Assembly (NCBI GenBank): GCA_963833425.1
Contig: CAWHXP010000008.1
Span: 212,578-276,577 of the forward strand
Source of the DNA: an uncultured Methanosarcinaceae archaeon
GTDB lineage: Archaea > Halobacteriota > Methanosarcinia > Methanosarcinales > Methanosarcinaceae
Direction: 5' to 3'
DNA length: 64,000 nucleotides
This document shows, in pieces, positions 1-64,000 of this stretch. Position 1 is the first letter of the stretch. Every line of letters begins with the position of its first letter. The position numbers and the translations under genes are program-made. Below the pieces are notes generated by a model that had not been told where the DNA came from, did not search any database, and was given only the letters and a program-made list of their open reading frames with translations.

Positions 1-541
1 TATAGATTGATTTCTTGCAGACATATGGATGTTTTTACGGTTTTAGAGTTTGGCTTAAGTTAGAAATTTTGAATATTTATTACACACAATATTTACACTT
101 TTAAATTATAGTACTATACCTAATAGCATCAAGAGTATTCAAATCTGTAATTGACCATAGATGATTTCAACGAATTCATAAATTTTATTGTATGTTAACA
201 AATGAAGTATAAACTTAACTAAGAAATATCATGAATTTATCAAACTTCTTTATATATGACCTCCTTTTGGTTACCTTTTGCACAGAAAAAAAGTAACAAA
301 AGTGGAACATGTTGTTAATCTTAGAGATTGCATAGTAAATCCGTGGAATTTGATACCAGTATTCTTTACTAGAAATTAGAGACTTTAAGCTTCTTGCTGC
401 TCAAAGAAGAAATATAATAGTTATTAACTACCAAATAGATGCCTATTCAGAAATTAACAGCACAGTGAATTGGAAAAAATATAAAAATGAGTTAAGTTAT
501 CCCGCAAGAAAAAAATAAAACTAAAATAAAGAGTTCATACT

Positions 542-1102
542 ATGATCGATCTGATAATAAAAGCACTCTGGATGATGTTTCCAGCTTACATTCCCAATTC
601 CTTTGCAGCTATTTTTGGTGGTGGGAATCCTATTGATGGAGGCAGGTTTTTAAAGGATGGAGAAAGAGTCATAGGGGATGGGAAAACATACAGGGGCTTT
701 TTTTCAGGAATCTTTTTTGGAGTTCTCGCAGGCAGTATTCAAATATGGCTCAATTCAAATGGTTTCGAGATTTTAGGAATTGAGGTACCATCTTTTGGCC
801 AGGACTACCCTGACGCACTAAAAGTTGTCTTCGCTCTTTCTTGCGGTTCACTTCTCGGAGACATGTTCAAGAGTTTTTTCAAGCGTCGAATGAATCTGAA
901 AAGAGGTGCCGCCCTTCCACTTGTAGACCAGCTGGATTTTGTAGTGGGATCTTGGGTTTTCACATATCTTATCTCCCCAGAATGGTTTATGAGCAATTTT
1001 ACTCCCAATGTGATGATAATAGTCCTTTTAATAACACCTCTACTTCATCTTACCACAAACATTATAGGATACTCTATAGGGGTAAAGAAAGAACCCTGGT
1101 AA
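542..1102 (+). CDS. carS: CDP-2,3-bis-(O-geranylgeranyl)-sn-glycerol (CDP-archaeol) synthase
   Basis: Hydrophobic 186-aa ORF with PAYIPN, PIDGG, GDGKTxRG, GDxxxSFxKRR and LPLVDQLDF motifs; C-terminal KKEPW; upstream of pyrE. Confidence 0.92.
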   Translation: MIDLIIKALWMMFPAYIPNSFAAIFGGGNPIDGGRFLKDGERVIGDGKTYRGFFSGIFFGVLAGSIQIWLNSNGFEILGIEVPSFGQDYPDALKVVFALSCGSLLGDMFKSFFKRRMNLKRGAALPLVDQLDFVVGSWVFTYLISPEWFMSNFTPNVMIIVLLITPLLHLTTNIIGYSIGVKKEPW

Positions 1103-1184
1103 AATCACTTAAATCAATAAAATTTTGAGGCAAAAAAATATGAGAAAATGAATAAGATTCTCTGAAGATTAGGAAATAACATTT

Positions 1185-1799
1185 GTGATAATGATAAAAA
1201 TTAATGGCGCAATGAAAGCTGCAACAGGTGAGGTCATGAGCAAGTCAAAACCAGAAACAAAAAAAGAGTTAGATATCCAAAAACAGGAACTTATCGAAGC
1301 CCTCAAAGCATGTGGAGCTGTTCAATATGGGAACTTCAAGCTTACTTCAGGAAAGAAAACCAAGTATTATATAGATATCAAAAAAGCCAGTACTAATCCT
1401 AAAACCTTGAAACTTATAGCCAGACGAGCAGCAATCAAAATCGAGAATATGGATGTAAGCACAATTGCAGGGATCGAATTGGGGAGCGTGCCGCTGGCAA
1501 CAGCAGTTTCGATGGAAACAGGACTTCCATTGCTTTTAATTCGTAAGGCTACGAAGGACTACGGCACAGAAAGCCGGTTTGTAGGTGATATTAAACCAAA
1601 AGACAAGATTGTAATGCTCGAAGATGTTACTACAACTGGAGGTTCTGTCAGAGATGCAGTCAAAATCGTCAGGGAAGCTGGAGCTAGTGTGAAGCATATA
1701 ATTAGTGTCGTAGACAGAGAAGAAGGGGCAAAGGAGAAGATGAGAGAAATAGGAGCAGAGCTTTTCCCTCTTGTAAGTGCAAGCGACCTGTTGAACTGA
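1185..1799 (+). CDS. pyrE: Orotate phosphoribosyltransferase
   Basis: GNFKLTSGKKTKYYIDIK and PRPP-binding VMLEDVTTTGGS motifs; true start may be a downstream Met. Confidence 0.95.
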   Translation: MIMIKINGAMKAATGEVMSKSKPETKKELDIQKQELIEALKACGAVQYGNFKLTSGKKTKYYIDIKKASTNPKTLKLIARRAAIKIENMDVSTIAGIELGSVPLATAVSMETGLPLLLIRKATKDYGTESRFVGDIKPKDKIVMLEDVTTTGGSVRDAVKIVREAGASVKHIISVVDREEGAKEKMREIGAELFPLVSASDLLN

Positions 1800-2770
1800 A
1801 AGTAGTGCCGCTCACTTTCTATATTGATGAAATCTGAATAATAAATATAAAAATATATTTAACCATTTTAAGGATAACTTCGTCAAATAAATCTTTTCAG
1901 CTTTCAAGTGTATTCTTCTAAATATTTTTTTGAATTTTTAGAATTTACCTTCTACCCCTTTAATCGATGTATTAAATGCTATAAAAGATTGTATCGAGAT
2001 TGAGTTATAAAGATTCAATACAAATATTAGAATATTTTAGAGAGTTTTTACTTTTACTTGTCGCTATCAATACGGATCTGGGCATATTCTGAATTTTGAT
2101 TCGTTGTTTGTTTGGCGATTATATTGACTGCTTTGTTCTGTCATTCTGTCCTTACATAGCTTTTTAATTTTTAATAGGATTACTAAACAATACCATTATT
2201 TCTGACAAATATTTTAGTAAATTTACATGGGATTTGATTCATTTACCCATCTGTTTAAAGTGTATTAAATTATGAACATTCCCAGCTATATTTTTGGCAG
2301 AAAAATATAGAAAACTTAACTGTTTGAGGAACTGAAAGCCAAATTATGGAATGAGTTAAAAAACATAATTTAAATATAAATATAAGTTTAACAATGCAAA
2401 GATATTTATCAGAACAAATAGAGAACTAGAAATTCTTTCATTATTTTTCCAGATTAATAAGTATTGGTAATGAAAAATACACTACTATTAATGAAAATAT
2501 GTTCCTAAGACCCACTTGATGCAGATATATATATGAACTTTATCTATTTTCTTGAGATTTAGGTTATTAACAATTAAGTTGGCCTTTTATAAATATAACT
2601 ATGTAAATAAACATCCAATTTATCCATATGAACACGTGTACAAATGTAGGTCAAAATAATATCGAGAGGCTTTGAGGACTGAAAACTCGTTACCTTTCCT
2701 TATTTGATTTTTTATCGACACACATTACAACCAAATTATAATGTAGTGAAGTAATTTTATAAAAAGGAGA

Positions 2771-4078
2771 ATGGAAATGAAGATTTTAATTATCGGTGGT
2801 GGCGGAAGAGAACACGTAATCGCCGAAGGAATTAAGAACAGCAAGCAAAATCCCTCCATCTATGCGGTAATGGCAAAAAAGAATCCCGGAATTGCTGCTC
2901 TTTGCGAGGATTTTTTGCTCGAGAAGGAAACAGAAGTTGAAAAAGTCGTTGAGTATGCAAAATCCAGAAACATAGATATAGCATTTGTAGGGCCTGAAGC
3001 TCCGCTTGCGGCAGGAATTTCAGATGCTCTCTGGGAAGCCGGAATTTCTGTAATTGGGCCTAAAAAATCCTGTGCAATTATTGAGTTTGATAAAGCCTGG
3101 GCACGAAATTTCATGAAAAAATATGGAATCGAAGGTTGCCCTGCATACGAAATTTTTAAAGAGGAAGGGCCTGCACATGCTTTTATCGAGAAACTGGGCG
3201 ACGTTGCAGTCAAACCATCAGGTTTGACAGGAGGTAAGGGGGTAAAAGTCATGGGGGATCAGCTTCAGGGCATCGAAGCTGCTAAGGCCTACACTAGTAT
3301 GCTTCTTGAGAAAGGATCCGTTGTTATCGAAGAACGCTTAATAGGAGAGGAGTTCACCCTGCAAGCTCTGGTGGATGGAAAAAGCCTTGTTTTCTTCCCT
3401 GCGGTGCAGGATCACAAAAGAGCATATGAAGGTGATTTTGGACCAAACACAGGTGGCATGGGCTCATATGCAGATGCAGGGGAAATTCTACCGTTTATGC
3501 TAGCTGAAGATCTCGAAAAGGCAAAAAAAATAATGAAGAGTACTGTAAAGGCACTTTACGAGGAAACAAAAACAAAATACGTGGGTATCCTTTACGGGCA
3601 GTTTATCCTTACAACAAGCGGCCCAAAGGTAGTGGAATTCAATGCAAGATTCGGAGATCCTGAAGCCCTGAATATATTTCCCATCATTGAAACAGATTTT
3701 GTAGAAATCATGCTCGCACTGGTGAGAGGAACCCTGGATGAATTGCCTGTAAAATTCAGCAGGAAAGCTACGGTTTGTAAGTATGCAGTCCCTGAAGGCT
3801 ATCCTGATAATCCTGAAAAGGATAGCGAGGTAGTTATAGAGGATATAGGTGACGCTTTGGTCTATTATGCCAGTGTTTATGAGAAAGGCGGGAAAGTTTA
3901 TACTACTAGCTCCCGCTCCATTGCGATCGTGGGATGTGCGGAGTCTATCGATGCAGCTGAAAAAATTGCCCAGGATGCTCTTGAAAATATTCGTGGCAAA
4001 CTTTTTTTTCGGAAAGACATTGGAACTGCTGCTATGATCCAGAAAAGAATCGATCATATGAAAGAACTTAGAAGCTGA
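2771..4078 (+). CDS. purD: Phosphoribosylamine-glycine ligase
   Basis: [34 protein letters not shown] and [10 protein letters not shown] motifs; AGGAG RBS upstream. Confidence 0.97.
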
Positions 4079-4171
4079 CTGTTTCAAACGTTATACAAGT
4101 GCACGGCTTTCAAATAAGTACTATGTCGTAATATAAAGTTATAATTCCGCTAGAACCAAGCAGGGGTTGAA

Positions 4172-5083
4172 ATGATGAAGAGAGATATACTTTCGATAAC
4201 TGATTTGTCCAGGGAGGAGATATATGAACTCCTCGAAACAGCCGCTGACCTGAAGGAAAAGCGAAAGGCAGGAGAGTCTACTGAGTACCTGAAGAACAAG
4301 AGTCTAGGGATGATTTTCGAAAAATCCTCTACTAGGACCCGGGTCTCTTTTGAGGTTGCTATGACAGATTTTGGCGGGCATTCCCTCTACCTAAATCCCA
4401 AGGATATTCAGGTGGGAAGAGGAGAGACTATTGAGGATACGGCAAAAACTCTATCCGGTTACCTTCACGGATTAATAGCCAGGGTTATGAGCCACGAGAC
4501 AGTAACTAAACTGGCCGACTATTCAACTATACCTGTAATCAATGCGCTTTCTGACAGAGAACACCCCTGCCAGATCCTGGGCGATTTCATGACCATAATG
4601 GAGTACAAAAAAAGATTCAAAGGCCTGAAATTTGCCTGGATAGGAGATGGAAACAATGTTTGTAATTCGGCTTTACTTGGTTCGGCAATCATGGAAATGG
4701 AATTTACCGTAGCCTGCCCGAGGGAATATAGACCAAAAACCGAGTTTCTTGAAAAGGCAAAATTTCTCGGAGGCAAATTCATGATCACAGATGACCCTAA
4801 AATTGCAGCAAAGGACGCAGACATAATCTATACGGATGTCTGGATTTCTATGGGTGACGAAGCAGAACAGGAAAAACGGATGAGAGACTTTGCTTCTTTC
4901 CAGGTAAACACCAAACTCCTTGGCCTTGCAAAGCCTGAAGTAATGGTTATGCACTGCTTGCCAGCCAGAAGAGGACTCGAGATCACCGACGAAGTGATGG
5001 ATGGACCGAACTCAGCAATCTTTGAAGAGGCAGAAAACCGCTTGCATTCCCAAAAAGCCCTTATCCTGAAATTGATGCAATGA
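4172..5083 (+). CDS. argF: Ornithine carbamoyltransferase
   Basis: [33 protein letters not shown] and AENRLH motifs. Confidence 0.97.
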
Positions 5084-5370
5084 ATAATTTCATCAATTTC
5101 TAATACCTTCATAAATTCACTTAAACTTCCAAGCGCCTATTTTCAGATTTTAGATTTAAACTTTGCTTCCTGGGGAATGAAAATTATATGAAAATCCAGG
5201 ATATGTTTAGTCTTCAAAAAGGTTTTCAAGGATAAGGTATAAGAATAAATACGATACTATTGCTGCTGCAAAATAGTCATATCATACGGTGGTTTTTCAG
5301 CCCGACTAGTGGTGATGGATTTAAAATTGAATAATGATAATTATATTTTTTTAATAAGTAAACTCGATAT

Positions 5371-5455
5371 GCGAGGATTGCCCAGCTAGGTCAAAGGCGA
5401 TAGGTTCAGAGCCTATTCTCGTAGGAGTTCGTGCGTTCGAATCGCACTCCTCGCA
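5371..5455 (+). tRNA. tRNA-Leu (anticodon CAG), long variable arm, CCA not encoded
   Basis: Acceptor stem GCGAGGA/TCCTCGC + discriminator A; anticodon stem ATAGG/CCTAT with loop TT-CAG-AG; T arm GTGCG-TTCGAAT-CGCAC. Confidence 0.95.
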
Positions 5456-5763
5456 CTAAACTTTATCTGTTTTACAGTTATATCTGAAAAGATGTGATTT
5501 CCACAGCGTAAAGAGTTTCTCTGGACATTCTCAAACCTAATGAATTATGTACTCTTCATTATATCCGTAAAATTCTATACTGAATTTCAGATTCTTTCAG
5601 CTTGCATTCCAATCGTTCAAATTTAACAATAGGCTTCCTACTAGCCTGGAAACGAACTCAAATTTCCTAATAGTTGTTTCATATTTGGCAGATCGGTTTT
5701 ATCCATTGTTAGAATTTCTTCCGTCTCATAATTTTAAGGAACTATTGATCTCCAGTTTTGATA

Positions 5764-5994
5764 TTATTCCAATTTCTGAAACTCTTTCAATTCCCCCTCT
5801 TTTCTGTCAATATCCCCTCTACCGTACCCAATTAGAAATACTTGAGTCATTAATTTCCTAAGTTCAATTTTATCTAGGGATATATAATCTTCAAAATCGA
5901 AATTTATTAACTCATCTAATACTTCCTTAGATTTTGGAGGTAGGTTCTCTATCTGTACAATCACATTCAACGTCATAAAAGTATCTTGATCCAT
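5764..5994 (-). CDS. Small acidic hypothetical protein
   Basis: 76-aa ORF with protein-like composition and GAGGGG RBS-like sequence upstream; no recognisable domain. Confidence 0.45.
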   Translation of the reverse strand: MDQDTFMTLNVIVQIENLPPKSKEVLDELINFDFEDYISLDKIELRKLMTQVFLIGYGRGDIDRKEGELKEFQKLE

Positions 5995-7014
5995 TATAAA
6001 CGCCCTCTGAACATGCTTCTTAACTCATTTTTTATGTCACCTTGTAGCTTTCCCTGAACCAATTTTAGAAACCCTAAGAAATTTGAAAACTTGCAAAAAT
6101 CATAGGTTTTGGGGATTTTTAAAGCTCTTCCAGGATGTTTTAGGATGAAACAAAGATAGCAGGTATGTAACCTATAATAAGATTGACATTGAAATCTACT
6201 CTTTTAGCATATTATATTAAGGCTGAATAAATCTTTTTTGAAAAGGAGTCAGTACTCGTAGAATCAAATACCAACTGTTTCAATTTTAAACTTTTGATAA
6301 AATTATAAAATTTAATTCTAATAACATAATTCCTTTATTTCAGTCGAGAGTTTATTTTTTAGAATGAGGATGTTTTCATATGGGTAGAATTACGCATTTT
6401 TGATGCATAAATAAGCGCCTATTTTCTGTGCTTTTTATCTCCTGAACTTGGTCTTTGCAGGCATAGTGATACCAACCCCAGGAGCTCCATAGAGGCTGCC
6501 AACTATTGTCATGCAGGTGATAACTGTCATCTCTTCCTTTAGCTTTGGTCTTTCTGCTACTTCTGCTCTCAAGATGAAAATATAATAGATAATCTAAAAA
6601 ACTTTAACATAAAATATTTTAAATTTTTTGATTGTATTTACTACAATTCTTATCACCGCCTTTAAGCGTGCCCTCTCCGGCGGTGTTTAAATTAGCATGA
6701 CTAACACGAAAACAATTTAAAAAAATAGTGAAGAAGGAGCAGTGTATCAAAAGTTATGGAAAATATGATGGCTCTTTTAGCTTTTCTTTCACTGCAAGAA
6801 ATGACACACATAAATTAAAAATATAAAAAAGGCAGTCTCCAATAAATTTAATCTAATAAGTTTTTATTTAGCCCTATATACTTTTATATCTTGAAGTTTG
6901 ATTATTAATAATAAAAACTTAATATGTCACAACACTTAGGTTCAGATTGATGAACACTCCCCCTGAGATGGAACGATCTGCCATTTTTTCTAATTTATAA
7001 CATCAGTAAAAGAG

Positions 7015-7335
7015 TTGAAATACGTGATCAATAAACAAAAGATGTGTTCGATAGCCTTAGTGTCAGCAACTATTATTTTAATGCTGACAAGTATCGTAGG
7101 TGTAGCGCAATCTTCGGATGCTTTGGTAAAAAAAGGCATTGCTCTTGAAATTTTAAACCGGCATGAAGAAGCAATAAAAGCGTGTAACAAAGCACTTGAA
7201 ATTAATCCTTTCGATTGGAGTGCTTGGTACGCTAAAGGAATTGCTCTAGAAAAATTAGGTAAATCAAATGAAGCAACAAAAGCATATGACAAAGCAGTTG
7301 AACTTAACCCGAAACTCAGAAACTATGGAAAGTAA
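7015..7335 (+). CDS. Secreted/membrane-anchored TPR-repeat protein
   Basis: N-terminal hydrophobic signal-like segment followed by two TPRs (KKGIALEILNRHEEAIKACNKALEINP; AWYAKGIALEKLGKSNEATKAYDKAVELNP). Confidence 0.8.
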   Translation: MKYVINKQKMCSIALVSATIILMLTSIVGVAQSSDALVKKGIALEILNRHEEAIKACNKALEINPFDWSAWYAKGIALEKLGKSNEATKAYDKAVELNPKLRNYGK

Positions 7336-7924
7336 AAGAAAGATTTCAAATAAACTTAATAAATCCGATTTATAGGTTGAGTAGTTACTTAATTTTCATT
7401 CATTTTTATTCGTCGAACTAAATATCAAAACTTTTTTTCTCTTTATTGCTACAAATTTTTTAATAAAAAGCAGGTATTTGCAAAATAATTAGGTCAAAAT
7501 GTCCTAGAATTTCGCCTGAAAAATGGAAAAACACCAAAATTTTGTCACAGATAAATCTATCTTAGCAAAAATAATAAATTCTGTTTTTGTTATGAAAAAG
7601 AAAACGAATTTACCGAACTTTCTTTACATTACTGTTATTTTTTTATTCAGCTAGTTTCCAAAAACTTTCATTTTCTTCGAGTTAAGCACTCCGGATAGAT
7701 TCTTGTCTACGACACTCTCAAGTTATGTATTACAGAAATGACGGCTTTTGAATCAACTTCGTGGAGAATAAGAATCTCTTCGCATGTAAGTATGAATAAC
7801 AAGCAAAATAGGATCAATTATATTACAATTTTCTTAAAACAAAGAAAAATTGAACCTTGAAAAAGTTATCTGAGCAGTTAAATATTTTTATCATTTTTAC
7901 AGTTCTCTTGAAAATTACGTCATT

Positions 7925-8774
7925 AACCTCCTACAAGCTTATCGGAGTTCATGCTGTAGGTCATTGTTCGAGTTGGTCGTGCTCCATATAAAATTATGTC
8001 CCAAAGTCAACAACTGCCGAGGTCGTGACCACTTCAAATGGTTATTCTTCTTCAACGGACTGGTCTATTATTACAAGTTATACTTCTACTGCTACAGATA
8101 CATAGGTTTAGTCCCATACTATAGTAAAAGAATTGTATACGCATTCATATTCCCTTCGTAAACATCATTTAGTTGTAATCATGGAGGCCGTAATGCCTGT
8201 GGTCATTATATTATGAAAATGTTGTCCGCCCTGGTGATATCTTGCCTTGATGTTCGCCTTGGCTGCATGAGAATGTAGATAGTAATGAATTAATAAGAAT
8301 ACCTGCAGTTACAGACTCAAATAGAGATGATTTGCCCAGCGCGATCAAAATACGCTCTAAATGCCTCTCTTTGATAATTTTGGGGATAATACATTTTTTA
8401 AACAACAGAAAAAATACAACATATATTATTATCCATACACTGACTACTACAATAACGCATCCGACAATACATTATAGCGTGCAGCATAACGTCCCTGAGA
8501 GACCTGTACTCAGTAATTTCCCCAGGATTGCTAGGCAATCGCAAGGGATAGATATGCTCTGCAGAAACAAAAAAACAGCAAATGGATGATATCAAAGCCA
8601 GATACTCCGTTCAGCCCGTGCAATTTCATCGGTGAAATCATGAACGATGAAGAAGTTCAACGCCTTTACCAAATAGCCTAAAACAGTCTTAATGAACGCG
8701 AAAGCACATATAGATGCTGCAAATCCACGATAAAGGATTATGAATACCTGGTTCTCGTCATGGGTAAGCTTCAC
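7925..8774 (-). pseudogene. Heavily degraded membrane-protein gene, possibly MscS mechanosensitive channel family
   Basis: Minus-strand fragments (ALGKSSLFESVTAGILI; QDITRADNIFII.NDHRH; VSVAVEV...PFEVVTTSAVVDFG) occur in MscS order, with many stops and frameshifts. Weak resemblance only. Confidence 0.25.
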
Positions 8775-9432
8775 GCGTACACCAAGGCTAACAAATCCAC
8801 AAATGACGTGACGTTCGAGGATATCTTTGAGGTCGTCGCAGCGCCGGAAATGATATCTCCATCTGCGGGATCATCCGTCTGGATCAGCCATAAAAAAGTA
8901 CGAGCCACTTTGGACACATAACTCAGGATACATTTACGAATGCGGACAAGAATATATTGGTACTCCCTTCCTCTCACCAGATGGGCTGAAACTCAAGAAA
9001 ATCGGGAACTTTCACCTCGTCAGCTGGGACGAACTCTACGGGATGAGAGACCCGATCGAAACCCATCTAGACAAAGATATCGGGATGAAATAACACCGAA
9101 TCGAGGATTTGTGCCTTATGAAATGTCTTAGTATGCTAGTCTTTTCTGTGGCTCGCATCTCACGGCCCGCTGCCGCGACTGCAACGCGCTCTTATCCACG
9201 ACGCGATTTGAGATAAATAACTGGCACGGTGTTGTGCGGAAAAGTGTAGCATGATTGATGTCATGGAGGCATGCTTGACTGGACAACGGACGATTGGGTC
9301 GTTCCTGAAGGTAGAAACCCCTTAATTTTTTTCTGAATACCGATTATTCTCTAGCTCAGGGGTATTTTTGCCTCTGTTCGCGAACGGTAAAATTTATAGT
9401 CCGACTATATATTACTATTCAGGTGCTTTATT

Positions 9433-10311
9433 ATGGTGATCGTTGGACTTTCTAAAAATAAGGATATCGTGAAATCTGTAAAAACAGCAGTGGAATTAGC
9501 TGGAGGGTTGGGAATAAAAAAAGGATATAACGTCCTAATTCGGCCAAATGCAAACACTGCAGACCTGCCTCCTGGGTCAACAAATCCCGAAGTATTGAGG
9601 GGAGCTATCCGGGAAGTGCGTAAATATGACCCTGAAAAGGTAATTGTTGCTGAGAAGTCGATGACTCTGCTGGACACTGAATGGGTTCTTAAGGAGTTGG
9701 GGCTTTGGGAGGTCGCAGAAACCGAAGATGTAGACGAAATCATGACTTTTGACCATATGAAACGTCGGCTTGTGGAGCCAAAAGGAGCTCACTCCTGGCA
9801 ATATGGGTTCGAAGTACCTGAATTCCTGGAATCAATTGATTACACGATCGCTCTACCAGTGATCAAAACCCACTGGACTGCAACGTTTACCATGGGTCTC
9901 AAGTCTCAGATAAGCATCACCTCAGACATGGACCGACGACAACTTCCTCATGGACAGAATAGGGACATGCTTTTTGGGAAAATGATTGCCGAGTCAAACC
10001 TTGTTCACAGGCCTGACTTTTATATATCAGATGCTACTAAGTGCTTTGTTACCGACGGACCTAACATAGGAACTTTGATAGAACCTGAAATAGTTTTTGC
10101 AAGTTCGGATGTGATAGCAAATGATGCTGTGGGTCTTGCCCTCCTAAAAACCATTGGCACCGTTCCTAAGATTCAGAATCATTCTGTGTGGGTCCAACCG
10201 CAGATCAAAAGAGCTGTAGAACTTGAATTAGGGGTTCACAGCAGGGAAGAAATAACAGTGAAAAATGCAGGAGTCGGTGAAATCGACGAAATTATTGCGA
10301 ATCTTTCATGA
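9433..10311 (+). CDS. DUF362 domain protein
   Basis: VLIRPNAN...STNPEVL, IALPVIKTH...TMGLK and ASSDVIANDAV motifs typical of DUF362. Confidence 0.85.
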   Translation: MVIVGLSKNKDIVKSVKTAVELAGGLGIKKGYNVLIRPNANTADLPPGSTNPEVLRGAIREVRKYDPEKVIVAEKSMTLLDTEWVLKELGLWEVAETEDVDEIMTFDHMKRRLVEPKGAHSWQYGFEVPEFLESIDYTIALPVIKTHWTATFTMGLKSQISITSDMDRRQLPHGQNRDMLFGKMIAESNLVHRPDFYISDATKCFVTDGPNIGTLIEPEIVFASSDVIANDAVGLALLKTIGTVPKIQNHSVWVQPQIKRAVELELGVHSREEITVKNAGVGEIDEIIANLS

Positions 10312-11243
10312 AACTGGTCGAGAACAGATTCCTTGGAAAACTTCTGGCGATAAAACTTCGCTAAAAGATAAAAAAGCTCAATTTGCCCCCTAATTTTGGG
10401 AAATTCTTGAAGCCTTGAAAATAATTGCAGATCCGAAGAATCTGTCTGGACGGGCATGTACGGAAGGAATACCGATATGGCACTTGGTATTTCTATGCCC
10501 TAGATTGAGCAGAAAACAAAAAGTTACTTAAGAACTATTTCCTTGCTTTTGAACTCTGGCCTTCAGCATCAAGAAGCTTGAATTAATGCTTGTTTGGAGG
10601 GAAAACCTTCGCTTGTTTTAGAGAAGCTATGCACAATTCCCCTGTTGTTCACTTCTATCCTTCTCTGACTCAAAAATTGATTAGATATAAATATATAGAG
10701 TTAACTAAATTGAAAACCGTTTAAGGATTGCATTAATATCTTTGACAAACAAATAAAACGTGTAATATTGCTGAGTTGACCTTAGCTTTATTCAGTTCTC
10801 ACATAACTGCTTTTTGTTAGCCAATATTCACCAATAGAAAATTTTAGTATGCATCACTGTGATTTTCAAAATATACTAAATCTGGAGAGCTGAGATTCTA
10901 GTATTACAACTGTAATGGAAGTATTTTTTTAATTCTTCTGTTTAAAAATAATTCATCTAACTTTTCTTTTTTTTTGCTTCACAACTACCGGTAGATTCAA
11001 CTAGCATAGTGGATATGAAATCTAGTTTTATCAATCATTTGTTGAAAATAATGAACACAAAATTATCTCTCAACATTTTCCCAAAAATAAGAGATATATT
11101 CGTTTTTAGATCTGATCAATAATGAAGGACAATGTACCACATTTTTAAGGATCAAATAACGTTAGATGCTGGTGAATCATGTGTATATGACGTTAAATGT
11201 TACTTCGTGAATATAGTCCGCTCTTACATTTTATGGTTCATTT

Positions 11244-12608
11244 TCACAACCACTTACTTAAAAAAACTCTGAAATTTGGATCCTTTAATGTGCATATATC
11301 AGTATTTTCTATAATCTTAAAGCCTGCATTAACGCAATGCTTGAGATTTTTTCCAAGGGAGCAGTGAATAAGCTGTTTTTCAAGAAGCTCTTTTGCGATT
11401 GGATATTTACGCTTAATCTCAAAAGTATATCTTCCGTTTTCAATATAACCTCCAAAAACTTCCTCGGCTCTTTCATATTTTTCTTTGAACTTCTCAGCAT
11501 GCTCCTTGACCCAGACAGGTGGACCAACATGTTTTTTGACGCTAGGAAGAGTACCTGAGATAAGTTCTAACATAATTAAAGTTTCATTTTTCCCTGACCA
11601 GACCCCAGTTTTAATCACAGAAAATTCATATTCCATCAAAAGGGCAGCTGCCGAATGTTCCAATTTATGCAACTGTGGATAGAGTATATCTTCGACTAGG
11701 TTCGGGGTCCTGATGAAAACAACAAGCAGTGTGCTCTTTCTATTTTTAAGCCGTTGGAGAATTTCTTTGTCCCTCAGAGGCAAGAAACATGGAGGGAAAA
11801 AGAATTTAATTTCCACGTTTTTTAGAAATTCCCTGCAGTAGTCTATAAATATGCAAAATTTGTCAAGGGAAAGAGCTGCTGCAACGTTCCGTTTGGGATC
11901 TGTCGGATCCACCATGACTAAGGGTTCTTGGTGTTGTATTCTTGAATGTTGCATTATATCAATTCTCTCCCCAGGCTTCCAGAAGCAAGCTTCTTTGGCT
12001 GTATTTTCAAATGAACCGTAATGAATTATCAGGAGTTCGGTCAAGTAGCCAGAAAAGCCTTGAGTCCTCAACTCCGATCCGTAGACTCCGCATCCTCGCA
12101 TAAACTGCTTCAGAAGTAGTACTTCGTCTTCAAACCCTTTTATTTGGGCTTTAACAAAATCGTTGTGGAAAGGAGTCCTATCCACTGCAGATTTAATATG
12201 GGAAGCTGATGAAACACTAAAACACGGAACTAAATCCACGTCAAAACTTTTGAATACAATATTCAGGTAGGGATGCTCAGCGTGACAATCTTTGACACAT
12301 TCTGCAAGCTTTGACACTTCTCTGGCAATGGCAATGCCCAAGGTTTCTAGCTCCTTTCTGTGTGTCTCCTCTGGAAAACATATAAAAACATCAATGTCGT
12401 GAGTTCCTGAAAGCCACGTGCCTCTTGCTGCGGAACCGACCATTTTTACAAGCACATCATGTACACCTAGTTTCTCAGCTGCTGCTTTCACTTCTGTGGC
12501 CAATTCTTCCTGAATTCCAATGAGATTTTTTCTTTCAGCTACTGTAGGTTTTATTCTCTCAAGTATTACCTGCTTCAAATCCTCGGGAATGCTTGTATCA
12601 ATTTCCAT
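11244..12608 (-). CDS. cca: Archaeal (class I) CCA-adding tRNA nucleotidyltransferase
   Basis: VGSAARGTWL...DIDVF, HAEHPY, DLVPC, SAVDRTPFH, GFSGYLTELL and DPTDPKRNVAAA motifs. Confidence 0.96.
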   Translation of the reverse strand: MEIDTSIPEDLKQVILERIKPTVAERKNLIGIQEELATEVKAAAEKLGVHDVLVKMVGSAARGTWLSGTHDIDVFICFPEETHRKELETLGIAIAREVSKLAECVKDCHAEHPYLNIVFKSFDVDLVPCFSVSSASHIKSAVDRTPFHNDFVKAQIKGFEDEVLLLKQFMRGCGVYGSELRTQGFSGYLTELLIIHYGSFENTAKEACFWKPGERIDIMQHSRIQHQEPLVMVDPTDPKRNVAAALSLDKFCIFIDYCREFLKNVEIKFFFPPCFLPLRDKEILQRLKNRKSTLLVVFIRTPNLVEDILYPQLHKLEHSAAALLMEYEFSVIKTGVWSGKNETLIMLELISGTLPSVKKHVGPPVWVKEHAEKFKEKYERAEEVFGGYIENGRYTFEIKRKYPIAKELLEKQLIHCSLGKNLKHCVNAGFKIIENTDICTLKDPNFRVFLSKWL

Positions 12609-13200
12609 ACCAGGAGAAGCTCCATATTTTTAATACTACTCTATTTGATAGTTCATGATTAAGTTACTTTTGATTTTTAGCCAACTGTTAACTAAAATTT
12701 GTAAGCCTTTTTGTTCCGTCAGGAGAATTAGGTGATAATCACTGATAAAATGATCCGGATTCATGTGCAAAATTCCATGTAAGAACGTATTTTTACTTAA
12801 ACAGTTGCCTAAAATTTAATGACCGTTTATCTTGAATAATATTTACTAAATTATTAATATGTTTATACCAATGATTTTGCTCAAATGAAATATGGAACTT
12901 AATTTCTTCAAGGTTTATACGGTTGTGAAATATTCTTATATTGGATTTTCAGCTCGTATCTAGGAGTTACTGAACAATTCTTAAAAGCGAGTATTATTTC
13001 TGCATTTGAGGAAAATGCAGGTAAATTTTTGTGTTCACCATTTTCAGTAAATCGTGGACATGACTAATTTCAAGAAGGATAAAGAAAAACAGACCCCCAA
13101 TTCTGACTCTTTATCCAGTTGTGGAATATCTGTATCGAATTTCAGAAAGGATTGAAAAAAGCAGACCCCCAAATCTGCACCTCTTAGTTTTAGAAAAGGA

Positions 13201-13599
13201 GTGCATAAAATGATTGAAATACTTGAACAACTCAAAAAATCGATTCATAACACCACCAAAGAAGGAATAAATGACTTCTCCGGTAAATTTCTGAGCCTTA
13301 AAAACTATGAAACTCACCATAGTGTAGTGCTGGATAAAAGTATATCAAAATTTGATCTAATGATTAACAATGTGCTTTTCGCGATTGAATTAAATGGCGG
13401 CTTGTTACCAATTGAAGAAATTCCGGAAGAGGGAAATAACGAAGATCTTGATACTCAGATCGGGTTCTTAACCAGGCTAAACGATAGTATTAAGGTACTC
13501 TCAGAATCAAGAGCTTATCTAGAAATTCTAAGGAATGAAATGATTCAAAATGCAGGCATACAAGCTTCAAGACATCTGGAAGTAGGGACTGAACTTTGA
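13201..13599 (+). CDS. Hypothetical protein (helical)
   Basis: 132-aa ORF with AGGAG RBS; no recognisable domain. Confidence 0.6.
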   Translation: MHKMIEILEQLKKSIHNTTKEGINDFSGKFLSLKNYETHHSVVLDKSISKFDLMINNVLFAIELNGGLLPIEEIPEEGNNEDLDTQIGFLTRLNDSIKVLSESRAYLEILRNEMIQNAGIQASRHLEVGTEL

Positions 13600-14378
13600 A
13601 GCTGAAAAGCTTCATAATTGTCTTTTTTGCCATTTCCAAAACCAGATATTTCACTATGGAATAATTTAGCTTTAAAGCTTTTTTTAATTTTTCAATATTC
13701 TTACAGCTCAAACAACCTAATTACAAATAAAAAATTTTGCCTCTCTGGGAATCTGTTTCCAAAAATATTCACTTGTTATTCCATTCCTTCAAGTTACAAG
13801 GACCATGAGCAGAAATGATGCCACATTCGCTCCTTTGACCGGGATACGATACGCATTGGAATTGGACAATAGCCATGTCTACGGCTAGATTAGCTATCTA
13901 AAAGTGTTGATGCTAAAGGCATAATATAGAGAATTTAGATGAATTCCCTTATTTTTAAGCGTTGGAGAATTTAAATTTTTTAACAATAATTTTTATTCAT
14001 GAAAATTGTTAATGATTTTGCCTTAAAGGAGAATACAACTGACTTCAGTCGGTTGCAATGAAACTTGCTGAAATTGGTTCTTACCATATAGTATATGTTC
14101 AAGTTTGATGTAAATTAATCATGATAGTTTGTATAATGGAAAGATTAATTCGGAAGAGCTTTAGACGATAAAATAATCTCCGAATTGGTGCTTCAATGAT
14201 TGAAATCAAGCCTATTAGAGTTTCTCCGGGGTAAACAGCAACATTTTCTGTTCTGTCAAACATTTCTGTCATCAAAATTTGACAGAAAAGACTGTAAGAG
14301 TTTGTAAAAAATCTGCAGAAATTTTTTAAGCGCTGGCGTTTAATCAAAAGTTCCTACAGATCTAAAAACGTTCGTAAC

Positions 14379-16091
14379 TCAAAATTTAAAGGGCTTGCTT
14401 ATAGCCTTCACAAAACTCGCAGGGCTTTCTCCAATTACCCAGTTTTCTGTATTCCTTATGAGATATGTGTGATCAGAAACCTGTTCTAGTCCACCTTCAT
14501 TACAGTTTCCTATTATTAGGGAAAAAATCCGGGCTTTTCTTTCGGCTTTTATTTCATTCCATTCCCTGATAAGATGTATTTCTGAAAGTTCGGATACACC
14601 ATCGGTAAGGAAAAGGATGTCTGCTCCCTCAAAAGCTTTTTCATTTTTCATAGCTTTCAGGCCTGCACGTAGTGCGGTATTGAAATCGGTGCCACCGCCA
14701 AAAGTAAATTTTAGGAACTCCAGAAACTCCTCACCCATACGCTTTTTATTTGTGAGCTCAATTTCAATGGTCTGCCACTTCGAAGAGAAGAGAATTACTT
14801 TAACATCCCTGTTTTCCTTCAGCATTCTCCTCGTAACTGCTAGAAGTAAGGCTTTTGCAAGAATCTCGGGGCTTCCCCGCATCGACGCCGATGTATCCAC
14901 CAAGGCGATCACGGGCCCTTTTCTCCTCTTCCCTGAAGCATCAGAGTTCCAGTTCTCCCCTATTAGCTGATATGTTAGGAGTTTTCCTTCGAGCATATCA
15001 GCATAGAATTTGCGCTTCAGAAGGGGGTTTTTTAGCTTTACGGTTTCTACTGGAAGCAATGTCTGTATATCGCTTGAAAAAGTAATTGAATGTACTTCGC
15101 TTTTGCTGTATGGTGATAGGTTTAGTTTTTTTGAGCCGTACTCAAGTTCAATTCTTCCAATATGTTTCAAGATTTCGTGAAGGTAATAATTTTTCCTGAG
15201 CATTGATGCATATTTTTCCAGGTTTCCAAAGTATTCCCTGTGCAAAGCTTGCAGGGAGTGATCCCACATTCTACCCGGAAAGAGCATTGAGAGGATTTCG
15301 AGCATTTCTAGGTAGTCTTCAAGGATAGGAATGAATTCTTCAATTTTTGCAGCTATTTTTTCTCCGACCGCAGAATCAAGAATCTCTTCTGCATTTTCTG
15401 AAGACATAAACTCCTGAGTCAGTGAGAAGAGTTTTTCGGATCCCACAGTTAATCCAGGCTGAGGGGCCAGATTTTTTCCGACCTCGCCCTCTAAACTTTT
15501 CAGGAAGTTTTCTTTGTTATTCTCTTCAGTTACATGTTTCGGAGGCGTATCCTGCTTTTCCTGCCAGTGGGAAGTTAGGTCCATCAGTTGTAACTTGTTC
15601 TTTTCCCAAACAGCTTTAGTTTCATTTATCAGATCTTCCAGAGCTTTAATACTTTTTTTTAAGCTCTTAGGAAACTTCTTTGAAAACTCTGCTTCCATTT
15701 TTCCACATTCATCCAGAAGTGTAAAGAGTTCTTTAAGCAGAGTTCTTAGGATAAAGACTCCTGCCATGTTGTTGTCTTCAGTAATAGCTTTTATTTTGGC
15801 CCAAACCGTAAAATCCCTCATGCTCAGAAAGATGGGATAAAAAACTCCAAATTTGCCCATAAACAATTTTTCATCTTTTATTTCATACCCTTTTTCTGAA
15901 AAAAGCTCATAAATTAAAATTTCTGCAATTTCTTCCCTTAGCTGCCTCGGAACTCTTCGTGGAGTGGCCAAGATTTCCCTCAGTTCTGTGTTCAGTATCG
16001 CAGAAGGATTGAATGTCCGGTTGAAGGATAAGGATGAACCTGATCCTGGTATTTCTTCATATTTATCCCTCAAGTTTTTTAATTCCTGCAT
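14379..16091 (-). CDS. VWA domain protein (ViaA/YieM-like partner of MoxR ATPase)
   Basis: MIDAS DTSASM, GGGTDF and LFLTDG motifs at C-terminus; KGPVIALVD; directly downstream of the AAA ATPase. Confidence 0.88.
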   Translation of the reverse strand: MQELKNLRDKYEEIPGSGSSLSFNRTFNPSAILNTELREILATPRRVPRQLREEIAEILIYELFSEKGYEIKDEKLFMGKFGVFYPIFLSMRDFTVWAKIKAITEDNNMAGVFILRTLLKELFTLLDECGKMEAEFSKKFPKSLKKSIKALEDLINETKAVWEKNKLQLMDLTSHWQEKQDTPPKHVTEENNKENFLKSLEGEVGKNLAPQPGLTVGSEKLFSLTQEFMSSENAEEILDSAVGEKIAAKIEEFIPILEDYLEMLEILSMLFPGRMWDHSLQALHREYFGNLEKYASMLRKNYYLHEILKHIGRIELEYGSKKLNLSPYSKSEVHSITFSSDIQTLLPVETVKLKNPLLKRKFYADMLEGKLLTYQLIGENWNSDASGKRRKGPVIALVDTSASMRGSPEILAKALLLAVTRRMLKENRDVKVILFSSKWQTIEIELTNKKRMGEEFLEFLKFTFGGGTDFNTALRAGLKAMKNEKAFEGADILFLTDGVSELSEIHLIREWNEIKAERKARIFSLIIGNCNEGGLEQVSDHTYLIRNTENWVIGESPASFVKAISKPFKF

Positions 16092-16181
16092 ATCTTTCCT
16101 TTTCCTAAGTTTTTTTAAGCTTTTGAGATATTTTTAATCAAGGCTTATTTCGTTTTAGCTGGAATTTCTTCATTCATAGTC

Positions 16182-17696
16182 TCAAGACATTTCTCCTGCT
16201 TTTCTAATTGACACATCAAATACCCTTGGCTTTTCCAGCAGGAGCCGTATTTCATTTAGGCTGCTTGCAATCTCGTAAATATCCGTGTTTTTGGAACGGT
16301 ATTTCATTAGGATTTCCTGGATGTCCTGCTCTGAAATCCAAATATTTTCTCTCAGGGTATTCTCAAGAGCTTGTTCTTCTTCTTGAATTTGTTTTTTAAA
16401 ATATTTCAGTCTCTCCTGGAAGTTTTCGAACTCTTTTTCATAGAGCTTCTTATCTCCATAGTTGAGGCTGATCTTGAATTCAAACCCGTATTTACTGTGG
16501 AGTTTTTCTGCAAGCAACTCAAAGCTCAGGGAACTGTTAAGATTGCTGTAATCGATCCCAAAGCTGTAGGTATGGGTCGGGAACTCGGTATGATGCTTCA
16601 GTAGATCAAGTGAGTTATCGAATGTCAGGTTCTTCTGGGTTTTTATTCCGGAAAATCTTGAGCTTTTCATACCACCTGTTGTTATCCTATCCTCTGCATA
16701 GCACTTATTACAAGTCAGAAGATCCGGGAGTTCCTGCTGCAGGCAACTGTAAATCGAGTTTTTCAGATCAAAAACATTCGATTTAAGTTTTCCAGTATCC
16801 GTTCCTCCTGAAACAACTCTGTCCAGGATAAGCTTCCTTATTGCTTCCTTCTGTTCAGGCACTTCCCAGAGCATATGCTGGAGTAGAACAGCAGTCATCC
16901 TGTTTACGCTGGCATGCCTATTTACGGCTGAAGCTACTCTGAGCACGTTTACAATCTTTTTCCAACGCCTGTCCGAAATGAAAATATTGGAGTTTCTAAG
17001 TTCCCTTCTTAGCTCTTTTATAATCGTCCGAACTTCAGGATCAAAAGTGAGATCTTTTGCTTTCTTCTGGGTTTTCTTTATATCCTCTATATTGAGTTTC
17101 ATTAAGGGCACGAAATCTTCCGTATTTTTGAAGATGAGATCTTCAAGGTTCTCTTCGTGCTGAATATAATCTACCCTGTACCTGAAAAGAAAACGGTCAT
17201 AAAGGGCTTCGAGACTCTCATCTTCTTCAGGTAGCTCGTTGGAAGCCCCGAAAACGGAGAAAAGAGGCACCTCAATAATCTCCTTGCCGTTGTGGTACTT
17301 TCTCTCGTTCAGCACGGTCAACAGGCTGTTTAAGATGGAGCTGTTTGCCTTGAAAATTTCGTCAAGAAGAGCGATATGGGCAGTCGGCAGATAACCATCT
17401 ATTCGTCTGCTGAACTCATCCCTTTCGAGTGCCTTTAGAGAAAGCGGTCCAAATACCTCTTCAGGCGTGGAAAAACGGGTCAAAAGATAATGGAAAAAAT
17501 TCCCTCCTTCGATAGTTTCGCAGATTTTGCTTGCAAGCAGAGTTTTTGCAGTTCCTGGAGGGCCAAGCAATAGGACGTGTTCGCTTGAAAGGAGTGCAAG
17601 AAGAGATCCATTAATTTCGGCATCCCTTTCTTTAAAATAACCTGCAAATTCCTGTTTGATACTGATGATGGTACTTTTTAAATCCAGAACTTTCAT
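16182..17696 (-). CDS. MoxR-family AAA+ ATPase, RavA-like
   Basis: Walker A GPPGTAKT; YLLTRFSTPEEVFGP; Walker B LLDEIFKANSSILNSLL; ASNELP; ALYDRF; SDRRW. Confidence 0.9.
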   Translation of the reverse strand: MKVLDLKSTIISIKQEFAGYFKERDAEINGSLLALLSSEHVLLLGPPGTAKTLLASKICETIEGGNFFHYLLTRFSTPEEVFGPLSLKALERDEFSRRIDGYLPTAHIALLDEIFKANSSILNSLLTVLNERKYHNGKEIIEVPLFSVFGASNELPEEDESLEALYDRFLFRYRVDYIQHEENLEDLIFKNTEDFVPLMKLNIEDIKKTQKKAKDLTFDPEVRTIIKELRRELRNSNIFISDRRWKKIVNVLRVASAVNRHASVNRMTAVLLQHMLWEVPEQKEAIRKLILDRVVSGGTDTGKLKSNVFDLKNSIYSCLQQELPDLLTCNKCYAEDRITTGGMKSSRFSGIKTQKNLTFDNSLDLLKHHTEFPTHTYSFGIDYSNLNSSLSFELLAEKLHSKYGFEFKISLNYGDKKLYEKEFENFQERLKYFKKQIQEEEQALENTLRENIWISEQDIQEILMKYRSKNTDIYEIASSLNEIRLLLEKPRVFDVSIRKAGEMS

Positions 17697-19205
17697 AAAT
17701 CCAAAACCTTTATAAATTTATCTTTTTCAGCATCTCGTCTTTACTTCGCTGGGAGGATTTTACAATAATGAGCCACGTAGACGATTAAAACAATATTAAA
17801 AATGAACTCACCATTTTTATGGGCCTTGCTTTACTTAATTTTTTCAAAAAAAAATTCTATTTTAGGGTACATGTTTCTGCGGGTTATGTCTTTTCCTGGT
17901 GATATATTTTACTGCCATTATATGCTAAAATAACCATCTTTTAGCAAATCTTATGTGCTCACCCAGGGTACACATATGATTAAAGTCTCTTCTAGTTTTG
18001 TCTCTTGCCATCCGAAGAAGTTCTGCAGAAAGAGCTTGATTACTACCGAGAGTGATTTGAATTATCTAGAAATAAGATTATTCTTGGTGACGAAAAAATA
18101 AAAATCAATATCCAGAATGAATCAATATTCGGAAGACTTTGCATGAATGATTTTAAGCGTGAAAAATATAGCCGGTAGATCCTTCTTTGTGGGGAAGAGG
18201 GGTAGGAAAAGTTTCTTTATATAAACTTTGACATCGAGATCTAAACCACAGGAGAAATGCTTATGGAATCATATATCTAATCCCAAATTCCTGAATGTGA
18301 TATTTTCGTCGATACCCTTTATAACCTCGAAATGTGACAGCGGCTTAACAAGATTTCCGTAAAAAAGAATTCATCTACTTCATGGAGCAGTTACCGGGTA
18401 TGATGGCCAGGTAACAACAATAATTCCTGGAAAAAAACTCTTTTACTACATTTTCCCGCATATTTCCGAAAAAGAAGTTTTTCTGGTTTTAGAGACAAAT
18501 ACAGGAATTAATAGTTTCATACAGTCGAATTAAGTAATTAAATTCCTGACAAGAAAAGGAAAACTTCTGGGAGGTCGCCTCCTATTCTTTAATGGATTTT
18601 TAAGAAATTTCAATGAAATTTCACTCTCAAAGTTAAACAATTGTCTGGTTTGGGATATTTTAATGAAATAAACAACAATAAATAAAAATAAATGAATATC
18701 TACCTTTGTTCAGGCATGTAAACCTTTATTCAAGTTCCCTTCCTGTTGATCAAGTTTTATGTATTCTCAGTAATACTATCCTATAAGGTACGTCACACCC
18801 AACATTCTGCAGATAGCCGCAAAAATTATATCCATTTTCGTAATGCTCAAGTAGTATAAAATTTGATCCCGCTTTAAGGAAGAATATTTGGCAAATCGGC
18901 AAATAAATGATACAAGTGTGTCATTTGCTGGATGTAGGTTTAAAGAAATAAATGTGAGCTTTGTTTTGTAAATCTAAACTCAGTGAGTACAAAAATCTCT
19001 CTGCATTTTAATTAAATTCATATTTTGAATCGTTTTTTTGGAATTGATCAAAATACATTAACACTACCCAAAAATGGCAAGTTTAGAATTATTAAATTGG
19101 TTTGCATTCTGATGAAAATCGATCTCGATATTATGAGAATGAAATTAATTTTGCAATGTCAAGTTAGATATACTATAAAAAAACATAATCAGTAGGTGAA
19201 GGTTC

Positions 19206-19721
19206 GTGATAAATCCTATCATAGGTCGGGTCTGGAAATTTGGAGACGATATTGATACTGATGTGATTATCCCAGGAAAATACCTGCGGACCAAGGAGAT
19301 GGAGGTTTTTGCAGCCCATGTAATGGAAGGTATCGATCCTGAATTCGCAAAAAGAGTGGAGCACGGAGATATTATTGTTGCAGGAACCAATTTCGGCTGT
19401 GGCTCATCAAGGGAACAAGCTCCACTTGCTCTGAAACATGCAGGAATAGCCTGCGTTATAGCAAAGTCCTTTGCAAGGATTTTTTTCAGAAATGCAATAA
19501 ATGTTGGATTGCCTCTCTTGGAAGCAGATATCGAATGTCAGGATGGGTGTGAGGTCAAAGTTGATCTGCTAAATGGTGAGATTGAAGTTTCCGGAAAAAG
19601 TATATTCAAAGGAAACAAACTGCCGGATTTCCTACTAGAAATACTGAATAATGGTGGACTTGTGGCTCATAGGAAGAAATTTCAGGTAAGTAAAGAGCAA
19701 CCAGATCTACGACCTATTTAA
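19206..19721 (+). CDS. LeuD-family dehydratase small subunit, probably methanogen homoaconitase small subunit (AksE/HacB)
   Basis: [28 protein letters not shown] and [16 protein letters not shown] motifs; the YLRT loop matches the homoaconitase type. Confidence 0.85.
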
Positions 19722-19756
19722 AAGAATTCGATAACCAATTAAATCGGTATCTATCC

Positions 19757-20614
19757 ATGATTTTTCCTGACGAATATAAACATGTGGCTGTGAAACGATT
19801 CACTAATTTGGCTGCTGAAAAGCTTATTTACTTTTTGACTGACTACCTCATCGTCGAAAAGGAAAAATATGATACCTACAATGCCAATTATGAGGTTTAT
19901 TATGTAAAAAAAAGCGGGGAAGGACTGTTCAGAAAGGTTGAATGCCTTGAACTTATTGCATCTGGAGAAGAAGTATACAAGTATAATAAGGAACTGAATA
20001 TAAAGAATCGTAGCCTTCTGATCGAAACTGCAGTAAACCTCTGCTCAGGCAAAGTCAATACTATAATTTTTACAGGCTTGGACAAACACGTTACATTTGT
20101 TCATAAACCTGATCCTTCCAGCATCCTTGATATAGAGGTACTTGACGTCGTTCCCCCCGAGCCTTCCTGGCTTTCCATGGTCGTAAGGAGGTTAGAAGCC
20201 AGTGGAATTTTTGGTGACCTACAAGTCCATTTTGTTGAAAAAGTAATTGACCTCCGATATTTTGAAGGGATAAATACTGTTTTTCCATGTAGTTCTTCTG
20301 GGCTCAAAGGAAAATGCCTGGATTCGGATATACTCACCGAAAACGGACACCTTCTTGTAGGGTGTGAGATCTCAAAGACCATTTTTGAACTGCGCTTTCC
20401 GGAACTTGAATATTCCTTCATAAATATATGCCCGTTAAAGTCCGAAATAGTGGCTCCATCAAAACCTTTCATTACGCGTTGCTGCAGGTCTGAAAATTCA
20501 GGACTTGTAAATATTTCCAACTTTGAAGGAGTTGTTGTCCACTGGGGAGATTCGGAATATCAAGTTGCTAAGGCCATTAAAAACCTTGTCCACACGATCA
20601 GGAATAATCAATAG
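19757..20614 (+). CDS. Conserved Cys-containing hypothetical protein of methanogens
   Basis: 285-aa ORF 35 nt downstream of the LeuD-like gene; Cys motifs FPC, VGC, NICP, RCCRSE and VHWG. Confidence 0.75.
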   Translation: MIFPDEYKHVAVKRFTNLAAEKLIYFLTDYLIVEKEKYDTYNANYEVYYVKKSGEGLFRKVECLELIASGEEVYKYNKELNIKNRSLLIETAVNLCSGKVNTIIFTGLDKHVTFVHKPDPSSILDIEVLDVVPPEPSWLSMVVRRLEASGIFGDLQVHFVEKVIDLRYFEGINTVFPCSSSGLKGKCLDSDILTENGHLLVGCEISKTIFELRFPELEYSFINICPLKSEIVAPSKPFITRCCRSENSGLVNISNFEGVVVHWGDSEYQVAKAIKNLVHTIRNNQ

Positions 20615-20851
20615 AAGTTAAAAACCGTCAATAAAAATTTAACAGTGTGTTTATGGTACCTAAGTTTGATAATATTCACTAATTTCTAATGAAAATCAAT
20701 GTTTTTTATCTCGAATTGGTTTGACAAAACTTATGAGTATAGGACTTAATCAAACCCCCTATGGTAGGTCCTGTTACTACTTGCTTTATCTTACCCTTAT
20801 CGGATCCAAAAAATATCTTAAATCGCTCCACATTCGTTCATTTTTGACTTG

Positions 20852-20976
20852 GAGCCTATTCGAAACGTCAATAGTGACATGCTGCAAAAGTTATAATTGA
20901 TCGACAACATTCAAGTGCCTATTCTAGTTGTGTATTGAAAAGTTGTAGCTGGTTACAAAAATTTTCGGAAAGGCTC
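20852..20976. mobile_element. ~125-bp MITE-like element (family A, copy 1)
   Basis: Imperfect terminal inverted repeats GAGCCTATTCGAAA / TTTCGGAAAGGCTC; a homologous inverted copy lies at 61773-61897. Confidence 0.7.
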
Positions 20977-21364
20977 TATGTTAAATCACTTTTATGCCAA
21001 AATCCTTCATTTTGCTTTAGCTAACACTTTGTGATTAGATGTTAACAGCATTTTGAAATCAGTATTTACATAGAACTACCAAGAATGTTTATACAGTCCA
21101 TTTGGAAATATAGCCCTGGCACGATTTTGTACTAAATTTTGCTTTTTAGTTTAATAGAATGATGCCTATGTTCCTGACCATGAATCGATTGTTCTAAGTT
21201 TTTGAAATGTTAATTTTTACTGGACTTACTATAATTTCTAATTTATGTCGCATTATTTGCAAGTATACTATAAAGGGAATAAAACTGAAAAGACAATTAG
21301 ATCGTAACTGAGAAATAAGAAAAACCTTAAAGAATTTTCCCTTGCTTTTTAATCAGAAAAGTAG

Positions 21365-22000
<636 letters not shown>

Positions 22001-22783
22001 CTACTATTTTTATATGCTACTAGATGATTCTTCACGCTCTATTAACTTAGTTTATTCTTTTTTATAATCAGGTAAGTTTTCCTTAAGTAATATACCATGA
22101 TGATCCGAATACTTCGGAACAAATTTTACACTACTCGTTGCAATTTGTGCTTTTAGCAAGTTCAAGTTCTTAATATTCCATATGAAATTTCCAGCATCTT
22201 TAGTGTTTCCAAAACTGAATCTCTCACTTCATGCAACAGCTATCGGATACTAATAATAAAAATTATTATCCAGAAAATGGCCAGAAATTCTCATAAATTA
22301 ACGGTTTCTAACTAGCTTATGGATCACTATACACATCATTTCCATATATAAATAAATCGGTCAGAAACACCTATGCCCTGTTATCCATATCCTCAACTGA
22401 TAGAGGAAAGTCCAGAACACATGATGCAGTGTTTGTGCTCATCCACCGTAATAGGTTCTTTAAATATTTCAAAATCCTTTTCTACATGGATAAAATGTGA
22501 AAGTAAAAAGCTTAATTGAAAAAGAAATCTTTTGGCAGCCCAGATAACCTTTTCCTGAACTCTTCTACCAATTATCAGGAGTAAGCTACTTTTGGGAACG
22601 AGGCGATGCATATCATCTCGTAAGCTCTATACTAGAGCAGCTTGAACAGAGTTTTTCACCTTGAGACTATAATTCATGAGCTCGCTGTGCCTAAGAGGGT
22701 GTCTAAATTTTTTGGGGACCGAAGTCGTGTAGACGCAACCAACGGACTTTATGGTTTTTAAAGGCTGACAATAGCCCGGTATT

Positions 22784-23923
22784 TCAAATCTTCTTGAGCA
22801 TCAGAGACATTATGCCTGGCCTGGAAGAGCCCATTGTCTGTGGCAAAAAAATTTCCGTTCCACAGGAACCGAACATTTCGTCGTTGAACCTTGTTGTTAT
22901 TTCGTCAAAAATCATCCTGTATGCGGTGCAATAAGGATCAATACCCCTTATTTCACCGCTTGTGGGAAGTATGGCATTGTATGGGCATCCTCCCCTACAG
23001 TATTTAATATGAGCGCATTTACCACATTCCTTGTCCACATATTCTTTAAACTGGTTCAAGCGTTCCCATGCATTGGATTGGGAAAGGTCTTCCATAGTCG
23101 GATGGTTATACACATTACCCATAATCCATTCATCCATGCCCACAAAGCGATAACACGGATATATATTTCCTTCAGGTCCCACTGCAAATGTGTCTCCCAT
23201 GCAATCAACATATGTGCAGACAGTTCCCCTTCCTGTAAATACACATTTACACAGATGATCGATATTCATAACTTCAATTCTACCTATATTTTCCAGATAT
23301 TTATCGAGAAGGTAAATTAAAAGTTCTCCATACTCTTCCGGATCAATAGTCCATTTTTTGGGATGTTCGCCTTTTAATGAAGGAAGGCATGGGTGCAATT
23401 TGAGAGTTAAACCTTGCTTAAGATAAAAATTGAAAATTTCTTCCTTGAACTTTACGGAATGAGAGGTAAAAGTGGTAATGAATCTAACATTAAGTCCATG
23501 AGCCCTTGCAATTTCGTATCCCATCATTGTTTTTGTGTAGTAGCCTGTACCCCTCTGAAAGTCATTGAGCTCTTCTGGGCCATCCAAACTAGAGCCTAGG
23601 GGAATATTGTATTCAGCAAAAATTTTAGCTATTTCCGGAGTGAGCTTCCATAGGTTTGTCTGTATCGCAAAAGCTATTTTCCGCGGGTTTAAACCTTTAA
23701 CTAATATCGGTAGGGCTTCCATATAAAATTTTGCTCCTGCCAGGAGAGGCTCCCCACCATGGAAAGTAAAAGTAACAGAATCTTCCCTAAAACTTTTGAG
23801 CCATTTAACAACTTCTGTTACCGTTTCAATGCTCATCATCGGAGATTTTTCCTCGGAACTCCAGCAGTAACCACAATTAGCAGGGCAACCAAGGGTAGGT
23901 ATAATCATTACGTGAAAAGGCAT
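22784..23923 (-). CDS. Radical SAM/SPASM enzyme, putative peptide-modifying, TIGR04083 (Mhun_1560)-like
   Basis: CxxxCxxC (CPANCGYC) after MPFHVMIIPTLG; FHGGEPLL; SPASM cysteines (VCTYVDC, IYPCYRF, CGKCAHIKYCRGGCP, DPYC). Confidence 0.88.
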   Translation of the reverse strand: MPFHVMIIPTLGCPANCGYCWSSEEKSPMMSIETVTEVVKWLKSFREDSVTFTFHGGEPLLAGAKFYMEALPILVKGLNPRKIAFAIQTNLWKLTPEIAKIFAEYNIPLGSSLDGPEELNDFQRGTGYYTKTMMGYEIARAHGLNVRFITTFTSHSVKFKEEIFNFYLKQGLTLKLHPCLPSLKGEHPKKWTIDPEEYGELLIYLLDKYLENIGRIEVMNIDHLCKCVFTGRGTVCTYVDCMGDTFAVGPEGNIYPCYRFVGMDEWIMGNVYNHPTMEDLSQSNAWERLNQFKEYVDKECGKCAHIKYCRGGCPYNAILPTSGEIRGIDPYCTAYRMIFDEITTRFNDEMFGSCGTEIFLPQTMGSSRPGIMSLMLKKI

Positions 23924-24130
23924 CTTTAAAGCTCCTTTTTTTCGGCTTCTTTAAATTATTAGTAGTTTTCTGAGTTAAGTACTTCACTGATTTTCATTCC
24001 CCAATAAACGAAGCCTAAGATTACCCTTTTATTGGTGAAAACACTTCTATACGTTTTTGCTATTCTATTAAGTGTTAATATAGTCCTAAATAAAAATCGA
24101 ATTCTTCGAATCGCAGATTCAAACAAATAA

Positions 24131-24497
24131 ATACCCATAACAGTAAGAACCATTCTTCTGTTTGCAATACTTACAATAATTACCAAGGGTGAAAATAGAA
24201 CTCATTTTGGATTCAGTTCTCATGGAGTCCTAGGCTACCGTACATCTATTCTTTTTACTCTTATCCTTGCCCACTCTTCCCTCAGAACTAGAATTTCCAT
24301 AAATGAGATTACTACCTTGAGTATTTCTATTTTATAATGTACCTAGCAATTTTGGTTGTTGCCCTGGACTCAATATTTTTTGCGGCAAATTGGCGTATCC
24401 CATTTATTGATGCAAAAGACAACAGTACATGAAGATCCTGTACTGGCCTGCTATTACAGGAATTATGTTATTGATTACATTCTTGAATTTTTATTGA
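24131..24497 (+). pseudogene. C-terminal fragment of a multi-pass membrane protein gene
   Basis: Frameshifted reading IPITVRTILLFAILTIITK...FGFSSHGVLGY...YLEYFYFIMYLAILVVALDSIFF...ILYWPAITGIMLLITFLNFY*; no 5' part or start codon. Confidence 0.55.
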
Positions 24498-24776
24498 TAG
24501 GTATTTGATACCTTAATTTTCTTCATTTCAATGCAGAAATGTGTTTTTTTAAACTTGTGGATTCATTCGTGAACTTCCCTACATTTATCTTTTTATTAAT
24601 CTAATAATATTAATATATAATATAAACATTATTAATGATTACTGCTCAGTAAAAAAGATAATTGCTTTTTTATTAGCAGGCCAGTTAAGTTTTGTTTCAC
24701 TACGAATCGATAAGCAATGATTCAAAGATAATGCCCAAAATATAATTTTATAAATATAATAAAATTGGTGATATAA

Positions 24777-25322
24777 ATGTTTGAACTCAGAATGAAAAAG
24801 GTAATTGCCATTTTACTGGCAGTACTATTTGTAACGTCGTTGTCAGCAGTTGCAGCTAGTGCCGGACGTGGCGGTATGCATGGCGGTCACCATGGCGGTC
24901 ACCATGGCGGTCACGGTTTCGGCGGTCGAGGCGGCTTTGGTGGCGGCTACGGCGGCTACGGCGGCTGGGGCGGCTACGGCGGCTGGGGCGGCTACGGCGG
25001 CTGGGGCGGCTACGGCGGCTGGGGCGGCTACGGCGGCTATGGATGTGGAGTACCCATTTGTGCACCACCTGTCCAACCTGTCATAACGTATGCTGATCAA
25101 GTTGTCTGCAAACCTGTCACAACAATGGAAAAACAAGTTGTTCAGGAACCTGTCACAACAATGGAAAAACAAATTGTCGAAGAACCTGTCACAACAATGG
25201 TCGAAAAAGAGGTCGAAGTACCTGTCACAAAAATGGTCGAAAAGTGTGTCGACGTGCCTGTCACAACAATGGTCCAAGACGTTGTCAAAGTACCTGTTTG
25301 TGGACTTGCCCCAGTTTGTTGA
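24777..25322 (+). CDS. Secreted low-complexity protein: signal peptide, GGH/GGY/GGW repeats and 12-aa Pro-Val repeats
   Basis: MKKVIAILLAVLFVTSLSAVAASA signal peptide; GGTGA RBS; in-frame 9/18-bp and 36-bp repeats. Confidence 0.85.
   Translation: MFELRMKKVIAILLAVLFVTSLSAVAASAGRGGMHGGHHGGHHGGHGFGGRGGFGGGYGGYGGWGGYGGWGGYGGWGGYGGWGGYGGYGCGVPICAPPVQPVITYADQVVCKPVTTMEKQVVQEPVTTMEKQIVEEPVTTMVEKEVEVPVTKMVEKCVDVPVTTMVQDVVKVPVCGLAPVC
24942..25040 (+). repeat. GC-rich coding tandem repeat (GGCGGCTAC/GGCGGCTGG units; 18-bp unit x4 plus flanking 9-bp units)
   Basis: Directly visible; encodes (GGYGGW)4. Confidence 0.95.
25077..25300 (+). repeat. 36-bp coding tandem repeat (CCTGTCACAACAATGG...) about 6 copies
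   Basis: Encodes PVTTMxxxxVxx 12-mers. Confidence 0.9.
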
Positions 25323-25405
25323 GTGTCGTAACCCTGAGTACCACTACACGACATAACAGCACGAAAGCTAACAAGAATTATAAAATAGTAGATTAAATAC
25401 AGATC

Positions 25406-25477
25406 AGAGTCTCACTGCTTAAGTAAGCTTGTTTGATCCGGTATAATACAATATCATTGACCGCAGAGTGAGACTCT
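25406..25477 (+). terminator. Long stem-loop downstream of the Gly-rich gene
   Basis: AGAGTCTCACT (25406-25416) is the exact reverse complement of AGTGAGACTCT (25467-25477); followed by a T-rich tract. Confidence 0.5.
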
Positions 25478-26073
25478 TAATTTTCTTATTATTTATATCT
25501 ATTTGACAGTATTTGCTTGAAAATACTATTGATTTTTCGGCTCAACACCTTATTTGAAACACATATGTAGACTTTTGCCTGTTTGTCCATTATTATTCGT
25601 TGAAAATTATATTACCTTTTAAGCGACTTTCATATTGAGAAAATAGATTGTATTTTTGTATTCATCTATAGAAAGGTGTCGAAGTTATTAATTTTTAAAC
25701 TTGAGTATATATGTATCTAGATCTGCCAATATATTCGATAAATAAATAAAAAAATTATAAGTTTGCAGATATTTTGCACTTTCTAGATATTTATATTCAA
25801 GCTTACTTACTCAAAAATCAATAGGAGCTACAGGGGAAAAAGGATCCGTTCTGGAAGTTTTGGTAGCTCCAGCTACAATTAAACCACATAATAAAAATAA
25901 GTAGGGAAGAACAATCTACTATAATAGTGTAAGCAAAATAAGGAAATCATTCATTTCATAAATCACCTAACTGGTTCTGGTGCAAAAATAATATTTCTGC
26001 AGTTTTATAATTATTCACTTTGTGCATCAGTTTTCCGGTGATGAGAATAATTAACTTTCCTAATTGTGAATGT

Positions 26074-26232
26074 TTACACTGATTTTTCAACAAAGTCAGA
26101 TTCTTTGGTGTCACTGCAAACAGCACGATATGTGATGCCAGCTATAATTGCTATTGCTCTTTCCAACGGATAGACACTTTTACTCATATATTCTAAAATT
26201 TCAGGATTTTTAGAACCTGTTTGTTTTGCCAT
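26074..26232 (-). CDS. Small hypothetical protein (52 aa) of the integrated element
   Basis: MAKQTGSKNPEILEYMSKSVYPLERAIAIIAGITYRAVCSDTKESDFVEKSV*; lies just downstream of the AbrB-like ORF. Confidence 0.4.
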   Translation of the reverse strand: MAKQTGSKNPEILEYMSKSVYPLERAIAIIAGITYRAVCSDTKESDFVEKSV

Positions 26233-26266
26233 GTGACAAAAAATTTATCGTTTGGACTCCTTGCGG

Positions 26267-26566
26267 TCATGCCAGCATCTCTCCATTGGTGTTAGGTGTT
26301 GAGCCCCTAGTTCCTTCAGAGTTTTGACAGGCCTGTGGAACTGGGGTTATTCTTAAGCTTCCGTCTTCAAACATTTCTATGTTCACACGGCTACTCTGAA
26401 CGAGTTTTGCGTTCTTTGCCCAAATCACAGGCAAAGGGCACATATAACTATATGCGGTTTTTTGAATTTTACGTTTACCGAATAAAATATTCATTTGAAT
26501 CATCATTAAAATATACACTTTATAACTATAAAAAGTATTTTTGTAGATTTTGAAAATAAAATACAT
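26267..26566 (-). CDS. AbrB/MazE/SpoVT-like small DNA-binding protein
   Basis: RKIQKTAYSYMCPLPVIWAKNAKL...VNIEMFEDGSLRITP swapped-hairpin pattern; real start probably an internal Met. Confidence 0.65.
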   Translation of the reverse strand: MYFIFKIYKNTFYSYKVYILMMIQMNILFGKRKIQKTAYSYMCPLPVIWAKNAKLVQSSRVNIEMFEDGSLRITPVPQACQNSEGTRGSTPNTNGEMLA

Positions 26567-26665
26567 ATATGTGATTAATTCTAAATTAATACATACTTAA
26601 TTTTACTAATTATTAAAAACTATTATGAAACATATACTTTAAATATTCTCAGATATATCATATAT

Positions 26666-27918
26666 ATGGCTCTAAAGGAAAGAGCATTACCTAAAAACGG
26701 ACCCAAAGACACTATTATAGAATTCATTTTAGAAAATGATGAGGCGGTAAAAGGGTCTCAAATTAGAGAACATTTAAAGAAAAAAAATCCAAAAGTGGAT
26801 CAGGGAAACGTTAATAGGGATTTACATGAGTTGCAGGGTGATTATGAATGTATCCAATTCGAAACTGGTAAAATAGGTCGGCGCAAGTATAATTTATGGA
26901 ATAAACAAAGATTGAACATTTAAAAAAAATTAGAGAATATTTTAAAAATATTAAATTAAACAAATACCAAAAATCCTTAGAAATAATCAGTGACAATCAT
27001 AGGGTTAGAGATGATCTAAATTTAATAGAAGATGATCTTGACAAAATATACCGTCTTCAGTTGTTCGCATCACTTTCCTTTTTTGATTTGTGCTTAAAAA
27101 ACGATATTGAAACTTTATATAACAAATCTGAAGAAATTTTGAATTTATCCAGAAGTGGTATTTACTGGAATGAAATATCATATATAGACCCACCTAAGGA
27201 TCTTTTATACTTAACTCATGGAAAAAATTGAAATGGAGCCTAATATTTGGCTGGATGTTTACAATGAATTCATAAACCATTCTCTGAAATCAGAGATTCA
27301 TCAAAAATCTTTTAAATTTTCTGAAGATCTCAAAATATCAGAAAAAATATTTAAGAAAATAATACTAGAAGCACTGACAAAAAAATATGAAGAACTAAAA
27401 GAAGAATCGTACAAAAAATAATTAAATATATTTCAAATAAGATAGCATCTGAGATAGTAACTAAAAAAATATCTGAAAATGAAAAGAAACATATCGGATA
27501 TATTAAAGGAACTAATGGAATACTAGTCGAACAACTAGAAAACATGACTAAAAAACTATCTGAGAATATATTTAACAGAGCCTTACTATTACTCGAAAAA
27601 TATTGGGAAATGCAACTTTTTGATATATTGCATATCCCATATTTAGATAATTTAAAAAAAGTAAGAAATTTTACGATGCTTTTCGACCACTGCTTTGAAG
27701 ACGATATTTTGGAAGGTAGTGTTTCTAGCGAAGAAATAGAATTTGTGAAAGCAGGACAAAAATTTTATGAGAGATTACATATTGACGACCAGAATTTGTC
27801 AGAAGGTTATGTACCAGAGTATTGTCCACAGGATGATTGTACTGATTGTCCAGCTAGTCATGAATGTGATTATAAAGAAATTTGTCTAAGTTTCTCAAAA
27901 AAATATGGGCTAAGATAA
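26666..27918 (+). pseudogene. Frameshifted winged-helix-type regulator/hypothetical gene of the integrated element
   Basis: ORF pieces 26666-26923, 27218-27421 and 27544-27918 join through frameshifts; N-terminal IIEFILEN...QIREHLKK...VNRDLHEL wHTH-like; Cys-rich C-terminus. Confidence 0.6.
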
Positions 27919-27959
27919 GAACTCTTTTAAACCAAAAGCCCATTTTACTAATATATCTA

Positions 27960-29096
27960 TCATTTCCCAGCTTTAAGCATCGTTTCCTTTAGTTTTGAGA
28001 TTTCTTCTAACTCTTGTTTTAAAGTATTTTTCATTTCTCTAATTTCGTCTAAATCTGCAAGTTGCATATAATCGGTTTTTACGGATTCTACAGTTTTTGA
28101 AGCTTCCTGAGTAAGCGGCAGTCCACATTTAAAACAAAATAAAGCATTTTCTGAATTTATTTCTTTGCACCGTGGGCATTTATTAAAAGTAAATTTTTTG
28201 TGAGATTCTTCAGTCTCGATTCCATGCAATTTAAGTATAGCATTATCCACATCTCGCCCTGACATATGCACATATACACTCGCCTTATTACTTGATTTAG
28301 TCCAACCTAAATATTCTTTTAAAAGTTGTTCAGGCAATTGTTCTGCTAAGTGAGTTGCTCTGGCATGTCTAAAAGCATGTGGGTAAACCCTTTTTTGTTG
28401 GATACCTGCTCTACTTGCTACTTTGTGTAGTTGATCTGCAAGTCCTACAAATGTGATAACTCCAAAAGGAGAATTAGTCGAACAGAATAAGTAAGCATCA
28501 AGATCATTTTTTAATGGATGGGTGTCAATCCATTGTTTAAGATAAGATGAAGCTAATACAAGCCTAACGCGTCGAAGTCCTGTTTTTCCTTTTTGGATAT
28601 TGAGGATTGCCCCATTCTCGTCAAAAGTCACATGTTTAAGTTGAACTGTTAGTAATTCCCCCCTTCTAGCTCCACTTTCATAAAAAGTAGCAATTATAGC
28701 CCGATCTCTGTTACTTCGACATGAATCAATTAATTTTTCAATTTCTTCGCGAGTCAAAATATCTTCGGGGATTTTCCCATTTTTTAGCGTCCGCAACTTT
28801 ATTACGGCTCCAAGATCACTATTAATAAAGGTCAAGAATTTTTTCAAAACAGTTCTAATTCGTTGCTGTGTACCAGGTGAGTATTTAACAGCCTTACCAG
28901 CCTTGATGTACGTATAGGCATTTATAAAATCCAGATAATCGTAAACATCGTCTGTAGTAAAATCCTTTAATTCTCGATTTCCACACCATTCTATGAACTT
29001 TATAAGTGTATATTCAGCAGTTGCAATTGTCTCTTCCGTCAGTCCATCTGCTTGACACTTCCTTATATAATCTTTTAAGATCGTTGAATTACTCAT
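27960..29096 (-). CDS. Tyrosine recombinase/integrase with C-terminal zinc ribbon
   Basis: Catalytic residues: ESGARRGEL (R), KGKTG (K), HAFRH (HxxR), LGW, VYVH (Y); CPRC...CFKC at C-terminus. Confidence 0.95.
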   Translation of the reverse strand: MSNSTILKDYIRKCQADGLTEETIATAEYTLIKFIEWCGNRELKDFTTDDVYDYLDFINAYTYIKAGKAVKYSPGTQQRIRTVLKKFLTFINSDLGAVIKLRTLKNGKIPEDILTREEIEKLIDSCRSNRDRAIIATFYESGARRGELLTVQLKHVTFDENGAILNIQKGKTGLRRVRLVLASSYLKQWIDTHPLKNDLDAYLFCSTNSPFGVITFVGLADQLHKVASRAGIQQKRVYPHAFRHARATHLAEQLPEQLLKEYLGWTKSSNKASVYVHMSGRDVDNAILKLHGIETEESHKKFTFNKCPRCKEINSENALFCFKCGLPLTQEASKTVESVKTDYMQLADLDEIREMKNTLKQELEEISKLKETMLKAGK

Positions 29097-29138
29097 ACTA
29101 ACTTAATAGAATTGACCCTAGATAAACAATATAGGTTT

Positions 29139-29213
29139 TTATGTTGGTTCAGCTCCAACAAAAAGATGTACATGATCACCATCAGTACCAACCACATCAA
29201 ATTCAAAGTACAT
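29139..29213 (-). pseudogene. tnpA: IS200/IS605-family TnpA (HUH transposase) fragment
   Basis: Translates MYFEFDVVGTDGDHVHLFVGAEPT*, containing the DHVHL HUH motif of Y1 transposases; truncated right after GAEP. Confidence 0.8.
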
Positions 29214-29320
29214 CTCGTAACCCGTTAAAGACTTCTCAACTGATAGGTTTAATAATATTTACAAATAAACTAAAATATAATTATAGAACTGGATGACAAA
29301 ATACTTCGGAGGATTCTGGC

Positions 29321-31117
29321 TTGGGAAATCATTATTTCATAATCACTGGAGAAGAAGCAGGACCTAGATCAAATAAGATGGGTGGAATATGGAATGTCAT
29401 TGATGGTGAGGCACATACCCTTGCTAAGCTTTTCAATTCTGGCACAGTGGTACCAAAGAATGATACGAAAATTCTTGTTGTAGGCCCTTATTATGGGCAT
29501 AGAGGTGCAGACTGGAACCGGGGTATGAATCGGATTACAAATATGGAAGAGTTTACCCCCCTAAATATCGATGCTGAACTCCAAAAAATTCTAGAATCCC
29601 TTGAGAAGTCAGGTATAAAGGTGTTTACAGGAGAAAAAAGGGTAGGAAAAATTGGAATAGTGTATCTGCAGTTTCAGACTTGCGATTTCGGGAAAATATC
29701 CACAACATACATGGGAAAGGAGATGACACTCGAAAACAAGGTCAAAGCTGAAGCATATGAAATCCTTGGACTTGATTCCTTGAAGTATGAGAGCATGTCA
29801 AATGGTTCAGAATACACTCATTATCTACTCCTTTCTTACGCAATTTCTGAGTTTGCTCGGTTTCTAGTAAGCTCAGTTTCGAAAATTGCTGAGACTGGAA
29901 AGGAAAATATAATCTCAAATAAAATTTTTATATCCTGTGCTGGTGTTTCCCTGCATTGCCATGAATTTGGGGTATTTTATGCGGCAGCCAGACTTAAAAA
30001 ACTTGGTATTCCGGTAGATAGTATTGCGACTCTGCATGCTACTCTTCCTGGAAGAGCTGCAGGATACAATTCCATCCTAAAAAGGAGGAATAATGACAGT
30101 ACGTGGTCTCCTGGAGTACCTGAAAATCTGGCTGCCCTCGAAGCTCTCGCCTTATATGCAGACACAGTTACTGCAGTAGGAGAGTCAACCTTGCAAGAAG
30201 CCAGGCTTTTTTACGGGATTAATGGGATTGTGATCCGAAATGGGATAACTATAGAATCCGACAAAATAGATTGGAATTTGAAAGAACATTGCCTTGAACA
30301 TATTCAAAAATTTCTTTCCGAAAACATGTACAAGTATCATGGAGGGGAAAGGATAAAACCCGAAAAAATAATCCCTATTTTTACAATTTCCCGCACAGAA
30401 GTGGAAAACAAAGGGTATCCTGAACTCCTTGATTCTCTTGTTGCTCTTGATCATATAATAAAGAACAGCATTTTGCAAGGGCATATGGAAGAAGGAATTA
30501 AGGTGGTCTGTTTTCTTATTACTGCAGAAGGTCCCAAGAAAAATCTGCCTGAAGGTTTTCCTATCAATATACCAAAAGAAGTACTTGCAGGAAACGAACT
30601 GAGGATTCAGCAGATGATCGAAGAAAAAGGGTTGGATTTTTCGAAAATGGGACGAGGAAAGTGTTCAGTCGCAGCAGTTCTATATCCTCAGATTCTCTCA
30701 ATATCCGATGGAGGACTTAATATGGGAGTTGGGGATTTTATGGCCGGCTGCTGTGCGGGCATCTTTCCCTCGCGTTATGATCCTTTCCTGCTTACTGGAC
30801 TTGAAGCCGGAAAGGAGGGGACTCCAAGCGTGGTCAGCCGGGTGTGTGGCTTCAGTGATGCCATAAAGGCTGTTGAGCCTTTGGTAGAAGGCTTAGGAGG
30901 TATAATAATCGTAGACAACGTCGATCTTTCCTATTATGAAGCAGTCCTTGATTATGCCCTCGCAGTTAGTTACTTTACGCAAAATTTCATAGATGATAGA
31001 GTTAAGTACAAACTTCTGTGTATGGAAGCATTCCTCCTCGCTAAGGACATGGATTGGGAAGAGCCTACAAAACAATATTATGAACTGATTAACAGTGGAG
31101 CACACTTTTGCAGGTAG
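29321..31117 (+). CDS. Glycogen synthase (GT3-like glycosyltransferase)
   Basis: N-terminal NKMGGIWNV, HCHEF, ATLHATLPGR, ISRTEVENKG and GIFPSRYDPFLLTGLE motifs; TTG start with GGAGG RBS. Confidence 0.85.
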   Translation: MGNHYFIITGEEAGPRSNKMGGIWNVIDGEAHTLAKLFNSGTVVPKNDTKILVVGPYYGHRGADWNRGMNRITNMEEFTPLNIDAELQKILESLEKSGIKVFTGEKRVGKIGIVYLQFQTCDFGKISTTYMGKEMTLENKVKAEAYEILGLDSLKYESMSNGSEYTHYLLLSYAISEFARFLVSSVSKIAETGKENIISNKIFISCAGVSLHCHEFGVFYAAARLKKLGIPVDSIATLHATLPGRAAGYNSILKRRNNDSTWSPGVPENLAALEALALYADTVTAVGESTLQEARLFYGINGIVIRNGITIESDKIDWNLKEHCLEHIQKFLSENMYKYHGGERIKPEKIIPIFTISRTEVENKGYPELLDSLVALDHIIKNSILQGHMEEGIKVVCFLITAEGPKKNLPEGFPINIPKEVLAGNELRIQQMIEEKGLDFSKMGRGKCSVAAVLYPQILSISDGGLNMGVGDFMAGCCAGIFPSRYDPFLLTGLEAGKEGTPSVVSRVCGFSDAIKAVEPLVEGLGGIIIVDNVDLSYYEAVLDYALAVSYFTQNFIDDRVKYKLLCMEAFLLAKDMDWEEPTKQYYELINSGAHFCR

Positions 31118-31190
31118 TAAAGCGAACCATCTGCTAAAAAAACAATTTTTTTGATATCAATTGGTTCAATACGTTAGAAGGTGATATAGC

Positions 31191-31340
31191 ATGGCAGGAT
31201 TTGAGTTAGACGATTCTGATGTGTATCGAAATACCAAAGTTTTCGATCAACTTTTAAAATTTGCAAAAGAGAATTGTGGAAACGATAAAGCAATTTTTGA
31301 ATATTTCGAAGATTTAGTCGGCATTGATCTTATCGGGTGA
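31191..31340 (+). CDS. Small acidic protein (49 aa)
   Basis: MAGFELDDSDVYRNTKVFDQLLKFAKENCGNDKAIFEYFEDLVGIDLIG* with GAAGGTGA RBS; below the ORF-track length cutoff. Confidence 0.45.
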   Translation: MAGFELDDSDVYRNTKVFDQLLKFAKENCGNDKAIFEYFEDLVGIDLIG

Positions 31341-32013
31341 TTCATATTGGACAAAGATAATGAAATTTCGGTAGGTATAGAACTCACTGAATCCAGTGAC
31401 CATAACTATGACGAAATCATTTTTTACGACAAAAATAGGAGGATATAACAGTATTTTCAGTATGAGAGAGTCCTAGTTGATTTATAACACACGTCCAATA
31501 TACAAAATCTTGGGTCCCTCTAATTTAGGATTCGCGTAGTTAAACTGAGAAATAAATAACTTAAAGTACTGAAAGTAAAATAGAAGATGACTTTGGAAAT
31601 GTTAAAGGGTTTAAAAAAAGAATTTAAATAGCATCATGCATAAAAGATCATTGTTGGCTCGTATATCAAATAAATTTGAGATGTATGGATAAAAAGCCTA
31701 CATATAAATTTATCCCCATATTAGCCAATATTTGTTGATATATATGGGAGGAAATAAGCTTAGGACCTAAGCAAAATAATTTAAGTATAATTATATATTC
31801 GTTTCATAATTCGTAAGGATAAAAATATACCTTTCAAGGTGCAGAGTAATTTGCAACCGCAAAAATAAATAGAATGATTGATATAGAGTCAGAAGCTCCA
31901 TTGCACCTTTTTTAGTATATATAACTCATTAAATTAAATATTCATTTGCACCTTCTGAAATAAGGTAACACGAGGTAGATTCAAGTGTCCATTTTTTTGA
32001 CATTGCAGTAAAT

Positions 32014-33218
32014 TTAGAGCATGTATTGTATATCGAAACACGCACTTGCATAAGTAAATATCATCTTTTGTAAATCTGATGCTTTGAGCTTAAACCGTAT
32101 CATTGAAGCGAAAATATTGATAGCTTCTTCAGCATGAAGACCCAGAATATGAGCTCCCATTATGCGGTCATTTGCTTCATCAAGAATTATCTTTGAAGCC
32201 GCAAATTCTATTCCTACTGCCTTTGTAGTTTGCCAGTTGCTCATATCCCGGAAATTTCTCCCTGAAGTTTTGCAACATAAGTAAGCTGCATATCCTCTAA
32301 TGCACAGTCCCCTCCTGCATAGATGCGGGTATTTGAGGTCCGCATGTGCTTATCGACTACAATAGCTCCCTTTTAGATCTTAACCCCTGCCTTTTCAAGG
32401 CATAAATCCTCTTCATCCGGAACACGGCTTGCCCAATGCACTACCATATCAGCTTGAAAGCTCTGAATTTCGGATCCAAATTCAGTTTTGACCAGCAAGC
32501 CGTCATTTTTTTTTCGACCGAAATTACTGGTTTGTTTGTAAGGATTTTGATCCCTACAGCTTCGGATGCTTTTGTAAGTAAATCCACCATATTAGAATCA
32601 AAGGATCTCAGGAGGCGTTCACTTCTATGCAAAATTGTAATATCAGAACCAGCTCTTCGCGCAATGTGAGCGAACTCTAGAGATATGTGACCACATCCAA
32701 TGAAAATAATTCTTTCAGGAAGTTTTTCGGCTTCCAGAAACTCCTCACTTGTGGTGATGCGTCCTTCCCCGGGAATGTTGAGTTTTCGCGGCTTTGAATC
32801 TGTAGCAAGAAAAATAAACTTCCCTTTAAGCTTGTCTTACCCCACCATTATAGAGTTATTGACTCTTAAAATGAGCTCTTCTGTGATATGTATCAATTCC
32901 TATGTCCAAATAATGCCTCTCGATTTTCCTAGGACATTCTTCCAGAAATGTCTTATTGAACATTATCAGAGAAGACCAGTTAATTTTTAACGAAGTTTGC
33001 GTGCCTGCCCCTTTCCCGATCAGTCGATTATTCCAATAGTTACTTCGGCGATAATCTGTGAACATCTTTTTTGTATCACATCTTCCAGGAGTAGAAATAC
33101 ACCCATATTTTCTCTAGTCAAGAATGGCTATTTTTAATCCAGAACGCGCAACTTTATCCACAAAAGCTCTGCCAGCCGTCCCGGATCCGATAACTACAAT
33201 ATCATAATCATTTTCCAT
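32014..33218 (-). pseudogene. Pyridine nucleotide-disulfide oxidoreductase (glutathione/mercuric reductase-like), frameshifted
   Basis: MENDYDIVVIGSGTAG start; ATDSKPRKLNIPG; GRVP; IYAGGDC; RIMGAHILGLHAEEAINIFA C-terminus; many stops and frameshifts. Confidence 0.85.
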
Positions 33219-33676
33219 AATTTCCCTCCCTTTTTATCTCCCCACTTCCTGAAAGACAGATTATAAGATTTATTGGATCGTAATACTTTTCATACTGATC
33301 AAGATGAAGTATATCCTGTATTCTGAAGGATATCAGAATTTGCTTGCGAACTAATTTATTACTTTTCGAAGACAAATCAGTTATAAGTTTCCAATCAAAA
33401 ATTTCTAAGAAATCTCTAAAAGAATTTTTGATTTATTTCATCCATGAAACTTTATTTAAGGGTGAAGGTGTAAGCAGCATACATGAATTTTTATAAACTT
33501 TGTTATAATAAAGATGCCTTGCATACATCCACACAAAAAAATGTCAGGTTCAAGATCGTTGCTGGAAGCAAGAACCATAAACAGTACTCAAAATTGCGCT
33601 GTAGAACCCCGCTACAAGCGAAAGGGTATTTCTCACTACTTTCCTGATATATTTTTTTACTGAAAGTCAATTTACA

Positions 33677-34716
33677 CTACTTTTCATTTTCTACTATATC
33701 TGTTGGACCAATCAATCTGGCTAACCATTTTGTGTCCTCAAAACTCTCAAGTAGGATCTTCAAAACAATTGTAAGAGGTATGGACAAAATCACACCTACT
33801 GCTCCAAGTACAAAATTCCAGTATATAAGAGAAAGAAACAAAATGCCTGGAGATAATTTCAGTCCTTTTCCTGCAAGCGAAGGAAATACTACATTTTCCG
33901 CAAGCATACTGACAATCAATACAACGACAATAACTGCAAGAGCACCTATAGGCCCATACTTAAACAGTGCAAGCATTGTGGGTGGAATAGAAGCCAGAAC
34001 GAGACCAATGTAGGGTAATATAGCTGAGCAGGAATATGAGAACTCCCCAGAGAATCGCAAAGTCGATGTCTCCTACAAGAAGAGCAATGGTAATTCCAAC
34101 AGATGTGATAAGGTTTGTTTCGGCCCTTATAGCCAAAAAACCTACCAGATTTTTGTCAAATTTACTTATGCTCATCTGAAGCTTGGATTGAGTTTCAAAT
34201 TTTGAAGTTATTTTTTTAGGAGTATTGGCAGCGTCTATCAACAAGAACGCTGTTGCAAGTATTATAATTCCAGCTGTTGTACCAATATTCACAAGTCCAC
34301 TAATACTGCTTCTCATAAGAGAGATCAGGATTGATGTAATACTACGTAAAGTTGAATTCAAGGAAATGTACTCTTGTGAAGGAACATAACGTGTAAAAGT
34401 ATCTATGAACCCCATTAAATTAGTTTGGTAGATAGGGGTCTGGTTTCCAAATTGGATTGCACCTTTTATAACAATCACACTGAAAATCGCGACCATGAAA
34501 GCAAATAAAAGAATTACTAGAAGAATGCTCAGTCCACCTGGTATCCCCTTTTTTTTGAGCAAGAAGATAAGTGGGCTAAAGATCAAAGCAGCAAAAATGG
34601 AGAAAAAAAATGGGTGTGAGGATAGGAGCTAGCTCCCGCATTCCAAGCGTCAGGATTACAGCAAAAGTACTGTATACTAAAATCCTACCAGGTATAGAAT
34701 TGCTATTAAAATTCAT
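33677..34716 (-). pseudogene. AI-2E family transporter, frameshifted paralog
   Basis: ORF pieces 33960-34586 and 33677-34060 are highly similar to the intact gene at 41797-42879; frameshifts near 34610 and 34020. Confidence 0.88.
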
Positions 34717-34745
34717 GAATTGCAACTCCTTTAAGTATCAATCAT

Positions 34746-36071
34746 TTATTGCACAGTAATATGAGTTCTTTTTTTCTGACCCATACCATTTCGTTTACTG
34801 TGACAGCGTTTGAATTTTTTTCCACTCCCGCAAGGGCACGGATCATTTCGTCCGGCATTAGCAAAAGCCTCTTCCATAGTCAGAACTCTCATAACTTCCG
34901 ATGCAGGGTGACCCCTACGTATCAATTCTACGAGAATCTGCATCGGGAAATCAATGTGATGAAAAAAAGCTTTCCATCCATCACAGAGATAATTCATACC
35001 CGATTCTCCAATAGAAGTGGTTAAGAAACGGTTCTTGGGACATTCACCTCTGCAAGCGAAGAGCACGTCGCATTCGCAGCATGCCTTCGGAAGAGAATCA
35101 CGCTTATCCTGTCCAAACTTGTACTGCCTTTCGGAACATGCTAGCTCAATAATTTCTTTTTCCATGATATTGCCTAACAGATAGTTGGGCTCAACAAAAT
35201 GATCACAAGAGTAAAGATCCCCGTTGTGCTCCAGAGCAAGCCCCATTCCACAAGTTTCCTCAAAAACACACATCCCTGGAGGCATATCAAGCCATTTGAG
35301 TGCAGAAGCCTCAAAAGTTTGCACGAATATTTTCCCCACGTCATTTCTCACCCACTCATCGAAAATGAGGCTCAGAAAATTGCCAAACTGTTCAGGCAGT
35401 ACTGAACGATTAGAAATCTTGTCCTCTTTTTGGTAAATGGAATTCCCCTCCTCATTAATTCGCTCTACAACTGGAATAAACTGAATCCAATTTGTTCTTA
35501 TTTCGTCCCTCATAAAGCGGTAGACTTCAAGCGGGTAGTCGGCATTGATCCGATTAACTGTGGTTAGGACGTTGTATTCAACATTGTGTTTTTGCAACAG
35601 ACGAAGTCCTCGCATGACTCTGTCGAAAGTCCCCTCTCCCTTTTTGTCCACTCTATAGGAGTCATGCAGTTCTTGCGGGCCATCGATGCTGATTCCTACG
35701 AGAAAATTGTTTTCCTTGAAGAATCGGCACCATTCGTCATCAAGGAGTGTACCGTTGGTTTGCATCGTATTTTCGAAAGTCATTCCAGGCTTTCTGTACC
35801 TTTCCTGCAGTTCAATGGCACGCCGATAAAATTCAATACCCATAAGCGTGGGTTCACCCCCCTGCCAGGCAACTGTTACCTGCTGGGCGCTGTGAGCTGC
35901 GATAAGCTGTAGGATCTAGTTATCAAGCACTTCGTCTGACATGCGAAACGTGCTGCTGGGATAAAGCAATTCCTTGTCAAGAAAAAAGCAGTATGAGCAT
36001 TTAAGGTTGCAAATTGATCCTACTGGCTTTACCAGTACGTGAATGCGTGTAGGTAGATAGTTTTGTGCCAT
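34746..36071 (-). CDS. Anaerobic sulfatase maturase (radical SAM/SPASM) with SEC-C motif; single in-frame TAG at 35916-35918
   Basis: KPVGSICNLKCSYCFFL, then ...VLDN-TAG-ILQLIAAHSAQQVTVAWQGGEPTLMG in the same frame; SPASM Cys (CVFEETCG, YSCDHF, CCECDVLFACRGECPKNR); GRNDPCPCGSGKKFKRCH. Confidence 0.88.
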
Positions 36072-36865
36072 TTTCACTTCCTTTGCAAGGATTGATGTTA
36101 ATATCATTCTTCCTATCTTTGCAATAATAGCCTGAAATGTAGCATCAGGACTCTAAACTGGCTTGCTATGTATTTTATTGACATGATATATATAAACCAG
36201 TTTAAACTTCCCCATCCTCTATCAGCCCCAGTGTCCATCCAATATCAAGCTATCGAGTTTACCATTAAACTTCCAGTAAGGTTGGAGGTCAAGTTCAACG
36301 GTATCCTCCTGAATAGAAAGCCGAATTCAGGTCTGCAGATTCTGAGAGCATAGCCTTACGCGTCCAGATTGCGTCCTCATAATCTTGACCACGAAGATGT
36401 CCTTTACTCTGAACTGGAGTGATATGCAGTAATGAGTCCTGACACCTACTATGATTTCAGTGAGCATTTGTTCGCCGCATTCCGTGAGTTGTCATTGCAA
36501 TACGCGACTTTCCTGCTTGAAAAGATAGCCTGCTGCATAATTGACTGTTTGCACCTGGTCGACGGTATTAGTGCCGTTGATTGTAGGTTTCCCAACTTAG
36601 AGTTAGGAGATTCGTCGTGTCCTGTAACAGCTCGGTGCCAAACATAGCCATACCATTCGCGGGTTTTGCAGGCAGCTCATCTGCTCTGCTATCTCTATCT
36701 AAAAGAACGAGAGTCTATTTCAGTAAAAGCGATGTGCTGCCCAGCCGTCTTTGGTGTGAATATGTCGCAAGTGACGGGTACTAACACCATATTGTAGAAG
36801 TATATCTTGGAAACGTTGACGACTTTTACTCAGAGAATCGTTCCGCTCTCCCATTGTGACGTTGC

Positions 36866-37205
36866 TTACAACACAGTACGCTACAGGCCTTTTTCACGTT
36901 TCACATGTATTTTTTGGTATTCGTGACTGTTCACCATCTCCAGAAAGACTTTGCGCGAAGGATACTCTACCAGCACAATGGCATCCCATATATCATCGCC
37001 CACAAGCAATTCGGCCGTTTTACCGGTATAGACTGCGTGCTCCATGTGCATCAAGTATCTGCGAGACGCTTTTCACGTACCGATCGTATGCTTCTGATCC
37101 TCCTTCATACTTGAACTTCAGCATGTGCAGTTCAACAATGATGCCCTCATATGGATTTGAGGCATGGGTACGCAACGCTTCATCATTTGGTGCAATTGAA
37201 TTCAT
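36866..37205 (-). pseudogene. DUF1330-family protein, interrupted by stop codons
   Basis: LHMLKFK...AYDRY...LYR*TAELLVGDDIWDAIVLVEYPSRKVFLEMVNSHEYQKIHVKREKGL pattern. Confidence 0.65.
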
Positions 37206-38228
37206 ATAAGACTACTTTAGTTGATAGCTCTAAGGGACGAAAAAGGCCCAAAAAATTAGGGATCTTCGTCATACTCTCTTCATCTGGTTGTTTGAATCAA
37301 TTTCATTCGTTTTTCCGAATCATAACGTCTTCATGATTTATCTGGTAGTGCTCTGGAAGGAGTTTACTGTAACTGAAAGTCCAATGGTTCTGACCAATAA
37401 ATTTTCCAGGTCGCATTGGGCTGATTTTTTCAACAAAGTGCTGCACCAGCAAAAGAAAAACAAATCAATTTCTGACGCATAACACTCGAAGCATCAATGA
37501 GTAAGCCTCTGGAGAGGCTTCATTTCTGGCATATAAAATTTCATATTCAGGAAAAAAATGATTTTCGGTGTAATTCCGAAACTTCTTTGTTTTCTATGAG
37601 TCACCTAACTTGCAGCTTAAAACGTAGTACAGTATTTTCTCTCCGCGCCCTTATGAAGATACAGGCCCGCTCTTCCCAGAGCCATAGGCTGGTAGAGCCA
37701 GCCGTAGGCTCAATTGATGGAGCTCACTTTGGTGAGCATCGAGGTCAGTAACTTTTCTCCTATTCCGCTCCCTGCACCAGGCCAAGTTTGCTGGATTCTC
37801 TTTGGATTAAGATTCACCAACAAGTCCATGTATACTAATGTACTGGAATATTTAGTAATACTGATTAAAAATCTATTATTTCCAATTCATGACGCTCCTT
37901 TATTCTTGAAACTTTGGGGATGAGATAACGGCCATTTAGGCTTTAGATTGGCTAAAAAAAGATTTGGACAAAAAAAATCGAAAATGATTAAGGTGCGAAA
38001 TGTCTAAAAATGTTATTTTTCATGCTAAATATTTGTCATTCAAGTTGGAAAATTTCTATACATGAAATTTAGAGTTGTGTCCATTAATCGTTAATCAGTA
38101 TCAAAAGGAGTGGAGTTAATAAAGAAAATTAATGCTAAAGAATAGATGCGTCACAGAAAAGACAGAGAATATTGGCTATAATGAAATCCAGAGTGTTAAA
38201 GCGTATTGTAAGGCTTCTTAGCCCTATT

Positions 38229-38672
38229 TTAATTCAGCTTGTATTCCAAAGCTTCCTTGCTGAGGAAATAACCAAGAACTGTTCTTATCAAAACGATGGT
38301 GCCCAGAACGATTAGTTTTTCCTGTGTAGGATGCTTTGTTGTCTCCAATACGTCGGCTGCAATAAAAAACTCAAGCCCGAATACAATTTTATCCGTAAGC
38401 TCTTTTCTCATTTGCTGGTAACTATAAGATTTCTTCAAAATTTCACAAAAAACGATGCCTAAGATAGCCTGGAGTCCTCCGTATATGATAAGCAACGACC
38501 CTGCTGAATTGAATAGTAAAGAGGATACATTCAAAATTAAGATTTCCAAATCTTCTAATGTCCTTTTATCATCCCCATAAAAGCTAAATAGTGAAATTCG
38601 ACAAAAAATCCCACTCATTATATATTTCCTTGTGATATATACTCTTTCAACATCTATTTTGGAGCGTTCCAA
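38229..38672 (-). CDS. DUF1622 membrane protein
   Basis: FGLEFFIAADVLET and LGTIVLIRTVLGYFL motifs; true start probably downstream. Confidence 0.8.
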   Translation of the reverse strand: MERSKIDVERVYITRKYIMSGIFCRISLFSFYGDDKRTLEDLEILILNVSSLLFNSAGSLLIIYGGLQAILGIVFCEILKKSYSYQQMRKELTDKIVFGLEFFIAADVLETTKHPTQEKLIVLGTIVLIRTVLGYFLSKEALEYKLN

Positions 38673-38702
38673 AATGTCGATTGGAGATCGTAGGGAATAG
38701 AT

Positions 38703-41057
38703 ATGTCGTTGAAAGAGTATAAATTTGGAACCACTTTTCCAGGTGTAATAGAGCGCACAGTGGACGAGTCAGAACCAGCCTGGCCGGAACCACTGCGTGC
38801 TAAAGAGGACACGCCTAACATATTGTTTATTTTACTGGATGACATAGGATTTGGACAATTGGGTTGCTATGGCAGTCCTATTGAGACGCCTCATCTAGAC
38901 AGTTTGGCTGCGGATGGTCTCGCTTACAGTAACATGCATACTACGGCTCTGTGCTCTCCTAGTCGTTCGTGCATGCTTACTGGCCGAAACCACCACTCTA
39001 ACAACATGGCCTGCATCACAGAAGGCTCAACTGGCTATCCAGGCTATAATGGTAATATACCTTTTGAGAATGGGTTTTTGTCTGAGATGCTTCTGCAGCA
39101 CGGTTACAACACCTATGCAATTGGCAAATGGCATCTGACGCCCTCAGAACAGGTTTCTGCAGCAGGACCTTATGACCGATGGCCTTTGGGAAGAGGTTTT
39201 GAGCGCTTTTACGGTTTTTTAGGAGGTGATACAAACCAGTATTATCCTGAACTGATCTATGATAATCATTCCATAGCCCCTCCCAAAACTCCAGAAGAGG
39301 GCTACACCTTGAATGAGGATATAGTGAATAGGGCTATCCAATTCATTGCTGATTCCAAACAAATCGCACCCAGCAAACCTTTTTTTATGTACTTCTGTCC
39401 AGGTGCCACGCATGCTCCTCATCATGTTCCTAAGGAATGGGCAGATAAATATAGCGGTAAGTTCGATAGTGGTTGGGGCGCTTATCGAGAGAAGACATTA
39501 GCCCGGCAGAAGGAACTGGGTATTGTCCCAAAAGAAACCAAGCTATCTCGCCATGATCCTGATGTTAAACCTTGGGACAAATGCTCCCCTGAGGAGAAGA
39601 AACTATATGCCCGTATGATGGAAGTCTTTGCCGGATTCCTAGAACACACAGATTATCACATTGGTCGGTTGTTGCAGTTTCTAAAAGATATTAATGAGTT
39701 CAAAAATACGTTGATCATGGTAATTTCTGATAACGGGGCAAGCTCCGAAGGAGGTCCTACGGGATCAATTAATGAGAACAAGTTTTTCAACAATGTGCCT
39801 GAGTCTCTAGAGGAAAATCTCGCAGCCTTGGATAAACTTGGGGGACCAGAGACCTTCAACCATTATGCTTGGGGCTGGACCTGGGCTGGAAACACACCCT
39901 TTCGCCGCTGGAAAAGAGAGACCTACCGTGGTGGTGTCAGCGATCCCTTTATTGTCCATTGGCCAAAGGGAATAAAAGCTAAAGGAGAAATTCGAACTCA
40001 ATATGCCCACGCTATCGATATGGTACCTACAGTACTAGAGTGTCTGGGTATTGAACCTCCTACGGTTATAAAAGGTGTAACTCAATCTCCTATCGAAGGC
40101 GTGAGTTTTGCACACACTCTCGACGATGCTAATGCACCAACCAAGCACCACACCCAATACTTTGAGATGATGGGCCACCGCTCCCTGTATCATGATGGCT
40201 GGCGTGCCGTGTGTCCGTGGCCTGGTCCGTCGTTCACAGAAGCAGGTAAATTTTTCGGGAAACCGATCACAGCAGATATGTTGACCGAGATGGATGCAAA
40301 AAGCTGGGAGCTTTACCACATTGAAAAGGATTGGGCAGAGAATGAAAATATTTCCGCAAATAATCGTCCTAAGCTGATCGAGATGGTTGCTACCTGGTAT
40401 GCAGAGGCGGGGAAATATAATGTACTACCTATCGATGGTCGTGGAGTTCAGCGTGTTGCCGATGAGAGGCCAAGTATAGCGATTAATCGAACTCACTACA
40501 CCTATTATCCTGGAACTCAGGGAATTCCCACAAATGTAGCAGTCAAAGTTCTCAACCGTTCGCACAGTATTATTGCCGATGTTGAGATCCCTGCAGGAGG
40601 TGCTGAAGGAATCTTGCTCTCTCATGGGGGTATCGATGGGGGCTTTTCATTCTATGTTAAAGACGGAATGCTTCACTGGGTGCATAACTATGTAGCGAGT
40701 GCTTTCTATCATGTAGACTCCAGTGATAATATTCCTGAAGGACGACATCAATTCGGCTTCGAGTTCGAGGTGACCGGTCAGCCAGATTTTACTAATGGCA
40801 AGGGCTCACCTGGAATAGCTAGGCTCTTTATAGATGGGAAGTTAGTCGGTCAAATTGATGTACCTGTGACTACTCCATTTGCATTAGGGTTAACTGGTGG
40901 AGTAACCTGTGGCTCAGCTCATAGATCACCAGTCACACCAGACTACAGTCCCCCCTTTGAGTTCACAGGCGAGATCCATAGTGTGACTGTGGAAGTGGGC
41001 AACCATCTGATAGAGGACAAGGAAGCTGAGATGCGTATTGTCATGGCCCGGCAATAA
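38703..41057 (+). CDS. Arylsulfatase (Cys-type, formylglycine-dependent)
   Basis: PNILFILLDDIG, CSPSR signature (ALCSPSRSCMLTGR), GKWHL and SDNG motifs; C-terminal beta-rich domain. Confidence 0.95.
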   Translation: MSLKEYKFGTTFPGVIERTVDESEPAWPEPLRAKEDTPNILFILLDDIGFGQLGCYGSPIETPHLDSLAADGLAYSNMHTTALCSPSRSCMLTGRNHHSNNMACITEGSTGYPGYNGNIPFENGFLSEMLLQHGYNTYAIGKWHLTPSEQVSAAGPYDRWPLGRGFERFYGFLGGDTNQYYPELIYDNHSIAPPKTPEEGYTLNEDIVNRAIQFIADSKQIAPSKPFFMYFCPGATHAPHHVPKEWADKYSGKFDSGWGAYREKTLARQKELGIVPKETKLSRHDPDVKPWDKCSPEEKKLYARMMEVFAGFLEHTDYHIGRLLQFLKDINEFKNTLIMVISDNGASSEGGPTGSINENKFFNNVPESLEENLAALDKLGGPETFNHYAWGWTWAGNTPFRRWKRETYRGGVSDPFIVHWPKGIKAKGEIRTQYAHAIDMVPTVLECLGIEPPTVIKGVTQSPIEGVSFAHTLDDANAPTKHHTQYFEMMGHRSLYHDGWRAVCPWPGPSFTEAGKFFGKPITADMLTEMDAKSWELYHIEKDWAENENISANNRPKLIEMVATWYAEAGKYNVLPIDGRGVQRVADERPSIAINRTHYTYYPGTQGIPTNVAVKVLNRSHSIIADVEIPAGGAEGILLSHGGIDGGFSFYVKDGMLHWVHNYVASAFYHVDSSDNIPEGRHQFGFEFEVTGQPDFTNGKGSPGIARLFIDGKLVGQIDVPVTTPFALGLTGGVTCGSAHRSPVTPDYSPPFEFTGEIHSVTVEVGNHLIEDKEAEMRIVMARQ

Positions 41058-41796
41058 GAATTGAAAAGTTATATTGACGGCTTAGAATGACTATCAGGAT
41101 ACAGAAATCTTGTTTCTACAGCTAGCAATAGCCAGTCTAACCCGATAACAAATTAATTTAAGGAACTGTAAAATAGAAACTTCAGGAGAAATTAAATCCA
41201 CTAACTAGCGAGAAGATAATACCCACACTCGGTGTGAAGTCCAATACCTTCAATTATTCGCAGGCCTATTTGACCGTGGCTCTCCCGCGGATAATATGGC
41301 CTAAGAGCCATATTCAGGCGAACTTTGTAAACAACTAGTTTCTGGTATTAACACCCACATTAAGACTACATACAAGACTAGGAGCTCCAAGCAACTACAA
41401 ACTATACTTCTAAGTGGCTGTATTTGGAATTTGATACCATGAAATCAAACTGGAAGACTATAATATTGCAGCCAAGAATCCTATTTGTTGACTTGGTTGT
41501 TTTTTATTTATCTTACTTTCTATGTGTCTTCGGCATAGATACCATTAGTTCGGTTAAGATACGATATGTAAGGAGTGTAATATTTTTTTCTGCTTTTTTC
41601 TGTAAGCATGTAAACATAAATTGAGACGAATCAATTATCGTAGTAGCCGTCTTGGCTTTTAAACAGATTCCTTCACCGAGCATAAATGAAAAACTCTTAA
41701 GGTGGGTGTAGATAAAAACACTGAAGGCATGAACCAATCAAATAATGCACAAAATTGTTCTAAAAGAAAAATTGCAGCTTATTGTAAACCTATGAA

Positions 41797-42879
41797 GTGG
41801 AGTCGCAAATCATGAACATTAACAGCAGTTCGGTACCAGCCAGAATCTTAGTTTATAGCACTTTTATTGTTATCCTGACTATCGGAATGAAGGAAATAGC
41901 TCCCATACTTATAACTATTACTTTCTCTGTTTTTGCTGCACTGTTTTTTACACCTCATATTCGTTGGCTCAAAAGAAAGGGGATACCAGGTGGACTGAGC
42001 GTTCTTCTTGTAATTATTTTATTTGCTTTAATTGTCGCAATTTTCAGCATTTTTGTTGTAAAAGGTGCAATCCAATTTGAAAGCCAGATCCCTATCTACC
42101 AAACTAATTTAATGGGATTTATAGATACTCTTACACGTTACATTCCTTCACAAGAGTATGTTTCCTTGAATTCGATATTACGCGATATTGCATCAACTAC
42201 GATCTCCCTGATGTCGAGTATTATTAATGGATTTTTGAATGCAGGGACAACAGCTGGAATTATAATCCTTACAACAGCGTTCTTGTTGATAGACGCTGCC
42301 AATACTCCGAAAAAAATAACTTCAAAATTTGAAACTCAATCCAAGCTTCAGATGAGCATAAGTAAATTTGACAAAAATCTGATAGGGTTTCTTGTCATAA
42401 GAGCAGAAACAAATCTTATCACAGCTGTCGGAATTACTATCTTTCTCCTCATAGGAGGCATTGACTTTGCGATTCTCTGGGGAGTTCTCATATTCCTGCT
42501 CAGCTATATACCCTACATTGGTCTCGTTCTAGCTTCTATTCCACCCACAATGCTTGCACTGTTTAAGTATGGACCTATAGGTGCTCTTGCAGTTATTGTC
42601 GTTGTATTGATTGTCAGTATGCTTGCGGAAAATGTAGTATTTCCTTCACTTGCAGGAAAAGGATTGAAATTATCTCCAGGCGTTTTGTTTCTTTCTCTTA
42701 TATACTGGAATTATGTTCTTGGAACTGCAGGTGTGCTGCTTTCCATACCGCTTACAGTGGTTTTGAAGATCGTATTTGAAAGTTTTGATGAAACAAAATG
42801 GCTAGCTAGATTGATGGGATCAACTGAAGAAGAGGAGAATGAAAAAACTGCGAGTAAGGAAAATAAAATGGTGACCTAG
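41797..42879 (+). CDS. AI-2E family transporter
   Basis: Multi-pass hydrophobic ORF with LLSYIPYIG and GxLLSIPLT motifs. Confidence 0.9.
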   Translation: MESQIMNINSSSVPARILVYSTFIVILTIGMKEIAPILITITFSVFAALFFTPHIRWLKRKGIPGGLSVLLVIILFALIVAIFSIFVVKGAIQFESQIPIYQTNLMGFIDTLTRYIPSQEYVSLNSILRDIASTTISLMSSIINGFLNAGTTAGIIILTTAFLLIDAANTPKKITSKFETQSKLQMSISKFDKNLIGFLVIRAETNLITAVGITIFLLIGGIDFAILWGVLIFLLSYIPYIGLVLASIPPTMLALFKYGPIGALAVIVVVLIVSMLAENVVFPSLAGKGLKLSPGVLFLSLIYWNYVLGTAGVLLSIPLTVVLKIVFESFDETKWLARLMGSTEEEENEKTASKENKMVT

Positions 42880-44143
42880 ATCAATGAGAAGGTACTCTAG
42901 AACTGTTTGCTCAGATAAAAAGGCCAATTAAATCCGATCTTTTTTTCTTGGCTTTTTTGATTTCAATTCTTAATGTGCCATCATCATCTCACACAAAAGG
43001 CTGATAAAAAGGGTAGCTCTATTGGAGATATAGATGATGATAAATTAGTAAATAATAATGTGAAATTATATTTCGCTGTTGCAAAGCAAAAGGAGTACTC
43101 TAGAACTGAAATTAGCTTAATTGCATTTGTACCAATGTTCCTCTATACTTTTTTGCAAAGCTTCAGTTTCTGATCATTCTGCTTGTAATTGAATTTTTTT
43201 GATGGTGGCATTTTCAATAAGCGAGTCTTTTCGATACCATGCCTTATTCTACAACAAATATGGGAATTATTCAGCCTGGACAAAAATAATACACATATCC
43301 ATTTAATGAAATTCAATGAGCAAATTTCGGTGGGCTGAAATTCCTAAACCATTGACGATGGATCATATTTCATATTTTTCATCAGATGGAACTCAAAAGT
43401 GTTTATTGGTTGAAACAGTTACTGATGTTATATTATAGTCAATATGATTAGCGACTGTCACAAGCAATTTAAAGGAGCTCGCAAACTCTGATTATTCTTC
43501 AGTTTAAGCATCATTGAATCCTTTCGCCCAATAGCGGATAGGAACTGATTGTATTGAGTACTAAGATTATACTGTAGGGCATCTACATCTGAAGCAGTGA
43601 GTAGGGCTGTGCCAGTATTCGCTTTGTAAATTAAAATACTTTTGGAGCTAGAATTTGTTGCTCAAAGCACCTTTCATTTTCAATAGCTCAGTTTTCATAA
43701 TATAAGCCTTGATTGATTAAAGTTTCAATATTTCAATCCTAAAAAGGTACCAAATCGCTTATTAGCTGGCCTTTCCATAGAACATCTGGCCAGTATATCA
43801 GATGGGTAATGGCGACTAAAATAATAAAGGGCTAGGCATCTGAAAGGCCCAAGGTAAAGTTTTCATACGGTGGCATTGGGAGAATCTAACTACCATAAAA
43901 TTGATCATAGCATCTCTAAATTAATTGGATAGTTAAAAAGCATGGTGTACCAGGTGGGATTAGTTGCGTAGACTGAATGTTTGGTATATGTTTGGGTGAC
44001 CTTAGTAGGGATCTTTGGCTGTATTTTTAATAAAGGTGGTTACAGCTCTATTTGTTAGTTAGACGGAAGGATTACAATCTAGCTGGAGTAAAGAAAAAAG
44101 CACCATAAAGTATTTAACTAACGAGGTAAAATTTTTGTATAAC

Positions 44144-44157
44144 TGACTAATCAGTCA
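44144..44157. promoter_or_regulatory. Candidate TetR operator upstream of tetR
   Basis: Palindrome TGACT-AATC-AGTCA ending 16 nt before the ATG. Confidence 0.6.
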
Positions 44158-44173
44158 ATAATCGAGATAATGC

Positions 44174-44752
44174 ATGAAAGAGCAGGTCAAAGACAAAAAA
44201 ACAGCCATTATGGATGCAGCCCTGAAGCTCTTCACTGAAAGAGGCTTTCACGGTACTTCCACTGCTGAGATTTCAAAAGAAGCGGGTGTAGCCACAGACA
44301 CCCTTTTCAATTACTTTCCCACAAAGGAAGACCTTATAAATAGCATATATTTCAACGTAAAAGGGCAATTAAGTCAAAGTATGGGGAAACAAGTTGAAAC
44401 ACAGAGTACTTTTCAGGATAAGTTTAGAAAAATATGGTCAAATTTAATCAAATGGGGAGTAGATAATCAGGAAGAGTTTCTTTTTGTTGGGCAGTTCTGC
44501 TCTTCTCCTTATATAACAAAATTTACGCGTGAAGAAGTGATGAAAGAGTATGTCTTTCTGCATGATCTTGTGAATGAAGGAATAAATACGGGAGTGATCA
44601 GAGACTTTTCCTCGGAGTTGACAATTGCAATGTTTTATCATGCTAGCAGGTCGGTAGTGAATCTGATCCTTGATTCAGATTCATCACAAGATCAAAATAA
44701 GTTTATTGACGATGGATTTCAGATTATCTGGAAAGGTTTAGCTAAGGAATAA
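44174..44752 (+). CDS. TetR/AcrR family transcriptional regulator
   Basis: IMDAALKLFTERGFHGTSTAEISKEAGVATDTLFNYFPTKEDL HTH. Confidence 0.95.
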   Translation: MKEQVKDKKTAIMDAALKLFTERGFHGTSTAEISKEAGVATDTLFNYFPTKEDLINSIYFNVKGQLSQSMGKQVETQSTFQDKFRKIWSNLIKWGVDNQEEFLFVGQFCSSPYITKFTREEVMKEYVFLHDLVNEGINTGVIRDFSSELTIAMFYHASRSVVNLILDSDSSQDQNKFIDDGFQIIWKGLAKE

Positions 44753-44769
44753 TTTTTTCATCCCACTTG

Positions 44770-44787
44770 TGAGTGAGCAGTCACTCA
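44770..44787. promoter_or_regulatory. Candidate second TetR operator upstream of the aldo/keto reductase
   Basis: Palindrome TGAGTGA-GCAG-TCACTCA with a 4-nt spacer, like the first site. Confidence 0.55.
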
Positions 44788-44887
44788 TATATGAAAATTA
44801 ATGGACTGACTTCCCTCAAAATATCCAATTAATCAGAAAATCACCCCAGATACATAAAATAGTTTGAAGAAACCAGGTGAATGAAAA

Positions 44888-46090
44888 ATGTTGTACAGAA
44901 AAATGCCTAAGAATGAAGACGAACTTTCTGTATTGGGATTTGGGTGCATGCGCTTTACAGGTAAAGAAGATGGGAGTATAGATGAAAAAATAGCCACTGA
45001 GCATGTACGCTACGCAATCGATCACGGAGTCAACTACGTTGACACTGCCTGGCCGTATCATACGGGACAAAGTGAGCCTTTTTTAGGGCGAGCTCTTGCT
45101 GACGGATACCGCGAGAAAGTTAAACTCGCAACAAAACTTCCCAGCTGGATGTTGGAAAGGCGAGAGGATATGGACTATTTCTTGAATTCTCAACTGGAGA
45201 AACTCAAAACAGACCACATCGACTATTACCTCATCCATGCTCTCGTTGGTGAACTGTGGGATAACGTTGAAAAGCTGGGTGTAATTGATTTCCTTGATAA
45301 AGCCAAAAGTGATGGACGAATCGTCAACGCAGGCTTTTCTTTCCATGGATCTGCTGAAGATTTCAAACGGATAGTGGACGCCTATGACTGGGACTTTTGT
45401 CAGATCCAGTACAATTTCCTGGACGAAAAGAACCAGGCAGGTACCGAGGGTTTGGAATATGCAGCTTCAAAAGGCCTTGGAGTAGTCATTATGGAGCCCC
45501 TCCGTGGAGGGAACCTAACAAGCCCGCTGCCTGTTGATGTGAAAGAAATCTGGGACGAGGCTCCGACGAAGAGAACCTCTGCAGAATGGGCTCTTCTCTG
45601 GGTATGGAACCATCCTGAGGTCACAGTTATCCTCTCGGGGATGAATAAGGAAACACATATTGAAGAGAATCTTACAGTGGCAGACAAAGCATACCCAAAT
45701 TCTCTGACTGAAGCTGAACTGCAGCTAGTAAAAAAAGTAGAGATGAAGTACCGTGAACTGATGAAAGTAAGCTGTACAGGCTGCAGGTACTGTATGCCCT
45801 GTCCAGAAGGTGTGAATATTCCATTATGTTTCGAAACGTACAACAACCTGTACATGTCCGACAATGCTGACGAGACAAAGTTCCTCTATGCTGCAAGGTT
45901 GGGGGGTGGCATCCTATCCGTCCGAGGGCCCGAATTTGCATCCCAGTGCGTACAATGTGGAAAGTGCATTGAAAAATGTCCCCAGCACCTTGATATCCCA
46001 AAGATTCTCGAATCCGCTGTAGAAGAACTTGAAAGACCTGATCTGGAGGAGAGGGTCGCCATAGCAAAACAGGTATTCAAACGGACTTAA
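44888..46090 (+). CDS. Aldo/keto reductase with C-terminal 4Fe-4S domain
   Basis: LGFGCMR, GVNYVDTAWPY, LATKLP, MEPLRGG; CTGCRYCMPCP and CVQCGKCIEKCP. Confidence 0.93.
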   Translation: MLYRKMPKNEDELSVLGFGCMRFTGKEDGSIDEKIATEHVRYAIDHGVNYVDTAWPYHTGQSEPFLGRALADGYREKVKLATKLPSWMLERREDMDYFLNSQLEKLKTDHIDYYLIHALVGELWDNVEKLGVIDFLDKAKSDGRIVNAGFSFHGSAEDFKRIVDAYDWDFCQIQYNFLDEKNQAGTEGLEYAASKGLGVVIMEPLRGGNLTSPLPVDVKEIWDEAPTKRTSAEWALLWVWNHPEVTVILSGMNKETHIEENLTVADKAYPNSLTEAELQLVKKVEMKYRELMKVSCTGCRYCMPCPEGVNIPLCFETYNNLYMSDNADETKFLYAARLGGGILSVRGPEFASQCVQCGKCIEKCPQHLDIPKILESAVEELERPDLEERVAIAKQVFKRT

Positions 46091-46804
46091 AAGCTAGAAA
46101 TTCGAAGTGTAGAAAACACAAAATGGAGATATCGTTTAATATAACTTTATTGAAAGATTAAACAATATCTTCATTTTCCGCTGTTTATCTTTATGTTTCG
46201 TTAATTATACGTATTCAGCTTTAGAATTTTTACCTCAAATTGCAAAGCAACAACAAAATAATTCTGAAAATCAAGCTTGTATGGGTATAGCTCGCGATTC
46301 TAAAGGGCCTCCAAACTAATAAATTGTTATCTAGTAACTAGGATTTAAACTGTTTATTGCTAAAGTATCAAATTCTTCTGGCGAAGGGTGGCACATGGAT
46401 ATTACTGATAGACCAACGGCAAAAAACGCCTCAAATGTCTTTGTGGCCTTGTAATTGGTTTATATGCACAATTAACTGATTATTCATTTTTTGTATGATA
46501 GCATTGATTTAGCTTGAAAAATTTGATAAACAAGACATAGTATCAAAATTTAATACGTGGCATAATTATAAAAAATGACTCGATTTTGAAATTGGATACA
46601 ATCCTTTGAAACATCCGCATTATTTAAGTCTTAGAACGTGATTTAAAATTAGATCATCCTTAGTAAACAGATTGTTCCTTAATGCCTGAACAAAACAAAG
46701 AAATTTCTCATCAAGTAATTTATCTGAAAATAATAGAGAATCACTGGGCCTTATATCCAAAATTTAAGAGCTAAAGATGCAGAAATAACGTTCATTACTA
46801 TCTA

Positions 46805-47085
46805 TAAATATTAAATTTAATATTATATTTACTACTTTTTGACTGTCATGATGGATGTTACCCCACGAATTCCCACCGTGGAATATTATTTATTACTATT
46901 TCCATCTTTGATTGTTTAAAAAAATCTGAAACGCATAAATGCTATACTTCGGATTGAATTGAGAATTTCATTTGGCAGAGAACCAGAATCAAGTGTAGCT
47001 ATCTTAGATCATCAATTGGTTAAATCCACATAAACACCTGGAGTGAGTGGCTATAAACCTAGCAAGCAAGTTAAAGTGAGTAAAT
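46805..47085 (+). pseudogene. IS5-family (IS1031-like) transposase remnant
   Basis: Reads ...WMLPHEFPPWNIIYYYF...RINAILRIELRISFGREPESSVAILDHQLVKST.TPGVSGY..., matching the WRMLPHDFPPW / AIIDSQSVKT pattern; contains stops. Confidence 0.7.
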
Positions 47086-47984
47086 AATAGTGTGGGATTT
47101 CACTGCAAATAGAATTAAGTAAATATAAGATACAGCTACATTTGACAGCTTGATAAATCATCAAACTGTTGATATTGTAAAAGGTGGAGAAATCTAACCG
47201 AAAATGGTATATCTTGTAAAAGGAGCACGAAATGAAGCAAATCTAAAATACAATGGAATTTTGGGTCTCACCATGCAGCTTATAAAACATCAGATTTGGC
47301 TGTTTTTCTCCATTTAATCCAGGAATGATAAATTTGATAAATAATCTTCGATGCAGTGGTGTGTGTGTGTGTATAAGGTATCCAGAGTGCGACATTAGCG
47401 TCGACGCACTTTTTATTTATGTGGTCAATTTGCTAGGTTTTGCCATTATAAAAACACTGTTTTTGATTTGTTCACTAAATATCAGTGACTCCCGTATTTA
47501 ATTTTTCTTTAAGCTAATAAGCAGTCTTCCATATTATACGAATACAGAAGATTAGGCACATTTTGCCTTAAAATGTAGGTTTAAGTACTAAAAAGTGCTA
47601 AATGTGAAAATAGTAAACAAGTGTTAAATGGAACTTTTAAGTTACAAAGAATCTTGAATCTTCAAAGAATCTTGAATCTTAAAGCAAAAGAAAATATGAA
47701 TTCAACAGGTCAAAATATGAATTTAAAAGGTTTAAAGCATCGCAAATCAGCTAATCCTTTGATTTCTCGTTTAATTAAATTTTTCCCCTCCTCATGCTGT
47801 TGTTGTTGATTGAACTTATTTCTTTTCCTCTTTTTCTTCTCACTAGAATAGAATAATCACCAACAAATAGTTTAAAGGTAAAAATATTTTTCCCATAGCG
47901 TACATGTCCAGAAATCCTATAATCTGATTATTTATCATACTGTATGATCATGATATTGATATATATTATAAAAGAGCGATTAAG

Positions 47985-49451
47985 ATGGCGAAAATCAAAT
48001 ATAAAAGTACAGTTCCTGTAAGAGAAGACCGATTGAACACCACAATCACATACTGTGGAACTGCAAGTGAGCTTGTGAATTTAACAAAGAGAAAATGTTT
48101 GAAGGTAAAAAATCGTGCATTCTCTCAGACAACTTTCTGTCAAGAGTGGCTGGCGATATTTACACTGGCAACGATAAAAGATGCAGTTATAATTACTCAT
48201 GCGCCTGTAGGATGCATCAGCTCACTGCCATTTATTAATATATTCAAGCGTTTCGGGCAAATTCTAAGGGGAGAAACACCTTTAAATGGAAAATGGATTT
48301 CTACCAACCTTACTGATACAGAGGCTATTCATGGAGGAGAAGACAAACTTAAAGAAGCAATTTTAGAGGCAGATAAAAGACACAGTCCAAATACAATATT
48401 CGTATTTTCATCATGTGTTGCTGGAATCATAGGTGAGAACATTAATGCAATAATGAAACAGGTTCAAAAAGGAGTATCTGCAACAGTGATCCCCGTATAC
48501 TGTGATGGATTCAAATCAAAAGTATGGGCATCTGGATACGATGGATCATTTCAGGGCGCTTTGAATCATCTAATTAAAAAACCTAAAAAGAGAATGGCTG
48601 ATTTAATCAATGTAATTAACCCACTTACAGTAGGAAGGCTTGATGAAGTTGAAATAGAAAGGCTTCTGGATAAATTAGGACTTAAAGCAAATTTCATCCC
48701 AAACTTTACTACTACAGAGAAGATTGGAAAATCATCTGAAGCAGCCCTTACTACAAGTATGTGTCCAACTTTCAGTGAATACTTTGCAAAATCATTAGAA
48801 GAACGTTATCATGTACCTTATACTCAAAAAATAATGCCTGTAGGTCTTGATAATACTGATTTGTGGCTTAGAGAAATTGGAAAATTCCTTGGAAAAGAGG
48901 ATGAAGTGGAAACAGTCATAAAAGCGGAGAGAGAAAGAGTTGAACCAAAAATAGAAAAACTTAGAGAAAAACTTGAGGGAAAAAGGGTATTCGTAAGTGC
49001 AGGACAATCAAGGGCAATAGGAATTCCAAATCTTCTTGCAGATTTGGGAATGGATATAGTGGGCATTACCGCATATCACTATGATGAAGTAATTTTTGAA
49101 AGCTTTGCGAATTTAGCGAAGAGATGTGGAAACTTCTGTACCAACGTTGCAAATGTACAGCCATTTGAGCAGACAAATATATTAAATAAAGAACAGCCTG
49201 ATTTTTATTTTGGTCATGTAGGAGAATCAATTTGGGCTGCAAAACAAGGATTTCCTACAGCCATGATTTACAATTTATCAGTTATCTATGCCGGCTATAA
49301 TGGCATTATATCATTTGGAAATAGAATTCTTAACTTGCTTAACAATCCCTCATTCAGTAAAAAGCTTGCTGAACATTCAAAGCCAATATATCGTGAAAGT
49401 TGGTTAAACGAAAATCCATTCAAGTACCATAAAGGGGAGGAATTAAAATGA
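47985..49451 (+). CDS. Nitrogenase component 1 alpha-like protein (NifD/NifE-like, non-canonical)
   Basis: Cys positions FSQTTFC, HAPVGC, FSSCVAGIIG and TSMCPT; STNLTDTEAIHGGEDKL; YNG near C-terminus. Confidence 0.88.
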   Translation: MAKIKYKSTVPVREDRLNTTITYCGTASELVNLTKRKCLKVKNRAFSQTTFCQEWLAIFTLATIKDAVIITHAPVGCISSLPFINIFKRFGQILRGETPLNGKWISTNLTDTEAIHGGEDKLKEAILEADKRHSPNTIFVFSSCVAGIIGENINAIMKQVQKGVSATVIPVYCDGFKSKVWASGYDGSFQGALNHLIKKPKKRMADLINVINPLTVGRLDEVEIERLLDKLGLKANFIPNFTTTEKIGKSSEAALTTSMCPTFSEYFAKSLEERYHVPYTQKIMPVGLDNTDLWLREIGKFLGKEDEVETVIKAERERVEPKIEKLREKLEGKRVFVSAGQSRAIGIPNLLADLGMDIVGITAYHYDEVIFESFANLAKRCGNFCTNVANVQPFEQTNILNKEQPDFYFGHVGESIWAAKQGFPTAMIYNLSVIYAGYNGIISFGNRILNLLNNPSFSKKLAEHSKPIYRESWLNENPFKYHKGEELK

Positions 49452-50377
49452 GCAAAATTATCGAAAGTCCTCGATTTTCATGTGCCCTCGGAGGTGCTTT
49501 GAGCACTATAACCGCAATAGAAAGCTATGTCCCGATTATTCATGCTGGACCTGGCTGTGGTGTTCAGATTTTCTATGGACAGAGCTTTGCTGGAGGTTTT
49601 AGGGGATCTGGATGGATTGGAGGAGTGAGCGTTCCAAGCACAAACACATATGAAAAAGAAGTTGTGTTTGGAGGAGAAAAACGGCTAAAAGAGCAAGTTG
49701 AAAAAACAATTGAGTTTATTGAAGGAGATAGGTATGTGGTACTTACTGGTTGTACAGCAGAACTTATTGGGGATGATGTGCGTTCAGTATTAAATGAATT
49801 TAAAGATAAGTTAGTCATCTATGCTCAAACTGCAGGTTTCAGGGGTTCAAGCTATATAGGTTATGAAATTCTGCTGGAAGCATTCATAAATCAGATAGTT
49901 GAAGAAAAGCCCAGAAAAAAAGGACTTGTAAATGTATTTGGAATAGTACCGTCTCAAGATGTATTTTGGGAAGGTAACCTTACTGAGATAGAGCGGATAC
50001 TAAATAGTATTGGTTTAGAAGTTAACACACTCTTTAATGGAAAGAAAATCGAAGACTTATCATCTGCTGTTTTAAATATTGTACTATCACCCTGGGTGGG
50101 TGTTAGAGCAGCTGAAAAGTTGAAAGAACAATTTAAAATACCTTATATTGTTAATCCGCTTCCAATAGGAGTTACTGAGACAAATTCATTCCTGGAAAAG
50201 GTTGGTACTGCATTGGGGATAGATGTTAGTGATGCAACTGCGAAGGAAGAGGAGAAAACCTACAAATCCATTGATAAAGTCGCAGATTTTGTTGTGGATC
50301 TTGATGTGCAACTTCGATTTGCAACCATCACGTCGATCCATTGCTGGATTTCACTGTCATTGATTGCGCCAGAGTAG
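49448..50377 (+). pseudogene. Nitrogenase component 1 beta-like protein (NifK/NifN-like), 3'-truncated
   Basis: PRFSCALGGA, HAGPGCG, STN...VVFGGEKRL and LTGCTAELIGDD motifs; only 309 aa, and the last codons are antisense of the ABC binding-protein gene. Confidence 0.82.
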
Positions 50378-51094
50378 CTGTAATAATGGGAATTCGCCGT
50401 AGGAAGCCCAACGTTTTTTGCTGTCAATTCACCTGATTCTTTTGGATGATCATTTGACCATCTTCAGCATCTTTATATGCTTTAGTAAATGCCCGTACGT
50501 CATTAGGATGGTTCTTGATAAATCATTCTCGAGGTCCGAGCAGATACCAAGTGCACAAATCGCAATCTTTGGCTTATGCCCATTAGCCACAAGTTCCTGG
50601 AAAGTATGGTATGAGCTCGAATTGAGTACAAGCCAGTGCATGTGATATTTCATGATGTTTCCTTCGAATGGTTCAGAACCACCTTGAACTACCGCTTTCA
50701 CTTTTGCACCACTCTATAAGAGATTAGTAATAGTGTTTGGATGTCCATCAACAACATTAGTTTGCCCTGAAATGAGAGCTGTTGGTTGCAATGACCAGTC
50801 AAGGTGCCCCTGATCCTGAGAATCGATACCGCTAGCAACGAAGAAACCTTTCTGCATACCAACGTACCAAGGAGTCCCTGCGCAATCTTTGTTGACATTT
50901 GCCTTTATAGTAATATTAGGAGCTTGGGAAAGGTTCTGAAGATCTGTTTTCACTGCCGTGCCGATAGCATCCGTCTTGTTCTGGATACAACCTGTCACAA
51001 AAACTAATAACACAATGCTTATAACTACTATTCCCATTGCTAATATGTGTTTGTTGCTTGGTTTTTTGAGAATATCATTCATGATATACACCAA
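50322..51094 (-). pseudogene. ABC transporter substrate-binding lipoprotein (SsuA/TauA/NMT1-like), disrupted
   Basis: Lipobox-like LLVFVTGC; in-frame TAG at 50714-50716; internal deletion/frameshift near 50525; C-terminal VGLPTANSHYYSYSGAINDSEIQQWIDVMV fragment. Confidence 0.75.
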
Positions 51095-51129
51095 AACTTT
51101 TCAAAATAGAAATTAAGATCAGATTAAAA

Positions 51130-51951
51130 TCAGATCACGATAGTTTCTTTCCATTTCATCGAACGCTTTTCTAGCTTCAACATAACACGGTTTATAACAA
51201 TACCAAGCAGGGCGACTGTAACTATACCTGCATACATCTTTGGAATCTGGAATGTGGCCTGTGCCTGAATGATCATGAATCCAAGCCCAGAGTGTGCACC
51301 GATCATCTCTGCGCCAATGAGCATGAAGAATGAGAATGCAGCTCCCATACGTATGCCTGTGAATACAGTCGGTAACGAAGCCGGGAGCAGTACCTTCCAA
51401 AACATTTTCAGTTTACTCAGCCCTGCTGTTCTTGCTACTTTTATCAATATAGGATCAACGTTTTTGATGCCAGTAATAGTGTTGAAAAGTATCGGCCACT
51501 GACATACCCAGTATATAATGGCAATCTTGGAGATTTCACCAATTCCTAGAAGTGCCATAAAGACCGGAAACAGAGTGAATGGGTTTGCCTGACCAAGAAT
51601 TTGCAGTAGCGGATTAACAGATGTTTCAAATCCCTTGAACCAGCCTCCAAGTAGGAATCCTAGCGGTAATGCTGCCAGGAGTGCCAATCCAAAGCCTATG
51701 GTCACCCTTATAAGACTGGATATGGTCTGGTGAATTAGCTCTCCGGATAGTATCAGATTCACTATTGAGGCAAAAATTACTGAAGGAGGAGATATGAACA
51801 AGATGTTAACTAATCCAAATCTTGGAGCTGCTTCCCATATTAGCAGGAATAGGATAATAGCTATCGATTGACGAAAATATGATTTTAAAAAATTAATAAT
51901 ATCGAAACCTGAAGATTTGTATGTAGACACTGAGTTGGAATTCCCTCCCAT
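51130..51951 (-). CDS. ABC transporter permease (SsuC/TauC/NtrB-like)
   Basis: ISPPSVI, NTITGIKNVDPILIKVAR (EAA loop), LPASLPTVFTGIR and AEMIGAHSGLG motifs. Confidence 0.92.
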   Translation of the reverse strand: MGGNSNSVSTYKSSGFDIINFLKSYFRQSIAIILFLLIWEAAPRFGLVNILFISPPSVIFASIVNLILSGELIHQTISSLIRVTIGFGLALLAALPLGFLLGGWFKGFETSVNPLLQILGQANPFTLFPVFMALLGIGEISKIAIIYWVCQWPILFNTITGIKNVDPILIKVARTAGLSKLKMFWKVLLPASLPTVFTGIRMGAAFSFFMLIGAEMIGAHSGLGFMIIQAQATFQIPKMYAGIVTVALLGIVINRVMLKLEKRSMKWKETIVI

Positions 51952-52000
51952 TTAATCACTTCGACTGACTCTCAAAAGATATCGACAAGCCAGCCGTTTT

Positions 52001-52885
52001 TTAAACACTTCTCACATCTCCGAAACTGCATTCTTCGATCGAGCACTTTGAGTGGATCTCTTGCGTCTTGAAAACTTCTTCTTTTAAAAGTTCCCATAAC
52101 TTGTGCCTGATCTCGACGAACTCAGCAGTTATCTTCAAATCGTTCGATAACCGGCTACTTCTGGAGATTGGAATATCAATAACATTCTTGATGATCCCAG
52201 GCCTGCCAGTCATGACCGCAACCCTATCAGCTAAAAATACTGCTTCGTCTATGCTGTGAGTTATAAATATTACAGTCTTTCGCGTCTGATCCCTTATCTT
52301 CAAAAGATCCCTTTGCATTATTTCTCTGGTTTGGGCATCAAGAGCAGCGAACGGTTCGTCCATTAAAAGTACTTCGGGGTTTATAGCAAGCGCTCTCGCA
52401 ATCGCTACCCTTTGCTTCATGCCTCCGCTTAATTCATAAGGGTACCTATCCTCAAAATCTGACAATCCGACAAGTGAAAGGTATTTTCTTGCGATTTTTT
52501 TCCTGACACCTTTTTCGACATTTTTTGCCTCAAGCAAAAATGAAACATTATCCAGTGCAGTCCTCCACGGGAAAAGGGCAGATTGTTGAAAAACAATGGC
52601 TCTGTCAAGTCCAGGACCTTTAATAGGTTTACCATTGATTAATATTTCCCCATTATCTGGTTCCGTGAGTCCACCAATAAGGTCAAATAATGTGGATTTT
52701 CCACATCCGCTGGGTCCGATAATAACTAAAAATTCCCCAACTTTAATGTTGAGGTTTACACCATCAAGCGCATAAAACTTAGATTCTGAAGCTTTTCCTT
52801 TATTAGAGGTCTCAGAATTTCGTATTTTGAATGATTTTATAACATTTATTGCTTCAATAGTCATGATATCAACACCCGCGTGCAT
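52001..52885 (-). CDS. ABC transporter ATP-binding protein (SsuB/TauB-like)
   Basis: GPSGCGKST, VFQ...LFPWRT, LSGGMKQRVAIARALA, LLMDEPFAALD and ITHSIDEAVFLADR motifs. Confidence 0.95.
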   Translation of the reverse strand: MHAGVDIMTIEAINVIKSFKIRNSETSNKGKASESKFYALDGVNLNIKVGEFLVIIGPSGCGKSTLFDLIGGLTEPDNGEILINGKPIKGPGLDRAIVFQQSALFPWRTALDNVSFLLEAKNVEKGVRKKIARKYLSLVGLSDFEDRYPYELSGGMKQRVAIARALAINPEVLLMDEPFAALDAQTREIMQRDLLKIRDQTRKTVIFITHSIDEAVFLADRVAVMTGRPGIIKNVIDIPISRSSRLSNDLKITAEFVEIRHKLWELLKEEVFKTQEIHSKCSIEECSFGDVRSV

Positions 52886-55204
52886 CTAAAATAATACGAT
52901 GCCGGCAGTATATAAGCATCGATTTATCAGCAACATTGGTCTCAAATATTTGTTTTTTGGGAGGATTGAGGCAAATTCAATACCATCAATTTGTACATTT
53001 TATTCGCCAAATCCTGTGCAGATTGCATAAAAATAACTCATGAATAAGAATTATCGTATAGCATTACGTGGTTGATACCTTCATAATCGAGTTTTCGATG
53101 CATATATGCTTACGTTTTGATCATCGAATTAAAGTATCTATACTGATCTCACTGAAATGCTGAACTTCACACTGGGAACTGAAATACACAATATTCATTT
53201 TTAATATTAAAATTCACATTTTACAACAAAAAGTACCTAATGAATCTTTTATGCTAATTAATAATACGATTCCAAAGTACTTTCACAAAGTTTCATTTTC
53301 AGTGAGACTTGATGATTTTGACTAAAATAATCTATCCGACCTCGTATTCTGTTGTTTGAATAGCGAACGAGCTATTAAGTTATTCGCGTCTACATAGTGT
53401 CTGCGAAGAATGCGTTATTTAAGAATTCGTGATGAGAAAGACAACTGTAACAATGCCTAAAAGATTCAGTTATCAATACCCACTGTAACTGTTGTTCAAT
53501 TTAAAATAAGGAAATGTTATTTTGATATCTTTGAACCTAGTGAATTTTTCATATCTGTTTATCTTATGCACTATTTTAGCCTGAGCCGCTTATGAATACT
53601 TCTGGGATTCTGGAGTAAAATCTATGCTTTTGTTGTATCGGTTCCCTTCTTCATTGCTTTGCTGATCATATGAAAGTTAATCGGATTATTGGGATTATGA
53701 ACTGCGACTTTTGTGTATTGGTACTTGGTGCTGCTTCGTAGACCGTCACCAGCTGTACGAAGCAGTTTACCCACTGCTTTATTGGCTATTATCACCTGTG
53801 AACCAACTTCTTGAATCCTATACTCGTAACTGGCACTACAAATGAACAATGCCAGAGTTGAGATATATCATCTATGTACCTCATTCCCTGAGTATTACAA
53901 TATCAACATGCTCAAGTTAAATAGCTATCAGAGACCACTTTGGCACGGTCTGTGATCATCTCAAACATACTGGTTATCATTAACTATTCTGAAAAATTAA
54001 TATAAAGTAAAAACCATTTAAGATTCTGTAAACTCTTCGTCACTTAATTTTATATAAATCAGCATATCATTAGTAAGTGCCTTTTCTAAAAGGGCACTAC
54101 CATATCTAGATGACAACAATTTTACAAAACTCCTTAACATCCATTATTTATACTTCTTCGAAATCCACTACTTATCGTGCAAGAGTCAATCTTACATATA
54201 AAACAAAAAACAAAAAAATTGTATTATACCTTAATTATAGTAGAACTTCCATTAAGAACTTTAGTTATCACTCCTAAATAAGTGGAGGATTTTAAAAGAA
54301 ATTAAATTTTCATAGGTACAAATTTCTTATCTTGCAGGAAAAAAGCGGTAAAAAGGATTTTTGAAATTCAAGATTTCAGAAAAAGCAAAAATTAAGACTT
54401 TTCCAGGTTTATTGTACTATATCTTTTCCCGGACCATTTTTTTTATACCACGTTAATTTATCTTGCTGTTTGTTTCTATTTCATCGGTTCTCCAAAACAA
54501 ATTATGTTGCTAGTACAAACACAAGCTTCTGTAGAGGAGCTTTTATCTCCGTACTCATTTGCGACCCTAATTTCGAACCCGAATTTTTCACAAGACAAAA
54601 CCTAAAATTCTTTTAGTTAACTAAAGTTCACTTCATATCACCTAAACATGCCTAATATAAAAATTATGAAATTTAGATTCAGACCTCTCCTAAAGAAATG
54701 ATTTTGAAGATTATTCAGCATCTGAAATCAAATGGAGAAAAAAAGGAAAGGAATTCGATAAGTTCCTAAATTTTGTCATATACTCATAAGTGGTATATAT
54801 GTGACTCTAAAAAATCAAAGGTTTATCGAAATTACCTGAAAAACCACAGAAACTCTGGAAAAGAGCTAATCACGAACTGGGTTAATAGAAACAGAATAAT
54901 AAGGGTACAAAATCACTGGGTAACACTCCAGATGCTCTTTTAATACACATATAATCATAGCCGGTTTGCCATGCATAAATAATCTTCATATTTCTGGTTT
55001 ATCTGAACGCTTTTTAGAATAAACCATATCTGCTGTCAAGTACTAATATATGCATCCATGATTTCCTCAAAATATTTTCAAAAACTTCCAGTCTTTAGGG
55101 GTATCTTTCTTCATTTTACCTCTTGGGGCCGTAAAAAAGGATGTACTTTCTGAATTTCCACCGCTTTTTTTTACAGGAACGGAAGCAGAAATCGTACTTA
55201 TTTT

Positions 55205-55663
55205 TTAGGAATTTATGTACTTTTCCGGATTCTCATCGAACTCCTTCTTACAGTCAGGAGAGCAGAAATAGTACGTTTTTCCCTTATACTCACTCTTGTC
55301 TAGACTTTTATGGATTTTCATTTTGCAAACTGGACATACTACTAATGAGAAATCAACTACTTCTGATGGATTAGAATCCACAGCTTTCATTGTTGCAGGT
55401 TTTACTTGTTCAGAAGTTCCCGAAATATCATTCCCTGTGATTCGTGTCTTTCCGGCACATCCGGTTGTAGAGGCAAAAAGAGCAATGATGAAAAACATTG
55501 CCATGATCTTTAAATTCTTTTTCATCAATAATACCTTCAAAGTTTTCTTCATTTCACATCGACTTATATAAATATTTCTCAGCTGATAGAATTTGGAATT
55601 TTTGAGTTTAAGTTCTGTTAGGTTTTTGTTAACTAAATAGATAGTACTCTTTCGAGAAGGCAA
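55205..55663 (-). CDS. YHS-domain (metal-binding) lipoprotein
   Basis: CPVCKM...[47 protein letters not shown] lipoprotein-like signal; true start probably an internal Met. Confidence 0.8.
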
Positions 55664-55725
55664 AAATTATGAAATCTAACAACAATTTCAGATTAACTAA
55701 TTTGTCATATTTTGACGATTTTTAT

Positions 55726-55908
55726 ACACAACTTCGAATACCAATGTAGCGATTTTTTGATATAATCCTTTGATGTTGGCATAAAAAAAATAATACTTTT
55801 TGGCTATCTTGTATCTTAATCGAATACAAATTAAATTAGAATCCCCCATTTTCAATATCAAGATAATTCTAATTCAGAAAATCGTTACATTGGTATCCGA
55901 AGTTGTGT
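55726..55908. mobile_element. 183-bp MITE-like element with ~31-bp terminal inverted repeats (family B)
   Basis: ACACAACTTCGAATACCAATGTAGCGATTTT vs reverse complement of the right end ACACAACTTCGGATACCAATGTAACGATTTT (2 mismatches). Confidence 0.8.
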
Positions 55909-56218
55909 TTTAAAAATACTAATTATATGATTAAGTGTTATCATAAATTGATATGAAAAAATGAGAAAAAACAGAATGATAAGAACAAGTTGTCTCCGTA
56001 AGCTATTGATAAACTGCACATAGAATATTTTCAACTTATAATCTTATTATTCTAAGAATTTGTTCAAAAATACAAATCTATCTTCTGGATACAGTTTGAA
56101 CAAAGAATAAAACCTCAAAAACGAATAAAGCATGAAACGAGTAGCACGACATTACCAAAAATTAAGATTGATAGATGCACCCTTCAACGATTGGTATCGT
56201 TAATATTTGGTGGTTTAA

Positions 56219-56956
56219 GTGAATGATGATATCTTTGAACAAATTCATAAAAGATTGACTGTAGAACAAATAATGACCCCAAAAAAAGAGTTTTATTTCC
56301 ATCCTCAGGATTCTAAATCTCATAAAGAAATAACTACTTTTCCTATCGAGAATGAAGACGGATCAATTATTAAATACTTTATCAATTATTAAATACTTTA
56401 ATAGTAAAGGTTCCACGCAGCACTATATATTACCAAATAAGATGGTTTCAAAAGACCTTGATATAATGTCTTTAATCAAAATACTGGATAGAAACTCCTT
56501 TTTCTTTGTAATCCATGATGAAATAGTAGGGATAGTTACTGTTGCAGACTTAAGAAAGGTAGCTGTAAGGATGTTCTTTTATTTGCTACTTTACAGTCAG
56601 GAAAATCAGATGAAGGTTTTTTTTAAAGAAAGACTGTCTGAAGCTGACTGTATAGAACTTGCAAAACCTAAATGCAGAATGCAAGAAAAAAGTATGAGCT
56701 TTCTGTTTTTGAAGAGTGCAGTTTTTACGATTACCTGGTAGCCTTGAAAAATTATGATGCTTTTAAACAAAAAAATGGTTTTTCAATAAGAGACATTGAG
56801 CAATTCGGTGGTCTTGATAAATTCAGAAATTGGATCATGCACCCTTCAAGAGCGGAAGTCAAAGTGAAAATGGACTTTGAAATTGATTACAACCATTACT
56901 TATTCAAGCAGCTTGATAGAATCCAGAAGCTAGAAATATTATTGAAAAATAGCTGA
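56219..56956 (+). pseudogene. CBS-domain protein with C-terminal HEPN-like RxxxxH motif, frameshifted
   Basis: LTVEQIMTP...IVGIVTVADL CBS motifs; FRNWIMHP; frame broken by a 19-bp tandem duplication (56362-56399) and again near 56670. Confidence 0.7.
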
Positions 56957-57116
56957 GACTTGTTCAATCTCAAAAACATTTCTGCAAAAAAATTAAAAAA
57001 TTTGTAGTTACGTGCCTGAGATGAGCTTCGTGCTATTCAATGACTTTGAAACTGTGAATTCATTTCAGGATACAACAGAATCGAAGCTTGCTTGAAAGAT
57101 ACCTAATCCTCCATAG

Positions 57117-57882
<766 letters not shown>

Positions 57883-58719
57883 ATATTGGTTACTGTTCAC
57901 ACAATATGGAAAAATTATTTTTTCGGTAAACACTATTTCATCACTTTTATTTTTATGAGATTTGCTTAATCAATTGTATCAGTCTGTGACAATCGGAAAG
58001 CAAGATCATTAACTGTTACAAAAAAATACAATTTAGATGTACTTACGAAAGCGGGATATACAGAGTCTGTGCACTCTACGGCGCATTAAAAAGATGCTGT
58101 AGTCTAAGTCGTCAACATAGCGGAATCTGCATACTCCAGTCATGCTTTAGGAATATCTTACGAGGATTGCAGCCAAAAAAAAATGATCGTTGCCTTCATA
58201 AGGTGAAGCAGCATTTTAGTTATCCTAATATCGGTGATTTTAATAAAAACTATATTTTTATCTTAAATTCAAATAAAAATTTCATATAATTTTTGCTGCA
58301 AAAGTAGAAAATTCATAGATTTTTTACAAAAACTATGCATAAAATAAAATCTAAATCAAACCTTCTGTCAGTAACTGTCGTTGTAGCTTCATTAGTAGCT
58401 ACAAAGGTTAGAGCAATTCACAACAACCATAAAAGTAGCGCCATACTAGACGATATAGGGGAAAATGACAATTTTATTTAAAAAACTTCTTTAAAAAAGT
58501 CCAATATGTTGTTTCTTAAGTCCAGGACGTTTTACTTGGCTGGGCAAGTTTCAAATTTAGGTAGAGAAATGTGGGAAATTTTAATATTATCTTTAAAAAG
58601 GCTTACAAAATATACTATAGTTTAAATATAATTATCCAGGAGTTGTATTTATTAGAATTTTAAGGTAGTATTAGGACAAAATAAAAAACCGGTGCTTTGA
58701 ACAAAAATTTAGATCCCGG

Positions 58720-58857
58720 AGCGAACACGACAAAGCTCTGGCACATGTAATGAACTCCTTGTTGAAAAACGACATCCAGCTTTTCAAACAATTCACCGAC
58801 AACGAATCTTTCCGCAGACGGTTGGACGATATCATCTCCGAGCGGACTTATAAATAA
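58720..58857 (+). pseudogene. C-terminal fragment of type I restriction endonuclease subunit R
   Basis: EHDKALAHVMNSLLKNDIQLFKQFTDNESFRRRLDDIISERTYK* resembles an HsdR C-terminus; GC richer than flanks. Confidence 0.6.
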
Positions 58858-59577
58858 TAGGAACTATGACTTGCCACTTTTAGGCAAAGTGTTGATTTTT
58901 ATGTAAAATTACAAATCTCATAAAGAAGTCTGATAAATGAGAACATAATTTTTCTGGCTCAAGAATACTACTCCTGGAATCCGAAAAACTCATCTTTAGT
59001 ATCTCGAAGAATGTTATAGTATATATATTATAAAAATGAATTCTTATAATTCATCTAAAGAATAATTCTTAATAAGTTGATTTTATAAATTAATTCCATG
59101 ATTTAAATTTCACTGTAGGCTTCTAATGAGCTCATAAGGTTTATGCATATTTCACTCTCACTGTCTGGATACTTTACAACATGCATTAATGACTTTTCAG
59201 ATAAGCTCTAAGCTAAAAGTATATTTACTTTTGAAGCAAGCTGAATTTCTTTCAAATGCATTGACAAGTTTAAGGATGGTGAAACTTTAATCTAGCATGG
59301 CTGATATCAGGTAAAAGAGAAGATTCCTTTGAGTTTTCACTTACCTGGAGATAAAAATGAAACAGATCCTATAGTTTTTTCATCACAAACCTAACCAGAC
59401 TTAACCAGTTACATACTGTCAAACATAAATTCATAAATCAGAGAGATATTGAATGGGTATATTCTACTCTCTGTCTTGCAAAGTCAAGGAATGGATACTT
59501 ATTTATTATTTTACTGAAGAATATTATTTAATTTTCAAGTAATAATAAACCAAAGTTGTAAACAATAAAGGTATTTA

Positions 59578-59800
59578 TGGTAGTTATTACTATACTAGAA
59601 AGAGACTGGATGTAAAAACAAGAGAACTTCTAACTTTTTCTATGATTTTATCCTTGTGCGAATGTGAGCCGCAGTTAAAAGGACATATACAAGGCAATTT
59701 AAATGTTGGGAACGATAAAGAAATATTACTTAGTGCAGTTACGCAGTTATTGCCGCATATAGGGATCCTAGAGCATTAAATGCAAAAAGATGCTTATGAA
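59578..59800 (+). pseudogene. Carboxymuconolactone decarboxylase (CMD/AhpD)-family fragment
   Basis: YTRKRLDVKTRELLTF...CEPQLKGHIQGNLNVGNDKEILLSAVTQLLPHIG.PRALNA with frameshifts. Confidence 0.7.
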
Positions 59801-60087
59801 AGTAGTATAAACTAAATAAGGAAACTGCTCAGCTCATAAACCATCTGAGCGATCTTCCTGGAATTGAGACCTAGTAGATGGTCTAAGAAAGCAGAGATAA
59901 TTCCAAAAGTAGGTAATAAGACCTCTAGAAGACCATAGAGAGTTTTAAGATAATGTTCATTTAGTCATAGTGGCATGTTTCATGAATATATTGTTAAATT
60001 TGTGAATAGGTTAAATAAGCAGTAGTAATCTAATAGATAGTATTTTATATCATTACTTGCATATGATAATATGGTCACTAGGAAGTA

Positions 60088-60291
60088 AGCTGTATAATGA
60101 AGCAAATTCAGGACAGCTTAAAACCTGATCCCGCAATAAACTTCATTGATGCATATAGCTGTAAAATGAAGCAAATTCAGGACAGCTTAAAAACTGATCC
60201 CGTAATAAACTTCATTGATGCATGTAGCTGTAAAATGAAGCAAATTCAGGACAGCTTAAAAACTGATCCCGTAATAAACTTCATTGATGCA
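60088..60291. repeat. 69-bp tandem repeat, about 3 copies
   Basis: Units start at 60088, 60157 and 60226 (AGCTGTAAAATGAAGCAAATTCAGGACAGCTTAAAAACTGATCCCGTAATAAACTTCATTGATGCA...); no spacers. Confidence 0.95.
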
Positions 60292-60855
60292 GACCAAACC
60301 TAGTGAACCGCCTTACTAAAGCTTAAGCTCTTTTTTACTATTTAATTTACCACCACTGTTTTCATTGATGCATAATTTTTGTGTAGAGATCTCTATTTTA
60401 GAGACATAAAGAAAAGACTAACAGAATGGGAATTTTTAAGAAAATAAACATTTAGTCTCTATTTATACAGTTTTACTAATTAAATGTTAACCTAAATAAA
60501 AGTCGCCTTTTTTCTCTAGTTTCTTGCTGGCTATTTTATTTATTGTGATACTCTACATGATGTACGAATACAAGCCAAATGTTCGATTCATCTCTATTAA
60601 ATACAAAAAGGATTTGAAACGCATAGACAAAAGCCAATAAATCTTAATGCTATAGATTTTAAATTGAAGCAAAAATGTGGAAGCTAGTTTTATAATAATC
60701 TATTTTTAAAACATTCATTGTTGTACTATATGCTCCAGAATCGATATGTACGCACGTTTTACTTTGTCAGGTCAATCTTTAACAGAAGCGATAGTCAGAA
60801 GTTGTGCTAGTTCTAACTCCGCAGGAAGCAGCCAATAACGCCAATGGTAATTCAG

Positions 60856-61147
60856 ATATATTAGAGCTGCAAGAGCAGACCAGAGTAAAGATGACCAGAT
60901 AGACATCAAAGATAATTATGAACTCCAACAGGTCAGAATAGACGATCTGAAAACTCAGATTCAAGCACTTTACGGCCAGATGAACACTGAGGACGAGCAG
61001 ATCGAAAAGCTAAATGAGAATATGCACAAACAGACAGTCACATTCAAAGTTTAATCCAAGAAAATAGCAGGCTAACCATTAGGCTACTACCATTAGGCTA
61101 CTCCTGATGGTGCAAGCAAAAGTAAACCTTGATAGCGATTTTGGTAA
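60856..61147 (+). pseudogene. Remnant of a coiled-coil protein ending in a KPWWRFW-type tail
   Basis: QVRIDDLKTQIQALYGQMNTEDEQIEKLNENMHKQ..HIQSLIQENSRL...KP**RFW*; the two Trp codons appear mutated to TGA/TAG. Confidence 0.55.
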
Positions 61148-61772
61148 CTTCAGCTAAAATTATGTTAATGAATAAAATTAGCAAGGAGGGTCATTCTATT
61201 AAAAGGGGTCAAGTTTAGATGGGAATCTTAACCGGTTTATGACTTATCCCATTATTTAGCCTGAGTAAATTATCTTGAATTTTTTTTCCTAATCCCATCC
61301 GCATCATTGACGTTTATCTCAAATTTCTAGTTTTTATTCTCTGAGCTGCATTGATTTTCCTATATTCGTGCTTTCATAATCTTCAGGAAACGTCTCTCCA
61401 AAATTCACATGCAAACCTGGCAATTTCCAGCCTATGTTACCGCTTTCAGATACTTTAAGCACTTTAGAGCCGCGTCAGCTTTGCATTTTTCGATATGTTT
61501 ATAGAATTCAAAGTATTCCCCAAATTTCGACTTTTTTTCCTTTCTTCATCCAATCATTAAAAGTCTATATGTTATCCCTGTGGATGATACTGCTAAAGCA
61601 TAAGGGAGTACTAATGCAACATTATTACCGATTTGCTGTGTTGTATCAGGAGTTGATTTTGAAGGTCCTGCAATGATAATTCCGTTTTTTACTTCTTTAA
61701 ATAAATGTGATAATAATATCTCAATTTTCTCCGCTATCTTATTGTACTTGGAACCAAGCTTTTGATTATTAA

Positions 61773-61897
61773 GAACCTATCCAAAAAATTTTGTAACCTC
61801 TATAACTTTTCGATACACAATTGAAATGGGCATTTGGATGCTATAAGACCAATCATAATTTTTACAACATGCCATTATTGACACTTCAGATAGGCTT
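61773..61897. mobile_element. ~125-bp MITE-like element (family A, copy 2, inverted)
   Basis: Aligns along its length with the reverse complement of 20852-20976. Confidence 0.7.
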
Positions 61898-62054
61898 TAA
61901 ATCTAAAAAAAACCCTTATAGGGTGACTCAGGGCATTTTCTTGAGTAATTTAGAATTCTCGAGTGTTTTTTAATTTGTTATGCCATAGAGTCATTAACTC
62001 CTTAATTTTAACTTTTTGGAAGACGAAGTTGTGCATAAAATTCGGTAGCCTTTA

Positions 62055-63188
62055 GAGATTTTCGATAAACTCCATGCTCTTGAGTATGGTTGACTTTAAA
62101 TTTGTAAATATTTGTGTATATTCATGAAAACTCTTATTGATTTTGCTCTTAAAGAAGAGTATAAACGTCTTGAATCTGTTGGAGATAAGCTTGCTGAAAT
62201 TGCTTCCTTAATTGATTGGAAAACGTTTCGTATTATTCTTGAGGCTATGTATATTAACAAAACCGTTTCAGGAGGGAGGCCTGAAACTGATGTCATTGTG
62301 ATGTTCAAAATGCTTGTTTTATAACAATGGCATGTGCTCTCTGATTTTGAACTTGAGAAACATTGTATAGATCGAATTTCTTTTAGGAAATTCCTTGGAT
62401 TTCCTGAATACATACCTGACAGTACTACTGTATGGCTATTTAGGCAGAGAATTATCGAGAATTTCAAAGAAAATATGGGGAAAGTTGCAAAGCCAACTTG
62501 ATACTCTGGGTTTACAGATAAAACAGGGAATGATTCAGGATGCTACTTTTATCCATTCAGATCCAGGACATGCAAAAGCAGAGAAACGAGGCAAAAACAA
62601 GACGAAGCAGAGACGGAACATGGACAAAGAAGGGAGGTAAGTTTCACTTTGGATATAAGCTTCATAATATAATAGACAGAGATTATGAGCTGATCAGAAG
62701 ATTCAAAACAACAACTGCGTCAGTACATGATTCGTATGTAGATTTGACAGAGGAAAATGAAGTGGTTTATAGGGACAGAGTATACTTTGGAGCAAAAACG
62801 AAAGGGTATAATGCAACAATGAAAAGAGCGGTCAAAGGACATACGCTGGGAATAAAGGATATATTAAGAAATAAGAGAATTAGCTCAAAAAGATTCCAAG
62901 GGGAAAGAGTTTATTCAGTAACGAAAGAAATTTTCAAAGCAGGAAGAGTTTTTGTTACTACTGTTAAAAGAGTAAATCTAAAAATGTTGTGTACGGCTTT
63001 TTGTTATAATCTCCATCAATTGAGGAAATTGAAAATAAAAAAAGTATATTGAAGATAGCGGAAGCTATCTTTAAAATCAAAGAATTGAGGATAAGTAAAG
63101 CCAAAAAGAGGAATTAAATAGAGAAATTGAGGGCAATATCTGAAAAATTCTTGCTAAGAAATAAAATCCGAAGTTTATCGAAATCCTC
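62055..63188 (+). mobile_element. IS5-family insertion sequence with frameshifted transposase
   Basis: TIRs GAGATTTTCGATAAACT / reverse complement GAGGATTTCGATAAACT; TTTA target duplication (62051-62054, 63189-63192); GGRP, IQDATFI, FGYKLH and VYRDR transposase motifs split over 3 ORFs. Confidence 0.92.
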
Positions 63189-64000
63189 TTTAATAGATGG
63201 GTTTGATTAATATAAGATATTTCTCCAAAAAAAGAAAAATAAGATGCTCTGAAAGTCTACTTGAATATTTATGAAAATATACTATTGAATATAATTTCTG
63301 AGCGCCTAAATTTTATTATAATCTTTCTGTCGAACATTATATCTATCTTCATTACTGCAATCTTCTTTTTCTGTTTAAAATTGACAATTTCACTTGCTAT
63401 AGATTGTATCAAAGAGACACTGATGATTCCTTTACTTCTTTACTCTTGAGTACTGAAGAGATTTACTAGCAGGAATTTCGAATAATGTAATTAAGAAGCG
63501 GGGATTGGCTCAGGAATATAGAGTAGCTTTTACAGGTGAATCCTAGCATCTATTATTAGCATATTTAGAGAAATCGATTTTCAAATCCAGAGAAACTTCC
63601 ACTATCTAACTCATCTCTTGGCTTTGCTGCTCCCGCTTAGGCTGTATTTAATCATATAATTATCAATTTAGCCATGCATCGCCAGATCATTAACGGCGAT
63701 CGTCAGATTCAATATCCACAAACACCTACTTCATTTTCATGTTGTTCATTTCCATGTTTTTCAATTGATCCTTCTCCATTTGCAGTTTCTTATTCACAGG
63801 TCTGCATCAACCAAGTTCTTCTGATAATGATAACCAAGACCTTAGTGGCAGAAATCAACGATGAGTTGATGTTTCGGTCCGTTGTCTTTTTTCTAGTTTC
63901 ATCAATTCCTGAATTCTCAATTGCACGAAATCCATCGCCTCTTCAAAGAGCTTCCTATCGATTTTTATTCCGAAATATTTATTGAGTTTTTCTTCTGGTG

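Follow-up and report, generated by a model that had tools for sequence, protein, structure and literature searches.

A Xer-like integrase of mobile elements in Methanosarcinaceae very probably uses a palindrome in the IS200/IS605 transposase gene tnpA as its attachment site

Positions 29126-29207 of the window, the whole stretch of 64,000 nucleotides that was analysed, are very probably a fossil attL-type junction of a mobile element whose Xer-like integrase would use a palindrome in the IS200/IS605 transposase gene tnpA as its attB. The window is G000:C8:212578-276577, and genome G000 has 4.07 Mb in 21 contigs and is 80% complete. The element copy in the window is a decayed remnant of about 3 kb that keeps the attL-type junction and an intact integrase ORF and has lost its far end. 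We base our reading on the anatomy of the junction, its recurrence at other loci, the reciprocal junctions, the equal 7-bp segments at the two ends of elements, an empty site, and a target that goes with one clade of the integrase. The features of the junction region are as follows.

27960-29096, minus strand: intact tyrosine integrase gene (ORF, 378 aa) with a Xer-like catalytic domain, an N-terminal SAM-like domain and a C-terminal zinc ribbon (Pfam)
29097-29125, minus strand: element-side spacer from the integrase start to the arm, conserved in the alignment of 6 copies
29126-29149, no strand assigned: integrase-proximal 24-bp arm (P' arm), the inverted repeat of the far-end arm in complete elements (arm search and alignment)
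29150-29156: putative 7-bp overlap (crossover), GGAGCTG on the tnpA coding strand, the Gly-Ala-Glu codons
29157-29207, minus strand: remnant of the tnpA 5' half, HUH-motif region, ...FEFDVVGTDGDHVHLFV, cut again at about 29207-29213
29142-29160, no strand assigned: 6-7-6 palindrome TGTTGG-TTCAGCT-CCAACA of the original prediction, overlapping the core and 2 bp out of register with it

The integrase matches PF00589 at 8.7e-21 (74.9 bits; cut-off 27.1), which places it in the tyrosine recombinase family, and it also matches PF13495 and zinc-ribbon families (Pfam). The closest solved structure is 4a8e, a Pyrococcus XerC-like recombinase, with which the Arg, H-x-x-R-H and Tyr positions align (GARRGEL with GLRVSEL, HAFRHARATH with HQLRHSFATH, and VYVH with IYTK); the aligned Arg, His-x-x-Arg, His/Trp and Tyr nucleophile we take to be the catalytic residues of tyrosine recombinases. 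Against the NCBIfam model for archaeal XerA (NF040815 equivalog) the protein scored 120.6 bits, below the cut-off of 220. There are six integrase matches in G000, compared with the single chromosomal copy expected of a host XerA; a single genome can have as many as 6 copies of the gene, all of them within mobile DNA. Nor is the integrase of the suicidal SSV type, in which attP lies inside the integrase gene and the gene is split, since its ORF is unbroken and 29 bp separate it from the arm. No tRNA gene was found in positions 20000-34000 of the window.

The original prediction had started from the palindrome TGTTGG-TTCAGCT-CCAACA, which indeed lies at 29142-29160, 46 bp upstream of the integrase start codon (29096). 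Its assignment of the palindrome to the end of a TnpA fragment also proved right: the minus-strand frame at the junction reads ...YFEFDVVGTDGDHVHLFVGAEPT* with the stop codon inside the palindrome (translation), and 29144-29207 is homologous to IS200-type tnpA remnants of G000 (blastn). The best match has 90.6% identity over 64 bp at C8:179994-180057, a remnant whose region matches PF01797 at 7.5e-19. The window fragment, too short alone for the PF01797 HMM, was assigned to IS200/IS605 tnpA (Y1_Tnp, PF01797) via this 90.6%-identical remnant, and its end ...HVHLFVGAEP includes the HUH motif. By itself the palindrome is not above chance, with 31 perfect 6+7+6 palindromes observed in the window against 15.6 expected under uniform composition, and its significance comes from the comparison with other copies.

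When the two ends of a complete element are joined, the attP core reads ACAATACAGGTATTTATGGTAGTT / GGTTCTG / AACCAACATAAATACCTATATTGT, that is, two 24-bp near-perfect inverted arms round 7 bp. The functional core is likely formed by these arms and the 7-bp overlap, and not by the 6-7-6 palindrome. From the core site as first proposed, the inverted arms and the 7-bp overlap next to the integrase gene stood; the 6-7-6 register, being 2 bp off, did not, and the arms are actually 24 bp long. We set the register in this way because the long arms are symmetric without gaps and because the 30 far ends are conserved up to ...GTAGTT and no further. The left edge of the overlap is fixed because a sister element (G003:C33) has TCCATAA at both ends and the preceding base differs. 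We infer that cleavage takes place at the overlap edges. The tnpA site itself is an imperfect palindrome (TTTTGTT-GGAGCTG-A[A/G]CCAAA), and the tnpA variants in G000 read GGAGCTG, GGTGCTG, GGTTCTG or GTTGCTG at the overlap position. The overlap is GGAGCTG in the window copy (W) and GGTTCTG in the complete elements on contigs C18 and C21, a difference that counts against our explanation.

Further integrase copies with 89-93% nucleotide identity were found at C8:399327-400592 (C8b, frameshifted) and on contigs C1, C6, C18 and C21 (tblastn, blastn). Those on C1, C6 and C18 share 98.5-99.8% identity across kilobases, flank included, and were treated as one locus or as strain variants of one, so that there are fewer independent events than copies. 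In the alignment of 6 copies, the element-side sequence is the same up to one base and is then followed by tnpA; W, C8b, the C18/C6/C1 locus and C21 thus give four loci in G000 at which the arm joins tnpA at the same base. With the free tnpA remnant C8:179700-180300 as the query, five blastn matches stopped near the breakpoint and two began close to it, at query positions 292 and 320. C8:425255-425503 (Y1_Tnp HMM 39-120) was considered as the partner of C8b and rejected, being a different, whole but degenerate tnpA.

The reciprocal tnpA 3' half, which should lie at the other end of the element, was seen as well. Far ends in G000 were collected with an 18-nt arm motif (at most 3 mismatches) followed by alignment. 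The conserved element end is joined to a tnpA 3' half (...VGSELNYFFTIVMQIIKSTTAR) at C18:17844-17975 and C5:145942, and the far-end arm with a tnpA 3' half is present at four loci in G000 (C18:17844, C21:13355, C5:145942 and C8:326431), the other 8 of the 12 far ends lying outside tnpA. The complete element on C18 spans 765-17866 (17.1 kb) and that on C21 about 13355-26680 (13.3 kb; the contig stops inside the junction). Both carry GGTTCTG at both ends, within a 13-bp repeat GTTGGTTCTGAAC. Identical end segments, as expected of a site-specific integrative element, were found in C18 and C21 (GGTTCTG) and in G003:C33 (TCCATAA). A 2.1-kb remnant at C8:547966-550070 has different 7-mers at its two ends and counts against our explanation.

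For the C18/C6 locus, the empty target site is preserved in related genomes. The flank past the tnpA 3' half (from C18) and the flank past the 5' half (from C6) have orthologues of 91-92% identity in related MAGs, and the two lie about 0.5 kb apart in G004 (contig C113) and G003 (C131). In G004, the left junction of G000 corresponds to positions 18-500 and the right one to 482-915 in the alignment; the 19 bp covered by both are the core. Between the flanks, G004 has an uninterrupted tnpA remnant, ...CATCTTTTCATT / GGTGCTG / AACTAAGATATTC. Since tnpA is uninterrupted at the orthologous locus, the 17.1-kb element entered a tnpA copy that was already in place and predates the split of the species. 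The G004 copy needs a frameshift for read-through (by eye) and is a fossil. Contigs in the public runs X1, X3 and X4 join C18-locus positions 731-764 to 17865-17893, giving an uninterrupted tnpA, and the letters between both sides in run X4 match the empty site of G004. These joins were not counted as evidence, as tnpA is multicopy, the likeness threshold was low (four public runs compared at 85% likeness, with a best share of words of 0.18), and the contigs may stem from other copies or species.

A scan of one genome per species gave 19 loci in seven Methanosarcinaceae/Methanosarcina MAG assemblies, and 7 of the 19 have the tnpA 5' half at the identical position. The expectation that tnpA genes broken at GAEP recur beside homologous integrases was thus borne out both in G000 (four loci) and in other MAGs. 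The loci are listed below.

L026, L027, L028, L036 and L037 (G001), L029 and L030 (G002): tnpA 5' half at the identical position
L031, L032, L035 and L044: recognisable arm beside non-tnpA DNA
L033 and L034: recognisable arm beside non-tnpA DNA (by eye)
L038-L043: no recognisable arm, 47-58% identical or partial

A 311-bp far end had 25-34 matches in each of G001-G004 and none in G005. The best 30 of more than 116 far ends (G000-G004) were inspected; in 7 of them the 3' half of tnpA follows at once, and in 21 the flank is of another kind, with (A/T)AC 7 bp away from the arm. Directly behind the far ends L059 and L067 there are Y1_Tnp HMM matches from position 53.

L052, L059, L062, L063, L067, L070 and L077: far ends running into a tnpA 3' half (by eye)
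L050 and L056: far ends running partly into a tnpA 3' half (by eye)

The integrase clade is narrow, and 80 other genomes of the same family (an even sample from 16 genera) had no integrase match at E <= 1e-120. All 12 tnpA-linked integrase sequences, which include the redundant C6/C18 pair and the identical L026-L028, fall in one clade, and five other sequences fall outside it (FastTree); the tnpA-only node has a support of 0.345, and the next node out, which adds L031, one of 0.973. G000 contains 911 GTT-N7-AAC sites, and 39 tnpA remnants span the site uninterrupted. Because the loci with close integrases are in tnpA in 4 of 4 cases in G000 (and in all 7 in G001 and G002), as against 39 of 911 sites, which is well beyond chance, there is a true site preference and not a mere effect of target abundance. 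From these comparisons, tnpA is the target of one integrase clade only, with sister integrases that have the same arms using other palindromic sites; in the wider family, the choice of target seems linked to the clade of the integrase and to the sequence of the overlap. The sister element on G003:C33 (about 111.15-131.29 kb; L114, L116, L054) is about 20 kb long and sits in a non-tnpA site with the same arms. The overlap TCCATAA is the same at its two ends, and the attB reconstructed for it contains perfect 8-bp inverted arms, AATTTGTT and AACAAATT. For the L031 element, G003:C36:2567 was rejected as the far end since its overlap GATACAG differs; the L031 overlap TAAAGTA recurs on another contig at L051, and a pairing of the two is plausible. 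Some far ends share similar non-tnpA flanks (L053 and L057 in G004, L055 in G001 and L069 in G003, L066 and L071 in G002), which may reflect a repeated target of sister elements or duplicated or orthologous insertions.

Part of this evidence would also fit a loose specificity of the Tn916 kind, by which the integrase takes any ...GTT-N7-AAC... palindrome, tolerates unlike overlaps and meets tnpA frequently through its copy number. The 8 of 12 far ends in G000 and 21 of 30 inspected in relatives that are not in tnpA, the non-tnpA flanks that share little past the (A/T)AC 7 bp from the arm, the 25-34 far ends per genome in four relatives, and the unlike 7-mers of remnant C8:547966-550070 all point this way. 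We nevertheless consider it unlikely. The same 7 bp are found at both ends in three of three complete elements (C18, C21 and G003:C33), which is not the Tn916 pattern; the target type follows the integrase clade; the 4 + 7 close-clade loci are all in tnpA, though tnpA makes up at most 39 of the 911 GTT-N7-AAC sites; and the non-tnpA sites that were examined are good palindromes matched to their element.

That all junctions lie at one position, with the flanking tnpA fragments oriented as one interrupted gene, is also what a single ancestral event would leave if tnpA pieces travelled with the element, as a composite made once and spread by segmental duplication or by the IS200 machinery. What makes this very improbable is the sequence on the two sides of the junction. 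L026, L027 and L028 (G001) are 100% identical over 1200 bp from the arm through the integrase gene, and their pairwise identities on the tnpA side (200 bp) are 76.7%, 78.8% and 95.5%; having identical integrase genes, the three stand for fewer independent events than rows. For W and C6 the identity is 90.4% on the side of the element and, over 51 bp, 78.4% on that of tnpA; for C8b and C6 the two values are 90.9% and 71.5%; and W and C8b, 94.8% identical on the element side, have no alignable match on the tnpA side. Such a drop in identity at the junction rules out that a tnpA piece moved along with the element or that the block was duplicated. Each tnpA-linked locus (4 in G000, 7 in G001 and G002) lies beside a different tnpA copy, the W fragment resembles a free tnpA copy more closely than it does the copies at the other junctions, and the empty site in G003 and G004 puts tnpA there before the element. 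The null that accompanied the original prediction, by which an unrelated IS200 scar stands in front of an integrase gene by chance, could draw on a genome full of tnpA debris (63 blastn matches) and on the abundance of 6-7-6 palindromes (31 in the window). It is refuted by the recurrence of the junction, which is base-exact at at least 11 loci in three genomes, and the reciprocal halves and the empty site also speak against it, so that we leave it almost no weight. Taken together, the recurrent junctions, the reciprocal halves and the empty orthologous site in two related species support the initial idea of a multicopy transposase gene as the target of this integrase.

We propose that the attB of the tnpA-targeting element would be, on the tnpA coding strand, TTTTTGTT / GGAGCTG / A(A/G)CCAAAG, which covers the codons F-V-G-A-E-P-K just past the HUH motif. 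The attP of the free element would consist of two 24-bp near-perfect inverted arms, ACAATAYAGGTATTTATGGTAGTT and its mirror AACYAACATAAATACCTATATTGT, round the 7-bp overlap. Strand exchange at the overlap edges would split tnpA and yield two products, one with the order tnpA 5' half, overlap, arm and integrase gene, and the other with the arm, overlap and tnpA 3' half. The dispersed tnpA remnants, with dozens of copies, would provide many neutral landing pads and hence allow several element copies per genome. The window copy would have decayed later, leaving the integrase gene and about 1.8 kb of broken genes with the far end gone, and its tnpA 5' half would have been cut by a rearrangement at about 29207-29213. 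This integrase would be the catalyst, the element would pass through a circular intermediate, and it may be active at present.

The targets are mostly tnpA copies that are already dead. In G000, 24 Y1_Tnp matches were found, all but one short one with stop codons, and the best two tnpA copies are visibly degenerate. Across G001-G004 there are 16-32 Y1_Tnp matches per genome at E <= 1e-8, and a full-length open tnpA copy is present once each in G002, G003 and G004. The element thus uses tnpA fossils as a multicopy safe harbour more than it inactivates insertion sequences. The suggestion that it parasitises and inactivates IS200/IS605 elements is therefore overstated: the targets are mostly degenerate, the orthologue with the empty site is frameshifted, and inactivation of a live copy is possible and was not seen in these genomes.

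The C18 element encodes the integrase, a wHTH protein, an AbrB/MazE-type protein (PF04014), a 190-aa protein, a family-A DNA polymerase (PF00476; phrog_17), a second small wHTH-like ORF and a homologue of the small terminase (phrog_4102, 4.9e-25), followed by two broken oleate-hydratase (MCRA family) genes and a DUF1269 gene. The MCRA-family copies (9402-13352) are oppositely oriented and broken, and these and the DUF1269 gene are cargo or later insertions. The module common to C18 and C21 is about 6.9 kb long and comprises the integrase gene, the wHTH and AbrB-type regulators, the family-A DNA polymerase and the small-terminase homologue. No capsid genes were recognised and no conjugation genes were seen in the C18 element, which looks like a small provirus remnant or a satellite-like island. 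As for free forms, an exact-pattern scan of viral contigs gave 0 matches to the free attP, and no integrase relative was found in them. Eleven attP-pattern matches in metagenome contigs were dismissed as chance, as none had integrase homology or extended arms. One contig of run X1 joins C18-locus position 7618, just past the small-terminase gene, back to 766, the first bases of the element; this join hints at a form, circular or tandem, that would measure about 6.85 kb and have the integrase-to-terminase module only. Right behind the polymerase gene, L045 (G000:C18) has at 6289-6360 an arm-like 18-mer with 2 mismatches followed by two direct repeats of about 22 bp, which could be an origin, iterons or an accessory integrase site.

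The integrase resembles the XerA/XerC/XerD dimer resolvases (4a8e, 5hxy, 1a0p) in its catalytic fold and residues. The Xer/dif core site has two inverted binding arms round a central region of 6-8 bp and is similar to the core described here. Unlike Xer at dif, the integrase falls below the XerA cut-off, is multicopy, and joins unlike partners (attP and attB) instead of two dif sites. Other elements are known to home in on mobile DNA: the 'res hunters' Tn5053/Tn402, and IS4321/IS5075, which insert in the terminal repeats of the Tn21 family, are bacterial and use DDE or DEDD transposases. With them our elements share the strategy of exploiting a conserved stretch of a second selfish element as a landing site that is safe and repeated; they differ in having a tyrosine integrase, in targeting the coding sequence of an HUH transposase, and in being archaeal. 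Tn916 and CTnDOT, which move by tyrosine recombinases, have several copies and target sites, with weak dyad targets round a 6-7-bp spacer and unlike coupling sequences. The elements described here also have several copies and target sites per genome, but their overlaps are identical at both ends of three complete elements, and the C18 element has no conjugation genes. The module of about 6.9 kb in C18 and C21 is like phage-inducible islands and other satellites in combining an integrase, a regulator, a replication gene and a small terminase; unlike for those islands, there is no known helper virus, capsid-redirecting gene or induction, and the resemblance is a lead only.

A discussion passage of PMC6563490 states that phage-inducible islands had gone undetected in archaea. 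As targets of archaeal tyrosine integrases, section 19 of the review PMC8371274 names tRNA genes along with intergenic regions and a small number of single-copy protein genes; no transposase is among them. A full-text literature search, which covered main-text passages of PMC4158269, PMC11437467 and PMC6563490, gave no report of tnpA as the attB of an integrase. With the classical non-suicidal archaeal and phage integrases (psiM100 and SNJ2-type, as reviewed in PMC8371274), the present one shares a position at the element edge, conservative integration, short identical end segments and an intact integrase gene; it is set apart from them by the multicopy IS transposase-gene target, the unusually long 24-bp arms, and a Xer-like protein with a C-terminal zinc ribbon. 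The mechanism would be ordinary, namely conservative site-specific recombination by a tyrosine integrase, and the target class would be unusual and is apparently unreported.

The elements form a small family in peat-soil methanogens (Methanosarcinaceae) and add an extra layer to the nesting of mobile elements in archaea. Archaeal viruses and plasmids are known for integrases that go for tRNA genes and, in rare cases, for single-copy genes or intergenic DNA; in the present family the attachment site would lie within the transposase gene of a second mobile element. A site-specific element can reach many copies without harm to the host because its target, tnpA, is repeated, dispensable, and conserved by the selection of the insertion sequence itself. 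In annotation, tnpA 'fragments' beside integrase genes in these genomes should be read as att junctions and not as random debris. The long arms, the 7-bp overlap and its natural variants make the core testable, and it could serve for multi-site integration in Methanosarcina genetics. A wider idea, which we offer tentatively and regard as possible rather than probable, is that these are archaeal satellite-like elements whose Xer-like integrase is retargeted by changing the 7-bp overlap between constant 24-bp arms. One clade would have specialised on the tnpA coding sequence and would thereby spread in a transposon-like manner to dozens of ends per genome, and other clades would use other palindromes. 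If true, methanogens would have a natural integration system that is reprogrammable and multicopy and works as a safe harbour, and the elements might be the first counterpart of phage-inducible islands in archaea.

In the window, the rest of the element beyond the integrase gene is decayed. Its recognisable parts, and a separate far end of the same family, are as follows.

26149-27959, no strand assigned: decayed rest of the element (blastn to C8b); homology to the other copies stops near 26149
26267-26566, minus strand: AbrB/MazE-like ORF (ORF99; blastp against the C18 82-aa protein, 7e-14)
26666-26923 and 27544-27918, plus strand: pieces of a wHTH-type protein (ORF85 and ORF124; blastp against the C8b 396-aa protein, 8e-9 and 4e-17)
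58921-59585, plus strand: separate solo far end from this family of elements; it terminates with ...GGTAGTT at 59585 and has a non-tnpA flank

The 82-aa protein of C18 matches PF04014, and the full wHTH-type protein has 396 aa in the copy at C8:399-406k (C8b). No far-end arm within 6 mismatches was found anywhere in positions 20001-29100 of the window, and the weak candidate for the reciprocal junction at 25858-25873 was rejected on this ground. Homology to tnpA stops at 29207 in the window; in C8b and C18/C6 it continues towards the tnpA N-terminus. G001-G004 align with the window rightwards from 29219 or 29241 (a glycogen-synthase-like gene lies at 29321-31117), and their DNA upstream of 29219 is unrelated to the window and matches contig C11 of G000. 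This break in synteny at about 29207-29219 shows that the window locus was rearranged at the cut end of the tnpA fragment, and because synteny with the relatives breaks at about 29213-29219, the locus offers no empty-site comparison of its own.

The solo far end at 58921-59585 shares 80% identity with the terminal 670 bp of the elements on C18 and C21 (arm match C8:272139), and a homologue of the small-terminase region lies at 60906-61699 in the opposite orientation. Left of the remnant, the repeats 25559-25675 and 25973-26107 have dozens of copies with 70-87% identity across the genome and a MITE-like look (blastn); the latter, about 135 bp long, lies about 40 bp from the homology end of the remnant near 26149. 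A further repeat, 24131-24504, has 5-6 copies at about 80% identity (blastn). The ORF at 24777-25322 encodes 181 aa with a signal-like start, a GGYGGW run and repeated PVTTMEKQ/VE units; its sole Pfam match is a weak keratin-head hit, and its 5' half matches many loci of the genome (blastn).
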